The position numbers were made by a program, and so were the translations under genes. The notes below the pieces were generated by a model, which did not search any database, was not told the origin of the DNA, and saw only the letters and a list, made by a program, of their open reading frames with translations. From Candidatus Phascolarctobacterium caballi (GTDB lineage Bacteria; Bacillota; Negativicutes; Acidaminococcales; Acidaminococcaceae), in assembly GCA_018065225.1 (NCBI GenBank), contig JAGHTS010000213.1, positions 1 to 45,318 of the forward strand: DNA of 45,318 bases, written 5' to 3'. This document shows positions 1 to 45,318 of the stretch, one piece after another (within the stretch, counting starts at the first letter, position 1; each line of letters begins with the position of its first letter).

Positions 1-80
1 ACGCCCAAACGTTCCGTAGGCGCAAAAATATTTTTTTCACTTCCGCTTCCGGGCGCAGTAAAAAGAAAGGGGGTGCGGTA

Positions 81-578
81 TTGAAAGTATACACGGTGGC
101 AGCAGTTGCAAAGTGGCTTGACCTATCAGAACGAAGAGTGCGGCAGCTGCGGGACCAGAAAATAATATCAGAAGTCAGACCGGGTATGTTTGATTTGAAG
201 ACCGTTACCCAGCAATATATAAATTACCTGCGCCGGGATAGTTCAGACGAGGAAAGCACGATTGACTATAACGCAGAACGTGCAAAGTTGGTGCGTGCAA
301 AGCGGGAAAGTCAAGAACTGGAATTGCAGGTGCGAAAAAACGAACTACACACAACGGAAGACATTGAACAAGTATTGACAGATACTTTAATAAAATTCAA
401 AACAAGGCTTATGGCTATTCCGGCAAAGCAAAGCCCTATTTTAGCAAAGAAAAAAGACCAAGCAGAAATATTCAAATTGCTAAAAGCAAGCATTGATGAA
501 GCGCTGGAAGAATTGGCAGACTTCCAGACAATGTTTGGGGAAAGTGAAGACGGAGAGAATGAACAAGAACACAGCTGA
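81..578 (+). CDS. Small-terminase-like DNA-binding protein (lambda Nu1-type)
   Basis: TTG start after a purine-rich SD. N-terminal HTH-like 'VAAVAKWLDLSERRVRQLRDQKII' and a helical, charged C-half. It overlaps the start of the GpA-type large terminase. Confidence 0.6.
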   Translation: MKVYTVAAVAKWLDLSERRVRQLRDQKIISEVRPGMFDLKTVTQQYINYLRRDSSDEESTIDYNAERAKLVRAKRESQELELQVRKNELHTTEDIEQVLTDTLIKFKTRLMAIPAKQSPILAKKKDQAEIFKLLKASIDEALEELADFQTMFGESEDGENEQEHS

Positions 579-2397
579 AATGTTCGTGCGGATATTCAAA
601 ACGCTGGAACCGCCGCCGGACTTGAAACTGTCTGAATGGGCTGACAAATACCGTCAGTTATCAAGCGAAGCGTCAGCAGAGCCGGGACGCTGGAAGACAG
701 CAAAAGCACCATATCAAAAAGAGATAATGGACGCCATAACGGATATATCAATAAAAAAAGTGGTTGTAATGTCAGCTGCGCAAGTTGGAAAGACAGACGC
801 AATGATATTGAACCCTATTGGATATTACATACACTATGAACCGTCACCAATTATGGTGCTGCAACCTACAATACAGATGGCAGAAGCGTTCAGCAAAGAC
901 CGTCTATCACCTATGCTGCGTGATACAACAGTATTAACAGAAAGGGTGAACGACAAGAGCCGGAATAGCGGAAACACAATATTGCAAAAGATATTTCCGG
1001 GCGGTCATGTAACAATGGTTGGAGCAAACAGCCCGTCAAGCCTTGCGTCACGCCCAATACGTGTACTGCTTGCGGACGAAATAGACAGATACCCAGCAAC
1101 GGCGGGGAGTGAGGGCGACCCACTGTTTTTGGCTGCAAAAAGACTGACTACATTTTGGAACAGAAAAGAAGTTGACGTATCAACGCCGACAATCAAAGGA
1201 CTATCGAGAATTGAAGTAGAATATGAAAACAGCAGCCGGGGAGAATGGAACACGCCTTGCCCGTGCTGCGGAGAACTGCAACCGCTTACATGGTCCGGGA
1301 TAGTATTTGAAAAAGACGACTTATCAGAAATCAAATACGCGTGCTGCAAATGCGGTGTAATATCAAGTGAAGTGGAATGGAAAGAAAGATTTATTGACGG
1401 TTGTTTTGTTCACGAAGACCCAGAAAACCCAGTGCGGGGCTTTCACTTAAACACACTTGCGTCAACATTGGCAACATGGCGTGAAGTGGTAGAAAAATTC
1501 TTGATTGCAAATGAAGAGAAGAAAAAAGGCAATATAGAATTGATGAAAGTATGGACAAATACAGAACTTGGGGAAACATGGGAAGAAGAGGGGGAACAGC
1601 TGGAAGACGAAGACTTGATGAAACGCCGGGAAAAATACAACTGCGAAGTACCAGACGACGTGTTGTATCTTACGGCTGGCGTAGATACGCAGGACGACAG
1701 ATTTGAAATTGAGGTTGTGGGCTGGGGTCCAGAATATGAAAGCTGGGGCATAAGGTATGCAGCTATATACGGCGACAATTCAGACATAAACAATCAAGTC
1801 TGGAAAGACCTTGACGCATTCTTACAACAGACATGGGAGAAACCAGACGGAACAAAACTAAAAATAGCCTGCACCTGCATTGATAGTGGAGGACACAGAA
1901 CAAACCAAGTGTACAAATTCTGCAAAAGCAGATTTGCAAGAAGAGTTTTTGCAATAAAAGGTTCAAACGACAGTGCAGCTGCATACATTCAGAAACCAAC
2001 AAAGAGCAACAGAGAGGGAACGTATCTTTTCACCATTGGAGTTGATACGGGCAAAAGCTGGCTTATGGACAGACTGAAAGTAGAAGAAGAGGGACCCGGA
2101 TATTGCCATTTTCCAAAAGAAGACGGCAAAGGGTATGACGAAAAGTATTTCAAAGGCTTAACGTCAGAAAAGAAAGTATTGCGTTATAAGATGGGAAGAC
2201 CATATTTTGCATGGGAATTGAAAGACAAAGGCGAACACAAGCGAAATGAAGCGCTTGACTGCCGGAATTACGCCACGGCAGCAATAGAAATAATCAATGT
2301 ACCACTAAAAAAACCAAAAACAAAGAATGAAACTGCGCCGCAGGTTACAAAGAAGCCAGCAAAGAGGGGCAGGAGAAGAAGCGGAGGTATTATATAA
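559..2397 (+). CDS. terL: Terminase large subunit (lambda GpA family)
   Basis: 'SAAQVGKTD' Walker-A-like motif, 'VLLADEIDRYP' Walker-B-like motif and Cys cluster 'CPCCG..CCKCG'. The ORF-track start at 493 looks like an upstream extension; ATG 559 (or 580) is more likely. Confidence 0.9.
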   Translation: MNKNTAEMFVRIFKTLEPPPDLKLSEWADKYRQLSSEASAEPGRWKTAKAPYQKEIMDAITDISIKKVVVMSAAQVGKTDAMILNPIGYYIHYEPSPIMVLQPTIQMAEAFSKDRLSPMLRDTTVLTERVNDKSRNSGNTILQKIFPGGHVTMVGANSPSSLASRPIRVLLADEIDRYPATAGSEGDPLFLAAKRLTTFWNRKEVDVSTPTIKGLSRIEVEYENSSRGEWNTPCPCCGELQPLTWSGIVFEKDDLSEIKYACCKCGVISSEVEWKERFIDGCFVHEDPENPVRGFHLNTLASTLATWREVVEKFLIANEEKKKGNIELMKVWTNTELGETWEEEGEQLEDEDLMKRREKYNCEVPDDVLYLTAGVDTQDDRFEIEVVGWGPEYESWGIRYAAIYGDNSDINNQVWKDLDAFLQQTWEKPDGTKLKIACTCIDSGGHRTNQVYKFCKSRFARRVFAIKGSNDSAAAYIQKPTKSNREGTYLFTIGVDTGKSWLMDRLKVEEEGPGYCHFPKEDGKGYDEKYFKGLTSEKKVLRYKMGRPYFAWELKDKGEHKRNEALDCRNYATAAIEIINVPLKKPKTKNETAPQVTKKPAKRGRRRSGGII

Positions 2398-2633
2398 TGG
2401 CAGGAATTACACTTGAAACAGCACAAAAGCACCTTGACGCATGGCTTGAAGCTGAAATGGCAGTGACAAACGCACAGTCATACACTATCGGAAGCAGGAC
2501 CATGACAAAAGCAAATCTAACAGAGATTAGAAATGCGATTGAATACTGGCAAGGGAAAGTTAGTGCGCTTGAAAATGCACAGAAATACGGCGGCAGAAAC
2601 CGTGTGCGGCGTGTTGTGCCACGTGATTTGTAG
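2397..2633 (+). CDS. Head-tail joining protein (gpW-like)
   Basis: 78 aa, ATG overlaps the terL stop (TAATG). Its size and position between terminase and portal match lambda W. Confidence 0.55.
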   Translation: MAGITLETAQKHLDAWLEAEMAVTNAQSYTIGSRTMTKANLTEIRNAIEYWQGKVSALENAQKYGGRNRVRRVVPRDL

Positions 2634-2733
2634 AAAGATTGCCCGCTATTGCCCGTTTTAACGGTTTATTTCCCCCTATTTCCCGCAAAAAAGGGGTAAT
2701 ATTATAGCGTGGACAAATAGAAAAGACCCAAAA

Positions 2734-2757
2734 GCACCCGTAAAACGGTGCTTTTTT
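2734..2757 (+). terminator. Weak intrinsic-terminator-like hairpin in the gpW-portal gap
   Basis: Stem 'gcacc' / 'ggtgc' with an 8-nt loop, followed by T6. Confidence 0.35.
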
Positions 2758-2781
2758 CATGCAATAAAAGGAGGTGAAGAC

Positions 2782-4344
2782 GTGGGAATTGCAGCGGGAA
2801 TTGATAAAGCAATCGGAGTTATCGCACCGCAAATGGCATTGAAAAGAGTTGTTGCAAGACAACAGATGGCAATATTAAATAGCGGTTACAGCAATTATGG
2901 CGCAAGTACAACGAAAAAGTCACTTGCAGGCTGGCTCCACGCTGGCGGCAGCAGTCGTGAAGATATAGAAAACAATGTGTCAACACTACGCCAGAGAACC
3001 CGTGATTTATATATGGGCGTACCAATAGCAAACGGAGCAGTAAAAACCATGCGGACCAATGTTGTTGGACGTGGGCTGCACTTAAAACCAGATATTGACG
3101 CAGAAGCACTGGGACTATCGCCAGAAGAGAAACAAGCGCTTGAAAAGCAGATAGAAAGAGAATGGAGCATTTGGGCAGAAACGCCAGATTGCGACATGAC
3201 AAGAATTGATAATTTCTATGAGTTACAGCAGTTGGCATTTATTAACTGGCTTGTATCTGGTGACTGTTTGGCGGTTTTGCCAGTAAAAGAAAGAATAAAC
3301 CAGCCGTATGATTTGAGAGTACAGCTGATAGAAGCTGACAGACTATGCAGCCCGGACGAATGCGACACATTAGACGGAACCATTGTGGGCGGTGTTGAAT
3401 GCGACAAAAGCGGCGAAGTAATAGCGTACCATATTGCAAACCACCACCCATTATCATATACCAATACAGATATTAGCTGGCAGAGAGTTGAAGCATACGG
3501 AGCAAAAACGGGCAGAAGAAATGTGCTGCATTTGATGAACCGTGAGCGAATAGGACAACGCAGGGGCGTTCCGTTCCTTGCACCAGTCATTGAAAGTTTG
3601 AAACAGCTTGGAAGATACACTGACGCAGAACTTGTGGCAGCTGTAATTTCTGGTATGTTCACTGTCTTTATTGAAAAGGCAGACGGCAGCAGTGACGACG
3701 CAATAGGTTCAATGATACCAGACGAAGAGCAGGTGGACGCAGACGACGAAACAAGCATTGAACTTGCACCGGGCGCAGTTATCGACTTGAACGAGGGAGA
3801 AAAGGCACACGACACGAACCCCGGACGTCCGAATGCAAATTTTGGCGGCTTTGTGGAAGCTATATGCCAGCAAATAGGCGCTTCACTTGAAATACCGTAT
3901 GAATTGCTTATGAAACGCTTTAACGCCAGTTATTCAGCCAGCAAAGGCGCATTGGAAGAAGCGTGGAAAATGTTTGTAATGTATCGTGATTGGTTAGCAA
4001 CAGACTTTTGCCAGCCAATATATGAAGAGTGGCTGACAGAAGCGGTTGCAAAAAGAAGAATTATTGCACCGGGATATTTTACAGACCCAGCAATAAAAAA
4101 AGCATATAGCAAAGCAAAGTGGAATGGTCCGGCAAGAGGAATGCTTGACCCAGTAAAAGAGGTTACAGCAGCAGAAAAGAGAGTGCAAAACGGTTTTAGC
4201 ACCAGAAGTGATGAAGCAATGCAAATGACGGGCACTGACTTTTACGCAAATGTAGCGCAGTTGAAACATGAAGAAAAAGAAATGAAAGAGGTGAAACAAG
4301 TTGCCAACAGCAGACCAGAACAAACAGCAGCCGCAGCAAAGTAA
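2782..4344 (+). CDS. Portal protein (lambda-type family)
   Basis: GTG start after AAGGAGGTG. N-terminal 'NSGYSNYGASTTKKSLAGWLHAGGSSREDIE..LRQRTRDLY' resembles lambda-family portals. Confidence 0.85.
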   Translation: MGIAAGIDKAIGVIAPQMALKRVVARQQMAILNSGYSNYGASTTKKSLAGWLHAGGSSREDIENNVSTLRQRTRDLYMGVPIANGAVKTMRTNVVGRGLHLKPDIDAEALGLSPEEKQALEKQIEREWSIWAETPDCDMTRIDNFYELQQLAFINWLVSGDCLAVLPVKERINQPYDLRVQLIEADRLCSPDECDTLDGTIVGGVECDKSGEVIAYHIANHHPLSYTNTDISWQRVEAYGAKTGRRNVLHLMNRERIGQRRGVPFLAPVIESLKQLGRYTDAELVAAVISGMFTVFIEKADGSSDDAIGSMIPDEEQVDADDETSIELAPGAVIDLNEGEKAHDTNPGRPNANFGGFVEAICQQIGASLEIPYELLMKRFNASYSASKGALEEAWKMFVMYRDWLATDFCQPIYEEWLTEAVAKRRIIAPGYFTDPAIKKAYSKAKWNGPARGMLDPVKEVTAAEKRVQNGFSTRSDEAMQMTGTDFYANVAQLKHEEKEMKEVKQVANSRPEQTAAAAK

Positions 4345-5485
4345 AGCAAGCGGCAACCCATTTGGAGTGACAGAAAACAAATTCTGGAACTTCATACCAG
4401 CAACGGGGGAGAAACCCCCAGAATTATTGCTCTATGGAGCAATCAGCAGCCAGCAGTCTTGGTGGGAAGATAGAGTGACACCACAGCAGTTCAATCAAGA
4501 ACTTGCAGCGCTTGGAGAGGTGCCAGAAATCATAGTGAGAATTAACAGTGGCGGCGGTGATGTGTTTGCAGCAAATGCAATTTTCACAAGATTAAAGGAC
4601 TGTTCAGCGAAAATCACAGTCAAGATTGATGGTTGGGCAGCGTCGGCAGCCACTATTATTGCAATGGCTGGTGACAGTATAAAGATTGCGAGAAATGGCG
4701 TGTTTATGATACACGACCCGGCAATGACAGTATGGGACACATTCAGAGCAGAAGACTTCTTGAAAATGGCTGATGAACTGAAAGTGATTAAACAATCAAT
4801 CGTAAACACATACGCAATGAAGACTGGAAGACAGACAGAAGACATTGAACAGCTTATGTCAAATGAAACGTGGTGGACGGGCGAAAGCGCAGTTGAAAAC
4901 GGCTTTTGTGATGAATTGATGTTTGAAGAAAGCAGCACAGTTGTTGAAAATTCTTCAAAAATAGTGGTCAATTCGGTGCCTATTGATGTTTCAATGTTCC
5001 AGACAGTACCAAAACAGTTATTAAACAGCCCGCACAATCCGGGTAGTTTGATAAATAGTGCAACAAAACCCATTAACAAGCCAAAAGAAGAAAAGGAGGA
5101 AACAAAGATGGGAGAACCACAGAACAGCATTACTACGGTTGACGCACTAAAAGCCGCATACCCGGATTTAGTAGCGACAATCCAGAAAGAAGCAACAGAC
5201 GCAGAGCGTGCGAGAATTAAAGGTATTAAAGACCTTGCAGGCGGCAACTATGACGCTATCGCAACGGACGCTATGTTTGAACACCCTATCACAGCAGAAC
5301 AAATGGCAGTGAAGATTGTTGCAGAGCAGAACAAGCAGGGTGGAACATACATTGCAGACCGTGCAGCTGACGCAAGCGCTTCTGGTGCAAATGGAGTAGC
5401 TGGAACAGCAGGAGAAGCAGCAAGCGACGGAGAAAAGAACGTGTTTGACGCAGCTATTGACAAGTTGTTTCCAGACGTAGAGTAA
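4301..5485 (+). CDS. Prohead protease (ClpP/S49-like) fused to a C-terminal scaffold-like region
   Basis: TTG start after GAGGTG. 'RINSGGGDVFAANAIFTRLKD..DGWAASAATIIAMAGD..FMIHDP' is ClpP/S49-like. The C-terminal third is Ala/Glu-rich and helical. Confidence 0.75.
   Translation: MPTADQNKQQPQQSKASGNPFGVTENKFWNFIPATGEKPPELLLYGAISSQQSWWEDRVTPQQFNQELAALGEVPEIIVRINSGGGDVFAANAIFTRLKDCSAKITVKIDGWAASAATIIAMAGDSIKIARNGVFMIHDPAMTVWDTFRAEDFLKMADELKVIKQSIVNTYAMKTGRQTEDIEQLMSNETWWTGESAVENGFCDELMFEESSTVVENSSKIVVNSVPIDVSMFQTVPKQLLNSPHNPGSLINSATKPINKPKEEKEETKMGEPQNSITTVDALKAAYPDLVATIQKEATDAERARIKGIKDLAGGNYDAIATDAMFEHPITAEQMAVKIVAEQNKQGGTYIADRAADASASGANGVAGTAGEAASDGEKNVFDAAIDKLFPDVE
5108..5485 (+). CDS. Possible nested in-frame scaffold protein (lambda C/Nu3-style)
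   Basis: In-frame ATG at 5108 lies 7 nt after a strong internal AAGGAGG (5094-5100) within the protease gene. Confidence 0.35.
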   Translation: MGEPQNSITTVDALKAAYPDLVATIQKEATDAERARIKGIKDLAGGNYDAIATDAMFEHPITAEQMAVKIVAEQNKQGGTYIADRAADASASGANGVAGTAGEAASDGEKNVFDAAIDKLFPDVE

Positions 5486-5504
5486 GAAAAGGAGGAAAGA
5501 AACA

Positions 5505-5852
5505 ATGAGTGAATATGCAGTAGAAACAAGAAGCACTACACCAAAGAACTTTTTTGCTGGTGAATTTCCTATTGTTCCAGAAACCGGGACAGCAGGCGCA
5601 GCAGTGCCAGAGTATGCACCAGTAACAACAAATGAAAGCGGAAATATCGTGCCTATCACAAAGGGCAGCGGCAGTTCAGCAGACGCAGCGGCAAAGATTA
5701 TTGGCATTTCAGCTGCGGCAGCAGGAAATGGCGAACCAGTAACATATTATATGACTGGTGAATTTTTCGCAGACGCAATCAACGTGCCAGAGGGCATTGA
5801 ACTTGCGGACGTAAAAGCAGCGTGCCGCAAAATCTCAATCTTTTTGAAGTAA
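5505..5852 (+). CDS. Head decoration protein (gpD-like)
   Basis: 115 aa directly upstream of the major capsid gene. Gly/Ala-rich, with 'NFFAGEFPIV' near the N-terminus. Confidence 0.5.
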   Translation: MSEYAVETRSTTPKNFFAGEFPIVPETGTAGAAVPEYAPVTTNESGNIVPITKGSGSSADAAAKIIGISAAAAGNGEPVTYYMTGEFFADAINVPEGIELADVKAACRKISIFLK

Positions 5853-5873
5853 CGACAAGGAGGATATAAAGAA

Positions 5874-6929
5874 ATGGCAAATGAAGTATCTATTTACGAA
5901 CCACGCACAATGGGCAGAGTTGTTCAGAAGTTGCCGCCAGTGCGTACATTTTTTAGAAGTACATTTTTCAGACACGAAGAAACATTCGTGACAAAGAGTG
6001 TTGATGTTGATTTTAGAAAGGGCAGCAGAAAGGTTGCACCTTACGTAAGCCGCCTTATCGGTGGAAAGGTAGTGCCTAACACTGGATATGAAACAAAGAC
6101 ATATACACCACCGCTTGTAGCACCAGAAAAAGTGACAACGGTTGACGACCTTTTAACAAGACGTCCGGGTGAAAGTATTTATTCTGGTAGAACGCCTGCT
6201 GAACGTGCGGTGCTTAAAATGTCAGACGACTTCAACGAATTACGTGAGCAGATTACAAGACGTGAAGAGTTGATGTGTGCGCAGGCAATATTCACTGGTA
6301 AAATTCCTATTATCGGTGACGGAGTAAATGAAGAGATTGACTTTCAGTTTACCAACAAAGAAACAATCAGCACAGCAACAAAGAAGTGGACAAACGCTGC
6401 TTCTGACCCTATCGCAGATTTGAAGCGTTGGCATGAAACTGTCCAGAAGAAAGGTTTTGTAAATTGCGATATTTGCGTTATGGGCGCAGATGTTGTAAAC
6501 GCATTTGTAAACCATGAGAAAGTACAGAAAATGCTTGATGTGAAGAATTACAATCTTGCAGTTATCCAGCCAAAGCAGCTTCCAAACGGCGTGACTTACA
6601 TTGGAACCATTCACGAACTTGGTCTTGATATTTACAAGTACAATGAATGGTATCTTGACGACTGGACCAATCCAGAGCAGCCAGAGGATAAGCCACTTGT
6701 ACCAGTAAACAGCCTTGCACTTTTAAGCACAAGCGCAGACTATTCAATGTATTACGGCGCTATCACCTTAATTGAGGAACCAAACGGAAACTTCCGCACC
6801 GTTGAGGGAAAATATGTGCCGGACACTTGGACAAAGAGAAAGCCAGCAAGAAGATTTTTGAACTTATCTTCTGCGCCTTTATGCGTACCACATGACGTGG
6901 ATAGCTGGTTTGTCGCAGTGCCTATCTAA
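5874..6929 (+). CDS. Major capsid protein (lambda gpE family)
   Basis: 'YEPRTMGRVVQKLPPVRTFFRSTFF..VDVDFRKGSRKVAPYVS' matches the N-terminal pattern of gpE-type capsid proteins. Position follows the decoration gene. Confidence 0.8.
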   Translation: MANEVSIYEPRTMGRVVQKLPPVRTFFRSTFFRHEETFVTKSVDVDFRKGSRKVAPYVSRLIGGKVVPNTGYETKTYTPPLVAPEKVTTVDDLLTRRPGESIYSGRTPAERAVLKMSDDFNELREQITRREELMCAQAIFTGKIPIIGDGVNEEIDFQFTNKETISTATKKWTNAASDPIADLKRWHETVQKKGFVNCDICVMGADVVNAFVNHEKVQKMLDVKNYNLAVIQPKQLPNGVTYIGTIHELGLDIYKYNEWYLDDWTNPEQPEDKPLVPVNSLALLSTSADYSMYYGAITLIEEPNGNFRTVEGKYVPDTWTKRKPARRFLNLSSAPLCVPHDVDSWFVAVPI

Positions 6930-7273
6930 TGGACTTCAAAGCGCAAATTGCCAGTGACATGAAAGTGTTTCACAACTGCGGAGAAATGGCAACAATGACC
7001 GATATTTGGTATCAAGGCAAGCAATATTATATTCCGATAATCATTGACCACACGGCAGCCGACGAACGGAAAAGGAAAGAGGGGGACAATGCAGAGGGAC
7101 TGTATATTGCTTCTTGCCTTGTGTATATATCACAATACGACTTGGGCTTTGTGCCTAAAAAGGGCAGAGAAATTGAGATTGACGAAGCCGGGGCGGTCAA
7201 TATGTACCGTATAACAAAAGCAGATTGCGAAGACGGGGAAATTATTCTTGAATTGGAGATGGTAGACGAATGA
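6929..7273 (+). CDS. Hypothetical protein (head completion/connector by position)
   Basis: ATG overlaps the capsid gene stop; translationally coupled within the head block. Confidence 0.45.
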   Translation: MDFKAQIASDMKVFHNCGEMATMTDIWYQGKQYYIPIIIDHTAADERKRKEGDNAEGLYIASCLVYISQYDLGFVPKKGREIEIDEAGAVNMYRITKADCEDGEIILELEMVDE

Positions 7274-7830
7274 TAGAAATAACGTCCGACACAATAGAAA
7301 GAGTAACAACCTTGCTGGCAGACGTTCCAAAGGGTGCGGAAAGAGTGTTTGCAAATGCCATGAACCGTGGTATTTCAAGAGTGAAGACGCAGGCTTTGAA
7401 GAGAACAAAGCAAGTCTACACGGTAAACAACAGCGCATTGACAGCAAATACAGCAATGAAAATAAGCAAAGCCAGCACGGGAAACCTTGCGGGCTTTGTT
7501 TCTTTTGCAGGAACAAAGCTGCCATTGTATCAATTCAAAGTTACACCAACAAAAGCCGGAACGGGAAAGCAGGTGCGGGCAGCGGTCAAAAAAGGCGGCA
7601 GCGGCACACCGTTTGAAGACGCATTTATTGCGGACATGAAGAACGGCACCGGGGTTTATGAAAGACTTACAAGAAACAGACTACCAGTTGAACAGCTGAT
7701 GGGACTTTCAACAGCGCAGATGGTGGGAAGTGATGAAGTCATAGACGGTCTGGAAAAAGAAGTTGAAGAGTTGGTGAATGAAAGAATTGTTCACGAAATG
7801 AACAGAATTTTGAATGGATATGGAGGATAA
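7270..7830 (+). CDS. Hypothetical protein (head-tail connector by position)
   Basis: ATGA overlap with the upstream gene; 186 aa. Confidence 0.45.
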   Translation: MIEITSDTIERVTTLLADVPKGAERVFANAMNRGISRVKTQALKRTKQVYTVNNSALTANTAMKISKASTGNLAGFVSFAGTKLPLYQFKVTPTKAGTGKQVRAAVKKGGSGTPFEDAFIADMKNGTGVYERLTRNRLPVEQLMGLSTAQMVGSDEVIDGLEKEVEELVNERIVHEMNRILNGYGG

Positions 7831-7833
7831 AGC

Positions 7834-8328
7834 ATGACACCAGTATTTTTAATGGACGGGCTGCAAAAATTCATTGCGGAAAAGACGGCAGACATTATAT
7901 TGCCAGTAAGAACCAGAACGGGCAGCAATGAGGTAAAAGAGAGAGCGGCAGCGGTTTACACACACGGGCTGCCAGAAGCGGACGACGCACAACAGAAAGT
8001 GCCATATATCTTGTTGAAATTCTTGACGGGAGTTGATGAAAAGCAGGCAGGAGAACCGGAAGAAAGCAACTGCAAAATAAGAATTATTTTTGCGGTGTAT
8101 TCAGAAGACGGGCAGGCAGGACCGCTGTTGCTGCTTAATTTGATATTGAGAGTTAGAAGCGAACTAAAAAAAGCAGGACTGATAAACGGTCAATTTGCGC
8201 TTGATTTGCCACTTGAATACATAGTGTATCAAGACACGACGCCACCATATTACATGGGCGAAATAATGACAAATTGGAGCATTCCGACAGTGCAAAGAGA
8301 AATTGGGACTGCGTTATTTGATTTTTAA
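7834..8328 (+). CDS. Hypothetical protein (tail completion by position)
   Basis: ATG after GGAGGA SD; 164 aa. Confidence 0.45.
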   Translation: MTPVFLMDGLQKFIAEKTADIILPVRTRTGSNEVKERAAAVYTHGLPEADDAQQKVPYILLKFLTGVDEKQAGEPEESNCKIRIIFAVYSEDGQAGPLLLLNLILRVRSELKKAGLINGQFALDLPLEYIVYQDTTPPYYMGEIMTNWSIPTVQREIGTALFDF

Positions 8329-8346
8329 GAAATGGAGGTATTGAAG

Positions 8347-8727
8347 ATGGCTACAAAGACCACAGCAAACGCCACAGAAGCCGAGAACAAGGCTGAAAAA
8401 GCGCAGGCGGTAGAAAATGCGCCAGAAGCAGAAAAAGCCGTAAATGAAGCAAATACAAACGCAGAAACGGTAAAGCTGGCATACATTGGACCAAACCTGC
8501 CAAAAGCAATGTTACAGTGTAACAAGATTTTTGAGGGAACACAAAAGGAAATTAAAAATGAACTTGCAGGAGTTATTGAAAAATTCCCGCTTGTTGAAAA
8601 AATGCTTGTTCCTATCAGCGAACTTGCAGAGAAAAAAGAAAAAGTAAAGACCGCAGGCAATATTTACAACAAATATTATGCAGATTTAAGCGCTGCACGC
8701 CTTGCGTACTTGGAAAGAGAGGTATAA
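8347..8727 (+). CDS. Hypothetical protein
   Basis: ATG 8347 after GGAGG (8335-8339). Ala/Glu/Lys-rich N-terminus. Confidence 0.45.
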   Translation: MATKTTANATEAENKAEKAQAVENAPEAEKAVNEANTNAETVKLAYIGPNLPKAMLQCNKIFEGTQKEIKNELAGVIEKFPLVEKMLVPISELAEKKEKVKTAGNIYNKYYADLSAARLAYLEREV

Positions 8728-8730
8728 CAA

Positions 8731-10164
8731 ATGAGCAATGTATCACATGGCGTAAATGCCAATAAGCAGGCAACGAGTGTTATTACACCAGTTGTTGCAG
8801 ATAGCGGCATTCATTTTGTGGTAGGTACAGCGCCAGTTCATGCAGTGGGTGGAAAGGTCAATGAAGTTATCATGGCTTCAAGCTACGCAGAAGCAGTGCA
8901 GGCGTTAGGGTATTCCGACGACTGGAAGAAATACAGTCTATGCGAGGAAATCTACACAGCATTTATGCTTTTTAATGTATCACCAGTATTTTTTGTCAAT
9001 GTGCTTGACCCTAAAAAGCACAAGAAGACAGTTGCAGCAAAGCAGATGGACATTGTAGACAACCAGATTGTATTACCACTGGAAGCATTAGCAGACACAG
9101 TGGAGGTAACAGACATGGAAAAGGGCGAAGACTTTGACGTGTTCTATTCAGATACAAATTGCGTTGTTGAGTTCTTAAAAGCCGTAAGCGGCAACAAAGC
9201 AGAAGTAAAATACAGTGCAGTTGACCCAACAATGGTTACAAAAGACGAGATTATAGGCGGTTACAGCGTTTCTACGCACAAAACAACTGGTCTTGAACTT
9301 ATCAACACTGTATTTCCACGCTTCACAAAGGTTCCAGACATTATCTTGTGTCCGAATTGGTCACATGACAGCGAGGTTGCAGCTGTAATGTCTGCAAAAG
9401 CAGAGAATATCAATGGTCTTTTTGAAGCAGTAGCAATCCTTGACGTGGACACAGAAGAGGGAAGCGGGGCAACATATTACACAGAGGTTCCAGAGTGGAA
9501 GAAGAAGAAGAACTTTACAAAGAAAACAGAAATTATCTGCTTTCCAAAAGTTGCACTGGGCGAAAAGACATTCAATCTTTCAACACAGCTTGCAAGCAGT
9601 ATGTCAGTTGTTGACAATACAGAAATGTACGGCGGCGGCACACCTTGCGAAAGCGCTTCAAATAAAGGCATTCAAGCAGACAGAATGGTTGTTGCAAACG
9701 GTGATGAAGTTGTTATGGACTTGCAGCAGGCAAATTATCTGAATGAAAACGGAGTTGTAACGGCATTGAATTTCTTCAATGGCTTTGTATCATGGGGAAA
9801 TTATACTGCTTGTTATCCTGCAAACACAGATATTACAGATTATTTCTACTGTATCAACCGTATGTTCAAGTGGGTTGGCAAGACAGCCATTTTGACATAC
9901 TGGAACTATGTTGACAGAGGTATTAAGCGCCGCATTCTTGACGCAATTTTGCAGAGTATGAATGATTGGCTTAACAGTCTTACGGCTGATGAAAAGATAC
10001 TTGGTGGAAGAATTGAACTGAACGAAAGTGAAAACAGCGCAACGGCTTTAATGGCTGGAATTGTACGTTTTCATGTTTACATGACACCACCAAGCCCAAT
10101 GCAGCAGCTTGACTTCATTCTTGAATACGATATGTCATATCTTACAGCAATGATGGCAGCATAG
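8731..10164 (+). CDS. Tail sheath protein
   Basis: 477 aa directly upstream of the tube gene. Its N-terminal 'IHFVVGTAPVH' region is typical of contractile-tail sheath proteins. Confidence 0.85.
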   Translation: MSNVSHGVNANKQATSVITPVVADSGIHFVVGTAPVHAVGGKVNEVIMASSYAEAVQALGYSDDWKKYSLCEEIYTAFMLFNVSPVFFVNVLDPKKHKKTVAAKQMDIVDNQIVLPLEALADTVEVTDMEKGEDFDVFYSDTNCVVEFLKAVSGNKAEVKYSAVDPTMVTKDEIIGGYSVSTHKTTGLELINTVFPRFTKVPDIILCPNWSHDSEVAAVMSAKAENINGLFEAVAILDVDTEEGSGATYYTEVPEWKKKKNFTKKTEIICFPKVALGEKTFNLSTQLASSMSVVDNTEMYGGGTPCESASNKGIQADRMVVANGDEVVMDLQQANYLNENGVVTALNFFNGFVSWGNYTACYPANTDITDYFYCINRMFKWVGKTAILTYWNYVDRGIKRRILDAILQSMNDWLNSLTADEKILGGRIELNESENSATALMAGIVRFHVYMTPPSPMQQLDFILEYDMSYLTAMMAA

Positions 10165-10177
10165 GAGGTGAAAGAAG

Positions 10178-10696
10178 ATGGCAAAAGTTGATGAATTAGT
10201 TGTAAACTACGCAATCTATGAGGACGCAACAGAGTACATGGGAACAACAGAGGTTACATTACCAGATTTGGAGTACATGACAGAGGAAATCAGCGGCGCA
10301 GGGATTGCAGGTGCGGTTGAAGAGATTATCACTGGTCATTTGAATGCAATGACAACAACTTTCAATTTCAGAACCGTATCAGCGGCAGCAGTCAAACTTA
10401 TGGAACCAAGAGTGCATAAGATTGATTTAAGAGTTGCACAGCAGCAAATGAACATGAGAACGAGCGAAAATGAAATCAACGCCGTTAAGCACATTATGAA
10501 AGTGAAGCCAAAGAAAACAGCGCTTGGCAAGGTTGCTTCTGCTTCAACTGCTGATGTAAGCGGCGAATATGCAGTGTCCTACTATGCAATGTATATGGCA
10601 GGCAAGAAAGTGACCGAGATTGACCCGCTCAACTTTATTTGTATTATCAATGGCAAAGATTATTTGGCAGACGTCAGAAAGGCACTTGGTAAGTAA
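10178..10696 (+). CDS. Tail tube protein (P2 FII / XkdM-like)
   Basis: 172 aa. 'YMGTTEVTLPDLEYMTEEISGAGIAGAVEE' resembles FII-type tube proteins. Position follows the sheath gene. Confidence 0.75.
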   Translation: MAKVDELVVNYAIYEDATEYMGTTEVTLPDLEYMTEEISGAGIAGAVEEIITGHLNAMTTTFNFRTVSAAAVKLMEPRVHKIDLRVAQQQMNMRTSENEINAVKHIMKVKPKKTALGKVASASTADVSGEYAVSYYAMYMAGKKVTEIDPLNFICIINGKDYLADVRKALGK

Positions 10697-10711
10697 TAAG
10701 ACAATCAACCG

Positions 10712-10742
10712 GGAAGACCAGCAGAAATACTGCTGGTTTTCC
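10712..10742 (+). terminator. Stem-loop after the sheath-tube genes (attenuator or RNA stabiliser)
   Basis: 13-bp stem (ggaagaccagcag / ctgctggttttcc, one G-U pair) with loop aaata. The T-run lies inside the 3' arm. Confidence 0.5.
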
Positions 10743-10774
10743 TGCATTTAGAAAATATTTTGGAGGAAAGAAAA

Positions 10775-11176
10775 ATGACAGATACAACAACTACTAATGT
10801 AACAGCGCAGGAGCAGGAAATGAAAGAAGCGCAGGCAAGCGGAACGGTAAGTTTTGAAGATAAAAAGGCAGAAAAAGAAAACAGCCTTAATTATACACAC
10901 ACTTTCAAGACGCCAAGAGAGATTGAGGGCAAAAAGTACACTTCTTTGACTTTCTATTTTGAGAAGTTGACTGGTGAAGACATAGAAGCAGTGGAAGCAG
11001 AATTGCAGGACCAGAACAAGTATGTTTTAAGCCCGGAAATCTCTTCTGCATTCCAGTGTATTCTTGCGGCAAAAGCAGCTGGCGTGGCTTCTGATGAAAT
11101 CAGACGTCTTCCAGTGCCAGACTATATGAAGATTAAGAATGCGGCAAGAGATTTTTTAATCGCTACGGGTTATTAA
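10775..11176 (+). CDS. Tail assembly chaperone (0-frame product)
   Basis: ATG after GGAGG. Acidic 133-aa protein between tube and tape measure. Ends 18 nt after a T_TTT_TTA slippery heptamer. Confidence 0.7.
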   Translation: MTDTTTTNVTAQEQEMKEAQASGTVSFEDKKAEKENSLNYTHTFKTPREIEGKKYTSLTFYFEKLTGEDIEAVEAELQDQNKYVLSPEISSAFQCILAAKAAGVASDEIRRLPVPDYMKIKNAARDFLIATGY

Positions 11177-11355
11177 GAGTTAAGAACCCGTCAAACTTCA
11201 TAAGAAAGCAAGTGTATAAAATGTCAAGGGCTTCACACACGCCAGCCCAGTTCTGGTTACAAATGCCGTTGCGAAGATTTTTCAACTGGATAGAAAGTGT
11301 AAACGAGGTTGAGGAAGAAGAAGCAAAGGAACGAAACAAGAACAACAATGCGTAG
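10775..11355 (+). CDS. Tail assembly chaperone, -1 frameshift extended product
   Basis: Heptamer T TTT TTA (11152-11158) is in the correct 0-frame phase. The -1 frame is then open for 66 codons to TAG 11353-11355, filling the otherwise non-coding gap before the tape measure gene. Confidence 0.6.
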
Positions 11356-11369
11356 GGAGGTGAAACAGC

Positions 11370-14300
11370 TTGGCAGGGTCACAAAAGGAATTTGAACTGC
11401 TTTTTAAGCTGAAAGCGTCGCTGGGTGGTGATTTTAACAGCACATTCAAAAGCGCAATAAACACCAATAACCAGCTGCGGGACAGCTTAAAAAATGTAAA
11501 TTCCCTACAATCAAAAATCGACGGCTACACAAAGCAGTCTGCCGCTATTGACAAGAACAAAGAACGGCTGGCGCAGTTGAATGCTGAACATGACAGATTG
11601 CAGCAGGAGTTACAGCAGACAAGTGAACCAACAGAAGCGCTGCGGCGCAAGTTGGAAAAGAATGAAACCCAGATACAACAGACCACTGCCAAAATTAAAG
11701 AACAAGAACAACAGTTAGACACATACGGACAAGAACTGCGGGAAGCGGGAATAAATACAGATAATCTGGAAGAAGCAAACGGGCGCTTGCAGAGGTCATA
11801 CGATAAATTAAAGACTTCACAACAGACTTTGCAGCAGATAAATGAAAAACAGCAGCAAGTCAACGCCAGCATATCACAGACAAAAGGGCAATTATTGGGA
11901 ACTATCGGAACAATAAGCGCCGTTGCAGCTGCGGTATATGCTGGACCAGTGCAGTCAGCACAAGAGTATGAAACTGCAATGGCAAAGGTGGCAACCATTG
12001 CCGACACGTCGGCGGTTCCATTAGAAGCAATGTCACAACAGATTGTCGCATTGTCAAATCAAACTGGAATTTCAGCCAATGCGATTGCAGATGATGTTTA
12101 CAACGCTATTTCAGCGGGTCAGAACACAGCCGACGCAGTAAATTTTGTAACAAACAGTACAAAACTTGCGAAAGCGGGTTTTGCGGAGAGTTCACAAACA
12201 CTGGACGTACTAACAACCATACTGAACGCCTATGGAATGTCAGCGGATAAAGTAGGTGCGGTATCAGATATGCTGATACAGACCCAGAACAAAGGTAAAG
12301 TCACCGTTGGCGAATTATCAAGCGTTATGGGCAAGGTTATTCCAACAGCCAATTCAAACGGCGTAGCGCTGGAACAATTAACAGCCAGCTACGCAATAAT
12401 GACAAGCAAAGGTATTGCAGCGGCAGAAACAACAACATACTTAAACAGTATGATGAATGAACTTGGAAAGTCTGGAACAAAGACTGACAAGCTGCTGCGG
12501 TCTGCAACTGGAAGCAGTTTCAAAGAATTGATGGCAAGCGGAAAAAGTCTGGGTGATGTACTGCAAATCGTGCAGGACGAAGCAGCAAAAAGCGGACTAT
12601 CAATGGCTGATATGTTCGGAAGCGCAGAAGCCGGAAAAGCAGCAGTAACGTTGCTGTCAAATGGAGTAGACGGCTTTAATTCAAGTGTTCAAGACATGGT
12701 AAACAGCGTTGGTGCAACGAATACAGCGTTTGAAACAATGGACAAGACCACAGAAGCTAAAATGCAGAAAGCAAAGAACAGCATTTCTAATTTAAGCATT
12801 GTACTTGGACAAAACTTGCTGCCGATTGTAGGAAATCTGGCTGACAAGGTAGCAACGCTGGTAACGAAAGTGTCAGAATTTGCGCAGGAAAACCCAAAAG
12901 CCGTGCAAACGGTAATGAAGATGGTTGCAGGCTTTGCAGGGCTTAAAGTGGCAAGTTTGGGAACAAAACTTGGTTTTCTGGAAGCAAAAAAAGGCGTGCT
13001 GGGAATTATGGCAGCCTTTGAAAAATTCAAAGCACTTAAAGCAGCAGAAAGTCTGGGCGGCATAGCAACAAAAGCGGGAGGAATTGCAGTAAAACTGGGA
13101 CCAATCGTGGCAGTTGCAGCAGCAATAGGCGCAGCAATTTACTATGTGGCAAACAACCTTGAAGACGTCCGGGCAAATATACAACAGACATTCGGTGACG
13201 AGGGGTTGAAGATATTTGATGAAGTCTGGGCGTCAATAACAATGGTTGGCGACGCATTCAAGACAGCGTTTGCGGGTGTTTCAACAGATGTATTTTCAAC
13301 ACTTCAACAGATACTACCGACAATTATTTCAACACTAAAAACGGCAGCAACAAGCATATTACCAGTACTGGTACAGCTTGTGACGCAGCTTGCACCGTTG
13401 TTGGCACAATTTATATCAGCAATACTTCCAGTTCTGGGACAGTTGATAACGGCAATCATTCAAATTGCAGGAAATCTGATAACGGCGGTATTGCCTATCA
13501 TAATTGAATTGATAGCGCAGCTAATACCAGTCATAACGCAGATTATATCAGCAATACTTCCAGTGATTATTGAATTGCTCAATACTTTGGTGCCAATAGT
13601 AATGCAGATTATATCAGCAATATTGCCAGTGATTATCGAGTTGCTGAACACATTATTGCCAGTGATAATGCAGATAATTCAAGCGGTGCTGCCAATTATT
13701 ATTGAACTACTAAACCAGCTAATGCCTATTATTCAAATGATAGTGAGTGCAATTTTACCAATGCTGGTGCAGGTGATAAATGCTTTGTTGCCATTGTTCC
13801 AAACAATCATAAGCGCAATTTTGCCAGTGCTAACAACTCTAATAAATGCGCTGGTTCCAGTAATTCAAGTTTTGGCGTCTGTTTTGTCGTCGGTGCTTGG
13901 TGGAGCGCTTACAACGATAACAAATATCGTTCAAAGCGTAATGACGGTATTTCAAGGCTTGATTGACTTTATAACTGGTGTATTTACTGGTAATTGGTCG
14001 CAGGCTTGGAATGGAATAAAAGAAATTTTCTCCGGCGCAGTAAGCGGGCTTGGCGAGATTATAAAAGCGCCTTTGCGTGCGGTTGTTTCCGCAGTGAATG
14101 GTGTTATATCTGGACTTAATCAATTAAAGGTTCCAGACTGGGTGCCGGGCATTGGAGGAAAAGGCATAAACATTCCGTTGATACCGGGATTTGCAAAAGG
14201 TACATTATCAACACCAGATACGTTCATTGCTGGTGAGAATGGACCAGAGTTAATAACAAACGCACCGGGGCGCACGGTGTTTACAGCTGACCAGACCAGA

Positions 14301-14594
14301 AATATTATGGCAGCACAAAACATGGCTGCGACAGCGCCAACAGTAGCAGCAGGACAAGCAACAGCCGCACAAACCGTGAATACAACAGCGCCAGAGGTTA
14401 CACCGGGAGCAGGAAGCGGAAATGGCGGCACAAATAACTTTACCATCAATAACAATCCAACAATCGTAATTGAGGGCGACAAGCCGGAAGACTTGGACGC
14501 AAAGCTGGAAGAGAACAACCAGCGCTTGTTACGTGAAATGGAAGATTTGATGGACCAGAAAAAAGACAAGGAGGAGCGGCAGCGGTATGACTAA
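11370..14594 (+). CDS. Tape measure protein
   Basis: 1074 aa, TTG start after GGGAGGTG. Coiled-coil N-terminus, hydrophobic repeat core, position after the chaperone. Confidence 0.9.
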   Translation: MAGSQKEFELLFKLKASLGGDFNSTFKSAINTNNQLRDSLKNVNSLQSKIDGYTKQSAAIDKNKERLAQLNAEHDRLQQELQQTSEPTEALRRKLEKNETQIQQTTAKIKEQEQQLDTYGQELREAGINTDNLEEANGRLQRSYDKLKTSQQTLQQINEKQQQVNASISQTKGQLLGTIGTISAVAAAVYAGPVQSAQEYETAMAKVATIADTSAVPLEAMSQQIVALSNQTGISANAIADDVYNAISAGQNTADAVNFVTNSTKLAKAGFAESSQTLDVLTTILNAYGMSADKVGAVSDMLIQTQNKGKVTVGELSSVMGKVIPTANSNGVALEQLTASYAIMTSKGIAAAETTTYLNSMMNELGKSGTKTDKLLRSATGSSFKELMASGKSLGDVLQIVQDEAAKSGLSMADMFGSAEAGKAAVTLLSNGVDGFNSSVQDMVNSVGATNTAFETMDKTTEAKMQKAKNSISNLSIVLGQNLLPIVGNLADKVATLVTKVSEFAQENPKAVQTVMKMVAGFAGLKVASLGTKLGFLEAKKGVLGIMAAFEKFKALKAAESLGGIATKAGGIAVKLGPIVAVAAAIGAAIYYVANNLEDVRANIQQTFGDEGLKIFDEVWASITMVGDAFKTAFAGVSTDVFSTLQQILPTIISTLKTAATSILPVLVQLVTQLAPLLAQFISAILPVLGQLITAIIQIAGNLITAVLPIIIELIAQLIPVITQIISAILPVIIELLNTLVPIVMQIISAILPVIIELLNTLLPVIMQIIQAVLPIIIELLNQLMPIIQMIVSAILPMLVQVINALLPLFQTIISAILPVLTTLINALVPVIQVLASVLSSVLGGALTTITNIVQSVMTVFQGLIDFITGVFTGNWSQAWNGIKEIFSGAVSGLGEIIKAPLRAVVSAVNGVISGLNQLKVPDWVPGIGGKGINIPLIPGFAKGTLSTPDTFIAGENGPELITNAPGRTVFTADQTRNIMAAQNMAATAPTVAAGQATAAQTVNTTAPEVTPGAGSGNGGTNNFTINNNPTIVIEGDKPEDLDAKLEENNQRLLREMEDLMDQKKDKEERQRYD
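13411..13870 (+). repeat. 66-bp (22-aa, 11-aa sub-period) tandem repeats inside the tape measure gene
   Basis: 'atatcagcaatacttccagt' recurs at 13414 and 13545, and a variant ('atatcagcaatattgccagt') at 13611. Protein units 'ISAILPVIIELLNTLVPIVMQI' repeat about 7 times with drift. Confidence 0.75.
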
Positions 14595-14802
14595 AAGCTA
14601 TACAACAGTTTCCGGGGATATGTGGGACAAGATAGCATTTGAACAAATGGGAAGCGTCCTACACACAGACAAACTGATGAAAGCAAATGTCAAGCACGCC
14701 AGCACCTACGTTTTTCCAGCCGGGGTTGTTTTAACAATCCCGGAAGTGGAAGACGAAGAAGACATGGAATTGCCACCATGGAAAAGGGGGCTGCTGACAT
14801 AG
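14587..14802 (+). CDS. Tail protein X-like (LysM-like fold)
   Basis: 71 aa. 'YTTVSGDMWDKIAFEQMG..VFPAGVVLTIPEV' follows the P2 gpX / XkdP pattern. Overlaps the tape measure gene end. Confidence 0.65.
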   Translation: MTKSYTTVSGDMWDKIAFEQMGSVLHTDKLMKANVKHASTYVFPAGVVLTIPEVEDEEDMELPPWKRGLLT

Positions 14803-14803
14803 T

Positions 14804-16102
14804 ATGAGTGATAAGAACATGGCACGCAGAGTTGAACTGCGGTTGAAGTTTCAAAATGTCAAGGTTCCAGCTGATATAAACAAATATTTAAGCAGTCTGA
14901 CTTTCACTGATGAAGAAGAAGACAACGCAGACGACTTACAGATTGCGTTTGATGATAGAGAAAGAAAATGGCTTGGAAGCTGGCTGGAAGTAAAACCAAC
15001 AGTAATAAAAACAACAGTGCAGGTAAACAAGCAGGTTGAAGCAGAAAAAGTGGAAAATTACGTGGTCAAAAAAGGCGACACGCTTTGGGCTATTGCTGCA
15101 AAGTATCTTGGAAGCGGCACGAAATATCCACAAATTGCACAAGAAAATAACATAAAGAACCCCAATTTGATTTATCCGGGGCAAGTATTAAAAATAACAG
15201 CCGGAGGAACGGCAACACAGACGGTAACAGAAACAAAAGAGAGTACGCAAAAAGTATCAGACCCAAAATTGATAACAGCAACTATTGTTCAGAAGAATTG
15301 GCACGACAACGGAAAAGACGCAGTGCTTGACTGCGGAACGTTTGAACTGGACAGCATAGACGCAAGCGGACCGCCTACAAAAATAACATTAAAAGGCACG
15401 TCAATTCCGTACACGTCAACAATGAGAACGTGCAAGAAGTCAAGAGCGTGGGAAAATACAACATTGCAGGTTATAGCAGAACAGCTGGCAAAAGAAAGCG
15501 CACTGAAATTGATGTACCTTGCAAGTAAAAACCCAACATACAAGCGAAAAGAGCAGGTGCAGAAGTCGGATATTGCATTTCTTCAAAAACTATGCAAGGC
15601 GTCTGGACTTGCCTTGAAAGTAACAACGCTTGCAGTGGTTATTTACGACGCAGAAGAATACGACAAAAAGCCAGCTATTAAGACTATAAAATACGGCAGC
15701 GGTGATTATTTATCATTTAAGCTGGGAACCAGTCTGCATGATACAGCATACACAAGTTGTCATGTATCATACACAGACCCAGACAGCAAAGAAACTATTG
15801 AAAGTACATACACACCAGACAGCAAAGAGGGAACCGGGCAAGTGCTTGAAGTCAACGAAAAGGTAACAAGTACGCAGGAAGCATACGAACTGGCAAAAAA
15901 GAGATTGAGAGAAAAGAACACACAGCAGTTTACAGCAAGTTTTACAATGCTTGGCGACGTGCAGCTGGTAGCAGGTGCGACGGTAAAATTAAAGGGCTTT
16001 CAAGAGTTCGACAGAAAATACAAGATAACAAAGGCAACACACAAGCTGACGGGAGGATATACAACAGCTATTGAATTAAAACAGATATTGGAGGGCTATT
16101 GA
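14804..16102 (+). CDS. Tail/baseplate hub protein (P2 gpD / XkdQ-like) with an inserted LysM motif
   Basis: 432 aa after the gpX-like gene. LysM 'YVVKKGDTLWAIAAKYLGSGTKYPQIAQENNIKNPNLIYPGQVLKI'. Confidence 0.6.
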   Translation: MSDKNMARRVELRLKFQNVKVPADINKYLSSLTFTDEEEDNADDLQIAFDDRERKWLGSWLEVKPTVIKTTVQVNKQVEAEKVENYVVKKGDTLWAIAAKYLGSGTKYPQIAQENNIKNPNLIYPGQVLKITAGGTATQTVTETKESTQKVSDPKLITATIVQKNWHDNGKDAVLDCGTFELDSIDASGPPTKITLKGTSIPYTSTMRTCKKSRAWENTTLQVIAEQLAKESALKLMYLASKNPTYKRKEQVQKSDIAFLQKLCKASGLALKVTTLAVVIYDAEEYDKKPAIKTIKYGSGDYLSFKLGTSLHDTAYTSCHVSYTDPDSKETIESTYTPDSKEGTGQVLEVNEKVTSTQEAYELAKKRLREKNTQQFTASFTMLGDVQLVAGATVKLKGFQEFDRKYKITKATHKLTGGYTTAIELKQILEGY

Positions 16103-16452
16103 TGGCAGACTTGACAGAATTAAAAAACGCAATACGAATTGGAACAGTGCAGAGCGTAAATGAAAAAGCTATGACAGCCCGTGTGAAATTCAAAGATAAA
16201 GGCGGCATTGTGTCTGGTGATTTACACATAATAAAACGCCCAGTGTATGTGCTGCCAGCAATGGAAAGCGGGCTGGAAGCACAAACGGCACAAACAAAGC
16301 TGAAATATGACTACAACGGGGAATTGCTAAAAGAAATATCGCATAAACACGACGCCTTTATATCAGCTTGGGTTCCGTCAGTAAATGACATGGTGCTTTG
16401 CATTATGCTTCCAGATGGCGACGGCGACGGCTTTATTATAGGGGAGGTGTAA
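16099..16452 (+). CDS. Baseplate spike/assembly protein (gpV / XkdR-like)
   Basis: 117 aa with ATGA overlap. 'IRIGTVQSVNEKAMTARVKFKD' resembles the gpV-type OB-fold N-terminus. Confidence 0.55.
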   Translation: MMADLTELKNAIRIGTVQSVNEKAMTARVKFKDKGGIVSGDLHIIKRPVYVLPAMESGLEAQTAQTKLKYDYNGELLKEISHKHDAFISAWVPSVNDMVLCIMLPDGDGDGFIIGEV

Positions 16453-16454
16453 GC

Positions 16455-16856
16455 GTGGCAAAAATAGGCAGCTTTGGCGACTTGGTTTTTTCTGTATCAG
16501 ACAATACAGTGAGGACATTTGACAAGCTATCATGGAAAGTATCTGCGAAGTACGCAACACACGATAGACATATAAAGCGTGATGTTATGGAGTTTTTGGG
16601 ACCAGAGCCAGCAAGCATTGATTTTCAGATGGCGTTTTCGGTGTTCCACGGCACAAACCCGCTAAACGAAATCAAAAAGCTAAATAAAATGGTAAACAAA
16701 GGCATAACAGCAAGGTTGGTGCTGGGCGGCAAGAAATACGGTTCGTACAAATGGGTGATAACTTCTGTAAGCAGCGAACTTGAAAAGTACGACAATAAAG
16801 GTAATTGCTGGGCAGCAACAGCGAAAGTGACATTAAAAGAATATCCGAAGAGGTGA
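16455..16856 (+). CDS. Tail protein (P2 gpU-like, tentative)
   Basis: GTG 16455 after GGGGAGGTG. The ORF-track start at 16398 overlaps the previous gene in another frame. Confidence 0.4.
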   Translation: MAKIGSFGDLVFSVSDNTVRTFDKLSWKVSAKYATHDRHIKRDVMEFLGPEPASIDFQMAFSVFHGTNPLNEIKKLNKMVNKGITARLVLGGKKYGSYKWVITSVSSELEKYDNKGNCWAATAKVTLKEYPKR

Positions 16857-16862
16857 TGAATT

Positions 16863-17192
16863 ATGGACGTTATAAGGGGCGACGGGTCATTGCTAAAAGA
16901 AATAGACCTTGCACCAGCTAACGAACATCAAGAAGTGCTGCAAAATGTGGCAGTAATTCTTGATACGGTGCAAAATTCATGCCCTATGTTCCGTGATTTG
17001 GGATTGCCGGGCGGTTCATTACACAGACCGCAGAATGTAGTTGAAAATATGCTGGTTGGCTACATATACGACCAGATAGAGGAATACGAACCACGGGCAG
17101 TAGTGGCAGACATACAATTTGAACATGACGCAGCGACGGGGCGCACAATACCGTTAGTATATTTGCAGGAGGTGGAAACAGACAATGAGTGA
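16863..17192 (+). CDS. Baseplate wedge protein (gpW/gp25-like, XkdS-like)
   Basis: 109 aa immediately before the Baseplate-J-like gene, which it overlaps by 8 nt. Confidence 0.6.
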   Translation: MDVIRGDGSLLKEIDLAPANEHQEVLQNVAVILDTVQNSCPMFRDLGLPGGSLHRPQNVVENMLVGYIYDQIEEYEPRAVVADIQFEHDAATGRTIPLVYLQEVETDNE

Positions 17193-18327
17193 TAGAAAAT
17201 ACCCAGACATTGACTTTGTGGAAACTGACACAGAAACCATTGAAAGCAGCTTAATTGCATTATATGAAAGTCTGGTGCAGCAGGTGCCGGGGCGTGAAAG
17301 ATACAAACTGTACCCAGCTTCACCAGAAAGACTGTTCATATCATGGATAACGTCAGTGATTGTTCAACAACGTGTATTGATAAATGAAACGGCAAAGAAA
17401 AACGTACCGAGATATGCAGACGGTGAATATTTGGACAGCTTGGCAGAATTATTCAAAGACATTGAAAGGCTGCCAGCAAGTCCGGCGTCAGCAATATTCC
17501 GCTTTTACATATCAGAAGCGCAGAAACAATCAATAATCATTCCGAAAGGCACCAGAATTTCTTTTGACGGTGCCATTTTATTTGAAACAACAGAAAATCT
17601 GGAAATAAAAGCAGGGAACACATACGGCGACATTGAGGGTGTATGCACTACGGCGGGGGAGGTTGGAAACAATCTGGCAGCAGGGCAAGTAAAAGAAATT
17701 GTTGACCTATACGACTACTACCAGAAAGCGGAAAACATAACAGCAACAAGCGGAGGTGCGGAGCAGGAAGACGACGCAAGCTATTATGAAAGAATGCGTG
17801 AGAGCATGGAGAGTTTCAGCACAGCGGGTCCAGTAAACGGCTATATATATTTTACAAAGTCGGTATCAGCGGCAGTTTCAGACGTGGCAGTGACAAGCCC
17901 GCAGGCTTGCGAAGTTGACGTGCGGGTGCTTTTACAGAACGGGGAACAACCGACAGAAGCAGTATTGAAAGAGATTGAAGACGCTTTGAACGCTTCTGAT
18001 ATAAGACCACTGACAGACAGAGTGAAAGTATCGGTTCCACAAACGGTGCCTTTTGACGTGGACGTGACATTTTATATATCACAGCCGAATGCAGCAAGTG
18101 CAGCAATCATTGAAAGCACAGCACGGCAGGCGGTAGAAGATTATATATCATGGCAGCAAAGCAAGATGGGAAGAGATATAAACCCGTCATACTTGACAGC
18201 AAAACTGATGGAAGCAGGCGTGAAGCGTGTTGAAGTCAGAAAGCCAGTATATACGGTTGTTGATGATATAAAAGTTGCAAAGCTGGGAAGTAAAACGGTA
18301 TTGAATGGAGGTATTGAGAATGTCTAA
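17185..18327 (+). CDS. Baseplate J-like protein
   Basis: 380 aa. Size, position and overall pattern match P2 gpJ / XkdT. Confidence 0.75.
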   Translation: MSDRKYPDIDFVETDTETIESSLIALYESLVQQVPGRERYKLYPASPERLFISWITSVIVQQRVLINETAKKNVPRYADGEYLDSLAELFKDIERLPASPASAIFRFYISEAQKQSIIIPKGTRISFDGAILFETTENLEIKAGNTYGDIEGVCTTAGEVGNNLAAGQVKEIVDLYDYYQKAENITATSGGAEQEDDASYYERMRESMESFSTAGPVNGYIYFTKSVSAAVSDVAVTSPQACEVDVRVLLQNGEQPTEAVLKEIEDALNASDIRPLTDRVKVSVPQTVPFDVDVTFYISQPNAASAAIIESTARQAVEDYISWQQSKMGRDINPSYLTAKLMEAGVKRVEVRKPVYTVVDDIKVAKLGSKTVLNGGIENV

Positions 18328-19321
18328 AACCATCTATGATACAGACTTTACAACATACCTGCCGGAAGCATTAAAGAAAGACCCTAAAATGGTAGCGCTG
18401 GCAAAGGCTGCAACGGACGAACTATTGAAAGCGTCTGGGCTGGTTGACGACGTTTTAATATATTCCAGATTTGATGAACTACCAGAAGAACTGGTGGACA
18501 TATTGGCGTATGACCTGCACGTAGACTGGTACGACTTCAATTATCCATTAGAAGCAAAACGGGACTTGGTAAAAAACAGCGTAAAGGTGCATAAGAAGAT
18601 GGGCACAAAATACGCCATTGAAACTGCACTGGGCAGTTTGTTTTCTGGAAGTGAGGTTGAAGAGTGGTTCCAGTACAACGGAGAACCGGGACATTTTCAC
18701 ATAATACTTGACGTAACAAACCAGCGAATTACAGCAAGCTATCAAGAAATCATAAGAGCGGTGAAGCTATATAAAAGGCTATCGGCACACATGGACGAAT
18801 TGACCTATCAAGGAAGTATTCACACAGAAATACGGACGCACGGCGAATATTACAGATACAGCACGCCTTTGACTGGAAGATTGAATGCGGGCACATATCC
18901 ATACAGAAACATGAAAGGAAAGCAAGACAATATAACGGTCATTGTTGGAAGCGACAACGCAGGCTTTATCTTCCATGCGCCAGCAGCGGGCACAATGCCA
19001 TACAGAAATACTGTATTCGGTAACAGCACGGCGCATATCGACGCAGAAACGGCGCTAAATGTGTTTGAGTATAGAAATACACCAGCAGGAAAGAAAAAGG
19101 CGGGAGAAACGCCACAGAGAAGCCAGAAAGGGCAAACAAACAGTGCGGAAGTAACAATGCAAGACGCAGCAGAAGCATTCACATATAAAACCGCAGCAAC
19201 CGGGACGGTTCCAGAGAGAAGCACAACGCAAAGAACGCAGGGTGGAGCGGTGGAAAATTCCGTGCAAGCAACGGGTTATTCATACACGGTAAAATCGTGT
19301 GGAAGCACCCGGAAATTATAA
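18320..19321 (+). CDS. Baseplate/tail protein I-like (P2 gpI / XkdU-like) with a C-terminal extension
   Basis: ATG 18320 after GGAGG. 'ELPEELVDILAYDLHVDWYD' is gpI-like. The C-terminal part carries reiterated 'G-T-x-P-Y-R-N' motifs. Confidence 0.6.
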   Translation: MSKTIYDTDFTTYLPEALKKDPKMVALAKAATDELLKASGLVDDVLIYSRFDELPEELVDILAYDLHVDWYDFNYPLEAKRDLVKNSVKVHKKMGTKYAIETALGSLFSGSEVEEWFQYNGEPGHFHIILDVTNQRITASYQEIIRAVKLYKRLSAHMDELTYQGSIHTEIRTHGEYYRYSTPLTGRLNAGTYPYRNMKGKQDNITVIVGSDNAGFIFHAPAAGTMPYRNTVFGNSTAHIDAETALNVFEYRNTPAGKKKAGETPQRSQKGQTNSAEVTMQDAAEAFTYKTAATGTVPERSTTQRTQGGAVENSVQATGYSYTVKSCGSTRKL

Positions 19322-19336
19322 AGGAGGTGAGAAGCT

Positions 19337-19648
19337 ATGTTGACGCAGAATGCAATCAATGATTTTAAGAATTTCATTGATAATACGATTGCATACGCAA
19401 AAGTCACGGTGAACGGTGCCACAAGTGAAAAAGTGATACACCGCAGGGAACGTCTGGCAGATGGCAGGGTTGCTGTATATATCCAGATAACACCAGAGAT
19501 AAGCGGAGCAGCAACCGTGCAGAGAGTGCAGCTATACAACAAGCATAAAGAGTTGTGGGCTGACAAAGCGGTAAATATTCCGCTTAACAATGTGCAAGAG
19601 GGTGTTTTATACCGTTTTGTATTCGACTTTGTAGAAAAGGAGGTGTAA
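19337..19648 (+). CDS. Hypothetical tail-fibre-associated protein
   Basis: ATG after AAGGAGGTGA; 103 aa. Confidence 0.4.
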   Translation: MLTQNAINDFKNFIDNTIAYAKVTVNGATSEKVIHRRERLADGRVAVYIQITPEISGAATVQRVQLYNKHKELWADKAVNIPLNNVQEGVLYRFVFDFVEKEV

Positions 19649-19652
19649 AGGA

Positions 19653-20147
19653 ATGTACGAACCTAAATTGTGGCAAGACCACGTAACGGAATATGAAGAC
19701 CGTTACACTGAAAGCAGAAATGATGATGGAACTATCACCCACACACCAGTTGAGGGCGAAGTTATCCAGCAGGGAACCCCACAGAACGCAAAGAACTTCA
19801 ACCACATGGAGCAGGGCATATCTAATGCAACAGAGTTGGCGGCGCTTCTGACAATTACAACCATTCACGGGCAGCAGGCAATCAAAGATTTGCAGGGAGA
19901 AACAAAGAGTGTTTCAATGAGCAATTCGCAGCAGTACCCGTTCAACAATTCAAAAACAACAGTTGCTTTGTCGGAAGAAAGAAACCATCTTGACTACACC
20001 GTGGAAGCGGAAGTGGAAGAGTGCAACGGCGGCTTTGTCGGTGATATTGTCGTTTCAGAAAAGCTATTAAATGGCTTCAAGATTGCATACACTGGCAGCG
20101 CAACCAGCGTGAAAGTAAAAGTATATGTGAAAGGCGGGTTTTATTGA
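19653..20147 (+). CDS. Tail fibre/fibre-base protein (tentative)
   Basis: ATG after AAGGAGGTG. The N-terminus 'YEPKLWQDHVTEY..GTPQNAKNFNHMEQGI' is common in Gram-positive phage fibre proteins. Confidence 0.45.
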   Translation: MYEPKLWQDHVTEYEDRYTESRNDDGTITHTPVEGEVIQQGTPQNAKNFNHMEQGISNATELAALLTITTIHGQQAIKDLQGETKSVSMSNSQQYPFNNSKTTVALSEERNHLDYTVEAEVEECNGGFVGDIVVSEKLLNGFKIAYTGSATSVKVKVYVKGGFY

Positions 20148-20335
20148 TGGCAGCAGGCGTAATTATTAAGGACGAAGCGAAAAAGCAGCACGAAAATGAA
20201 ATTTTACGTTCATTTGGAGTGCAGCAGGGACAAGCAACAGCCGCACAGAGAGAAGCGGCAGAGGTAATTGCAGCCCGCACAAGCGAGGTTGCAGGAATGC
20301 AGAATGGAGGTAAGAAATATTATGGCTTCTACTAA
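20144..20335 (+). CDS. Hypothetical small protein
   Basis: 63 aa; start overlaps the upstream stop. Confidence 0.35.
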   Translation: MMAAGVIIKDEAKKQHENEILRSFGVQQGQATAAQREAAEVIAARTSEVAGMQNGGKKYYGFY

Positions 20336-20678
20336 CAAAATTATTGTAATTGAGAAGACACCGGGAACACACATTGAATATGCGCTTTCTGGTGGTAAGA
20401 AAATCACTTTTGGTGATGATGAATTGACAATCAATCTTGCAAGCCGTGAAAGAGATTATGAAGTTTCATTGGACATTTGTATTGATGAAGAAGACGGCGT
20501 GGTAATTGGCACTGGTGGCAAGGCGCAGAAGTATGCTGCACAAGTTATAATTCCAGCACGCAGATATGATGTAATCGAAGACGGGGAAGACGAGCAGGGA
20601 AACCCAAGAGAAGTGCCAGTGCCTATTCCTTTTGATATGTCATTATGTACACTTATTTTATGGGGATTGGAGGTATAA
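20322..20678 (+). CDS. Hypothetical protein upstream of the DGR target
   Basis: ATG 20322 after GGAGGTAAG; 118 aa. Confidence 0.45.
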   Translation: MASTNKIIVIEKTPGTHIEYALSGGKKITFGDDELTINLASRERDYEVSLDICIDEEDGVVIGTGGKAQKYAAQVIIPARRYDVIEDGEDEQGNPREVPVPIPFDMSLCTLILWGLEV

Positions 20679-20681
20679 AAA

Positions 20682-21722
20682 ATGTCTAATTTTGATGATT
20701 TAGCAATGGCGGTAGCGTCCTTTGGAGGAAACAACGCCGTAAAGTTTGATGATTTGGGTATGCCATCAATTATGGTGGGTATTCCTAAAATGAAGTATTC
20801 TGACCTTATCACCGGGGGCACACAAGAAACATTGCCTTGGTGGATTGTTGATGGAGTAGAAAAGGAAGTTATCTGGGTATCAAAATACATTAACTGCGTT
20901 GTAAACGACAGAGCGTATTCGTTGCCTATGAAAGACCCTAAATGCTATATCAATTTTGACCAAGCATTAGCAGCTTGTAGAAAGAAAGGCGCTGGCTGGC
21001 ACTTAAACCAGAACGGCGTATTTGCAGCAATCAACCTTTGGTGCCAGCGTAACGGCTTTATCCCAAGAGGTAACACAAACTGGGACAGAAGCTATGTAAA
21101 GGCATACGAAAAGGGTATCAACACATACATTGACGGTTCGCACGGCGGCGGTAGAACTGCAACTGGTTCTGGTCCTATGACATGGAACCACGACGGAACA
21201 CCAGCGGGAATTGCTGACCTTTGCGGCAACTGCTGGGAGTGGGTAGCTGGTATGCGTATCAAAAATGGTGAAATTCAGATTATCCCATACGGTAACAGCA
21301 TGAAGTCAGATTGCGACATGAGCGACGCAAGCACAGAATGGAAAGCAATCAAGCCGGACGGTTCACTTGTGGCACCGGGAACAGCAGGAACACTGCATTA
21401 TGATTATGTTTCCGGCAAAATCGTTATCAACACAAGCACAAGCGCAACCGCAAGTTGGAATACACCTTTTGGAAATGTGGCAGCAGCAAGTGGCGTAACA
21501 ATTCCACAGATTGCAGTTGCAGCTGGTTTGATTAAGGATAGCGCAGACAACTACGGCACAAGCGGTCACCAGCAGTATGTCAATACTGACGGTGAGCGTC
21601 TGCCTCTCCGGGGTTCGAGCTTCAGCGGCACTTCCAGCGGTGGTGGCGCTGCGTTGCTCTTGCACCACGGGCGTACTCTCAGCAACAGCTACGTTTCGTT
21701 CCGCTCCGCTTTATATGAGTAA
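20682..21722 (+). CDS. DGR target protein, FGE-sulfatase/C-type-lectin-fold receptor-binding candidate
   Basis: 'AGIADLCGNCWEWVAGM' is a GN[VC]WEW-type FGE/CLec motif. The C-terminal 37 codons are the variable repeat. It sits at the distal end of the tail-fibre block. Confidence 0.85.
   Translation: MSNFDDLAMAVASFGGNNAVKFDDLGMPSIMVGIPKMKYSDLITGGTQETLPWWIVDGVEKEVIWVSKYINCVVNDRAYSLPMKDPKCYINFDQALAACRKKGAGWHLNQNGVFAAINLWCQRNGFIPRGNTNWDRSYVKAYEKGINTYIDGSHGGGRTATGSGPMTWNHDGTPAGIADLCGNCWEWVAGMRIKNGEIQIIPYGNSMKSDCDMSDASTEWKAIKPDGSLVAPGTAGTLHYDYVSGKIVINTSTSATASWNTPFGNVAAASGVTIPQIAVAAGLIKDSADNYGTSGHQQYVNTDGERLPLRGSSFSGTSSGGGAALLLHHGRTLSNSYVSFRSALYE
21601..21711 (+). repeat. DGR variable repeat (VR)
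   Basis: Gap-free 111-bp alignment to 22317-22427 (offset 716) with 14 mismatches, each opposite an A in the TR. VR ends 11 nt before the stop codon. Confidence 0.9.
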
Positions 21723-21748
21723 CTGGGAACTGGGCACAGATAAACTGC

Positions 21749-21770
21749 GGGGATTGCGGCAGCAATCCCC
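21749..21770 (+). promoter_or_regulatory. Perfect 9-bp stem / 4-nt loop hairpin downstream of VR (DGR target-recognition-type element)
   Basis: 'ggggattgc' - 'ggca' - 'gcaatcccc', 38 nt after the VR end. No T-run follows, so it is not a terminator. Confidence 0.6.
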
Positions 21771-21802
21771 ATATAAAAATATTGTGAAAAGGTGGTTGAA
21801 AT

Positions 21803-22252
21803 ATGCCAGAAGATACAGCAGAACAGTTGCCCAAGCTGGATAATGTGTGCGACAATGCAACACCAGAAGACTTCAAAATGAAAAACAAAGTCTATGAGTT
21901 GCTAAAGTATGCAGGACCACAGCTGGAAGAGTTTCCACGGGCAAAACGTGAACTTGCCAGAAAAATTGATGAAACAATGCTGGAAGTGTTGCGCTTGGTG
22001 GTAACGCTGGAAAATAAGCACTATAAGAAAACCACGCTTGGTGACTTGGACAATGAACTTGACGTGCTGCGGCACCTTGTCAGATTGGCGGCAGACGCAG
22101 ACTACACAAGAAGCAAGAAACCATGTTTGCCAATCAAGAAATATGAAATGATGGCAAGATACATCAATGAAATAGGGAACATGATTGGTGGATATTATAA
22201 GTCACTGAATGGCAGCCCGCAGAGTAGCGGAAACAATGCCAAAAAGAAATGA
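21803..22252 (+). CDS. avd: Accessory variability determinant (Avd-like helical bundle)
   Basis: 149 aa, basic and helical. Motif 'YELLKY..FPRAKRELARKIDETMLEVLRLVV..LDVLRHLVRLA'. Lies between target and TR. ATG follows AAGGTGG. Confidence 0.7.
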   Translation: MPEDTAEQLPKLDNVCDNATPEDFKMKNKVYELLKYAGPQLEEFPRAKRELARKIDETMLEVLRLVVTLENKHYKKTTLGDLDNELDVLRHLVRLAADADYTRSKKPCLPIKKYEMMARYINEIGNMIGGYYKSLNGSPQSSGNNAKKK

Positions 22253-22254
22253 TA

Positions 22255-22279
22255 AAAAGCAGGGTAAAACCTGCTTTTT
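22255..22279 (+). terminator. Intrinsic terminator between avd and TR
   Basis: 'aaaagcagg' - 'gtaaaa' - 'cctgctttt' followed by a T-run. Confidence 0.6.
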
Positions 22280-22316
22280 GTATTTGGGGAATAAGCCGTT
22301 AATAGAGGACTTGCCG

Positions 22317-22427
22317 TGCCTATCCGGGGTTCGAGCTTCAACAACACTTCCAACGGTGGTGGCGCTGCGTTGAACTTGAACAACGAGCGTACTAACAGCA
22401 ACAACAACGTTTCGTTCCGCTCCGCTT
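22317..22427 (+). repeat. DGR template repeat (TR)
   Basis: Non-coding copy of VR with 26 adenines. Read in the VR frame it holds 10 AAC codons plus ATC and GAG. Confidence 0.9.
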
Positions 22428-22692
22428 CACCCCATTTTGCCAGTAGTCGTGCCCATACGTGGACACGTCCAGTGCGCTTGGGTTAAAGGGGCTTATTTCC
22501 ATTCCAAAGGGGGACCAGAACAGCTGGGAACCGTAGGAAAAAGATTGAATTGCCGTAACGATAGTTAGTAAGTAGCAAAGCTGCTGAAAGTCAGTACCGG
22601 GAAACTGAATGTATATATCACGTTTGGACTGCGTAGACCCGCAGTTTGATTTGTACGGCGCTTATTTTGGTTAGTTAAGGAGGGAAAAGCAA
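22317..22692 (+). ncRNA. Putative DGR template RNA (TR plus 265-nt spacer up to the RT start)
   Basis: No plausible ORF. Several local stems, e.g. 'actgcg'..'cgcagt'. Position matches the TR-spacer RNA of characterised DGRs. Confidence 0.4.
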
Positions 22693-23790
22693 ATGCAGAC
22701 AATAAAAAATATTTTCCCCATGATATATGACTTTGAAAATCTGTTCAATGCTTATAAAGCCGGGATAAAGTGCAAAAGATACCGGGAAGACGTAATGCGT
22801 TATACGGATAAGCTGGAAGAAAACTTGATTGAGTTGCAAAACGAACTTATCTGGAAAACCTACACAGTAGGGAGATACAACATATTTTATGTGTACGAAC
22901 CTAAAAAGCGCATGATTATGTCATTGCAGTTCAAAGATAGAGTGGCACAGCACGCCATATATAGGCAGCTGAACCCGTATTTTGAAAAGCAGTTTATACA
23001 TGACAGCTACGCTTGCAGAGTGGGAAAAGGGACGCACAAAGCAGTCAACCGCTTGCATAATTGGTTGAAGCAGACTGACAGAAAACCGCAACGCTATTAT
23101 TACTTAAAGCTGGACGTATCAAAGTATTTTTACAGAATAGACCATGAAATTTTGATGAATATTTTGCGGAAAAAGATTGCTGATGAAGATTTGTTGCACG
23201 TCTTGTCAGTGATTATAAACTGCGAAGAAACAAAATTTGGTCTTCCAATGGGTGCAGACATTGGGGACGTGGCGTTTGATGAATTGCTGGGAGAAGTTGG
23301 GCTGCCTATTGGCAATTTGACTTCACAAATGTTCGCAAATCTATACTTGAACGAACTTGACCAGTTCTGCAAACACAAATTGCACCTGCATTATTACATA
23401 CGCTATATGGACGACATAATAATACTGCATAAAGACAAAAAGTACCTTGAAAAAGTAAAAAGGAAAATTGCAGAGTTTCTGGAAAGTGAACTGCATTTGC
23501 AGCTAAACAAAAAGACTTGCATTAGACCAACCAGCATGGGCATTGAGTTTGTGGGCTTCCGTATCTGGTCAACACATATAAAGTTGCGTAAGAAGACAGC
23601 AAAGAAGCTGAAAAGACGCTTGCAATATATGTTTGCAGCGTATGCAGCGGGAGAAATTGACAAAGATACACTGGATAGGTCAGTTGCTTCATATCGTGGA
23701 ATTTTGAAGCATTTTAACAGTTACGGTCTGCGCCAAAGCCTTAACGAAATTTATGTAAAGGAGGTGACGCAGAATGGAACAGAGTTTTGA
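22693..23790 (+). CDS. DGR reverse transcriptase
   Basis: ATG after TAAGGAGGG. 'YIRYMDDIIIL' (YMDD) and 'LPIGNLTSQMFANLYLNELD' (DGR-type GxxxSQ motif). 365 aa with no maturase or endonuclease domains. Confidence 0.9.
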   Translation: MQTIKNIFPMIYDFENLFNAYKAGIKCKRYREDVMRYTDKLEENLIELQNELIWKTYTVGRYNIFYVYEPKKRMIMSLQFKDRVAQHAIYRQLNPYFEKQFIHDSYACRVGKGTHKAVNRLHNWLKQTDRKPQRYYYLKLDVSKYFYRIDHEILMNILRKKIADEDLLHVLSVIINCEETKFGLPMGADIGDVAFDELLGEVGLPIGNLTSQMFANLYLNELDQFCKHKLHLHYYIRYMDDIIILHKDKKYLEKVKRKIAEFLESELHLQLNKKTCIRPTSMGIEFVGFRIWSTHIKLRKKTAKKLKRRLQYMFAAYAAGEIDKDTLDRSVASYRGILKHFNSYGLRQSLNEIYVKEVTQNGTEF

Positions 23791-24037
23791 AAGAGAAGTG
23801 CTTGACAGATTAAAGACAATCGAAATCAAACTTGACGGCTACGGGGACGTAAAAGCCAAAGTCTATGAGAATGAGCGCAAAATACTTTTGCACGAAAGCG
23901 AAATCAAAGACATACGGCAGGACTTTGAAAAGCAGCAAGAAGAAACACGCTGGCTGAAAAGAACAGTAATTGCAGCAATAATTACCGGGCTTATTGGCAT
24001 TCTTGTTGCGTTTTTAAGGGTTGGAATTGGAGTATAG
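23774..24037 (+). CDS. XhlA-like lysis-associated membrane protein
   Basis: 87 aa with a coiled-coil N-half and one C-terminal TM segment 'VIAAIITGLIGILVAFL'. Overlaps the RT gene end by 17 nt. Confidence 0.5.
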   Translation: MEQSFEREVLDRLKTIEIKLDGYGDVKAKVYENERKILLHESEIKDIRQDFEKQQEETRWLKRTVIAAIITGLIGILVAFLRVGIGV

Positions 24038-24051
24038 GAGGAAAAGGCGAA

Positions 24052-24435
24052 ATGAAATACTTATTGTTTTTCGTTATCGGCTTTCTGGCAGCATTCACAC
24101 TGTTTGTGATATATAACCTGCCTGCATTAAGGCTGAAACGAAAGAAGAGAAAAGAAGAATTGGAAAAGAACCCAGACAGAAAAACCAGCGCAACAAAGAT
24201 TGTGTTGTTTTCTATACTTTTAACCTACTACATAGCATTTGCGGTGGGTGTATGGGCTGTATTGACACAAGACGTGTACCAGCTGTCAGTATTACTGACA
24301 TTTGTTGGAGGGGTGACAGCTGCGGCAGTGGCTTTCTATTGCTGGAAAGCAAAAGCGGAAAATCTATTGAAAATTAAAGCTGCACACCCGGACTTATGCG
24401 GCTCATTGTCTGATTTTTCCAATATGTCACAGTAA
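24052..24435 (+). CDS. Multi-pass membrane protein (holin-like)
   Basis: 127 aa with about 3-4 hydrophobic segments, immediately upstream of the endolysin. Confidence 0.5.
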   Translation: MKYLLFFVIGFLAAFTLFVIYNLPALRLKRKKRKEELEKNPDRKTSATKIVLFSILLTYYIAFAVGVWAVLTQDVYQLSVLLTFVGGVTAAAVAFYCWKAKAENLLKIKAAHPDLCGSLSDFSNMSQ

Positions 24436-24453
24436 TGACGGGAGGTGCAAGAA

Positions 24454-25929
24454 ATGGCATTGAACGGAAATACAAACGAAGAAAAGATTTGGAATTTTCT
24501 AAAATCAAAAGGGCTTAACAGCTTTGCTGTTGCAGGATTGATGGGCAACTTATTTGCGGAAAGTGGATTGAACCCAAAGAACCTGCAAAACAGCTATGAA
24601 AAGAAACTGGGACACACTGACGAAACATACACGGCGGCGGTTGATAGCGGGAAATATAAAAACTTCAAAAGCGACGCCGCCGGATATGGTCTGGCGCAGT
24701 GGACATACGGCACAAGGAAAGCGGCACTGCTGGAATACGCAAAAAGCGGTGGAAAGTCGGTGGGCGACCTTGAAATGCAGCTGGGGTTCCTTATGAAAGA
24801 ATTGACGGGCAATTATGCAGGCGTTTTAGCTGAAATAAAAAAAGCAACAAGCGTTTTGCAGGCTTCAAATACAGTATTGATGAAATTTGAACGCCCGGCA
24901 GACCAGAGCGAAGCTGTACAGAAGAAGCGTGCTGCGTATGGTCAAACATATTATGACAAGTACGCAGCTGCAAAAAACAATACACAGAATGGAGGTACAA
25001 GCAATATGAATGTATCAGAAGTTAGAAAGAAGTTTGCAGCAATTGCAACAAAGTACAAGGGCGTGAAAGAGGGAAGCGCCCAGCACCACGCAATCATTGA
25101 CAAGTACAATGCGCACAAGCCACTTGCAAGAGGGTACAAAGTAACCTATACGGACGCTTGGTGCGCCACATTTGCTTCTATGGTTGCCATTGAAGCTGGT
25201 TACACAGATATTATACCTACTGAATGCGGCTGCAATGCACAGATTGCATTATGGCAGAAGATGGGCAGATGGTGCGAGAATGACGCAAAGGTGCCAGAAC
25301 CGGGCGACTATATTTATTATGACTGGGACGACAACGGAAATGGAGATTGCACGGGTGGTTCGGAACACGTTGGAATTGTAACAGCCGTAAACGGCAATAC
25401 AATTACAGTAACAGAGGGCAACAAGTCAAACGCAGTAGGCGACAGAACATTGCAGGTCAACGGGCGCTATATCAGAGGTTACGGCGTGCCGGACTTCTCA
25501 AAGAAAGCAACTGCGGACAAGCCAAAGCAGGAAGAGCAGAAGCCGGACGACAACACAGAATTTGCACTGGGCGAAGTGGTAATGTTCAACGGCAATACAC
25601 ATTACACAAGCGCAAATGCAACAGACGGCAAAAGCTGCAAGCCGGGTAAAGCAAAGGTAACACAGAAATATAACGGCAAACACCCTTATCATGTAGTTAG
25701 AGAGGGCGGCGACGGTGGCAGCGTTTGTGGCTGGGTAAATGCTTCTGATTTATCACACATCAACAGCGCAGCGGAAAGAACATACACAGTCAAGAGCGGT
25801 GACAGCCTTTGGGCTATTGCAGCAAAGCAGCTGGGCGACGGTTCCAGATACAATGAAATTAAGACTATGAATGGTCTTTCAAGTAACACAATTTACGCAG
25901 GGCAGGTATTGAAATTGCCTACAAAATAA
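24454..25929 (+). CDS. Multidomain endolysin (lysozyme-like + CHAP/NlpC + SH3-like + LysM)
   Basis: ATG 24454 after GGGAGG. 'AGLMGNLFAESGLNP..YGLAQWT' is lysozyme-like. 'DAWCATF..EHVGIV' gives a Cys/His peptidase. C-terminal LysM 'YTVKSGDSLWAIAAKQLGDGSRYNEIKTMNGL'. Confidence 0.85.
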   Translation: MALNGNTNEEKIWNFLKSKGLNSFAVAGLMGNLFAESGLNPKNLQNSYEKKLGHTDETYTAAVDSGKYKNFKSDAAGYGLAQWTYGTRKAALLEYAKSGGKSVGDLEMQLGFLMKELTGNYAGVLAEIKKATSVLQASNTVLMKFERPADQSEAVQKKRAAYGQTYYDKYAAAKNNTQNGGTSNMNVSEVRKKFAAIATKYKGVKEGSAQHHAIIDKYNAHKPLARGYKVTYTDAWCATFASMVAIEAGYTDIIPTECGCNAQIALWQKMGRWCENDAKVPEPGDYIYYDWDDNGNGDCTGGSEHVGIVTAVNGNTITVTEGNKSNAVGDRTLQVNGRYIRGYGVPDFSKKATADKPKQEEQKPDDNTEFALGEVVMFNGNTHYTSANATDGKSCKPGKAKVTQKYNGKHPYHVVREGGDGGSVCGWVNASDLSHINSAAERTYTVKSGDSLWAIAAKQLGDGSRYNEIKTMNGLSSNTIYAGQVLKLPTK

Positions 25930-25952
25930 GAGCATAGCAGGAGGATTGAACC

Positions 25953-26531
25953 ATGAACAACATTATCATTTGCGCAGTGCAGCTGGTAGTTGCAGTTGCA
26001 GCGTTTTTATTCGGTAAATATGTTTTTCCAGAGGTAAAAGAGTACATACCAGAGGTTGTGGAAAATTTGACCATTATTGAAAGATGGGCAGCAAAGTTTG
26101 TTGTCTGGGCAAAAGAGTTCCAGAAAGACAAGCCGGGAAAAGAGAAAATGAATGCAGTTGTTGAAAAACTAAAAGAGATTGCAGACGCAGCCGGGCTGGA
26201 TATTACAGAAGACCAGATAAGGGCTATTGCGCAGACGGCGTATGAAGCAATGATGGCGGGTGAGCAGCAGGGAAACAATATTGAAGAAGCAGTGGCGCTT
26301 GAAGCGGTGCAGCAGTTCCCGCAGCTAACAATCAATATCAACGCAAACACCGGGGAAACGGACGTGGAGAAAATAGCCATTGCAACGAATAACGTGCCAG
26401 AGGGTGCAACAGAACAGAACCCAGATGGAACATACAACGTATATGACGCAGCCGGGAATATGACTGGGACTATATCAGCGGAAGAATACGAAGCAGCAAC
26501 AAAGGACGTTGACAAAGTAGTTATTGAGTAA
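25953..26531 (+). CDS. Holin-like protein (LL-H-type, single N-terminal TM)
   Basis: N-terminal TM 'IIICAVQLVVAVAAFLFG' followed by an acidic helical tail. Position follows the endolysin. Confidence 0.5.
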   Translation: MNNIIICAVQLVVAVAAFLFGKYVFPEVKEYIPEVVENLTIIERWAAKFVVWAKEFQKDKPGKEKMNAVVEKLKEIADAAGLDITEDQIRAIAQTAYEAMMAGEQQGNNIEEAVALEAVQQFPQLTININANTGETDVEKIAIATNNVPEGATEQNPDGTYNVYDAAGNMTGTISAEEYEAATKDVDKVVIE

Positions 26532-26580
26532 CTGCAAGAAATAGCACTGACAGCGCACAGAATAAGCCATATTAAAGAAT

Positions 26581-26620
26581 AAAGCCCGTAGGTGATTAAC
26601 TTATCACCTGCGGGCTTTTT
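26581..26620. terminator. Bidirectional intrinsic terminator
   Basis: 13-bp stem (gcccgtaggtgat / atcacctgcgggc) with T5 on the + strand and a T-run on the - strand. Separates the convergent lysis and accessory genes. Confidence 0.75.
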
Positions 26621-26645
26621 GTCGTTTATGGGCTTATTTGAGGGC

Positions 26646-26924
26646 TTATGCTTCTTGCTGCAATTCGTTCCATACATGGTGCCCAAGTTCTGCCATTGCT
26701 TCTGGCGTTTCTTTCACAAACATTGCAAAAAGGAAAGTCAAGAACTGACTTTTTGTGTCCTGCCATTCTTCCGGGGTCATGTTCGGATTGGCAGCCAGCT
26801 TCATTTCAAGAAGTTTTTGTGTTATTTCCTGCCCAAAAGGTGTATTCAATGCGGTGCGTTCTGCCTGCGTAACCTTTTCTACAAAATCATTGAAGTTGTC
26901 TGCTATCATAATATTTGCCGCCAT
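26646..26924 (-). CDS. Hypothetical small acidic protein (accessory island gene B)
   Basis: ATG 26924 after GGAGGAAATAACA; 92 aa. The ORF-track start at 27002 is an upstream extension. Confidence 0.5.
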   Translation of the reverse strand: MAANIMIADNFNDFVEKVTQAERTALNTPFGQEITQKLLEMKLAANPNMTPEEWQDTKSQFLTFLFAMFVKETPEAMAELGHHVWNELQQEA

Positions 26925-26980
26925 TGTTATTTCCTCCATTCGATAAATGATAAGGGCGGCAGCAGTGCCGCCCGGTTGAA

Positions 26981-27232
26981 TTAGCCACGGAATACCGGGC
27001 AAGTATTACCACGAAACATGGTTAAGCGAATAGCGTGATTTAATTCAGCGTCACTCATATAGTCAGTGTCAAGCGACTTGCAAAAGCCGATTGCCCAGTT
27101 GATACCCTGCAAGGTCTGGCGGTCAAGAATACCACGTTTTGCAGGTTCGCTTGTAGCAGCTGCGTATCTTGCAAGAGTGTTCTCACAAGAGAAAATGAAG
27201 TTTGCTGGAATGTTGATTGATAATGCGTTCAT
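26981..27232 (-). CDS. Hypothetical small protein (accessory island gene A)
   Basis: ATG 27232 after GGGAGGTAACAACC; 83 aa. The ORF-track start at 27532 would run through the promoter region. Confidence 0.5.
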   Translation of the reverse strand: MNALSINIPANFIFSCENTLARYAAATSEPAKRGILDRQTLQGINWAIGFCKSLDTDYMSDAELNHAIRLTMFRGNTCPVFRG

Positions 27233-27286
27233 GGTTGTTACCTCCCGGATATATGAATTATTGTTGTTGCTCTTGTAACTGTCTTT

Positions 27287-27315
27287 ATTATATACTTGCG
27301 CAAGTATAAAGTCAA
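27287..27315 (-). promoter_or_regulatory. Sigma-70-type promoter TTGACT-17-TATAAT with a palindromic operator in the spacer
   Basis: On the minus strand: -35 TTGACT (27310-27315), 17-nt spacer 'ttatacttgcgcaagta', -10 TATAAT (27287-27292). Nearly identical to 40451-40479. Confidence 0.6.
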
Positions 27316-27399
27316 GAAGAATACAGCAGAAATATTGCACAAATATACTTGCGTAAGATAACAAAATAATTGTGCAATATATATACTTGCGCAAGGGAT
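27291..27399. promoter_or_regulatory. Operator array: three TATACTTGCGCAAGTATA-type palindromes plus an inverted pair of AATATTGCACAA
   Basis: Perfect 18-bp palindrome at 27291-27308 and degenerate copies at 27344-27360 and 27382-27399. 'atattgcacaa' (27332-27342) is inverted at 27370-27380. Confidence 0.6.
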
Positions 27400-27415
27400 A
27401 ACGCCGTGATACAAT
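27387..27415 (+). promoter_or_regulatory. Candidate promoter of the RHH gene (TTGCGC-17-TACAAT)
   Basis: The -35 lies inside the third palindrome; the -10 TACAAT is at 27410-27415. Confidence 0.35.
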
Positions 27416-27449
27416 GATAAACACAAATATACAGCGGAGGTGTGAAAGC

Positions 27450-27680
27450 ATGGAAGAACAGAAAAAGCCGGACACAAAGAACACTGGGAAAGCGACAGCA
27501 GCAACAAAAGCAAAAAACAACTTCAACAGCAAAGCGTATGACCGTTTATACCCATTTGTAAAAGCAGGGGAAAAAGTAAAAATTGAGAGAGCAGCGGGGA
27601 AAGCCGGACAAAGCCTAAATGATTATATTGTAACTGCGATATACCAGAGAATGAAGAGGGAGGGGCACGACGTTGAATGA
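27450..27680 (+). CDS. Ribbon-helix-helix (Arc/CopG-like) DNA-binding protein
   Basis: ATG 27450 after GGAGGTG. Lys-rich tail, then 'YDRLYPFVKAGEKVKIERAAGKAGQSLNDYIVTAIYQRMKRE', a beta-alpha-alpha RHH pattern. Confidence 0.5.
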   Translation: MEEQKKPDTKNTGKATAATKAKNNFNSKAYDRLYPFVKAGEKVKIERAAGKAGQSLNDYIVTAIYQRMKREGHDVE

Positions 27681-28161
27681 AACAATAAGTCAAGCAAAAC
27701 AACAAATTCATAATTTTGCAGAAAACATTATAAAAATACGAAAAGCAGTGATTGAAGCCGTGTGGGAATTTGTGATTGATGGAGAAACGCCAAAGCCAGA
27801 AGACGGACAACTTGTGCAGATGGACACGAAAATGTACATATACGGGAAATGCACAAAATATATTTTTTGCTACAAAGGAGAACGAAAAGCAGAACTGTAC
27901 GAAACAGATAATTTTGATTACTATTTGCACGCAGACAAATTCAGTTATACTGGAAAAGCGAAAATTGATATATACAAAAGACCAGACGGAATGTTTCACC
28001 CGGCATTCATACAAAAAGATGGAATACAGAAAGATTATATTATAATAATTGATGAAATATTGCCAGAAGAGATAAAAATAATAAAGGAATATGAGTGGGA
28101 ACAAAAAATAAAAGCGGCAGTGGGAGAAAAAAAGCACTATGAAGCCAGCGACATAATGTAG
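27673..28161 (+). CDS. Hypothetical protein (AT-rich accessory gene)
   Basis: TTG start after GAGGGAGGGG, overlapping the RHH gene by 8 nt. 162 aa. Visibly more AT-rich than its surroundings. Confidence 0.5.
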   Translation: MNETISQAKQQIHNFAENIIKIRKAVIEAVWEFVIDGETPKPEDGQLVQMDTKMYIYGKCTKYIFCYKGERKAELYETDNFDYYLHADKFSYTGKAKIDIYKRPDGMFHPAFIQKDGIQKDYIIIIDEILPEEIKIIKEYEWEQKIKAAVGEKKHYEASDIM

Positions 28162-28174
28162 ACAATTTGAGAGT

Positions 28175-28211
28175 AAAAAAGAAGCCCAGTGGCAGCAGTG
28201 CTTCTGGGCTT
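28175..28211 (-). terminator. Intrinsic terminator downstream of the integrase gene
   Basis: 8-bp stem (aagcccag / ctgggctt) followed by T6 on the minus strand. Confidence 0.55.
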
Positions 28212-28219
28212 TGATTGAT

Positions 28220-28267
28220 GTTGTACTAATTAAACACAGCCCACGGGTAGTGTTAAGTTAGTACAAC
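28220..28267. other. Candidate attP core: 18-bp imperfect inverted repeat around a 12-bp centre
   Basis: 'gttgtactaattaaacac' - 'agcccacgggta' - 'gtgttaagttagtacaac'. It abuts the integrase stop codon and has no T-run on either side. Confidence 0.45.
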
Positions 28268-28268
28268 A

Positions 28269-29639
28269 CTACCCAAAAACAACACCCGTGATATTCTGGT
28301 CATTATCAATGCGTATTTCTTTAATGACAGAGCGCCAAAGCGTGCGTTTTTCCTCACGGGTCAAAGTATCATAAATGCTTTTGAAATCACTATCAAGAAG
28401 TTTACGAACAGCGGAAAAGTCCGGGGGCGGTTCAATGTTGTTGTCTGGTATTTGGTTCAAAGCAGACATATATATTTCATAGTCCCTTTTGTATTCCTCA
28501 ATGTCTATAAGGTCGTTTACATACAATTCTTTAAGTTTACCAAGTTTTCTTTTCAAAGTGGCTTTGTCAGTTCCGGCAGCAGTTCTTTTCTTCTTTGCAG
28601 CTTCAACCTCCCATTCCAACTGGCAGCGCTCCAATTCTTCTGCGAGGTGTTCAAACAACCACGCTTCAACGTGACTTTCACGGGCTGAATGATTGTGACA
28701 GCAACGCCCACGCTGGAAATGCTGGTTGCAACGGTAATAATAAATGCCACGGCTGATGTAGCCGCACAATTTATGGTTGCATTCAGAGCAAGTCAAAATG
28801 GAAGTGAATATATAAACATTGCCAGCTGGCGCAGAACGTGCATTGCGCTTCAATAACAGCTGTACACGGTCAAATTGTTCTTGCGATATGATAGGCTGAC
28901 AAAAATTAGAATTATATCTGCCGCCACGGTCATATACACCAGTGTACAACTTTTCTTGCAACATACGGCGAAAAGTAGCGTCGCACCAATTAAGACCGTA
29001 AGTTTCACGAATATATTTGACGGTCCCACGCTGGGACACGGTAGCTTCAAAATGATTGAATGCGTCACAAACAATGGCTGCGTCTTCTGGTACAACTTCA
29101 AGTCGTTTTTCAGAGTTGACACGATAGCCGCAAGGGGCTGAACCAGAAACGACAGTGCCATGCGCAACTTTGCTGTCAAATACAACGTCTATACGTTCAC
29201 CGCAAATATCGGCTTCATTCTGGGCAATAGACAATTTGACATTGATATACAAGCGCCCATTTGCAGTGCTTGTGTCATATTCTTCATCAATAGTCTTCCA
29301 GCCGCAGTTGTGGGCTTCCAGAACCTCCATAACTTTGTAATAATCAGCAACAGAACGAAACCAGCGGTCAAGACGGCAAAACAAAAGCACGTCTATTTCA
29401 TCACGCTTTACAGCGCCAAGCATTTTTTGAAATTCGGTTCGCTTGTGCATATTCTTTCTGGCGGTCTTTGCTGCGTCAATATAAACACCGACTATCACCC
29501 AGCCCCGTTCCCGTGCGTAGGCTTCCAGTCGTTCTTGCTGGGCTTCCAGTGACAGACCTTTTATTTTCTGTTCCTCACCAGAAACACGTATATACAATGC
29601 GACCCGGACAAGCGCCGGGGCAATATCTTTCTTTTTCAC
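28269..29639 (-). CDS. int: Large serine recombinase (integrase)
   Basis: GTG start. 'VALYIRVSGEEQ' holds the catalytic Ser. Resolvase domain plus recombinase domain plus zinc ribbon 'CSECNHKLCG..YYRCNQH', then a coiled-coil C-terminus. Confidence 0.9.
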   Translation of the reverse strand: MKKKDIAPALVRVALYIRVSGEEQKIKGLSLEAQQERLEAYARERGWVIVGVYIDAAKTARKNMHKRTEFQKMLGAVKRDEIDVLLFCRLDRWFRSVADYYKVMEVLEAHNCGWKTIDEEYDTSTANGRLYINVKLSIAQNEADICGERIDVVFDSKVAHGTVVSGSAPCGYRVNSEKRLEVVPEDAAIVCDAFNHFEATVSQRGTVKYIRETYGLNWCDATFRRMLQEKLYTGVYDRGGRYNSNFCQPIISQEQFDRVQLLLKRNARSAPAGNVYIFTSILTCSECNHKLCGYISRGIYYYRCNQHFQRGRCCHNHSARESHVEAWLFEHLAEELERCQLEWEVEAAKKKRTAAGTDKATLKRKLGKLKELYVNDLIDIEEYKRDYEIYMSALNQIPDNNIEPPPDFSAVRKLLDSDFKSIYDTLTREEKRTLWRSVIKEIRIDNDQNITGVVFG

Positions 29640-29733
29640 AAAATCACCTGCATTTCCTTTAATTTCCCGCCCGCAGGTGCTACAATAACAATGCAGACGG
29701 TATGTTGTATCTGGTACATATATACTATGCCAC

Positions 29734-29767
29734 GCCCCGGAGTGTTCCCAGCACTGCCGGGGCTTTT
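29734..29767 (+). terminator. Plus-strand intrinsic terminator inside the minus-strand lysogeny block
   Basis: Stem 'gccccggagtg' / 'cactgccggggc' (one bulge) with a 7-nt loop and T4 on the + strand only. Confidence 0.45.
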
Positions 29768-29772
29768 AATGT

Positions 29773-30219
29773 CTATAAAATTTCGCCGTATTTATCACAA
29801 AAGCGTCCAGAAGCAATGCGGTAAATATCGTAAAACCAGCCAAAACAGAAAAGACCAGCTGTACATAAATATAATAGTCCCATTCCATAGCGCTTTGTAT
29901 AAAAATAATGTGCGCCAAAATATCCAGCAAGCACGCAGAGCAAAAAGACAATGAAATGCTTGTTTGACGGTGCGGCAGCGGTAGTTTCTTTCAGTGTGTT
30001 TTCCAATTTATAAATATGTTTGCACGGCTTTTGCCTATTTATGAAGTCTGGACAAGTGCAAGAAGAAAGCGTGACAGAATAAAAGTTTTCACCGTCTGCA
30101 CTTTCTATAATTGCAGTTTTGTTGGTGCGGTCAAGATTACGCACAACCATGTGTTCAAACTGCGCTTTGTTTCTTCTGTTTTGTTGCTGCGCAGCTTCGC
30201 TATTCTCAAAATATCCCAT
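29773..30219 (-). CDS. SWIM zinc-finger / TM2-domain membrane protein
   Basis: 'CTCPDFINRQKPCKH' fits CxCxnCxH. The C-terminus 'GYFGAHYFYTKRYGMGLLYLCTAGLFCFGWFYDIYRI' matches the TM2 two-helix pattern. Confidence 0.7.
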   Translation of the reverse strand: MGYFENSEAAQQQNRRNKAQFEHMVVRNLDRTNKTAIIESADGENFYSVTLSSCTCPDFINRQKPCKHIYKLENTLKETTAAAPSNKHFIVFLLCVLAGYFGAHYFYTKRYGMGLLYLCTAGLFCFGWFYDIYRIASGRFCDKYGEIL

Positions 30220-30437
30220 TCAATCAACCTTTCCGGCGCAGATATTCCAGAAAATGAAAAATTATAATGTAAAGTGCGCCCAGCTGACGAAAAAAGAAAG
30301 GTGGTCACACAGAATGAAAAAATATATAAGATATTACGACGTAAGAGTGTATGCCATATATTACAGCAAGAGCAATACAATATACATCAATTTGAATTTT
30401 TCTGGAATAACGCAACTAATAATTTTTAAGTAAAAGT

Positions 30438-30465
30438 AAAAAGCTGGGTGCGTTTATCACCCAGC
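30438..30465 (-). terminator. Intrinsic terminator overlapping the 3' end of the repressor gene
   Basis: Stem 'gctgggtg' / 'cacccagc' followed by T5 on the minus strand. Confidence 0.6.
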
Positions 30466-30912
30466 GTCTACCCCAGAAGCATTGCCAGTGTCAACGGGTG
30501 GGCACTGGGCTTCCAGTTCTTCTTCACTGTCTGGAACAAGCAACGCTGGGTCTGCTGCAACTGCGGCAGCAAGGCGGCGTTTGAAATGGTCCATTGCAGC
30601 TTTTCTTATTTGCGGGTCAAGTTCAAAATATGTCTTTACAATTTCAAGTTCAAGCCCCGTAGCACCTTTTGACTTCACAAAGTCGTCAAGGCTGAATGCG
30701 TCTGGCTGCACGTACATTGGTTCAGTGCCGTTCCGCAACCATTCTTCATTTACTGAATATTCAGCACAAATCAGCTTCACTATATGTTCTTTAATTTCAA
30801 CCCTGCCACGTTCTAAATTATTGATAACATCACCACTGACGCCGAGTTTATCACCAAAAGCAGCTCTTGAAAGTTTCATATCTTCACGAAGCATTCTCAA
30901 ACGGTCATTCAT
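30457..30912 (-). CDS. CI-like repressor (XRE-family HTH)
   Basis: 'LRMLREDMKLSRAAFGDKLGVSGDVINNLERGRVEI' is an XRE-type HTH. Divergent from the early operon across an operator-rich gap. Confidence 0.8.
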   Translation of the reverse strand: MNDRLRMLREDMKLSRAAFGDKLGVSGDVINNLERGRVEIKEHIVKLICAEYSVNEEWLRNGTEPMYVQPDAFSLDDFVKSKGATGLELEIVKTYFELDPQIRKAAMDHFKRRLAAAVAADPALLVPDSEEELEAQCPPVDTGNASGVDAG

Positions 30913-30942
30913 AATGGAACCCCCTTTCTATTTTGTAAATTC

Positions 30943-30971
30943 ATAATATCATTATTGTTTTGGTTAGTCAA
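30943..30971 (-). promoter_or_regulatory. Repressor gene promoter (TTGACT-17-TATTAT)
   Basis: On the minus strand, the -35 is at 30966-30971 (inside O1) and the -10 at 30943-30948. Confidence 0.5.
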
Positions 30972-31047
30972 CCAAAAAATAAAATAAATTTTCAAAAATA
31001 TGGTTGACACACCAAAAGTAATGCGCTATACTTGGTTTAACAACCAA
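30960..31047. promoter_or_regulatory. Three operators of form TTGGTT-N4-AACCAA
   Basis: 30960-30975 'ttggttagtcaaccaa', 31000-31015 'atggttgacacaccaa' and 31032-31047 'ttggtttaacaaccaa'. Confidence 0.6.
31004..31032 (+). promoter_or_regulatory. Early rightward promoter (TTGACA-17-TATACT)
   Basis: Consensus -35 at 31004-31009 inside O2. The -10 at 31027-31032 abuts O3. Confidence 0.6.
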
Positions 31048-31104
31048 AGCAACAAAATAATTTTGGTCGTTTGGCAAATATATTTAATTAAGGAGGAAAA
31101 GCAG

Positions 31105-31299
31105 ATGGCAGATAAGAAAGAAAAAACAATGGAAACCATGCTTGCAGCAGAGAACCAGCAGGAAGCAGCAGAGGTTATGGCATTTCTTGGAGAACTGAAC
31201 CCGGAAGAAAAGAAAGATTTTCTGGTATTTGTGCAGGGTATCAGATTTGCAAGAGGAATGCAGAAAAGTATTGCCATTCCAGCGGTACAGACCATTTAG
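31105..31299 (+). CDS. Hypothetical early protein (occupies the cro position)
   Basis: ATG 31105 after AAGGAGGAAAAGCAG; 64 aa. No clear HTH seen. Confidence 0.45.
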   Translation: MADKKEKTMETMLAAENQQEAAEVMAFLGELNPEEKKDFLVFVQGIRFARGMQKSIAIPAVQTI

Positions 31300-31314
31300 G
31301 AGGTAACAGCGGCA

Positions 31315-31521
31315 GTGGAAATACAAGGAACATTCAATGCCCAGCGCTTCTTTGACACGCTGGCGCTGATAATTTCACAACGGGAAAACGTGAAAGTCAC
31401 AGTGCAAGTGACACAGACGCCAGAAAAAACAGAAGCCAGCGTAAATGCTGGGCACATCAAAGATTTTTCAAAGTCAATAAGCGGGTGCGGCAGCACACGC
31501 ATAAAGAAAAAAAGAGCATAA
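31315..31521 (+). CDS. Hypothetical early protein
   Basis: GTG start 10 nt after AGGAGG; 68 aa. Confidence 0.4.
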   Translation: MEIQGTFNAQRFFDTLALIISQRENVKVTVQVTQTPEKTEASVNAGHIKDFSKSISGCGSTRIKKKRA

Positions 31522-31580
31522 AGAAAAGCCTTTGAAGAAGTGCCGGGAAACACAACGTCAAAGACTTTTCAAAGTCAATA
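31457..31580 (+). repeat. 23-bp direct repeat pair 'tcaaaga[t/c]ttttcaaagtcaata' (iteron-like)
   Basis: Copies at 31457-31479 and 31558-31580 with one mismatch. The related motif gtcaatat(t/g)g recurs at 31574-31583 and 31736-31745, and inverted at 31612-31621. Confidence 0.6.
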
Positions 31581-31811
31581 TTGATAATAAATTCATAACA
31601 CATTTATTGTACCATATTGACGGCATAAAGTCAAGGATAAAGGGGCGAAAAGCCTTGAAAAATAAAGGTTTTACACCTGCTATCCGGGCTTGTATGGGGT
31701 ATTAACATTCCTACGAAAGTATATATAAATATACAGTCAATATGGAACAGAAATGGTGGAGAATATACCACGACTTCTGGTTATACCTTTTATGTCTTAA
31801 TAGGGTACTGG

Positions 31812-32786
31812 GTGAATAGAAAAGGAAGTGCAGTGGTGTTTATCAGAGAAAAGAAGATAGACTGCACCGATTATAGAGAAGTGGACATAATACCCAGAAC
31901 GGAGAGAGCAGAGCAAGCAAGCAAAGGAAAGAGGGGAAAGAGAAGAAAGACACCAGAACCAAAGCAAAAAGACTTGAACGACAAGAACGCTAAACGGTAT
32001 CTGGTACAACTGGGCAATGGCAACTTTCATGTAGGAGATTTGCACACATCATGTACATACAGTGCAGAGAACCTGCCGGGCAGTGTAGAAGAAGCAGAAA
32101 ACATAGTGAGAAACTACCTGCGCCGCATTGATTACCGAAGAAAGAAACTGGGGCTGGAAGCCTTGAAATATATATTGGTAACTGAATATAAGTTCAACAA
32201 GGACGGGGAAAGTATCAAAAGAATACACCATCATATCATTATGAACGGTGGATTAGACCGTGACGAAGTGGAACTAATGTGGACAATGCAGCGCATAAAT
32301 TGGAATAAGATTGATAACCCAGAGTATAAAGCAGGGATAAAGCAAATAGGCTGGGTAAATGCAGATAGACTGCAAATGAATGAAAACGGTATTGAGGGTC
32401 TATGCAAATACATAATCAAGGACCCGCAGGGAAAGAAAAGGTATTCAAGCAGCCGAAATCTGGAAAGACCAGAAACAACAAAGAGTGATGGGGACGAAAA
32501 GACCAGCCGTGACCAGAGTTTGTGGAAGCATAGCAGAAACCTTACAGCACCGACAGAGAAGTGCAACGACCATAAGTACACCAGAAAGAAAGTGGAAAGG
32601 TTGGCAAAGTCACCAGACAACGGACTTGCGGAGTTCCAGAAGATATACAGTGACTACAATATAACGTCAGTTGAAGCGGTCTATTATGAACAGACGGGCT
32701 GGCATATTTACTTGAAAATGTGGAAAAAGCCAAAACCAAAAGGCAAGACAAAAGGAGGGCAAAAGAAATGCAGACTAAAACATTAA
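31812..32786 (+). CDS. Rolling-circle (HUH) replication initiator-like protein
   Basis: Ordered motifs 'YILVTEY', 'RIHHHIIMNG' (HUH) and 'GLCKYIIKD' (YxxK). The true start may be GTG 31833/31836, after AAAGGAAG. Confidence 0.55.
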   Translation: MNRKGSAVVFIREKKIDCTDYREVDIIPRTERAEQASKGKRGKRRKTPEPKQKDLNDKNAKRYLVQLGNGNFHVGDLHTSCTYSAENLPGSVEEAENIVRNYLRRIDYRRKKLGLEALKYILVTEYKFNKDGESIKRIHHHIIMNGGLDRDEVELMWTMQRINWNKIDNPEYKAGIKQIGWVNADRLQMNENGIEGLCKYIIKDPQGKKRYSSSRNLERPETTKSDGDEKTSRDQSLWKHSRNLTAPTEKCNDHKYTRKKVERLAKSPDNGLAEFQKIYSDYNITSVEAVYYEQTGWHIYLKMWKKPKPKGKTKGGQKKCRLKH

Positions 32787-33538
32787 ATTCTGAACAGATA
32801 AAGCGCCGCAAGGCAATGAAGAGAATGTGGAGAAGATACAACAGACATATTATGGCAGCAGTGGCAGCAGTTGTTCTGGTTACGCTTATTATATCAGCAA
32901 CAATGATGATAAGAGGTGGGCAAAACAAGCCAGAAACGTTGGCAGCGCAGACAACAGAGCGGGAAACAACAGAAAAGACAGCAGAAGCAACCACGGAGCA
33001 GGCAGCAGGGCAGCAGGTGCCATATCCGTTCAATCTTATGTCACAAGACTGGGACGGTGAGAGTTTGCAGGACTTCAAGTATTACGAAGTACCAGAAGAG
33101 TTTGCGAAGACTGGTGGATATATGCCAGAGTGCTTTCAGAAGTTTACATATATTGTTTGCGATAATAACGGCGTTGATTATGCGCTTGTATTGGCAATGA
33201 TTGAGGTTGAAAGCGGTTACAGATGGAATGTTGAGAGCAAAGAGGGTTCACAAGGCTTTATGCAAGTGAACGTCAAATGGCATGAAGACAGAATGGACAA
33301 GCTGGGCATTGATAATGTGAAAAACCCGTATTTCAACATTATGGTTGCGGTTGATTTTATCAAAGAATTGCAGGGACGATTTGAAACAGAAGAAGAGGTG
33401 CTGACTGCATACAATTACGGCGTAACTGGCGCATATCAGAATGTATGGAACAAAGGATTGACAGAAACAGAGTATTCAAGAAAAGTGCAGCAGGCAAAAG
33501 CCAGAATAATTGAACAGATAGGCGGTGAAAAGGAATGA
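32768..33538 (+). CDS. Membrane-anchored lytic transglycosylase (SLT domain)
   Basis: ATG 32768 after AAGGAGGG. TM 'IMAAVAAVVLVTLIISATMMI'. 'LAMIEVESGY' holds the catalytic Glu-Ser, and 'TAYNYG' follows. Confidence 0.8.
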   Translation: MQTKTLNSEQIKRRKAMKRMWRRYNRHIMAAVAAVVLVTLIISATMMIRGGQNKPETLAAQTTERETTEKTAEATTEQAAGQQVPYPFNLMSQDWDGESLQDFKYYEVPEEFAKTGGYMPECFQKFTYIVCDNNGVDYALVLAMIEVESGYRWNVESKEGSQGFMQVNVKWHEDRMDKLGIDNVKNPYFNIMVAVDFIKELQGRFETEEEVLTAYNYGVTGAYQNVWNKGLTETEYSRKVQQAKARIIEQIGGEKE

Positions 33539-33870
33539 TGATGGATAAAGCAGCAGTGTTGCGTCTGGGTGATGTAGTGGACGCAATAACACCAAGCGAC
33601 AGAGTAGTGATATACAACGCAGCAAAGCAGGTTGTTTACAGAGGTTACGCAGCAACGGCGCTTCATTCTGGCATTGATAGCAACAGAAAAGTAAAGCGCT
33701 TTGGTCTTGGTATGGAAACGTACAGAGCAACAGAAAAAATGTGGGATTGGGAGAAAACAGAGAAACTGCCGGAACAGATACCAGTTGAACAGTTCAGCGA
33801 ATACAAAGTAGAGCAGCTGAAACACATTTTGTATATCAGAATTGAACTGGAAAACGAATTTGCGAGGTGA
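33535..33870 (+). CDS. Hypothetical protein
   Basis: ATGA overlap with the upstream gene; 111 aa. Confidence 0.45.
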   Translation: MMMDKAAVLRLGDVVDAITPSDRVVIYNAAKQVVYRGYAATALHSGIDSNRKVKRFGLGMETYRATEKMWDWEKTEKLPEQIPVEQFSEYKVEQLKHILYIRIELENEFAR

Positions 33871-33874
33871 GCGC

Positions 33875-34099
33875 ATGGAGAAAAAGAGATATAAAGGCAT
33901 TTGCCCGGATTGCGGCGGCACATTATGGATATGCAAAAGCATTATGCAAGAAGCGGGAATGACAGATTTAGGGCACGGAACCTGCATTCACTGCAAATCA
34001 TTTCTTCATTTGGAGTTCAACGAAGACAAGCAGGAATTTGACTGCGTGAATTGGGAGAAATACAGAAGACAGATACCAGAGGGAGGGAAGAAACAGTGA
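33875..34099 (+). CDS. Zinc-ribbon protein
   Basis: ATG 33875 after GAGGTGA. 'CPDCGG..' and 'CIHC' Cys pairs. Confidence 0.5.
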   Translation: MEKKRYKGICPDCGGTLWICKSIMQEAGMTDLGHGTCIHCKSFLHLEFNEDKQEFDCVNWEKYRRQIPEGGKKQ

Positions 34100-34497
34100 A
34101 AAAAGAATGGAAACCAGCAGAACTGGAAGCAATGCCAGTAATTCTGCTATCACTTCACCAGAAATGGTGGCAAAAGATGGTTGCAGGTGAAAAGGTGCTG
34201 GAAATTAGAAAGTCAAAGCCGCAATGCAAAGCACCGTTCCGAGTGCTGGTATATGTGACGGGTGGAGTTGGCATTGCAGGTGAGTTTATTTGCCCAGAAG
34301 TGCTGGAAATAAAAGACTTTGCAGAAGCAGAAGCAAAAAGCAGAGTTCCTGCACATGATATACACAATTATGCAGCAGGCAGCAGGCGCAAAGTGTACGG
34401 CTGGGAGGTTGCGGCAGTAAAAGAATATGAGCAGGCAGCAGCACTTGAAACACTGGGAATAAAAAGAGCGCCGCAGTCGTGGCAGTACATGAGGTGA
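34096..34497 (+). CDS. ASCH/PUA-like domain protein
   Basis: GTG 34096 overlaps the upstream stop, after GAGGGAGGG. 'HQKWWQKMVAGEKVLEIRKSKP..FRVLVY' follows the ASCH pattern. Confidence 0.5.
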   Translation: MKKEWKPAELEAMPVILLSLHQKWWQKMVAGEKVLEIRKSKPQCKAPFRVLVYVTGGVGIAGEFICPEVLEIKDFAEAEAKSRVPAHDIHNYAAGSRRKVYGWEVAAVKEYEQAAALETLGIKRAPQSWQYMR

Positions 34498-34503
34498 AAA
34501 AGA

Positions 34504-35883
34504 ATGAATAGACCAGATACAACACAATTAACGCTTGGCAGTCTGTTTGATGGTATAGCAGGCTTTCCACTGGCAGCAGCCAGACACGGCATAAAAACAA
34601 TATGGGCAAGTGAGATTGAACCAAACTGCGTGGACATTGTAGAAAAGCATTTCCCGGAAGTGAAACAGCTTGGGGACATTACAAAGATTAAAGGCGACAA
34701 GATACCAGCAGTAGACATAATTAGTTTTGGTTCACCGTGTCAAAATTTATCGGTAGCAGGAAATCAAGAGGGGCTGGACGGCACGAAATCAAGCCTATTC
34801 TTTGAAGCAATACGAATAATCTATGAAATGAGAGGTGCAACAAATGGAGAATACCCAAAATACATTATCTGGGAAAATGTGGCAGGGGCTTTTTCAAGCA
34901 ATAAAGGTCAAGACTTCCGCAGGGTCCTTGAAGAAATCACAAAAACCTACATTCCAATGCCTAATAGTAGAAAATGGGCAAGTTCCGGTCTGGTTAGAAG
35001 CGGGGGGGGCAGTACAGCTTGGCGACAGTTGGACGCTCAATATTGGGGAGTGCCCCAGCGTAGAAAACGTATCTACCTTGTACACAGTTTTGGTAATGAA
35101 CGTGCAGGAAAAGTATTATTTGAGTGCGAAAGCGTGCTTGGGTATACTGCGCAGGGCAGACCAGAGGGGCAGGACGCTTCCAGAAACACTGGAAACAGCA
35201 CTGAAAGAACAGATACAGTGGCAGCAGGCTTTAAGCATGAAGCAGGGGCAAAAGCTGGAAGTGTAGCATATACAGAAAACAAAGCGCCAACACTTCTGGC
35301 AGGTCAGCAGCAAGCCGTTGTTTATTCTATCGCAGGGAATGCGATTGGGAGAACTGGGAAGAACGGTGGAAACCAACTGGGAATTAACGAGGGGGTGAGC
35401 CACACACTGACGGCAACAGACAGACACGCAGTGGCAGCACCGCAATTTTTTGAGGGGCACCAGTACGGAGGTTACAGAGAAGCAGGAACAGCGGGGACAT
35501 TATCGGCAGGACAAGGAAAATTAAGAGGTGACACACCGCTTGTGGTAGAAGAAAACCATAGTTACAGACTATCTGGCTATGGAGATTACAAAGAGGGAAT
35601 AGGAACACTGCGTGCCAGCGGTGGAGATTACGGCGGCGGTTCGGAAAACTTTATTGTCACAATAAAGAAAATTGCTGAAAAGGTCAAATATCTTGTGCGC
35701 AGACTGATACCGATTGAATGTGAACGGCTTGACGGCTTCCCGGACGACTGGACAAGATACGGCGCAAGCGGTAAAGAAATGTCAGACACGGTGCGTTATA
35801 AAGCACTTGGAAACAGCATTGCGGTTCCGTGCGCAGAACGTGTATTTGTTGGCATTTTGGCAGCAGAAGAAATGAGGAACTAA
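34504..35883 (+). CDS. dcm: DNA (cytosine-5) methyltransferase
   Basis: Motifs I 'LFDGIAGF', IV 'GSPCQNLS', VI 'ENVAG', VIII 'QRRKRIYLV' and X 'GNSIAVP', in canonical order. Confidence 0.9.
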   Translation: MNRPDTTQLTLGSLFDGIAGFPLAAARHGIKTIWASEIEPNCVDIVEKHFPEVKQLGDITKIKGDKIPAVDIISFGSPCQNLSVAGNQEGLDGTKSSLFFEAIRIIYEMRGATNGEYPKYIIWENVAGAFSSNKGQDFRRVLEEITKTYIPMPNSRKWASSGLVRSGGGSTAWRQLDAQYWGVPQRRKRIYLVHSFGNERAGKVLFECESVLGYTAQGRPEGQDASRNTGNSTERTDTVAAGFKHEAGAKAGSVAYTENKAPTLLAGQQQAVVYSIAGNAIGRTGKNGGNQLGINEGVSHTLTATDRHAVAAPQFFEGHQYGGYREAGTAGTLSAGQGKLRGDTPLVVEENHSYRLSGYGDYKEGIGTLRASGGDYGGGSENFIVTIKKIAEKVKYLVRRLIPIECERLDGFPDDWTRYGASGKEMSDTVRYKALGNSIAVPCAERVFVGILAAEEMRN

Positions 35884-35884
35884 C

Positions 35885-36466
35885 ATGGACAAGATACAAC
35901 GTGAGAAGATAGCTGAAAAGCTAAAAAAGATTAAAGCGCTTGCAGAACGTGGCGTGGGCGGTGAAAAAGAAACCGCAATGAGAATGTATGAGGAATTAAA
36001 AGCCAGATATGAAATTGAAGACGAAGAAATAATGCTGGACGCAGTGACACTTCACTGGTTTTCGTTTTCAACACAGCAAGAAAAAGCATTGTTGCACCAA
36101 ATATTCTACATGGTCACTGCTGACCCGTCATATCACCATTATACGGGCAAGTACAGCAGAAGAAAGAAACTGGGGCATGATTGCACAGAGATTGAAGCGG
36201 CAGAAATAACACTGCTATACAATTTCTATAAAGCAGAATTAGAAAGAGAGTATGAAGCGTTCTGGATAGCTTTTAAGTGCGGGAACAATCTTTATCCAGA
36301 TAAAAACGCCCGCTGCTACAAAGAAGACGAAGAAGAAAGACCAGCGCCGGAAAGAAGCGACGAAGAAAAACGCATGATGAAAAAAGCGGCGTGGTATTCA
36401 GAAATGATGGACAAAAGGAAACCACCACGGGCTTTGCTGGGAGGAGCGGAGGTGGAAGAAGACTGA
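35885..36466 (+). CDS. DUF2786-like N-terminal domain protein
   Basis: 'KIAEKLKKIKALAERGVGGEKETAMRMYEELKARYEI'. Paralogous N-terminus to the next gene. Confidence 0.5.
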   Translation: MDKIQREKIAEKLKKIKALAERGVGGEKETAMRMYEELKARYEIEDEEIMLDAVTLHWFSFSTQQEKALLHQIFYMVTADPSYHHYTGKYSRRKKLGHDCTEIEAAEITLLYNFYKAELEREYEAFWIAFKCGNNLYPDKNARCYKEDEEERPAPERSDEEKRMMKKAAWYSEMMDKRKPPRALLGGAEVEED

Positions 36467-36855
36467 TGGAAGAAAAGCAGAAAATCATTGAAAAGCTGGT
36501 GAAGATAAAAGCGCTTGCGGAACGTGGTGTGGGTGGCGAAAAGGTCACAGCCTTGCAGATGTATGAAGCATTAAAGAGAAAATACGGCATATCTGATGAA
36601 GAGGTGCAGCAGGCAGAAGCGGTGCCAGTGGATATAAACAAAATTGACCTAAAACGATACTGGGGGCTTGCATTCCAACTGGCAACAATAGCGGCAAGCC
36701 TGCAAGAAGAAATGGACTTTTGCAACAAATGCCCATACACCCACACAGAGGATTGCGGGGAATGTAGCACGCATTGGAATATAAGGGATATACAGCTTGA
36801 ATTTGAAACGGCACAACAACGACTTGCGAAAGCAGCAATGGAGGTAAAGGCATAA
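36466..36855 (+). CDS. DUF2786-like N-terminal domain protein (paralogue)
   Basis: ATG 36466 overlaps the upstream stop (TGATG). 'KIIEKLVKIKALAERGVGGEKVTALQMYEALKRKYGI'. Confidence 0.5.
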   Translation: MEEKQKIIEKLVKIKALAERGVGGEKVTALQMYEALKRKYGISDEEVQQAEAVPVDINKIDLKRYWGLAFQLATIAASLQEEMDFCNKCPYTHTEDCGECSTHWNIRDIQLEFETAQQRLAKAAMEVKA

Positions 36856-37145
36856 TGGTAGCAAGAAAACCAAAAAAGCCAAAGCACAAAAAGAGCGAAT
36901 ACCCAACATTGACCGGGAAACCGCAACTGGGTTATCTAAATTCATATTATTGCCCGGTATGCGGAAAGCATTTGTTTTCTGCATACGACGCAGACATGAG
37001 GAAAGACAGAGAAGACGGCTATTATTTCCATGTGTCAAATGATTTTAATTATTGCAGCAAATGCGGAACACTTCTGGACTTGGACGAATGGAAGAGAAAA
37101 GAAGAACCGACGACAGCTGATGAAGAAATACAGCTGGAAGATTGA
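36855..37145 (+). CDS. Zinc-ribbon protein
   Basis: 'YYCPVCGKH' and 'NYCSKCGT' Cys pairs; 96 aa. Confidence 0.5.
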   Translation: MVARKPKKPKHKKSEYPTLTGKPQLGYLNSYYCPVCGKHLFSAYDADMRKDREDGYYFHVSNDFNYCSKCGTLLDLDEWKRKEEPTTADEEIQLED

Positions 37146-37156
37146 GAGGTGAGAAG

Positions 37157-37516
37157 ATGAAAAATAATCACTTGCTTTATGTGTGCAGCCCATACCGGGG
37201 AGAGGTGAAGCGCAATAAAGAATATGCAAGAGCATTGACAAAAGCAGCATTAAACAACGGCTTTGTGCCAGTGACGGTGCATTTATATTTAACAGAGGTT
37301 ACAGACGACAACATACCAGAAGAAAGAAGCCGGGGAATGGCAGCAGGAATGGCAGTGCTTGAAAACTGCAAATTCATTCTGGTTGGCGACAGATACGGAA
37401 TATCAGAGGGAATGAAAGCAGAATTGACGTTCGCAGCACTCAAAGGAATTATAATGCTGTACGAAGCGGACGGGAAAATATATTTGATGGATAGCAAAGA
37501 AGAATACAGAGCATAG
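37157..37516 (+). CDS. Nucleoside 2-deoxyribosyltransferase-like / DUF4406-like protein (tentative)
   Basis: ATG 37157 after GAGAGGTGAGAAG. 'LLYVCSPYRGE..' N-terminal strand-loop pattern. Confidence 0.3.
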   Translation: MKNNHLLYVCSPYRGEVKRNKEYARALTKAALNNGFVPVTVHLYLTEVTDDNIPEERSRGMAAGMAVLENCKFILVGDRYGISEGMKAELTFAALKGIIMLYEADGKIYLMDSKEEYRA

Positions 37517-37528
37517 GAGGAAAAGAAC

Positions 37529-38227
37529 ATGGACCAGAAAAAAACAGAAAAGACAGCAGAGCAGCTGGCAGCGGAGCAGGCAGAAAGAGAAGCAGAGGAA
37601 AAGAGAAAGCAGGAAGCGGAAACAAAACGACTTGAAGAGGTGCAGAAGTTCAAGAATTATTATTCATACATCAAGAGAGCGGGAGCAGACAAACTGCTTG
37701 AATGGTTGGAAGAAAAAGGCTTTTTCAATGCACCAGCAAGCACGAAGTATCACGGAAATTATGCAGGTGGATTGGTTGAGCATTCAAACCATGTATTCAA
37801 AAGATTGCTTCATTTGGCAGAGGACGAAGACAGAAGACAGAACAAAACAACGCCGGAATATACACTGGACTCAATAGCACTTGTGGCACTTCTGCATGAT
37901 GTATGCAAGATAGACGCATACAAGATTGAAACAAAGAACCAGAAACAGAAAGACGGTAGCTGGAAGCAGGTTGAAAGCTACACATATACAAACGCTTTCC
38001 CGGTTGGACATGGCGAAAAGTCAGTGTTCCAGATTATGCGCTTTATGCAGTTGTCGGACGAAGAATTGATGGCTATTAGATGGCACATGGGACCATTTGA
38101 CAGCGCAGTAAAAGGCGGCAGCTATGATATGAACAATGCTTTTTCAGAAAGCAGGCTGGCTGCAATGCTTCATTTAGCAGATATGATGGCAACGCACTTG
38201 GACGAAAGAGAGGACAAGGGCAAATAA
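37529..38227 (+). CDS. HD-domain phosphohydrolase
   Basis: 'VEHS', 'ALLHDVCK', 'VGHGEKS' and 'IRWHMGPFD' metal-ligand-like motifs. Confidence 0.6.
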   Translation: MDQKKTEKTAEQLAAEQAEREAEEKRKQEAETKRLEEVQKFKNYYSYIKRAGADKLLEWLEEKGFFNAPASTKYHGNYAGGLVEHSNHVFKRLLHLAEDEDRRQNKTTPEYTLDSIALVALLHDVCKIDAYKIETKNQKQKDGSWKQVESYTYTNAFPVGHGEKSVFQIMRFMQLSDEELMAIRWHMGPFDSAVKGGSYDMNNAFSESRLAAMLHLADMMATHLDEREDKGK

Positions 38228-38620
38228 ATGTATAACAGAAAAAGGAGCGAAGCAACAGAACAAGAAAGGGTTATGAGGTGGGCAACATTCTATGAAGAGA
38301 GGTTCACGGAATTAAAACTGCTTTATCATGTGCCGAATGGCGGCAGCAGGAACCAACTTGAAGCCGCAAACCTTAAAAGGCAGGGAGTAAAAGCAGGCGT
38401 GCCAGACTTGACACTGCCTGCGCCACGGCAGCAGTACCACGGGTTATATGTGGAAATGAAGTGGGGAAAGAACAAGACAACAGAAAAACAAGACTGGTGG
38501 ATTGAGCAGCTACGGAAGCAGGGCTACAAAGTCGTTGTGTGCTACGGCGCAGAAGAAGCAATGGACGAAATAGCAAAGTATCTGGATATTGAAGCAGAAA
38601 CGGGAAGAAAGGTGGAATGA
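38228..38620 (+). CDS. VRR-NUC domain nuclease
   Basis: 'GVKAGVPDLTLPAP..GLYVEMKWGKNKTTEKQ' is PD-(D/E)xK of VRR-NUC type; 130 aa. Confidence 0.75.
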   Translation: MYNRKRSEATEQERVMRWATFYEERFTELKLLYHVPNGGSRNQLEAANLKRQGVKAGVPDLTLPAPRQQYHGLYVEMKWGKNKTTEKQDWWIEQLRKQGYKVVVCYGAEEAMDEIAKYLDIEAETGRKVE

Positions 38621-38913
38621 TGATGGTTGACCACACATTGAAACAGACGGTGCCATATTACAGCACAATGAAGAGGGCTGGCGCATTCAGACAGCCGGAG
38701 AAGCCAAAGAAGAGAAAACGAACAACATTGACAGAATATTGCGACAGCAGAAAGAAAGTTGTATTGAAACAGCACGTCACAGTCAGTCAAGCAGCAAAAA
38801 AGTTGCACGACTACGAAGAAACGGGACTGCTGCCGTATGAGGTACAGAACCTTATTGAGCAAGTAAGAAACCTAACAAACCGTGTCAAGAAATTGGAGGA
38901 CTGGGAAGAATGA
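38617..38913 (+). CDS. Hypothetical protein
   Basis: ATGA overlap; 98 aa. Confidence 0.4.
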   Translation: MMMVDHTLKQTVPYYSTMKRAGAFRQPEKPKKRKRTTLTEYCDSRKKVVLKQHVTVSQAAKKLHDYEETGLLPYEVQNLIEQVRNLTNRVKKLEDWEE

Positions 38914-39161
38914 GCAGTGAAGAGCGCTGCTTGCTATGCGGTGAGGTTATACCAGAGGGAACGCAGGTTTGTAAAAACTGTATAGAAAAATACGACATAA
39001 AAGCCACAGAAGCAGCAGAAATGGCAGAGGAATTACGGGACGTTGCAAACGTATTGAAGATAACAGAAGCGACAGACGCAAACATAAGAACATCAATGGA
39101 AGCAATATTGAATATAGCAGACAGACTGGAAAGGAAGAACAATGGCAAGAAAAGAGGATAA
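38910..39161 (+). CDS. Hypothetical small Cys-pair protein
   Basis: ATGA overlap. 'CLLCGE..CKNC'. Confidence 0.4.
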   Translation: MSSEERCLLCGEVIPEGTQVCKNCIEKYDIKATEAAEMAEELRDVANVLKITEATDANIRTSMEAILNIADRLERKNNGKKRG

Positions 39162-39702
39162 ACAGCCACAATACCTGCCGTTAATTGTAAAAGCGAAGCT
39201 ACATACTGGCGGCAGAGAATATGAGAAGCTAAAAGAACAACTAAAAGGGCAGGGCTTCACTTGTAATCAAATGAAACACATTGTCCGTGAGGGAAACTAT
39301 CTGGACGGGCTGACGGTATATCTTTCAAAGTGGAATTACGACAACCACGAAAGCTGGCACCTTTACACATGGGAAGACACAGTGGACGAAAAAGTAATGC
39401 TGGGACTGTATGAAGCAGAACAGTATCACCCAGACGTTGCATACAGAGGTTATAAAGATAATTTTGAACAATTCAAAGCAGATTGGAAAGCGGAAACATA
39501 CGACCCCGGAATGACATTTACTTTCAAGGAAGAAGAAGTGGAAGTATTAGAGGTTGTACAAGAAGAGGTTGACAATATAGACCATCAAGAAACAAAAAGA
39601 CTTGCACAGCAGGCGTATGACGCACAAATGCGAGAGAAACACAGACGCAGGAAGCGTGAGAGTAAAAGCAGGGGCAGCAGATACAAGAAGCGTTATTTTT
39701 AG
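39142..39702 (+). CDS. Hypothetical protein
   Basis: 186 aa with a basic C-terminal tail. Confidence 0.4.
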   Translation: MARKEDKQPQYLPLIVKAKLHTGGREYEKLKEQLKGQGFTCNQMKHIVREGNYLDGLTVYLSKWNYDNHESWHLYTWEDTVDEKVMLGLYEAEQYHPDVAYRGYKDNFEQFKADWKAETYDPGMTFTFKEEEVEVLEVVQEEVDNIDHQETKRLAQQAYDAQMREKHRRRKRESKSRGSRYKKRYF

Positions 39703-39713
39703 GAGGTGCAACA

Positions 39714-39911
39714 GTGGCAAAAGGTAAAAAGCATTACAGCGGAAAAGAATTGATATTGCGCAGGCAGATACAGCGACAGCAGGAAGAGAAAACAGCCAAT
39801 CCGGGCAACAGCATGACAAAGACTTTGCAGAGGGCGAACAGCGCAAGAAGAGCAATAGAGAAAGCAAGAGAGAAAATGAGAGGGGGAACAGCAAATGGAA
39901 CAGCTGATTGA
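39714..39911 (+). CDS. Hypothetical small basic protein
   Basis: GTG start after AGGAGGTG. Confidence 0.35.
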   Translation: MAKGKKHYSGKELILRRQIQRQQEEKTANPGNSMTKTLQRANSARRAIEKAREKMRGGTANGTAD

Positions 39912-40095
39912 TTTTATTGTTGCATTATTACGCTTAACCGGGGCAGCAGTTGCAGTTCTATTCATCATGGGCGTTGCGTTCTTAATCTGGGTAATTGTAA
40001 GGGAAGCGGCTTGGGTTGTACAGCAGGAAAACAGAAGAAAATATGAGCATAAAGAACGAAAGGAAGAGAAGAACAATGCAGATGGCAGCTTTTAA
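39895..40095 (+). CDS. Hypothetical small membrane protein
   Basis: TM 'LTGAAVAVLFIMGVAFLIWVIV'. Confidence 0.4.
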   Translation: MEQLIDFIVALLRLTGAAVAVLFIMGVAFLIWVIVREAAWVVQQENRRKYEHKERKEEKNNADGSF

Positions 40096-40375
40096 GGCAG
40101 TATGCCCACTTGAACTGGGCGACACAGTGGCAATTATGAAGCCAAAGGAAAAGAGCAGCAACAAGCAGGCGTTTTACCTGCCAGAAAATGCAAATATCAT
40201 TATCGCAGGAAGCGCAGAACTGCACAAAGTATCAGACATATTGACAATGCACTATTTGAGAAATAAAGAAGTGCAGTTCTTGTATGAACTGGACAACAGC
40301 GGTCATTACGAACCATTAGACGTAAAAATGCCAGTCATGCAGTACGCAGAAGCATTGAGGAACCGTGAAAAATAA
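40076..40375 (+). CDS. Hypothetical protein
   Basis: ATG 40076; the ORF-track start at 40016 overlaps the upstream gene. Confidence 0.4.
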   Translation: MQMAAFKAVCPLELGDTVAIMKPKEKSSNKQAFYLPENANIIIAGSAELHKVSDILTMHYLRNKEVQFLYELDNSGHYEPLDVKMPVMQYAEALRNREK

Positions 40376-40376
40376 A

Positions 40377-40475
40377 ACAACTTGCGCAAGTATAAATATT
40401 GCACAAAGAATGTCTATACTTGCGCAACTATATTTGTGTATTATTACATATTGAAATTATACTTGCGCAAGTATA
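40377..40475. promoter_or_regulatory. Second operator array: three TATACTTGCGCAAGTATA-type palindromes plus AATATTGCACAAA
   Basis: 40377-40394 (half degenerate), 40415-40432 (one mismatch) and 40458-40475 (perfect). 'aatattgcacaaa' at 40395-40407 is identical to 27331-27343. Confidence 0.6.
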
Positions 40476-40479
40476 TAAT
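40451..40479 (+). promoter_or_regulatory. Sigma-70-type promoter TTGAAA-17-TATAAT with a palindromic operator in the spacer
   Basis: The spacer 'ttatacttgcgcaagta' is identical to the minus-strand promoter at 27287-27315. The identity continues through 'aaagacagtta'. Confidence 0.6.
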
Positions 40480-40520
40480 AAAGACAGTTAGAACAGCAAA
40501 GCAATATGGAGGTACACGAA

Positions 40521-40766
40521 ATGGAAAAAACATATTTTGAAGAAATCAAGTTAAGGTTTATCAAAGCTGCAATGTGGACGAATGACAATGCAAAAGACGG
40601 CGACGTGAACAGAAACCATGTAAATTATGGTTGCTGCACCTGCTGGGCACAAGTGCTGCAAGATATGGGACACGAAACAAAAGTGCCAGTATGGGAAGAT
40701 AACGGCTGCTTGAAAATTCCATTTATCGAAATAGATGGACAAAAAGTGCTTGAATTTGAAAAATAG
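40521..40766 (+). CDS. Hypothetical protein
   Basis: ATG 40521 after GGAGG; 81 aa. Its stop codon overlaps the first base of the tRNA. Confidence 0.45.
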   Translation: MEKTYFEEIKLRFIKAAMWTNDNAKDGDVNRNHVNYGCCTCWAQVLQDMGHETKVPVWEDNGCLKIPFIEIDGQKVLEFEK

Positions 40767-40838
40767 CACGGTTGGCGCAATGGATAGCGCAGCAGCTTCC
40801 GAAGCTGACGGCTGCGGGTTCAAGTCCCGCACCGTGCA
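40766..40838 (+). tRNA. tRNA-Arg (anticodon CCG)
   Basis: Hand-folded cloverleaf. Acceptor GCACGGT/ACCGTGC, D stem GCGC/GCGC, anticodon stem with 4 of 5 pairs and loop TTCCGAA, 5-nt variable loop. T stem GCGGG/CCCGC with TTCAAGT loop, discriminator A. No encoded CCA. Confidence 0.85.
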
Positions 40839-40887
40839 TTACTGGGAAACAAAGAGAACAAAGACCAGATACAAGGAGGAATACCGA

Positions 40888-41649
40888 ATGAAAGTATTAT
40901 CAATTATCAACTTAAAAGGCGGGGTGGCAAAAACAATATCCAGCGTCAATATGGCACACATACTGGCAACCGTACACGGCTGCAAAGTGCTTCTGATTGA
41001 CAATGACAAGCAGGGGAACGCTTCAAAGATACTGAACCGCCACAGCTACGACAACAAGGGAACAGCTGATGTAATGACAGAACGTGGGCTGAATATGGCT
41101 GAAATTATACAGCATACAGATTATGACGGCTTGGACATTATAACAGCAAATATGAAATTGCTGACAGCAAATCTTGAAGTTATGCTGGACCAGAAAAGAC
41201 CGCAGCAGACAAGATTTAGAAAAGCATTGGAGCAGGTACAGAAAGAATACGACTACTGTATTATTGACAATGCACCAGACATTAACATTTCAACAATCAA
41301 TGCGCTGGTAGCTTCAACAGACGTTATGGTGCCAATTACGATTGATGATTTTGCGATTGATGGGCTGGCAGAATTAAAAGAGCAGATAGACAACACCCGT
41401 GAAGATTTGAACCCAGATTTGAAGTTTTGCGGTTGTTTTATCACACAGTACGACAGAACAAATGAAGCTGACACGCAGGGCGCAGAGTATTTGCAGGCGC
41501 AGCAATACCCGGTATTCAAAACGCTTATTAGAAGAACACCAAAAATGAAACCAAGCACATTTGCAAGGGAACCAATTATTGATTATTCACCACGCTGCGG
41601 CGCTTCTGCTGACTATAAAGCGTTAGTGGAAGAATGGCTGAAAATGTGA
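40888..41649 (+). CDS. parA: ParA/Soj-type partition ATPase
   Basis: ATG 40888 after AAGGAGGA. Deviant Walker A 'NLKGGVAKTISS' and 'LIDNDKQGN'. The ORF-track start at 40735 runs through the tRNA. Confidence 0.85.
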   Translation: MKVLSIINLKGGVAKTISSVNMAHILATVHGCKVLLIDNDKQGNASKILNRHSYDNKGTADVMTERGLNMAEIIQHTDYDGLDIITANMKLLTANLEVMLDQKRPQQTRFRKALEQVQKEYDYCIIDNAPDINISTINALVASTDVMVPITIDDFAIDGLAELKEQIDNTREDLNPDLKFCGCFITQYDRTNEADTQGAEYLQAQQYPVFKTLIRRTPKMKPSTFAREPIIDYSPRCGASADYKALVEEWLKM

Positions 41650-41679
41650 CCAATTCGGACACGTTAGGAGGGAAGAAAG

Positions 41680-43035
41680 ATGGCGAAAGAAAACAAAAAA
41701 TTCAATTTAACTGAATTACTCAACCAGCGTTCCAAAGAGGTTGCAACAGAGGAAGTGCAGGAGCAGGAAGAAGCGGTGGTGACAGATGGAGAGCAGACAA
41801 CAGCTGACATATACGACCTTATACCATCAAAAGAAAATTTTTACAATACAGAGGACGTGCAAGACTTAAAAGAAAGCATTGAACTTGTAGGAGTGCTGCA
41901 ACCGCTTCTGGTATCAGAACCGGGGGAAGATGGGAAAAGACATATATTTGCTGGACACAGAAGACGCCGTGCAATAATGCAACTGGTAGAAGAGGGAAAA
42001 GAGCGTTTCAGATACGTTCCAATTATGGTGAAGCCTAAAAAAGACAAGATACTTGATAAGCTGGCATTGATAATGGCGAACCGCTTCCGAGAAAAAACAG
42101 ACTGGGAAAAAATGCAAGAAGCAATAGAAACAGAACGTCTGGTGCTGGAATTGAAAGAGCAAATGGACATTCCGGGAAGAACACGTGATTTGCTGGCAGA
42201 GATAATCAACACGTCTTCTGCGCAGCTTGGAAGATACAAGGCAATATATAACAATCTAATTCCAGAACTTATGGAAGAGTTCAAAGCAAATAATATTGGC
42301 GTATCAATCATTTATGAAGCGTCCGGGCTTGAAGAAGAATACCAGAAAAGGGCAGCGGAGATATTCAGAGAAAATGAAACATTAACACTGCCAGATATAA
42401 AGCAACTGAAAAAGCAATGGGAAGCAGCACAGCCAATACCGGGACAAATGAACTTTGAACAGATGGAGCAGGGCGGCGAAACAGACGCAGCAGAAGAGAA
42501 CGAGGAAAGAAGAGAGAATGAAGCGCAGGGGCAGCAGGAAGAATATGTGGACCCGCAGCCGGAAAGTATCACGTCGCTTTGTTACAGCTGCACGCATTAT
42601 GAAGAGTGCCACGACAAAAAGGCGACAGTGACAAGCTGCAATGCTTATGAGAACCGCAGAGAAGCCCAGAAAACAGACGAAGAGAGATACAGCGAAGAGC
42701 AGGAAGCCATTGACAGAGAAACGAAAAAGAAACTGCGAGAAATGCAGCAGGAAGAGAGAATGCAGCATTTGCCATCTGATGAAGCGCCGAAGCAACGTGA
42801 CATAAGACTTGCGGGCAAGAAATACGAAGAGGTGACGAGCGGGCAGCTGACATTCTTATTACTGAAAAAAGACGGCTTCAAACTGGGTGAAGAAATAGAG
42901 TTGCCGGAGTACAAAGAGGGACAGCCAACGGGAAGAAAAGCTGACATTGAAATTATATACATTCTGGAAGACTGGACGGGTCTTGATGATGATTATTGCA
43001 TTATTGGTTTTAATGTCACAGCATTTGACGCATAG
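41680..43035 (+). CDS. parB: ParB-like protein fused to a C-terminal DUF3850/ASCH-like domain
   Basis: ParB N-domain 'GVLQPLLV..FAGHRRRRA'. Central HTH region, acidic linker, Cys cluster. C-terminus 'LAGKKYEEVTSGQLTFLLLKKD..FKLGEEIELPEY..GRKADIEIIYIL' is DUF3850-like. Confidence 0.7.
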   Translation: MAKENKKFNLTELLNQRSKEVATEEVQEQEEAVVTDGEQTTADIYDLIPSKENFYNTEDVQDLKESIELVGVLQPLLVSEPGEDGKRHIFAGHRRRRAIMQLVEEGKERFRYVPIMVKPKKDKILDKLALIMANRFREKTDWEKMQEAIETERLVLELKEQMDIPGRTRDLLAEIINTSSAQLGRYKAIYNNLIPELMEEFKANNIGVSIIYEASGLEEEYQKRAAEIFRENETLTLPDIKQLKKQWEAAQPIPGQMNFEQMEQGGETDAAEENEERRENEAQGQQEEYVDPQPESITSLCYSCTHYEECHDKKATVTSCNAYENRREAQKTDEERYSEEQEAIDRETKKKLREMQQEERMQHLPSDEAPKQRDIRLAGKKYEEVTSGQLTFLLLKKDGFKLGEEIELPEYKEGQPTGRKADIEIIYILEDWTGLDDDYCIIGFNVTAFDA

Positions 43036-43046
43036 GAGGTAAAACA

Positions 43047-43568
43047 GTGTTTGGATTGTTTAAGAGAAAAGAAGAACCAGAGAAAATAAATGAAGCAGAA
43101 GAAACCGGGTTGCGTGAATATATGAGCGTTGACAGCATAAAAGCACACTTTGTAGATATGCTGGAAGAAAACAGAGAACTTAAAAAGCGCTTGGAAGACA
43201 GAGAAAAGAGCCAAAGAGAGGAAGAAAAAAGACAGAGGAAGCAAACGGAAATAGCAGAGATTGCAGCAGATGAATACAAGCAGAGAGTGCGTGAAAAAGA
43301 AAACGAGATTGCAAAGCTAAAAAAAGAAATCGACAGACAAGACAGTGAGATTGAGATTTTGAAAAGGGACCAGAACCACTGGAAAACAAAAGCTGAAATG
43401 GCAGAAGCAACAATGAAAAAGGCAATGGAAAGAAAAGAGGAAAAGGACAAGTGCAGATATTGGCTTGAAAATGAATTGAAGAGGTATGGAAACTGGGAGA
43501 AGCTGACAAAAACGCAACTTATAGACATTATCAAATGTGCAATAGAACCAAAAGAAGAAGCAAAGTAG
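43047..43568 (+). CDS. Coiled-coil protein
   Basis: GTG start after AGGAGGT. Highly charged Glu/Lys/Arg heptad-like sequence. Confidence 0.45.
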   Translation: MFGLFKRKEEPEKINEAEETGLREYMSVDSIKAHFVDMLEENRELKKRLEDREKSQREEEKRQRKQTEIAEIAADEYKQRVREKENEIAKLKKEIDRQDSEIEILKRDQNHWKTKAEMAEATMKKAMERKEEKDKCRYWLENELKRYGNWEKLTKTQLIDIIKCAIEPKEEAK

Positions 43569-43598
43569 GTAGCAGTCTTACAAATGGAGGTGCAGGCA

Positions 43599-43796
43599 AT
43601 GAGCAATCCAATAATAATGATTAGCACAGAAAATATGCCGAAGTTTTGCCGCAATCGTTGCGCAAACACAAAATGTGCAAAGCATATTTCAAAGGCGTAT
43701 CAGTGCGGCGGTTCGTGTTCTATGTCCTTAATGAGAGGGGAACCAGAATGCGAGGGCTATATATCACAGCGGAAAAGCAAAAAGCATAATACATAG
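43599..43796 (+). CDS. Small Cys-rich protein
   Basis: ATG 43599 after GGAGGTG. 'CRNRCANTKCAKH..CGGSC..CEG'. Confidence 0.4.
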   Translation: MSNPIIMISTENMPKFCRNRCANTKCAKHISKAYQCGGSCSMSLMRGEPECEGYISQRKSKKHNT

Positions 43797-43840
43797 CGCA
43801 TAACGTGTATAAGGGAAATAAAAAGAATGGAGGAACGGCA

Positions 43841-44323
43841 ATGGCGCAAATAATGGACAAAGACCGAGTTATTGAGTTGTTGGAATACTACAAAGACATA
43901 GACGGGGAGGTGACATTTTGCAGAAAAATTCTGAAAGATTATGAAGACCAATACTACAACCCCCTTGCAGCTATTCAAAGCGACGGTCTACCAAAAGGAA
44001 AAAATAATATATCACGCCCAGTAGAAAATATGGTCTTGAAAATACCAGAATATGTCAGCGTGGAAATGCGAGAGTACGAAGAAAGAGTACAGAACTTGCA
44101 GAACCTTAAAGCGCAAATATTGCAGGAAATTTCACGACTGAAACTGAAAGAAAAGAGCATTATTTTTGATTTTTACATTCACGGCATGAAATGGGAACAA
44201 GTAGCGGTACGAAATCATTACAGCGAAAGGCAGTGTAAAAACATAAGAGATAATGCGATTGAAGCGCTTGTGGCACGTTTCCAAAACAACAAGCACATTT
44301 CAAATTTTAACAAGGTTGCATAA
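43841..44323 (+). CDS. ArpU/RinA-like late transcriptional regulator (sigma region-4-like)
   Basis: ATG 43841 after GGAGG. C-terminal 'KSIIFDFYIHGMKWEQVAVRNHYSERQCKNIRDNAIEALV'. Last gene before the packaging module. Confidence 0.55.
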   Translation: MAQIMDKDRVIELLEYYKDIDGEVTFCRKILKDYEDQYYNPLAAIQSDGLPKGKNNISRPVENMVLKIPEYVSVEMREYEERVQNLQNLKAQILQEISRLKLKEKSIIFDFYIHGMKWEQVAVRNHYSERQCKNIRDNAIEALVARFQNNKHISNFNKVA

Positions 44324-44517
44324 TCATATATTTGCCCGCCATTGCCTGCGTACTGCTGATATAATATAGATTAGCAGAGCAGGCATAAAAGCCGTTTATA
44401 TACACGTTGGCAATAGTGGGCTTTGGGAAATAATCAATTTACAAAGCCCATAATTTTTTATACTTCCGCAAGGTTGAGGAATTGGAAAAATGAAAACGAA
44501 CGAAAAGAGGTGAGGGC

Positions 44518-45318
44518 ATGGGAAGACCACGGAACCCGGAAAGGGACAATTCCATGCAAAGATTTTTAGATAGTGACGGACAGATGGGCACCGCTGAACT
44601 GGCAAAGCTGGCAGGGGTGCCAGAAGTGCGTATAAGGAAATGGAAATCAGAAGACAAGTGGGAAGAAGCGTTGCAAAATAAACCCAAGAAAAGAGGGGGA
44701 CAAAAAGGCAATAAGAATGCAGCAGGAAAAACCCCGGCAAAAGATGGAAATAAAAACGCCGTAACACATGGAGCATTTGCACAAGCAGGGTATGGGGATA
44801 TTGACCCGGAGCAGGCAACACAAATACAGAACATGGGAACACCGTCCGCAATGGGACAAATGATGGAAGAATTGCAGGCACTATACCTGCGTAAAGCATA
44901 TCTGGAAAAGCTGTTAAAAGAGTATGAGAGCGAAGAAGCAGGGGGCTTCTATACAGACAAGATAGTACACATGATTGTGCCAAAGTCTTTGGAAGATAGA
45001 GAAGCAGAGCAGGACTTGGGAATTGAGAGCAGCACGACAGACCCAGAGGGAAGCACAAACGAGCAGTTCAAAACAGCAATGAAATCAATAATAAAATCAA
45101 GCCCGTTTGAAAGAGCAATGAAAGTTGAAGCAGAGTTGAACAAACTGCACGGGCGAATAATCAAGCAGCTGGACAGTATCAAAGCATACGAACTGGAAGA
45201 CAGACGCTTGACGCTGCAAGAGAAGCAATATGAATTACAAAAGCAACGATTAACTGGTGAGATAGACATAAACCCAGAGGGAAGCAGTGAAGACACAGAG
45301 GTAATGGAAGTAATAGAC
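44518..45318 (+). CDS. Small-terminase-like protein (HTH plus GNKNA repeats), 3' end runs off the window
   Basis: ATG after GAGGTGAGGGC. 'MGTAELAKLAGVPEVRIRKWKSEDKW' is an HTH, followed by 'GGQKGNKNAAG..DGNKNAVTHGAF'. 267 codons with no stop before the window end, so it is absent from the ORF track. Confidence 0.55.
   Translation, partial: MGRPRNPERDNSMQRFLDSDGQMGTAELAKLAGVPEVRIRKWKSEDKWEEALQNKPKKRGGQKGNKNAAGKTPAKDGNKNAVTHGAFAQAGYGDIDPEQATQIQNMGTPSAMGQMMEELQALYLRKAYLEKLLKEYESEEAGGFYTDKIVHMIVPKSLEDREAEQDLGIESSTTDPEGSTNEQFKTAMKSIIKSSPFERAMKVEAELNKLHGRIIKQLDSIKAYELEDRRLTLQEKQYELQKQRLTGEIDINPEGSSEDTEVMEVID

Follow-up and report, generated by a model that had tools for sequence, protein, structure and literature searches.

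A diversity-generating retroelement, very probably intact, between the tail and lysis genes of a Saumur-like temperate Lachnospiraceae myophage

Diversity-generating retroelements (DGRs) form a very large catalogue, which one survey counts at about 31,000. In Bordetella phage BPP-1, the DGR is arranged mtd-avd-TR-brt, and its variable repeat (VR) differs from an AAC-rich template repeat (TR) at adenines only. The BPP-1 target, Mtd, is trimeric, while TaqVP (PDB 5VF4), a solved C-type-lectin-fold variable protein from a Thermus aquaticus prophage DGR, is monomeric (PMC6328139). The DGR of Faecalibacterium phage FP_Lagaffe and its Mtd-like target have been published (PMC11792537), and a Lagaffe-like prophage has been reported with two VRs. 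The paper naming Saumur, a prophage of Enterocloster clostridioformis, makes no mention of a DGR (PMC10197239); the Saumur record ON453901 annotates both an Avd (accessory variability determinant) and a reverse transcriptase (RT).

We analysed a stretch of 45,318 nucleotides (the window), in which positions 20682-23790 very probably hold an intact DGR within the late genes, between tail and lysis, of a Saumur-like temperate myophage of Lachnospiraceae. It is a DGR of known kind. The order target(VR)-avd-TR-RT is shared with BPP-1, and all four parts lie where the initial annotation had placed them; its call of a complete DGR is borne out by adenine-specific mismatches, a curated Avd model, the RT motif and bRT kinship, a target of C-type-lectin fold, a GRNA hairpin and structured RNA flanking the TR. 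The genes and repeats are as follows.

20682-21722, + strand: DGR target gene, encoding a 346-aa TaqVP-like variable protein of probable C-type-lectin fold; GGAGG upstream of the start
21601-21711, + strand: VR, in frame, codons 307-344 of the target (about its last 40 codons), 87% identical to the TR
21692-21711, + strand: A-free, IMH-like 3′ end of the VR, 20 nt, fairly GC-rich, identical to the TR 3′ end
21803-22252, + strand: avd, 149 aa (Pfam PF22296, NCBIfam NF033474, PHROG 3206)
22317-22427, + strand: TR, 111 nt, 716 nt downstream of the VR, with 26 adenines
22693-23790, + strand: RT of DGR type, 365 aa (Pfam RVT_1); AAGGAGG upstream of the start

Saumur is a phage of the same type, with about 74% nucleotide identity to the window over 40% of the left arm, and the window represents a different species-level phage. 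Saumur-type relatives carry the same module, at protein identities of 65-66% (target), 73% (Avd) and 78% (RT), with conserved TR, spacer RNA, hairpin and AACTG array; the window TR differs from theirs by three extra adenines (26 versus 23-25). The module also occurs in at least 64 contigs of IMG/VR and 16 genomes, most of them from Lachnospiraceae. Neither IMG/VR nor the JGI metagenomes yielded a near-identical copy. FP_Lagaffe, Bacillus phage BalMu-1 and Dulem virus 37 have other hosts and phage backbones (BalMu-1 is Mu-like) and more distant proteins (39-41% identity for the target, 50-53% for the RT), yet share the order baseplate J, I, small ORFs, target, avd, TR, RT, holin/XhlA, endolysin. 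The initial annotation had stressed a chassis different from that of BPP-1. The contrast itself holds, with a P2-type myovirus, a lambda-type head and a Gram-positive Lachnospiraceae host, but the chassis is not new, since Saumur, FP_Lagaffe, BalMu-1 and Dulem virus 37 all carry the same baseplate-target-DGR-lysis module.

The VR and TR form a 111-nt direct repeat with 14 mismatches, every one of them at a TR adenine. Given a TR composition of 26 A in 111 nt, random placement of 14 mismatches would yield this with a hypergeometric P of 4.6e-11. Read in the VR frame, the 26 TR adenines all occupy first or second codon positions, never the third. The TR holds 10 AAC codons and leaves 16 codons open to randomisation, from which about 2.4e15 protein variants are possible, and no TR-adenine substitution can reach a stop codon. 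The window contains no second VR. The last TR adenine lies at 22407, and VR/TR similarity ends abruptly after the A-free 20 nt at the 3′ end. Because these 3′ ends are identical, the classical IMH/IMH* distinction that marks BPP-1 is not visible here; identical IMH/IMH* pairs have been reported in some DGRs (PMC5758913). Adenine-specific VR/TR differences also characterise the DGRs of FP_Lagaffe, BalMu-1 and Dulem virus 37.

The 149-aa ORF is recognised as Avd by Pfam bAvd (E 9.6e-20, 71.5 bits against a cut-off of 40), by NCBIfam NF033474 (DivGenRetAVD; 85.3 bits, cut-off 80) and by PHROG 3206, 'Avd protein of DGR'. Its N-terminus is kept from residue 1 in Saumur, and it had no sequence match among solved structures. 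The identity first proposed for this ORF stands; its description as basic is only partly apt: a pI of 8.7 is mildly basic.

The RT overlaps xhlA by 17 nt at its 3′ end and, as previously noted, carries YMDD (residues 238-241) together with a DGR-type motif, IGNLTSQ (206-212). The latter fits the [I/V/L]GxxxSQ pattern shared with the BPP-1 enzyme rather than QGxxxSP, and R73 and I206 align with R74 and I181 of bRT, residues that promote adenine mutagenesis. The best PDB match is 8ub7 (a 328-aa RT; E 5e-50, 174 bits), which we take to be bRT, the Bordetella DGR RT. Together, the motifs and the ranking of PDB matches point to an RT of DGR type. Could the enzyme instead derive from a group II intron, a retron or an anti-phage defence system, with the 111-nt repeat an unrelated duplication? 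Its highest NCBIfam score does belong to the group II maturase model (130.6 bits), and the NCBIfam search returned no DGR-RT match for comparison. That score is far under the cut-off of 300, however, as are those for retron St85 (57 against 235) and Drt3a (61 against 200), and in the PDB search group II RTs (E 7e-20, 75 bits) and retron-type RTs (E 2e-18, at most 75 bits) rank well below 8ub7. At gathering score, tRNA was the sole Rfam family found in the whole window, with no group II intron or retron RNA. With IGxxxSQ in place of QGxxxSP, mismatches confined to adenines and an adjacent Avd gene, such an origin is effectively refuted and has next to no probability.

Downstream of the VR lie two further elements.

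21721-21747, + strand: AACTG pentamer array, spacing 7, 7 and 8 nt, third copy degenerate (CACAG); VR-specific
21749-21770, + strand: GC-rich hairpin/cruciform, 9-bp stem, loop GGCA, 37 nt after the VR; putative DGR target-recognition hairpin

The published consensus for the DGR hairpin is a GC stem of 7-10 bp with a 5′-GRNA loop (PMC3240598), a feature that BPP-1 and the window have in common after the VR. Among 29 unique family sequences, 28 form a 4-nt loop on a stem of 7 bp or more, and 27 of the 29 loops fit GRNA; the stem shows compensatory changes across the family, with 11 different stem arms. No equivalent GRNA hairpin follows the TR. In the window, the hairpin differs from that of BPP-1 in standing 37 nt from the repeat end, with the AACTG array filling the gap. 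In 25 unique family sequences, conservation reaches at least 90% at the AACTG positions but not in the intervening spacers. FP_Lagaffe, BalMu-1 and Dulem virus 37 likewise have a pentamer array and a tetraloop hairpin after the VR; their arrays are of equivalent ATCTG or AACTG type, with ATCTG or AATCTG as the pentamer in Lagaffe and BalMu-1. An A(A/T)CTG array with 7-8-nt spacing between the VR and the GRNA hairpin is thus found in four divergent Bacillota-phage DGR lineages and is absent after the TR. We tentatively suggest that the array might act in cis to label the VR as recipient, as a kind of element not described before; since VR and TR 3′ ends are identical in these DGRs, it would then replace the IMH/IMH* distinction.

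The RNA around the TR is structured, as in BPP-1, and the following elements were recovered.

22252-22281, + strand: terminator-like hairpin and T-run overlapping the avd stop codon; compensatory change in 4 of 11 pairs (RNAalifold, pair counts); flagged by the terminator scan
22286-22297 (5′ strand) and 22490-22501 (3′ strand), + strand: long-range 12-bp duplex enclosing the TR; 5 of 12 pairs with compensatory change, 99.6% of cells paired
22428-22692, + strand: spacer RNA from TR to RT, 265 nt, structured (covariation and Rfam RT-14)
22430-32 and 22480-82, + strand: P1 stem (covariation analysis)
22446-22469, + strand: stem-loop with UACG loop, Avd-binding-like (covariation analysis)
22483-89, + strand: conserved single strand UUAAAGG (covariation analysis)
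22502-05 and 22536-39, + strand: UUCC/GGAA stem (covariation analysis)
22551-57 and 22654-60, + strand: long-range stem, enclosing a hairpin at 22591-94/22605-08

Across 53 pairs, 98.3% of alignment cells are paired (40-50% in slid controls) and 20 pairs show compensatory changes (1-4 in slid controls), a comparison that favours the structure because it was derived from the same alignment used for counting. BPP-1 and the window both have a stem-loop just downstream of the TR, as well as a duplex of 11-12 bp joining avd-proximal RNA to the spacer. In position and architecture only, the 12-bp duplex around the TR is like the cPRT-Stop avd:Sp duplex of BPP-1 (bioRxiv 10.1101/2023.10.23.563531), and it is on these same grounds that the conserved, covarying RNA as a whole may be likened to the Bordetella DGR RNA. 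The window spacer is longer than that of BPP-1 (265 versus about 140 nt), and its Rfam match is to RT-14, not RT-10. The full RT-14 model (RF02921, positions 1-144) aligns to 22428-22600 at 45.2 bits (E 5e-5), below the gathering score of 48.1. The alignment starts exactly at the TR boundary and takes in the first 173 nt of the spacer, sharing the first long stem-loop, the conserved UUAAAGG...UUCC strand and the 3′ hairpin. None of 12 relatives matched RT-14 at gathering score, and relatives scored lower than the window. In the original paper on the RT motifs, RT-10 alone was tied to a DGR and the other motifs were unassigned; our alignment suggests that the orphan motif RT-14 is a DGR spacer RNA.

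Diversification is evident across the family. In 47 loci with both repeats (the window and 46 relatives), 573 VR/TR mismatches fall at TR adenines and 13 elsewhere, and groups of up to 9 loci combine an identical TR with different VRs. The VR/TR differences in the window could still record past retrohoming by an element that was recently inactivated and diversifies nothing today. Three close relatives (L019, L058 and L011) have independent deletions of TR and/or RT sequence and keep a diverged VR, which tells us that the element is dispensable and does decay. On the other hand, the target, avd and RT ORFs of the window are all intact with Shine-Dalgarno sequences, catalytic and mutagenesis residues are conserved, and the RNA helices and target hairpin are undamaged. 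In addition, two Logan contigs from SRR10505694 match the window at 100% identity but are interrupted within the VR by a gap of 19 nt (21657-21675), both edges of which lie at adenine-templated positions (P about 0.05 for both edges), an indirect argument drawn from an assembly gap. Recent inactivation is in our judgement quite improbable, and we infer that the DGR of this phage is probably a working one.

The target protein aligns along its length with TaqVP (phmmer, 5vf4, E 5.5e-55, query 5-331 against chain 11-370), the alignment taking in the VR scaffold, and matches PHROG 2889 (E 1e-114). The two proteins have in common a C-terminal VR of 40 residues and its scaffold (ERLPxRG...AAL...R), down to the ATC-encoded Ile position; they are only moderately similar in sequence, with several insertions and deletions, and come from different host phyla. 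An FGE-type target had originally been proposed from a 'GNCWEWV' motif. Pfam gave no match at E<=10, FGE-sulfatase included, and it is the homology to the solved TaqVP structure that supports a C-type-lectin fold of FGE subtype, with the VR as the likely C-terminal ligand-binding surface. A single-sequence AlphaFold model was unusable (pLDDT 31). Membership of the Mtd family was considered and rejected, as Mtd gave no PDB sequence match to the target at E<=1 and its entire length aligns to TaqVP, which has a single domain and is monomeric; the N-terminal beta-prism and beta-sandwich trimerisation domains of the BPP-1 protein are absent.

The target gene follows baseplate J/I and precedes the lysis genes, and from this position alone the protein may be the distal receptor-binding protein, with tropism switching like that of BPP-1. 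The cassette had been described as following baseplate and fibre genes; baseplate J/I are indeed upstream, but no tail-fibre gene is recognisable between baseplate gpI and the target, where there are just four small ORFs. Two of these accompany the target gene.

19653-20147, + strand: 164-aa ORF travelling with the target gene (PHROG 9010)
20268-20678, + strand: ORF of about 113-136 aa, start uncertain, immediately 5′ of the target and co-inherited; PHROG 8734 matches aa 26-135

The 164-aa ORF had no match in Pfam or PDB and has homologues at the same position in Saumur (75% identity), Dulem virus 37, FP_Lagaffe (gp24) and BalMu-1 (gp48), with E values of 1e-30 to 1e-33; it may be a fibre or adaptor component. 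The second ORF has homologues in Saumur, Dulem virus 37, Lagaffe (gp25) and BalMu-1 (gp49). A working DGR might nonetheless diversify something other than the primary receptor-binding protein, such as a non-virion protein or an accessory adhesin whose ligands might be glycans or others from the environment. The full-length homology to a protein that is single-domain, monomeric in the crystal and without Mtd trimerisation domains is in keeping with this, as is the absence of Mtd from the sequence matches in the PDB. Phage DGR targets of this kind are described in the literature as having an unknown function, and Hoc-like Ig decoration proteins are among other phage DGR targets (PMC11792537). 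Such a role seems rather unlikely to us, given the location directly between baseplate J/I and the lysis genes, the conservation of a block of target and two small ORFs over four divergent phage lineages, and the lack of any other fibre or receptor-binding candidate visible between baseplate and lysis genes. We infer a host-recognition protein.

These features suggest a mechanism whose order of events is taken from the Bordetella system. The transcript of the avd 3′ end, the TR and the 265-nt spacer would fold into the conserved structure, with a stem-loop just after the TR and the 12-bp long-range duplex bracketing it. The RT-Avd complex would bind this TR-containing RNA, and the RT would copy the TR into cDNA from its 3′ boundary, misincorporating opposite adenines. 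The cDNA would then take the place of the VR (the final 40 codons for the 346-aa TaqVP-like protein), and the downstream GGCA-loop hairpin, and possibly the AACTG array, would mark the VR as recipient. In this way 16 codons, 10 of them AAC, would be randomised without ever giving a stop codon.

As one more well-formed example in the DGR catalogue, this element has practical value: for Lachnospiraceae phages it offers a clean reference, with full annotation, to the Saumur/Lagaffe-type module. The covariation indicates that an RNA architecture known from Bordetella cryo-EM may be kept in Gram-positive gut phages, and the AACTG array could explain directionality where IMH = IMH*. Should the target indeed be the receptor-binding protein, such prophages would be able to adjust how they recognise hosts among abundant gut commensals.

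The cassette is a complete diversity-generating retroelement (DGR), as the initial annotation had interpreted it, with target, avd, template repeat (TR) and reverse transcriptase (RT) in that order. ORF listing and repeat finding confirmed its coordinates for the target, Avd-like and RT ORFs and for the repeat.

20682-21722, + strand: target gene, 346 aa, carrying the variable repeat (VR)
21803-22252, + strand: avd, 149 aa (Pfam, NCBIfam, PHROG)
22693-23790, + strand: RT, 365 aa (RVT_1)

The VR (21601-21711) and TR (22317-22427) form a 111-nt direct repeat with 87% identity and a separation of 716 nt, and their likeness drops off abruptly at both ends. Base-by-base comparison places all 14 mismatches on a TR A, replaced in the VR by G (6), C (5) or T (3); with 26 A in the 111 TR positions, 14 random mismatches would all fall on A with P = 4.6e-11. 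The VR occupies codons 307-344 of 346 in frame, and every TR adenine lies at codon position 1 or 2, including ten AAC codons. Sixteen VR codons are mutable, none of which can reach a stop codon by substitution, giving ~2.4e15 reachable protein variants. Neither a further TR-like copy (second VR) nor a target paralogue was found within the window; a second tblastn placement of the target is the translated TR and was discarded as a paralogue. A 56-aa GTG ORF across the TR (22316-22486) simply corresponds to the TR translated in the frame of the VR. The records of Clostridium phage Saumur and Dulem virus 37 annotate its counterpart as a hypothetical protein, which is probably an annotation artefact.

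The 149-aa ORF described as Avd-like is indeed Avd, matching Pfam bAvd (E 9.6e-20), the NCBIfam model 'diversity-generating retroelement protein Avd' (85.3 bits; curated cut-off 80) and the PHROG 'Avd protein of DGR'. The RT carries both motifs previously assigned to it, YMDD at residues 238-241 and IGNLTSQ at residues 206-212, the latter fitting the DGR signature [I/V/L]GxxxSQ. Its top relative among all PDB sequences is the 328-aa RT of 8ub7-8ube (174 bits, E 5e-50), which we read from its length and aligned residues as the Bordetella phage BPP-1 DGR RT (bRT). Group II and retron-type RTs reach 70-75 bits in this PDB search, and the RT falls far under the curated NCBIfam cut-offs for the group II maturase, retron and Drt defence RT models. 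Residues R73 and I206 occupy the aligned positions of bRT R74 and I181, both of which were demonstrated to promote adenine mutagenesis (PMC7826257).

No Pfam family matches the target, even at E<=10. Its residues 5-331 align with PDB 5VF4 (E 5.5e-55), which is the structure of TaqVP, a variable protein from the DGR of a Thermus aquaticus prophage and a single-domain crystal monomer with an FGE-subtype C-type-lectin fold (PMC6328139). The two VR scaffolds align, including the position of an ATC-encoded Ile. This alignment supports an FGE-type C-type-lectin fold for the target, so the class proposed initially stands on the TaqVP match and draws no support from Pfam. Judged by sequence, the target is TaqVP-like rather than resembling Mtd, the BPP-1 target. 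A single-sequence AlphaFold model (pLDDT 31) is too low in confidence for fold comparison; the predicted fold is already fixed by the TaqVP match.

To place the repeats in a family context, we compared 47 loci with both VR and TR (the window and 46 relatives). Mismatches fall on TR adenines in 573 cases and elsewhere in 13, and the loci hold 22 distinct TRs and 43 distinct VRs. Within groups of 9, 7 and 6 loci, the TR is identical and the VRs differ only at adenine positions. The expectation that polymorphism is confined to adenine-templated sites is thus borne out at the family level, the comparative equivalent of a population test. For the window phage itself, scanning IMG/VR and the JGI metagenomes for exact-flank and exact-TR patterns returned no variant VRs, and exact-protein look-ups returned only Logan contigs that end inside or before the VR. 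Two contigs from SRR10505694 (L086 and L002) are 100% identical to window positions 15912-21656 and 21676-24748, with a gap of 19 nt between them that lies within the VR (21657-21675). Both edges of this gap are TR-adenine-templated positions (~0.05 by chance for both), and the longest exact run shared by VR and TR is <31 nt. If the Logan assembly used k=31, as we presume, the repeat should not break the graph, which suggests VR polymorphism as the simplest explanation of the gap. Eight contigs of related phages likewise terminate within the VR or precisely where it starts (L036, L037, L038, L041, L045, L054, L067 and L080), as would be expected if assemblies break at a hypervariable site. Phages ~99.5% identical occur in the runs SRR28408238 and SRR28408217.

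Three close relatives carry independent deletions of TR and/or RT sequence.

L019, 6134-6715: deletion joining avd residue 96 to RT residue 258
L058, 6136-6510: deletion with TR and RT wholly lost
L011, ~6762-7447: deletion joining the spacer to RT residue 187

The target gene, a diverged VR and the pentamer array and hairpin that follow the VR are retained in each of them. The deletions indicate that the DGR is dispensable and decays in some lineages. Unlike these loci, the window DGR is intact.

The hairpin, at 21749-21770, lies 37 nt past the VR end and is GC-rich, with a 9-bp stem and a GGCA loop. Of 29 unique family sequences, 28 preserve a 4-nt loop on a stem of 7 bp or more, built from 11 different stem arms, and 27 of the 29 loops fit GRNA. 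It matches the experimentally defined DGR target hairpin, which has a GC stem of 7-10 bp topped by a 5'-GRNA loop and lies 4-34 bp from the VR (PMC3240598). From the VR stop codon toward the hairpin runs an array of AACTG pentamers (21721-21747) spaced by 7, 7 and 8 nt, the third copy being degenerate. Across the family, conservation reaches at least 90% at the pentamer positions but not in the spacers, and counterpart arrays occur as AATCTG in the phage FP_Lagaffe, ATCTG in BalMu-1 and AACTG in Dulem virus 37; no such array follows the TR. The final 20 nt of VR and TR are identical in the window, which leaves the array and hairpin as the sole recipient-specific sequences at the 3' junction. 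According to Wu et al., recognition must reach further downstream if these 3' ends (IMH and IMH*) are identical (PMC5758913). Pairing of the array with the DGR RNA was considered and dropped, because the RNAduplex z-scores of five lineages did not agree (-2.5 to +1.4).

Conservation is strong in the 265-nt TR-RT spacer and in ~65 nt preceding the TR. An RNAalifold prediction from 22 non-redundant relatives, with pairs then counted, yields the following elements.

22252-22281, + strand: terminator-like hairpin over the avd stop codon, covarying
22286-22297 with 22490-22501, + strand: 12-bp long-range duplex bracketing the TR, 5 covarying pairs
22430-32 with 22480-82, + strand: short P1 helix
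22446-22469, + strand: stem-loop with UACG loop just 3' of the TR, 4 covarying pairs
Spacer, + strand: UUCC/GGAA stem
22551-57 with 22654-60, + strand: long-range stem enclosing one more hairpin

Cells are paired in 98.3% of cases versus 40-50% with partners slid, and 20 pairs show compensatory change versus 1-4 in slid controls, a comparison somewhat favourable to the structure because it was derived from the same alignment. Runs of A and T flank the first hairpin, which resembles a bidirectional intrinsic terminator and immediately precedes the TR RNA; it may terminate transcription or form part of the DGR RNA. A promoter scan around the cassette gave matches no commoner than in shuffled sequence. 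Cryo-EM of the Bordetella DGR RNP revealed an Avd-binding stem-loop, a template:primer duplex, an RT-binding stem and an 11-bp avd:Sp 'cPRT Stop' duplex, with similar elements in 207/278 Avd-containing DGRs (bioRxiv 10.1101/2023.10.23.563531). From their position and form, we infer that the window elements may correspond to these parts. All of the Rfam motif RT-14 (RF02921) can be aligned to 22428-22600, beginning precisely at the TR boundary, with a score of 45.2 bits (E 5e-5) that lies slightly below the gathering score of 48.1; the relatives do not reach the gathering score either. The paper defining the RT motifs tied only RT-10 to DGRs and speculatively expected others to follow (PMC5737381). 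The alignment suggests that the orphan motif RT-14 may represent DGR spacer RNA.

The window is a temperate phage genome. A lambda-like head and P2-like tail, as proposed, are evident from the lambda-type terminase, portal, ClpP protease and capsid E and from the P2-type tube, gpD, gpU, gpJ and gpI. XhlA, a membrane protein and a lysozyme-CHAP-LysM endolysin (24445-25929) follow the DGR, and Rep, SLT, C5 methylase and ParA/ParB genes are also present.

14804-16102: gpD-like baseplate hub protein with a LysM domain, also found in the endolysin
28269-29639, - strand: large serine recombinase
31812-32786: Rep-like protein
40735-43035, + strand: ParA/ParB-like pair
40766-40838: tRNA-Arg(CCG), Rfam 64.9 bits, within the longest ParA ORF, at its 5' end

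The recombinase, ParA/ParB-like pair and Rep-like protein equip the phage with genes for integration as well as for plasmid-like maintenance. Since its Pfam domain begins at residue 52, ParA probably begins downstream of the tRNA. No terminal repeats of the window were found. The cassette was said to follow baseplate and fibre genes; gpJ and gpI do lie upstream, and no classical fibre-like gene occurs from gpI to the lysis block. By position, the target and two conserved companions are therefore the only host-recognition candidates, and a tropism-switching role for the target is plausible. The small upstream ORFs gave nothing meaningful against PDB and Pfam; matches to a 38-residue RecA stretch and a designed helical bundle are regarded as chance.

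Among described phages the closest is Saumur, which was induced as a prophage from Enterocloster clostridioformis, with 65-66% (target), 73% (Avd) and 78% (RT) identity and ~74% nucleotide identity across 40% of the left arm. The window's order of baseplate J, baseplate I, small ORFs, target, avd, TR, RT, XhlA/holin and endolysin recurs in FP_Lagaffe, BalMu-1 and Dulem virus 37; the two companions of the target, the 164-aa and ~116-aa ORFs, are homologous throughout. In these three phages, VR/TR differences fall on adenines in 13/13, 10/11 and 8/9 cases, respectively. This common module order removes the 'different chassis' as a distinguishing feature. The Lagaffe DGR and its Mtd-like target have been published, with the function of such targets described as unknown (PMC11792537). 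IMG/VR holds at least 64 loci at ~65-77% target identity, and species-representative genomes hold 16, mostly in Lachnospiraceae. The window DGR thus belongs to a known, already described module. The points of some value here are the RT-14 assignment suggested for its spacer RNA, the pentamer array and the support that covariation lends to an RNA architecture resembling that of BPP-1 in DGRs of Bacillota phages.

Follow-up and report, generated by a model that had tools for sequence, protein, structure and literature searches.

The window analysed here, a stretch of 45,318 nt with a G+C content of 43%, carries a baseplate J gene, P2_I and small ORFs, followed by the gene for a variable (target) protein, the accessory variability determinant gene avd, a template repeat (TR), a reverse transcriptase (RT) gene, a holin and an endolysin. 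The order is identical in Clostridium phage Saumur. Except where noted, all features given below are on the + strand. The target gene (20682..21722; 346 aa, with its TAA stop codon at 21720-21722) sits directly downstream of the baseplate/tail genes, avd (149 aa) spans 21803..22252 and the RT gene (365 aa) spans 22693..23790; none of the three ORFs is disrupted, and their catalytic and signature residues are present. The 3' end of the target gene contains a variable repeat (VR; 21601..21711), which encodes residues 307-343. Its adenine-rich copy, the TR (22317..22427), is intergenic between avd and the RT gene, 266 nt upstream of the RT start, and is overlapped by mechanical ORFs only. Judged from their sequence, these parts make up a complete and canonical diversity-generating retroelement (DGR) cassette, located within the tail module of a temperate, myovirus-like phage of 45 kb.

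The initial annotation had taken these repeats for the VR/TR pair of a DGR on the basis of an alignment counted by hand. Our computed pairwise alignment (offset 716) returns the same values: it is gap-free over 111 nt, with 97/111 identities and 14 mismatches. A repeat search also recovers the pair (family D3), and the homology ends abruptly on either side. When tabulated by TR base, all 14 mismatches fall opposite TR adenines (A->G 6, A->C 5, A->T 3), as had been claimed, and no C, G or T position differs; neither gaps nor non-adenine mismatches, either of which the annotation had said would undo its reading, were seen. The TR is composed of 26 A, 33 C, 26 G and 26 T, and the probability that 14 random mismatches would all land on the 26 A positions is 4.6e-11 (hypergeometric). 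The substituted adenines amount to 14/26 (54%), as compared with an in vitro adenine misincorporation of ~52% for the bRT-Avd of Bordetella phage.

Read in the target frame, the TR encodes (V)PIRGSSFNNTSNGGGAALNLNNERTNSNNNVSFRSA. Translation agrees with the earlier count of 10 AAC codons, one ATC and one GAG, 11/12 of which are altered in the VR. Four further A-containing TR codons, two AGC and two ACT, are unchanged in the VR. These had been omitted from the previous estimate of ~9e12 peptide variants, which is too low; the theoretical ceiling is 15^10 x 4^6 = 2.4e15 peptides, or 4^26 = 4.5e15 DNA sequences. The suggestion that AAC codons can diversify without creating stops is borne out and holds more widely, as a stop codon is unreachable by adenine mutation from any A-containing codon of the TR.

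DGR target proteins show their VR on a C-type-lectin or Ig-like fold. The target encoded in the window has no match in Pfam or NCBIfam, but it falls into PHROG 2889 (E=9.5e-115), and a phmmer search of the PDB matched it to 5VF4 (E=5.5e-55), which is TaqVP, the DGR variable protein of Thermus aquaticus (PMC6328139). The alignment joins target residues 5-331 to TaqVP residues 11-370, and the VR regions of the two proteins coincide. TaqVP, whose VR is likewise C-terminal on an FGE-type C-type-lectin fold, is thus a clear full-length sequence homologue, and by this homology the VR of the window would be displayed on a C-type-lectin fold of the same type. TaqVP comes from the chromosomal DGR of a thermophile, whereas the protein here is encoded in a phage tail module in gut Clostridia. 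FGE-type C-type-lectin variable proteins diversified by adenine mutagenesis are also found in Treponema denticola (TvpA) and in the Legionella DGRs; those targets are cellular surface lipoproteins, chromosomally encoded and in some cases remote, in contrast to the single, adjacent target in the structural module of this phage. The target is presumably the phage's distal receptor-binding protein.

An Avd is present in most, but not all, DGRs. The avd product matches Pfam bAvd at 71.5 bits (cut-off 40), the NCBIfam equivalog NF033474 DivGenRetAVD at 85.3 bits (cut-off 80) and PHROG 3206, "Avd protein of DGR". The RT matches Pfam RVT_1 and PHROG 1423 (E=1.2e-140), and its best PDB match is chain A of 8UB7 (E=5e-50, as against 7e-20 for group II intron RTs). 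The residue numbering of 8UB7, a 328-aa RT (K29, F66, R74, I76, D138, I181, G182, Q187, YMDD 213-216), identifies it as probably the bRT of the Bordetella phage. Residues K28, F65, R73, I75 and D141 of the RT encoded here align with bRT K29, F66, R74, I76 and D138, and R74 and I181, through which bRT promotes adenine mutagenesis, have their conserved counterparts in R73 and I206. The sequence IGNLTSQ at aa 206-212, which is accompanied by YMDD at 238-241, fits the [I/V/L]GxxxSQ signature that replaces QGxxxSP in DGR RTs (PMC7826257). We rejected a group II, retron or Drt identity for this RT, because all NCBIfam RT models score far below their cut-offs (TIGR04416 130.6 bits versus 300; retron 57 versus 235; Drt3a 61 versus 200) and because an Rfam scan of the window at gathering thresholds returned tRNA only, with no intron RNA and no retron RNA.

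In DGRs, the IMH at the end of the VR differs from the IMH* at the end of the TR and starts with a GC-rich segment. The last 21 nt of the VR (21691-21711) had been described as identical to the TR, G/C-rich and reminiscent of an IMH-type boundary. The identity stands, but the A-free block measures 20 nt (21692..21711; 60% G+C), and position 21691 is an A that happens to be unmutated. Likewise, an invariant, A-free, GC-rich 3' block does suit an IMH-like boundary of mutagenesis, but a block that is the same in both copies cannot itself separate recipient from donor. At up to 3 mismatches the block occurs in the window in these two copies only, and the VR and TR sequences diverge wholly immediately past it. 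BPP-1 differs in this respect, in that its IMH and IMH* are not the same. Cases in which IMH and IMH* show no difference do occur, and recognition was inferred to reach downstream (Wu et al.). As the VR and TR of the window share the same 20-nt block, the information that tells recipient from donor would have to sit downstream of it, where we find an array of ACTG units and a hairpin.

The ACTG array (21722..21747), a candidate recipient-site element, lies between the target stop codon and the hairpin, with spacings of 7, 7 and 8 nt. Units are found at 21722, 21729 and 21744, and the third unit is degenerate (ACAG at 21736). Relatives keep the array in 14/15 distinct VR flanks, both in a non-coding setting, after the primary targets, and in a coding setting, in paralogous second targets; the change of the third unit to ACAG is peculiar to the window in what is otherwise an invariant array (15 distinct flanks). 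We counted 99 distinct arrays in fetched viral loci, most of which were obtained by scanning viral contigs for the array itself; 83 of the 99 follow a TCCGCTT VR end, and 78 also precede a GRNA hairpin. As far as the DGR literature could be searched, we found no mention of such an array. Base-pairing between the array flank and the DGR RNA was considered and rejected, as the RNAduplex energies for either strand of the flank were within the range of shuffles and the sites were inconsistent across 7 elements. The array could conceivably be this clade's functional equivalent of the part of the IMH that separates VR from TR, for example as a set of sites to which RT-Avd or a host factor binds, a suggestion that we offer tentatively and consider somewhat doubtful.

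The hairpin itself (21749..21770), which begins 37 nt past the VR, is a GC-rich potential cruciform in DNA, with a 9-bp stem, GGGGATTGC/GCAATCCCC, and the 4-nt loop GGCA (GRNA). Among relatives the stem covaries while the loop remains GRNA, and nothing comparable is found on the downstream side of the TR. Retrohoming in BPP-1 needs a hairpin of this kind, a GC-rich inverted repeat with a 7-10 bp stem and a 4-nt GRNA loop, and hairpins like it have been reported from DGR targets that are functional; the distance seen here is slightly beyond the 4-34 nt reported between VR and hairpin (PMC3240598). A role as the intrinsic terminator of the target gene was rejected: the + strand continues with ATATAAAAAT, which is not a T-run, the GRNA loop and the covariation are better explained by a DGR cruciform, and a terminator scan flags the hairpin on the - strand only, where no gene ends.

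To our knowledge, there is no curated Rfam family for the DGR RNA. In the window, the structure of the TR-spacer RNA is visible through covariation only, as a single-sequence fold of this RNA is no better than shuffles (z = -0.18). Comparison with relatives reveals a long-range duplex of 12 bp that brackets the TR, in which 22286..22297 pairs with 22490..22501 (spacer nt 63-74); 98.8% of cells are paired, and 5 pairs have compensatory changes. A stem-loop 19-42 nt past the TR (22446..22469), made of 8 pairs with bulges and a UACG tetraloop, is 100% paired in 7 sequences and includes 3 covarying pairs. Altogether, the TR-bracketing helices are 99.6% paired in the 7 sequences, with compensatory changes at 14 pairs. 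Covariation also points to further conserved spacer helices within 22551..22660 (22551-22557/22654-22660, 22572-22574/22582-22584 and 22591-22594/22605-22608). In 500 shuffles the observed values were never attained, and pairing in slid controls amounted to 33-45%. The avd-TR interval also contains a terminator-like hairpin (22254..22279) that is present in all relatives of alignment A2; downstream of it, our scan flagged no promoter-like site. The helix types match those reported for BPP-1 and 207 other DGRs. The strand of BPP-1 that corresponds to 22490..22501, "cPRT Stop", is Sp 59-70, and the stem-loop of the window resembles the "Avd-binding stem-loop" class of DGR RNAs. By inspection, we saw no convincing contiguous pairing that would mark a priming adenosine and template:primer duplex by analogy with Sp47-56/TR117-129 of BPP-1.

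Relatives of this DGR are clearly active, to go by the variation among their sequences. Among 9 target proteins that are nearly identical, variation affects 18/40 columns inside the VR, at TR A-codon positions, as against 6/306 in the N-terminal part outside it. Two of the related contigs, L012 and L014, have the same TR and identical upstream 600 nt, and their VRs differ at 15 sites. Across 15 related pairs, 187/190 VR-TR mismatches are on TR adenines, and the VR columns are hypervariable in a target cluster of 148 members at 90% identity. The initial annotation had also proposed a search for remote VR-like copies, and there are none within the window: when both strands were scanned with the 85 non-adenine TR positions, 85/85 was reached by the VR and TR only, the next best site having 43/85, and tblastn with the relatives' paralogous second targets matched the primary target gene only. 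Searches for the same element in viral, genome and metagenome contig collections, using an A-to-N pattern (111 or 74 nt) and a VR-flank pattern, gave no match, and no second isolate carrying an alternative VR was found in three public contig collections. An identical RT is present in one 3-kb Logan contig, L019, which is 100% identical to the window, including the part of the VR that it covers. An identical contig is present in SRR10505694.

Because a DGR-type RT, an Avd, a target with the VR at its 3' end, a non-coding TR, a GRNA hairpin and conserved RNA structure around the TR all adjoin one another, we regard the VR and TR as a DGR pair with AAC-codon diversification, as was first proposed. 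Very probably, they are the recipient and donor of a complete and probably functional DGR, carried in the tail module by a temperate, myovirus-like phage whose hosts are gut Clostridia; our high confidence applies to this reading taken together with hosts of the Lachnospiraceae/Oscillospiraceae type. If the DGR had instead decayed, the VR/TR pair would record past mutagenic homing and there would be no diversification now. Such decay could account for our failure to find a sibling genome with an alternative VR for the same element, for the third ACTG unit having become ACAG in the window only, and for the adenines of the AGC and ACT codons, all of which are unmutated. We nevertheless consider it improbable, because the RT, Avd and target reading frames are unbroken and retain their catalytic and signature residues, neither the VR hairpin nor any of the covarying RNA helices is disrupted in the window, and close relatives are clearly active. 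Moreover, the VR and TR have no differences at non-adenine positions, some of which a long-inactive pair would have gathered.

The existence of a 111-nt direct repeat with copies 716 nt apart might also suggest that the 3' end of the gene had simply been duplicated as a segment and had then diverged by random mutation or gene conversion, with no reverse transcription involved. The base-specific mismatch pattern effectively refutes this, leaving it a negligible probability: all 14 differences are confined to positions at which one copy has an A, 23% of the total, with the P value given above, and the same pattern recurs in the 15 related pairs. The adenine-rich copy is, furthermore, non-coding and flanked by the genes for an Avd and a DGR-type RT. 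An assembly artefact, in which a chimeric or collapsed repeat produced a false VR, is equally implausible: assemblies do tend to break at the VR (L019 starts inside it at 21676, and L022, a contig of an Oscillospiraceae MAG, stops at residue 308, where the VR begins), but L019 reproduces 21676-24748 at 100%, with the VR-specific bases, TR and RT, the VR keeps its reading frame with changes at A sites only, and independently assembled relatives share the architecture.

That DGRs act on phage tail proteins has been known from BPP-1 onwards, and such elements abound in gut viromes. The DGR described here is of textbook type, with nothing new in kind; the conserved ACTG array in the flank of its recipient site is the sole feature that might add to DGR biology. 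It shares with the prototype BPP-1 (mtd-avd-TR-brt) the order target, avd, TR, RT, a VR placed 3'-terminally in the gene for a tail receptor-binding protein (presumptive in the window), differences confined to adenines, an AAC-rich TR, an Avd, an RT with [I/V/L]GxxxSQ and YMDD, and a GC hairpin with a GRNA loop past the VR. The likeness extends to a duplex bracketing the TR, with a downstream strand that begins ~60 nt into the spacer, and to a tetraloop stem-loop right after the TR. The two differ in the upstream strand of the duplex, which lies inside avd in BPP-1 and here in the avd-TR intergenic region, past the terminator-like hairpin, in the length of the RT (365 aa here versus 328 in BPP-1), and in the array of four ACTG units between VR and hairpin, which is a feature of the window.

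Clostridium phage Saumur (ON453901; a prophage of Enterocloster clostridioformis YL32), related IMG/VR contigs and phi3 of C. clostridioforme LM41 belong to the same lineage as the window. These relatives have 76% DNA identity to the window across TR, spacer and RT, and they agree with it in synteny, TR design, VR flank (ACTG array and hairpin) and adenine-only VR/TR differences. Otoolea muris DSM 111138 likewise carries a related prophage. The Saumur-like contig encodes an additional target, as do several relatives; this paralogue is 32% identical and has a VR of its own, whereas the window has one target only. The TRs differ as well, with ...NNERTNS... encoded in the window and ...NN(A/P)RS... 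in the relatives.

On the BPP-1 paradigm, we suggest that the cassette would work as follows. The avd-TR-spacer region would be transcribed, and the RNA would fold such that the 12-bp duplex brackets the TR, with the stem-loop just downstream. An RT-Avd complex would bind this RNA and reverse-transcribe the TR, misincorporating opposite adenines only, and the cDNA, mutagenised at adenines, would then take the place of the VR in the 3'-terminal part of the target gene. Mutagenesis would be limited on the 3' side by the A-free block, while the ACTG array and the GRNA hairpin would mark the VR copy as the recipient. For the ligand-binding face of a C-type-lectin protein like TaqVP, up to ~2e15 variants could result, making switches of host range possible. 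Such predicted re-targeting of the phage receptor-binding protein would bear on host-range dynamics in gut Clostridia. The locus also yields a cassette annotated in full, from target, VR and hairpin through avd and TR to the structured spacer and RT, in a temperate phage that is uncultivated. Elsewhere, homologous target genes bear the annotation "formylglycine-generating sulfatase / host metabolism", and TRs are entered as hypothetical CDSs, so that correct annotation is of some practical value.

By every defining feature that can be tested, the cassette on the plus strand of the window is a diversity-generating retroelement (DGR): it combines a base-specific repeat pair with protein components that keep their functional residues and with a recipient hairpin, its template RNA structure is conserved, and hypervariation is seen in its relatives. 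Base-by-base comparison of the variable repeat (VR, the recipient; 21601-21711) with the template repeat (TR, the donor; 22317-22427) gave a gap-free alignment in which the offset stays at 716 nt throughout and 97 of the 111 positions are identical, in agreement with the hand count in the initial annotation. The earlier claim that every mismatch faces a TR adenine also held: all 14 do (A->G six times, A->C five, A->T three), and the computed alignment contains neither gaps nor mismatches at other bases. For a TR composed of 26 A, 33 C, 26 G and 26 T, the chance that 14 random mismatches all fall on adenines is C(26,14)/C(111,14) = 4.6e-11. The likeness stops sharply at both ends, and an independent repeat search found the pair again (family D3). 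Substitution of 54% of TR adenines in the window VR, near the roughly 52% misincorporation by the BPP-1 phage RT (bRT) with Avd in vitro, at least fits a homing that took place fairly recently.

Read in the frame of the target ORF (20682-21722), the TR contains the ten AAC codons, one ATC and one GAG originally described, 11 of these 12 being altered in the VR, and it is correct that diversification creates no stops, since no A-containing TR codon can turn into one. The initial estimate of about 9e12 peptides proved too low, because two AGC and two ACT codons are mutable as well; the ceiling is 15^10 x 4^6 = 2.4e15. The last 21 nt, reported as identical and G/C-rich, are indeed identical but begin with an unmutated A, and the A-free block is 20 nt long (21692-21711; 60% G+C vs 43% for the window). 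Because this IMH-like block is the same in VR and TR, no difference between IMH and IMH* is visible within the repeat, and donor and recipient can be distinguished only by downstream sequence; Wu et al. foresaw DGRs with such matching 3' blocks.

The window is a complete genome of a temperate, myovirus-like phage. Its genes run from the small and large terminase, portal, protease, major head protein, sheath and tape measure, through the baseplate J and P2-I proteins, the DGR cassette, an XhlA-type holin and the endolysin, to a serine integrase (minus strand), repressor, replication initiator and methyltransferase. From its gene position, we infer that the target is the distal receptor-binding protein of the phage tail. 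Its ORF (346 aa) has no match in Pfam or NCBIfam; it matches PHROG 2889 (E = 9.5e-115) and, over nearly its full length, PDB 5VF4 (E = 5.5e-55). The latter is TaqVP, a Thermus aquaticus DGR variable protein with an FGE-type C-type-lectin fold, whose VR (residues 341-374 of 381; PMC6328139) aligns with the window VR (residues 307-343 of 346).

The avd product (149 aa; 21803-22252) exceeds the curated cut-off for both Pfam bAvd and the NCBIfam equivalog 'diversity-generating retroelement protein Avd'. The TR sits in the intergenic region after avd, and the RT gene (365 aa; 22693-23790) starts 266 nt past it. The best solved match of the RT is a 328-aa chain of 8UB7 (E = 5e-50; group II intron RTs, 7e-20). 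This chain carries K29, F66, R74, I76, D138, I181, G182, Q187 and YMDD at 213-216, and because this numbering agrees with that of bRT in the BPP-1 papers, we take the chain to be bRT. The window RT has the DGR signature [I/V/L]GxxxSQ as IGNLTSQ (aa 206-212) and YMDD at aa 238-241; it also retains, as R73 and I206, the counterparts of bRT R74 and I181, the pair with a demonstrated role in promoting adenine mutagenesis. Group II, retron and Drt identities were rejected, as the respective NCBIfam models all scored far under their cut-offs.

On the recipient side, a hairpin with a perfect 9-bp GC-rich stem, GGGGATTGC-GGCA-GCAATCCCC (21749-21770), lies 37 nt past the VR. In all related elements the stems differ in sequence yet pair, and the loop is always a 4-nt GRNA (GGCA, GGTA, GACA, GATA, GAAA or GAGA). 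Guo et al. found that such a hairpin is needed for efficient BPP-1 retrohoming and is kept in phage DGRs, with GC stems of 7-10 bp and a GRNA loop (PMC3240598); their elements lie 4-34 bp from the VR, whereas the window hairpin is slightly farther away. No comparable hairpin was found downstream of the window TR.

Between VR and hairpin, the relatives carry four ACTG units spaced by 7, 7 and 8 nt; the window array (21722-21747) has ACAG as its third unit. Of 15 related VR flanks, 14 carry the array unchanged, and it is kept in both non-coding and coding contexts (in second targets, EDWKLVTEIL). The bare pattern occurs in at least 120 IMG/VR stretches, where we would roughly estimate, rather than compute, a chance expectation of a few tens. 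Among the matches listed, 83 of 99 distinct arrays come after a TCCGCTT VR end and 78 of 99 have both this end before them and a GRNA hairpin after, the 99 being drawn from all retrieved loci, mostly from the array-pattern scan and some from prior DGR-directed searches. We found no complementarity between the array and the DGR RNA, and the DGR literature searched does not describe it. The array might be a recipient-site determinant of the window's DGR clade, a candidate role that we consider less likely than not.

We aligned the region from the avd stop to the RT start in the window and six relatives; five of the RNAalifold consensus helices were then tested. The five helices were paired in 99.6% of cells, with compensatory double changes in 14 of 34 pairs; none of 500 column shuffles matched the observed values, and slid controls were just 33-45% paired. 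Helix 1 is a long-range 12-bp duplex (22286-22297 with 22490-22501, spacer nt 63-74) with five covarying pairs; its upstream strand directly precedes the TR, so that the entire TR is looped out. Helix 2 is a bulged 8-bp stem-loop with a UACG tetraloop shortly 3' of the TR (22446-22469). Both match, in kind and position, features reported from cryo-EM of the BPP-1 RNP, namely the 'cPRT Stop' duplex, which pairs avd 369-379 with Sp 59-70, and tetraloop-capped, putatively Avd-binding stem-loops just 3' of the TR; of 278 Avd-containing DGRs, 207 were predicted to have both (bioRxiv 10.1101/2023.10.23.563531). A conserved terminator-like hairpin, AAAAAGCAGG-GTAAAA-CCTGCTTTTT (22254-22279), separates the avd stop codon from the TR, with the upstream strand of helix 1 on its 3' side; no sigma-70-like site was flagged between avd and TR. 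Following the BPP-1 paradigm, the avd-TR-spacer region would be transcribed, RT-Avd would bind the RNA, and cis-primed, adenine-mutagenic cDNA synthesis would halt at the bracketing duplex; the cDNA would then replace the VR, bounded at the 3' end by the A-free block.

The lineage of the element is already known from GenBank and IMG/VR. Among catalogued phages, Clostridium phage Saumur, inducible as a prophage of Enterocloster clostridioformis YL32, is the closest: it has 76% DNA identity to the window over TR, spacer and RT, identical synteny, and its own VR/TR pair differing at adenines only. In its record (ON453901) two hypothetical CDSs have been annotated over the TR region (4061-4405); these, and the annotation in PMC11318856, are probably misannotated DGR parts. 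Seventeen IMG/VR stretches match a family-specific pattern, and a protein-guided search found relatives in an Oscillospiraceae MAG, Otoolea muris, a Lachnospiraceae MAG and an 85-kb scaffold, the last a prophage bordered by bacterial genes.

Taken together, 15 VR/TR pairs have 190 mismatches, of which 187 are at TR adenines. Two related loci, L012 and L014, have identical TRs and are identical over the 600 nt 5' of the VR, yet differ at 15 VR positions. The window target protein belongs to a 148-strong 90%-identity cluster; in a nine-protein subgroup, 6 of 306 N-terminal columns are variable vs 18 of 40 VR columns, and the variable VR columns coincide with A-containing TR codons. From this hypervariation in relatives, the window's DGR lineage is therefore demonstrably diversifying in nature; for the window copy itself, we infer present-day activity. 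Degenerate TR and VR-flank patterns yielded no second isolate of the exact element among viral, genome and metagenome contigs. Its only other contig, from Logan, is identical to 21676-24748 and begins inside the VR, and the Oscillospiraceae MAG contig ends at target residue 308, the VR start. Assembly breaks at the VR are as expected from VR population heterogeneity, of which they give only a hint.

Some relatives also encode a paralogue of the target (about 32% identity) that is slightly extended at its C-terminus (...LYLEDWKLVTEIL...) and carries a second VR: L002 (the L009 contig), L006 (the L018 contig), L003, L004, L016 and L017, including an IMG/VR contig with a Saumur-identical cassette. 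These second VRs match the same TR, and each comes with a separate ACTG array and hairpin. In C. clostridioforme LM41 phi3, likewise, genes for two PHROG 2889 proteins lie next to those for Avd and RT. In the window, the paralogous second targets match the primary target alone, the 3' block has two copies only, and the suggested check for remote VRs, made on the non-adenine TR positions, found none (best outside VR/TR, 43/85).

Elsewhere in the phage genome, the palindrome TATACTTGCGCAAGTATA occurs in several copies each in 27267-27398 and 40377-40499, 13 kb apart and inverted (exact at 27291 and 40458, variants at 40377 and 40415, and by eye near 27345 and 27383), where 0.02 matches are expected by chance; the arrays look like phage-regulator operators at two divergent control regions flanking the lysogeny/replication module. 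The phage encodes a tRNA-Arg(CCG) (40766-40838), which Rfam (64.9 bits) and ARAGORN both detect. Within the tape measure gene (11370-14594) lie three 66-nt (22-codon) tandem repeats at 13527-13724, 67-80% identical. The tail protein (14804-16102) and the endolysin (24445-25929) have in common a 62-nt direct repeat of LysM-domain coding sequence (15065-15126/25789-25850; 73% identity). A further direct repeat of 124 nt (35904-36027/36479-36602; 70% identity, 575 nt apart) falls within or near ORFs 35885-36466 and 36391-36855 and is possibly a duplicated domain or gene.

Follow-up and report, generated by a model that had tools for sequence, protein, structure and literature searches.

In this study, we provide evidence that the 18-bp palindromes repeated at two loci of the 45,318-nt stretch of DNA analysed here (the window) are the operators of a 76-aa Arc-like RHH repressor encoded at 27450-27680 on the plus strand, a reading to which comparative sequence analysis lends a probability of about 0.8. 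The putative repressor appears to repress the gene that encodes it, a small gene next to that one and the distant par operon. Locus A is flanked by gpL83 and by the RHH gene, downstream of which comes orf162; locus B precedes orf81-tRNA-Arg(CCG)-parA-parB. A preliminary description of this DNA had named the RHH protein as the obvious candidate binder. It is now the predicted one on three grounds: it is the only constant neighbour of the sites, the centre of the sites covaries with its beta-strand, and the sites are present in a phage that lacks ParA and ParB.

Judged by its sequence, the window resembles the entire genome of a temperate tailed phage (~45 kb), with the gene order terminase, tail and lysis genes, serine recombinase, cI-like HTH repressor, replication genes, ParA and ParB. 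A near-identity search with positions 26000-29000 against phage records gave no match. The nearest named relative is Clostridium phage Saumur (ParB ~51-54% identical), an inducible integrated prophage of Enterocloster clostridioformis YL32 (PMC10197239). The window carries a large serine recombinase (28269-29639) together with ParA/ParB (40888-43035), and the integrated prophage Saumur also keeps ParAB. The repeats in the cI-cro intergenic region, TTGGT-N-ACCAA, differ from the palindromes described here; the RHH circuit is therefore separate from the cI switch, as first proposed. Two other repeat structures were observed elsewhere in the window. A diversity-generating retroelement spans 20682-23790: its VR (21601-21711) is the 3' end of an ORF at 20682-21722, its TR lies at 22317-22427, all differences between these 111-nt repeats (14/14) fall at TR adenines, and a reverse-transcriptase ORF occupies 22693-23790; in Saumur, the corresponding position has annotations for RT and Avd. 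A tape-measure-like ORF (11370-14594, 1074 aa) contains three tandem 66-nt repeats (13527-13724; 80% and 67% identical).

Sequence comparison within the window revealed a regulatory module of ~125 nt at 27267-27395 and an inverted second copy at 40381-40499. The duplication that had been noticed earlier, an identity of 38 of 40 nt between 40451-40490 on the plus strand and 27276-27315 read on the minus strand, was confirmed, and the duplicated stretch is longer than the 40 nt then given. Homologous arms extend over 49 nt (27267-27315 and 40451-40499, 92%) and over 65 nt (27331-27395 and 40381-40445, 80%), and therefore the entire O3-O2-O1-promoter module is an inverted duplicate. The distance between O2 and O1 differs by 10 nt between the two copies. 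The operator TATACTTGCGCAAGTATA is a perfect 18-bp palindrome that occurs exactly at 27291-27308 (O1, in the spacer of the leftward promoter P_L) and at 40458-40475 (O1', in the spacer of P_par). Allowing up to 3 mismatches, four matches were found in the window against 0.02 expected, and none of 100 shuffles yielded as many. The claim of two further palindrome copies at each locus also held: the 12-bp core ACTTGCGCAAGT at up to 2 mismatches has six matches, three per locus (27294, 27347, 27385, 40380, 40418 and 40461). At locus A, the middle operator O2 (TATACTTGCGTAAGATAA, 27344-27361) has a degenerate right arm, and O3 (TATACTTGCGCAAGGGAT, 27382-27399) has lost its right arm, while its centre TTGCGC forms the -35 of the RHH promoter. 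At locus B, O2' (TATACTTGCGCAACTATA, 40415-40432) contains 1 mismatch and O3' (ACAACTTGCGCAAGTATA, 40377-40394) a degenerate left arm. In most relatives, O3 is likewise without one arm.

The operators are accompanied by a second motif, AATATTGCACAAA, which is exact on the plus strand at 27331-27343, where it abuts the left side of O2, and at 40395-40407. Its presence at both loci and its inverted copy at 27369-27381 (minus strand, 2 mismatches) had been described correctly; the statement that it is inverted at locus A was incomplete, as a degenerate inverted copy is also found at 40433-40445 (minus strand, 2 mismatches). Across the window, the 8-mer TGCACAAA occurs 5 times against 6.6 expected and thus shows no enrichment; its significance is solely its fixed position beside the middle operator. 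The companion motif belongs to an inverted repeat, (T)GCACAAA ... TTTGTGC(A), that flanks O2 and is kept in phages with GCGC-type and with CCGT-type operators (named after their centres, see below) as well as in the ParB-less Dulem virus 34. Its dyad lies ~2 bp off the operator dyad. The repeat could be a second binding site. The motif was also considered as a cI operator, which was rejected because the cI region has different repeats, and as a promoter element, for which no convincing hexamers were found.

The putative promoter P_L (27287-27315, minus strand) consists of a -35 hexamer TTGACT (27315-27310), a 17-nt spacer and a -10 hexamer TATAAT (27292-27287), with a predicted start near 27280. 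P_par (40451-40479, plus strand) has TTGAAA, a 17-nt spacer and TATAAT, with a predicted start near 40486. Both match the consensus at 11 of 12 positions, in line with their earlier designation as near-consensus promoters with 17-nt spacing. The palindrome does lie in the spacer, but it does not fill it exactly: it covers spacer positions 2-17 plus the first two bases of the -10 hexamer. A third promoter, P_R, is predicted for the RHH gene (27387-27415, plus strand; -35 TTGCGC at 27387-27392, 17-nt spacer, extended -10 TGaTACAAT at 27407-27415, predicted start near 27422). It was absent from the preliminary description and was read directly from the sequence; the promoter scan did not report it because its -35 matches at just 3 of 6 positions. 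The element TGnTAnAAT is kept at an equal distance from O3 in relatives, and the layout in which O3 serves as the -35 occurs in 19 related loci.

The view of these elements as sigma-70-type promoters with an operator in the spacer was strengthened by related phages, in which the cassette recurs, and by Saumur, in which RNA contigs start just downstream of it. The cassette has the form TTGnnn-17 nt-TATAAT with TATAC-N8-GTATA fused to the -10, keeps its 17-nt spacing except in one group, and precedes more than 100 different first ORFs in related phages. These first ORFs (loci L001-L297) are small, 35-200 aa, and nearly all are without assigned function. Recurrent cargo families begin MKKFE(V/I)GK..., MTIANTILEQLGGNKF..., MTVKLQGIYN... 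and MTKK.LKE.YT.WN..... The initial transcribed stretch behind P_L, AAAGACAGTTA... (27267-27286, minus strand), is conserved and common to the P_par copy and to the cassettes of Saumur and of three further loci (L007, L013, L027). Downstream of the Saumur cassette at 2824-2852, RNA contigs from four metatranscriptome runs of two studies begin at 2875/2876, 16-17 nt past the predicted start, and one of them carries adapter sequence at this end. These contig ends fit a transcript 5' end and give weak support to the promoter assignment, as the contigs are assembled, unstranded and joined to late-gene contigs, and come from another phage than that of the window. At the Saumur par promoter, the RNA contigs showed read-through without a clean start. 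A search of RNA runs for the window found none, and the DNA runs that contain it are gut metagenomes only.

The first gene behind P_L is gpL83 (26981-27232, minus strand; 83 aa, no assigned function), with the Shine-Dalgarno sequence GGAGGT at 27245-27240 and a terminator-like hairpin directly past its end (26954-26973, minus strand). The RHH gene is followed in its operon by orf162 (27673-28161, plus strand), which has no assigned function and is not kept beside RHH genes elsewhere. Behind P_par, all on the plus strand, lie orf81 (40521-40766, no assigned function), tRNA-Arg(CCG) (40766-40838, inside the par operon between orf81 and parA), ParA (40888-41649, 253 aa), a small Walker ATPase without an N-terminal HTH, and ParB (41680-43035, 451 aa). 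With this arrangement, the tRNA would come from the RHH-controlled transcript. ParB is of unusual build, in that its ParB_N domain, HTH region and conserved Cys-rich stretch (CYSC...CH...C) are combined with a DUF3850/ASCH-like domain at the C-terminus; in its N-terminal peptide, F8, L10, L13, L14, N15 and R17 are invariant across relatives. A toxin-antitoxin pair formed by the RHH protein and orf162 was considered and rejected, since there is no conserved downstream partner: orf162 has a weak (32%) relative at one related RHH locus (present in the set under two labels, L005 and L035), and the genes downstream of RHH differ in Saumur and Dulem virus 34.

The neighbours of the palindrome point to the RHH protein. 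The exact palindrome was found in 31 IMG/VR stretches, in all of which it lies beside an RHH homologue (motif KAKNKYN..YDR) or upstream of parA. Conversely, in a set of 162 RHH genes chosen by protein similarity alone, with 76 viral loci and 80 from bacterial genomes (the latter scanned with a closer RHH alignment), 113 carry the exact-arm pattern TATAC-N8-GTATA within 450 nt upstream, for which the chance is ~4e-4 per gene. The hosts of these loci range from Lachnospiraceae, Oscillospiraceae and Acutalibacteraceae to Paenibacillus. Two contigs with Lachnospiraceae-type RHH genes (79% and 33% identity; L303 and L360) belong to a MAG labelled Bacteroides fragilis, a label that is probably a binning error rather than the true host. 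The gene on the far side of the sites varies, and the RHH gene is the sole constant neighbour.

Across these loci, the operator arms TATAC/GTATA are invariant, whereas the centre varies with the beta-strand of the resident RHH protein. The strand RLYPFV goes with the centre TTGCGCAA or TTACGCAA, RLYPY(V/A) with TCACGTGA, TAACGTGA or TAGCGTGA, QFLVTV with TTATATAA, and R-x-E-L-A with TTCCGTAA (CCGT type). Nearly all CCGT-type loci with an RHH gene have the strand R-x-E-L-(A/T/I/S), and one has RMEITV. When the Saumur RHH protein was used as query, the close-relative scan gave 2 loci, and the CCGT-type RHH genes were recovered by a DNA pattern scan. The same centre occurs in 31% of pairs that share strand residues 1, 3 and 5 and in 3% of other pairs (0 of 1000 shuffles), in a locus set of which part (L001-L031 and L196 onwards) was selected by operator sequence and with a shuffle test that overstates significance because related sequences are not independent. 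The GCGC centre is paired with three strands (RLYPFV, RINLTM and RVNLTL), and RLYPY(V/A) is paired with several centres; therefore the code is not one-to-one, and other residues must contribute. In Saumur and in two IMG/VR contigs (L106/L118 and L117/L173), the RHH locus and the region upstream of parA have one and the same variant operator. Homologues of gpL83 sit behind CCGT-type cassettes in other phages, and homologues of orf81 behind both GCGC-type and CCGT-type cassettes. As these CCGT cassettes come with the other RHH type, the operator tracks the resident repressor and not the cargo. On one contig (L009), a CCGT-type cassette (43-70) is located 1.6 kb from a GCGC-type RHH locus (1642-1728); this suggests a recombination mosaic whose heterotypic operator should escape the resident repressor.

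The predicted protein has a basic N-terminal arm, T-x-A-K-N-x-F/Y-N, the strand RLYPFV and two helices with a GQSLN turn. On its own, it gave no significant Pfam, NCBIfam or named PHROG match; sub-threshold Pfam matches were TacA1 (0.009) and HicB (0.029), and the Pfam Arc model (PF03869) was not matched at E up to 0.1. Arc was matched by 8 of 50 relatives at E up to 0.01 (best 7.9e-6). Pfam matches among the 50 members also include 14 to TacA1, 10 to HicB and 6 to NikA-like models, and RHH_1/5/7 as well. The profile of the 50-member family matched single-chain Arc (E 3.6e-4), AmrZ (4.3e-4) and Arc (8e-4) in the PDB. An AF2 model of moderate confidence (overall pLDDT 67) shows an extended segment at 31-38 and helices at 41-51 and 56-71 (pLDDT 84-87 in these parts), with GQSLN at 53-57. 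The best Foldseek matches of this model were Arc (probability 0.91), ParG, CopG, AmrZ and AtaR, with E-values that are not significant alone. In the model, a strand precedes two helices and a G-x-S/T/N turn lies ahead of helix 2, as required of RHH proteins. Strand positions 1, 3 and 5 align with AmrZ K18, V20 and R22. When variability was tabulated for 30 positions of the N-terminus and the strand, strand positions 3 and 5 (2.75 and 3.04 bits) came out among the highest, while the N-arm T-x-A-K-N-K-Y-N is nearly invariant across the family. Thus, the alternating outward strand residues vary with the operator, which is a mark of the RHH superfamily, and a variable strand with a fixed N-arm mirrors a variable centre with fixed operator arms. 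Profile and fold searches together place the protein in the Arc/AmrZ branch of the RHH superfamily. The family comprises 2,067 clusters at 50% identity (E up to 0.001) and has no model in NCBIfam or Pfam. By sequence, it is a large, undescribed and uncurated family that belongs to none of the Arc/Mnt, omega, ArtA and Reg576 families.

The location of three palindromic sites directly upstream of parA-parB, the usual place of type Ib centromeres, raises the question whether they are parS sites of the phage ParB, dispersed clusters of which would also silence nearby promoters as with N15 SopB or RK2 KorB. ParB has a ParB_N domain and an HTH, and the search found no other perfect palindrome able to serve as its parS. 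However, Dulem virus 34, a complete circular 45-kb phage, has an RHH gene beside a divergent O1-O2-O3 region that holds its only three sites, and no ParA or ParB was detected in it by tblastn. In diverse Bacillota, over 100 RHH genes have the sites as neighbours. Furthermore, site specificity does not follow ParB. In a tree of 74 ParB proteins, GCGC operators occur in two separate clades nested among CCGT; relative to the window ParB, the nearest proteins (74-75% identity) go with GCGC, those at 65-69% with CCGT and those at 50% with GCGC again. No alignment column separates the 7 GCGC-type from the 53 CCGT-type proteins, and the HTH (GRTR..AQLGRYKxIYNNL) is nearly identical in Saumur (CCGT) and in a GCGC-type relative (L014). 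The parS reading, and with it the earlier suggestion of ParB as a secondary binder, was therefore rejected, and we regard it as highly improbable. It is also unlikely, if less so, that the RHH protein combines repression with a role as a centromere-binding ParA adaptor of the omega/ParG type, so that the operator arrays would be centromeres as well. Omega behaves in this way (PMC2441792, PMC9499535), the RHH protein has a long basic and probably flexible N-terminal tail, and a site array is located upstream of the small HTH-less ParA (40377-40475), as in ~100 related par loci. Of the features of type Ib centromere-binding proteins, this array is thus present, but neither adjacency to parA nor a strict restriction to genomes with ParA was found: the RHH gene lies 13 kb from parA and not downstream of it, the family occurs in ParA-less phages, and a search of 72,556 plasmid records gave no homologue. 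In addition, ParB is encoded in the operon itself, and its N-terminus bears a conserved peptide of a type that usually makes contact with ParA; the N-arm of the RHH protein is conserved irrespective of par genes.

The sites might also be bound by some other host or phage protein, or the second locus might be a recent promoter duplicate without a dedicated regulator, which we consider very improbable. A conserved host factor could, in principle, account for arms that do not vary even between distant hosts, and the right operator arm overlaps the -10 hexamer. On the other hand, O2 and O3 keep their arms outside any promoter spacer, the centre differs within one host group and tracks the resident RHH protein, and the divergent cargo gene varies while only the RHH gene is constant. 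Six copies per genome are kept across phages whose ParBs are 45-55% identical, which rules out a neutral duplicate.

For the RHH protein as repressor, we infer the binding, stoichiometry, repression, operator hierarchy and timing of the circuit as follows. One dimer per dyad would insert a beta-ribbon of two strands into the major groove over the centre of the palindrome, where R32, Y34 and F36 of RLYPFV might read TTGCGCAA; the TATAC arms, which are invariant, would be recognised by the basic and conserved N-terminal arms (T-x-A-K-N-K-Y/F-N). As the perfect operator fills the gap between -35 and -10 at P_L and P_par, the bound repressor would exclude RNA polymerase there. O3, presumably weaker since one arm is missing, overlies the -35 of the RHH gene's own promoter, so that autorepression would set in only once more repressor is present. 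Cooperativity may come from O2 and O3. Potentially, gpL83, the RHH-orf162 operon and orf81-tRNA-Arg-parA-parB form one regulon of three units, all three promoters of which would be active when the DNA reaches a cell without repressor, and would then be kept down at a low, matched level. This circuit would run independently of the cI switch. It is tempting to speculate further that the RHH family of Bacillota-prophage repressors reads its 18-bp operator in two parts, the conserved N-arm on the invariant TATAC arms and the hypervariable strand residues on the hypervariable centre, which would give many mutually orthogonal specificities, and that a portable operator-promoter cassette plugs more than 100 cargo genes and parAB into an entry-triggered switch, as in zygotic induction. 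We hold this wider proposal as tentative, at somewhat less than even odds.

The RHH family is a candidate regulator for opaque prophage genes of gut Clostridia, namely small 'moron' genes and the par operon of an integrating phage. In the proposed circuit, the par operon would be wired to an unlinked phage repressor instead of regulating itself. The natural series of repressors and operators, in which the frame stays fixed and the centre varies, is a data set for the choice of DNA by RHH proteins, and could supply orthogonal repressor-promoter pairs for genetic tools in Bacillota.

In P22, the Arc/Mnt system (immI) places the operator inside the promoter and has divergent promoters, which is its likeness to the window locus. 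Like the proposed RHH repressor, Arc/Mnt are small, phage-encoded, self-regulating RHH repressors apart from the main cI/c2 immunity switch. However, the window protein has a conserved basic N-terminal extension of ~30 aa and falls below the Pfam Arc model, and whereas Arc binds as a dimer of dimers on 21 bp, the window has an 18-bp perfect palindrome in three copies, each probably bound by one dimer plus its arms. The window furthermore contains no ant homologue, and its regulon would reach the par operon 13 kb away. KorB-OB of RK2 and the SopB centromeres in N15 promoters are dispersed palindromes at promoters, including that of the par operon. There, the binder is a ParB-family protein, which for the window is not supported by comparison. 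Among plasmid-encoded RHH proteins, omega (ω2) of the inc18 plasmid pSM19035 controls, via arrays of repeated sites, a number of unlinked promoters, among them the one of its own gene and the one of the ParA gene (PMC2441792, PMC9499535). In contrast to the 18-bp palindromes and the classical ParB of the window, omega uses arrays of 7-bp heptads, is itself the centromere-binding protein and has no ParB_N protein beside it. The window RHH family is also present where ParA is lacking, and the search of plasmid records gave no member of it. ArtA, from the Staphylococcus plasmid pSK41, has at its N-terminus an extended basic motif and globally regulates several promoters, those of partition genes among them; a single dimer is bound at its normal operator (PMC2777438). 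Its operator is of 10 bp (ACATGACATG), and this plasmid protein has no detected sequence similarity to the phage protein described here. Reg576 of the Bacillus plasmid p576 is a repressor of four promoters, including its own, that lets establishment genes be expressed in a short burst once the DNA has entered, before the repressor has built up (PMC6294495), and this is the timing proposed here for the window RHH protein. Reg576 acts on a dual TTATCCC heptamer bound by two dimers, belongs to a conjugative element and has no detected similarity to the window protein. In summary, the kind of circuit is familiar, and the RHH family that would run it is the undescribed part.
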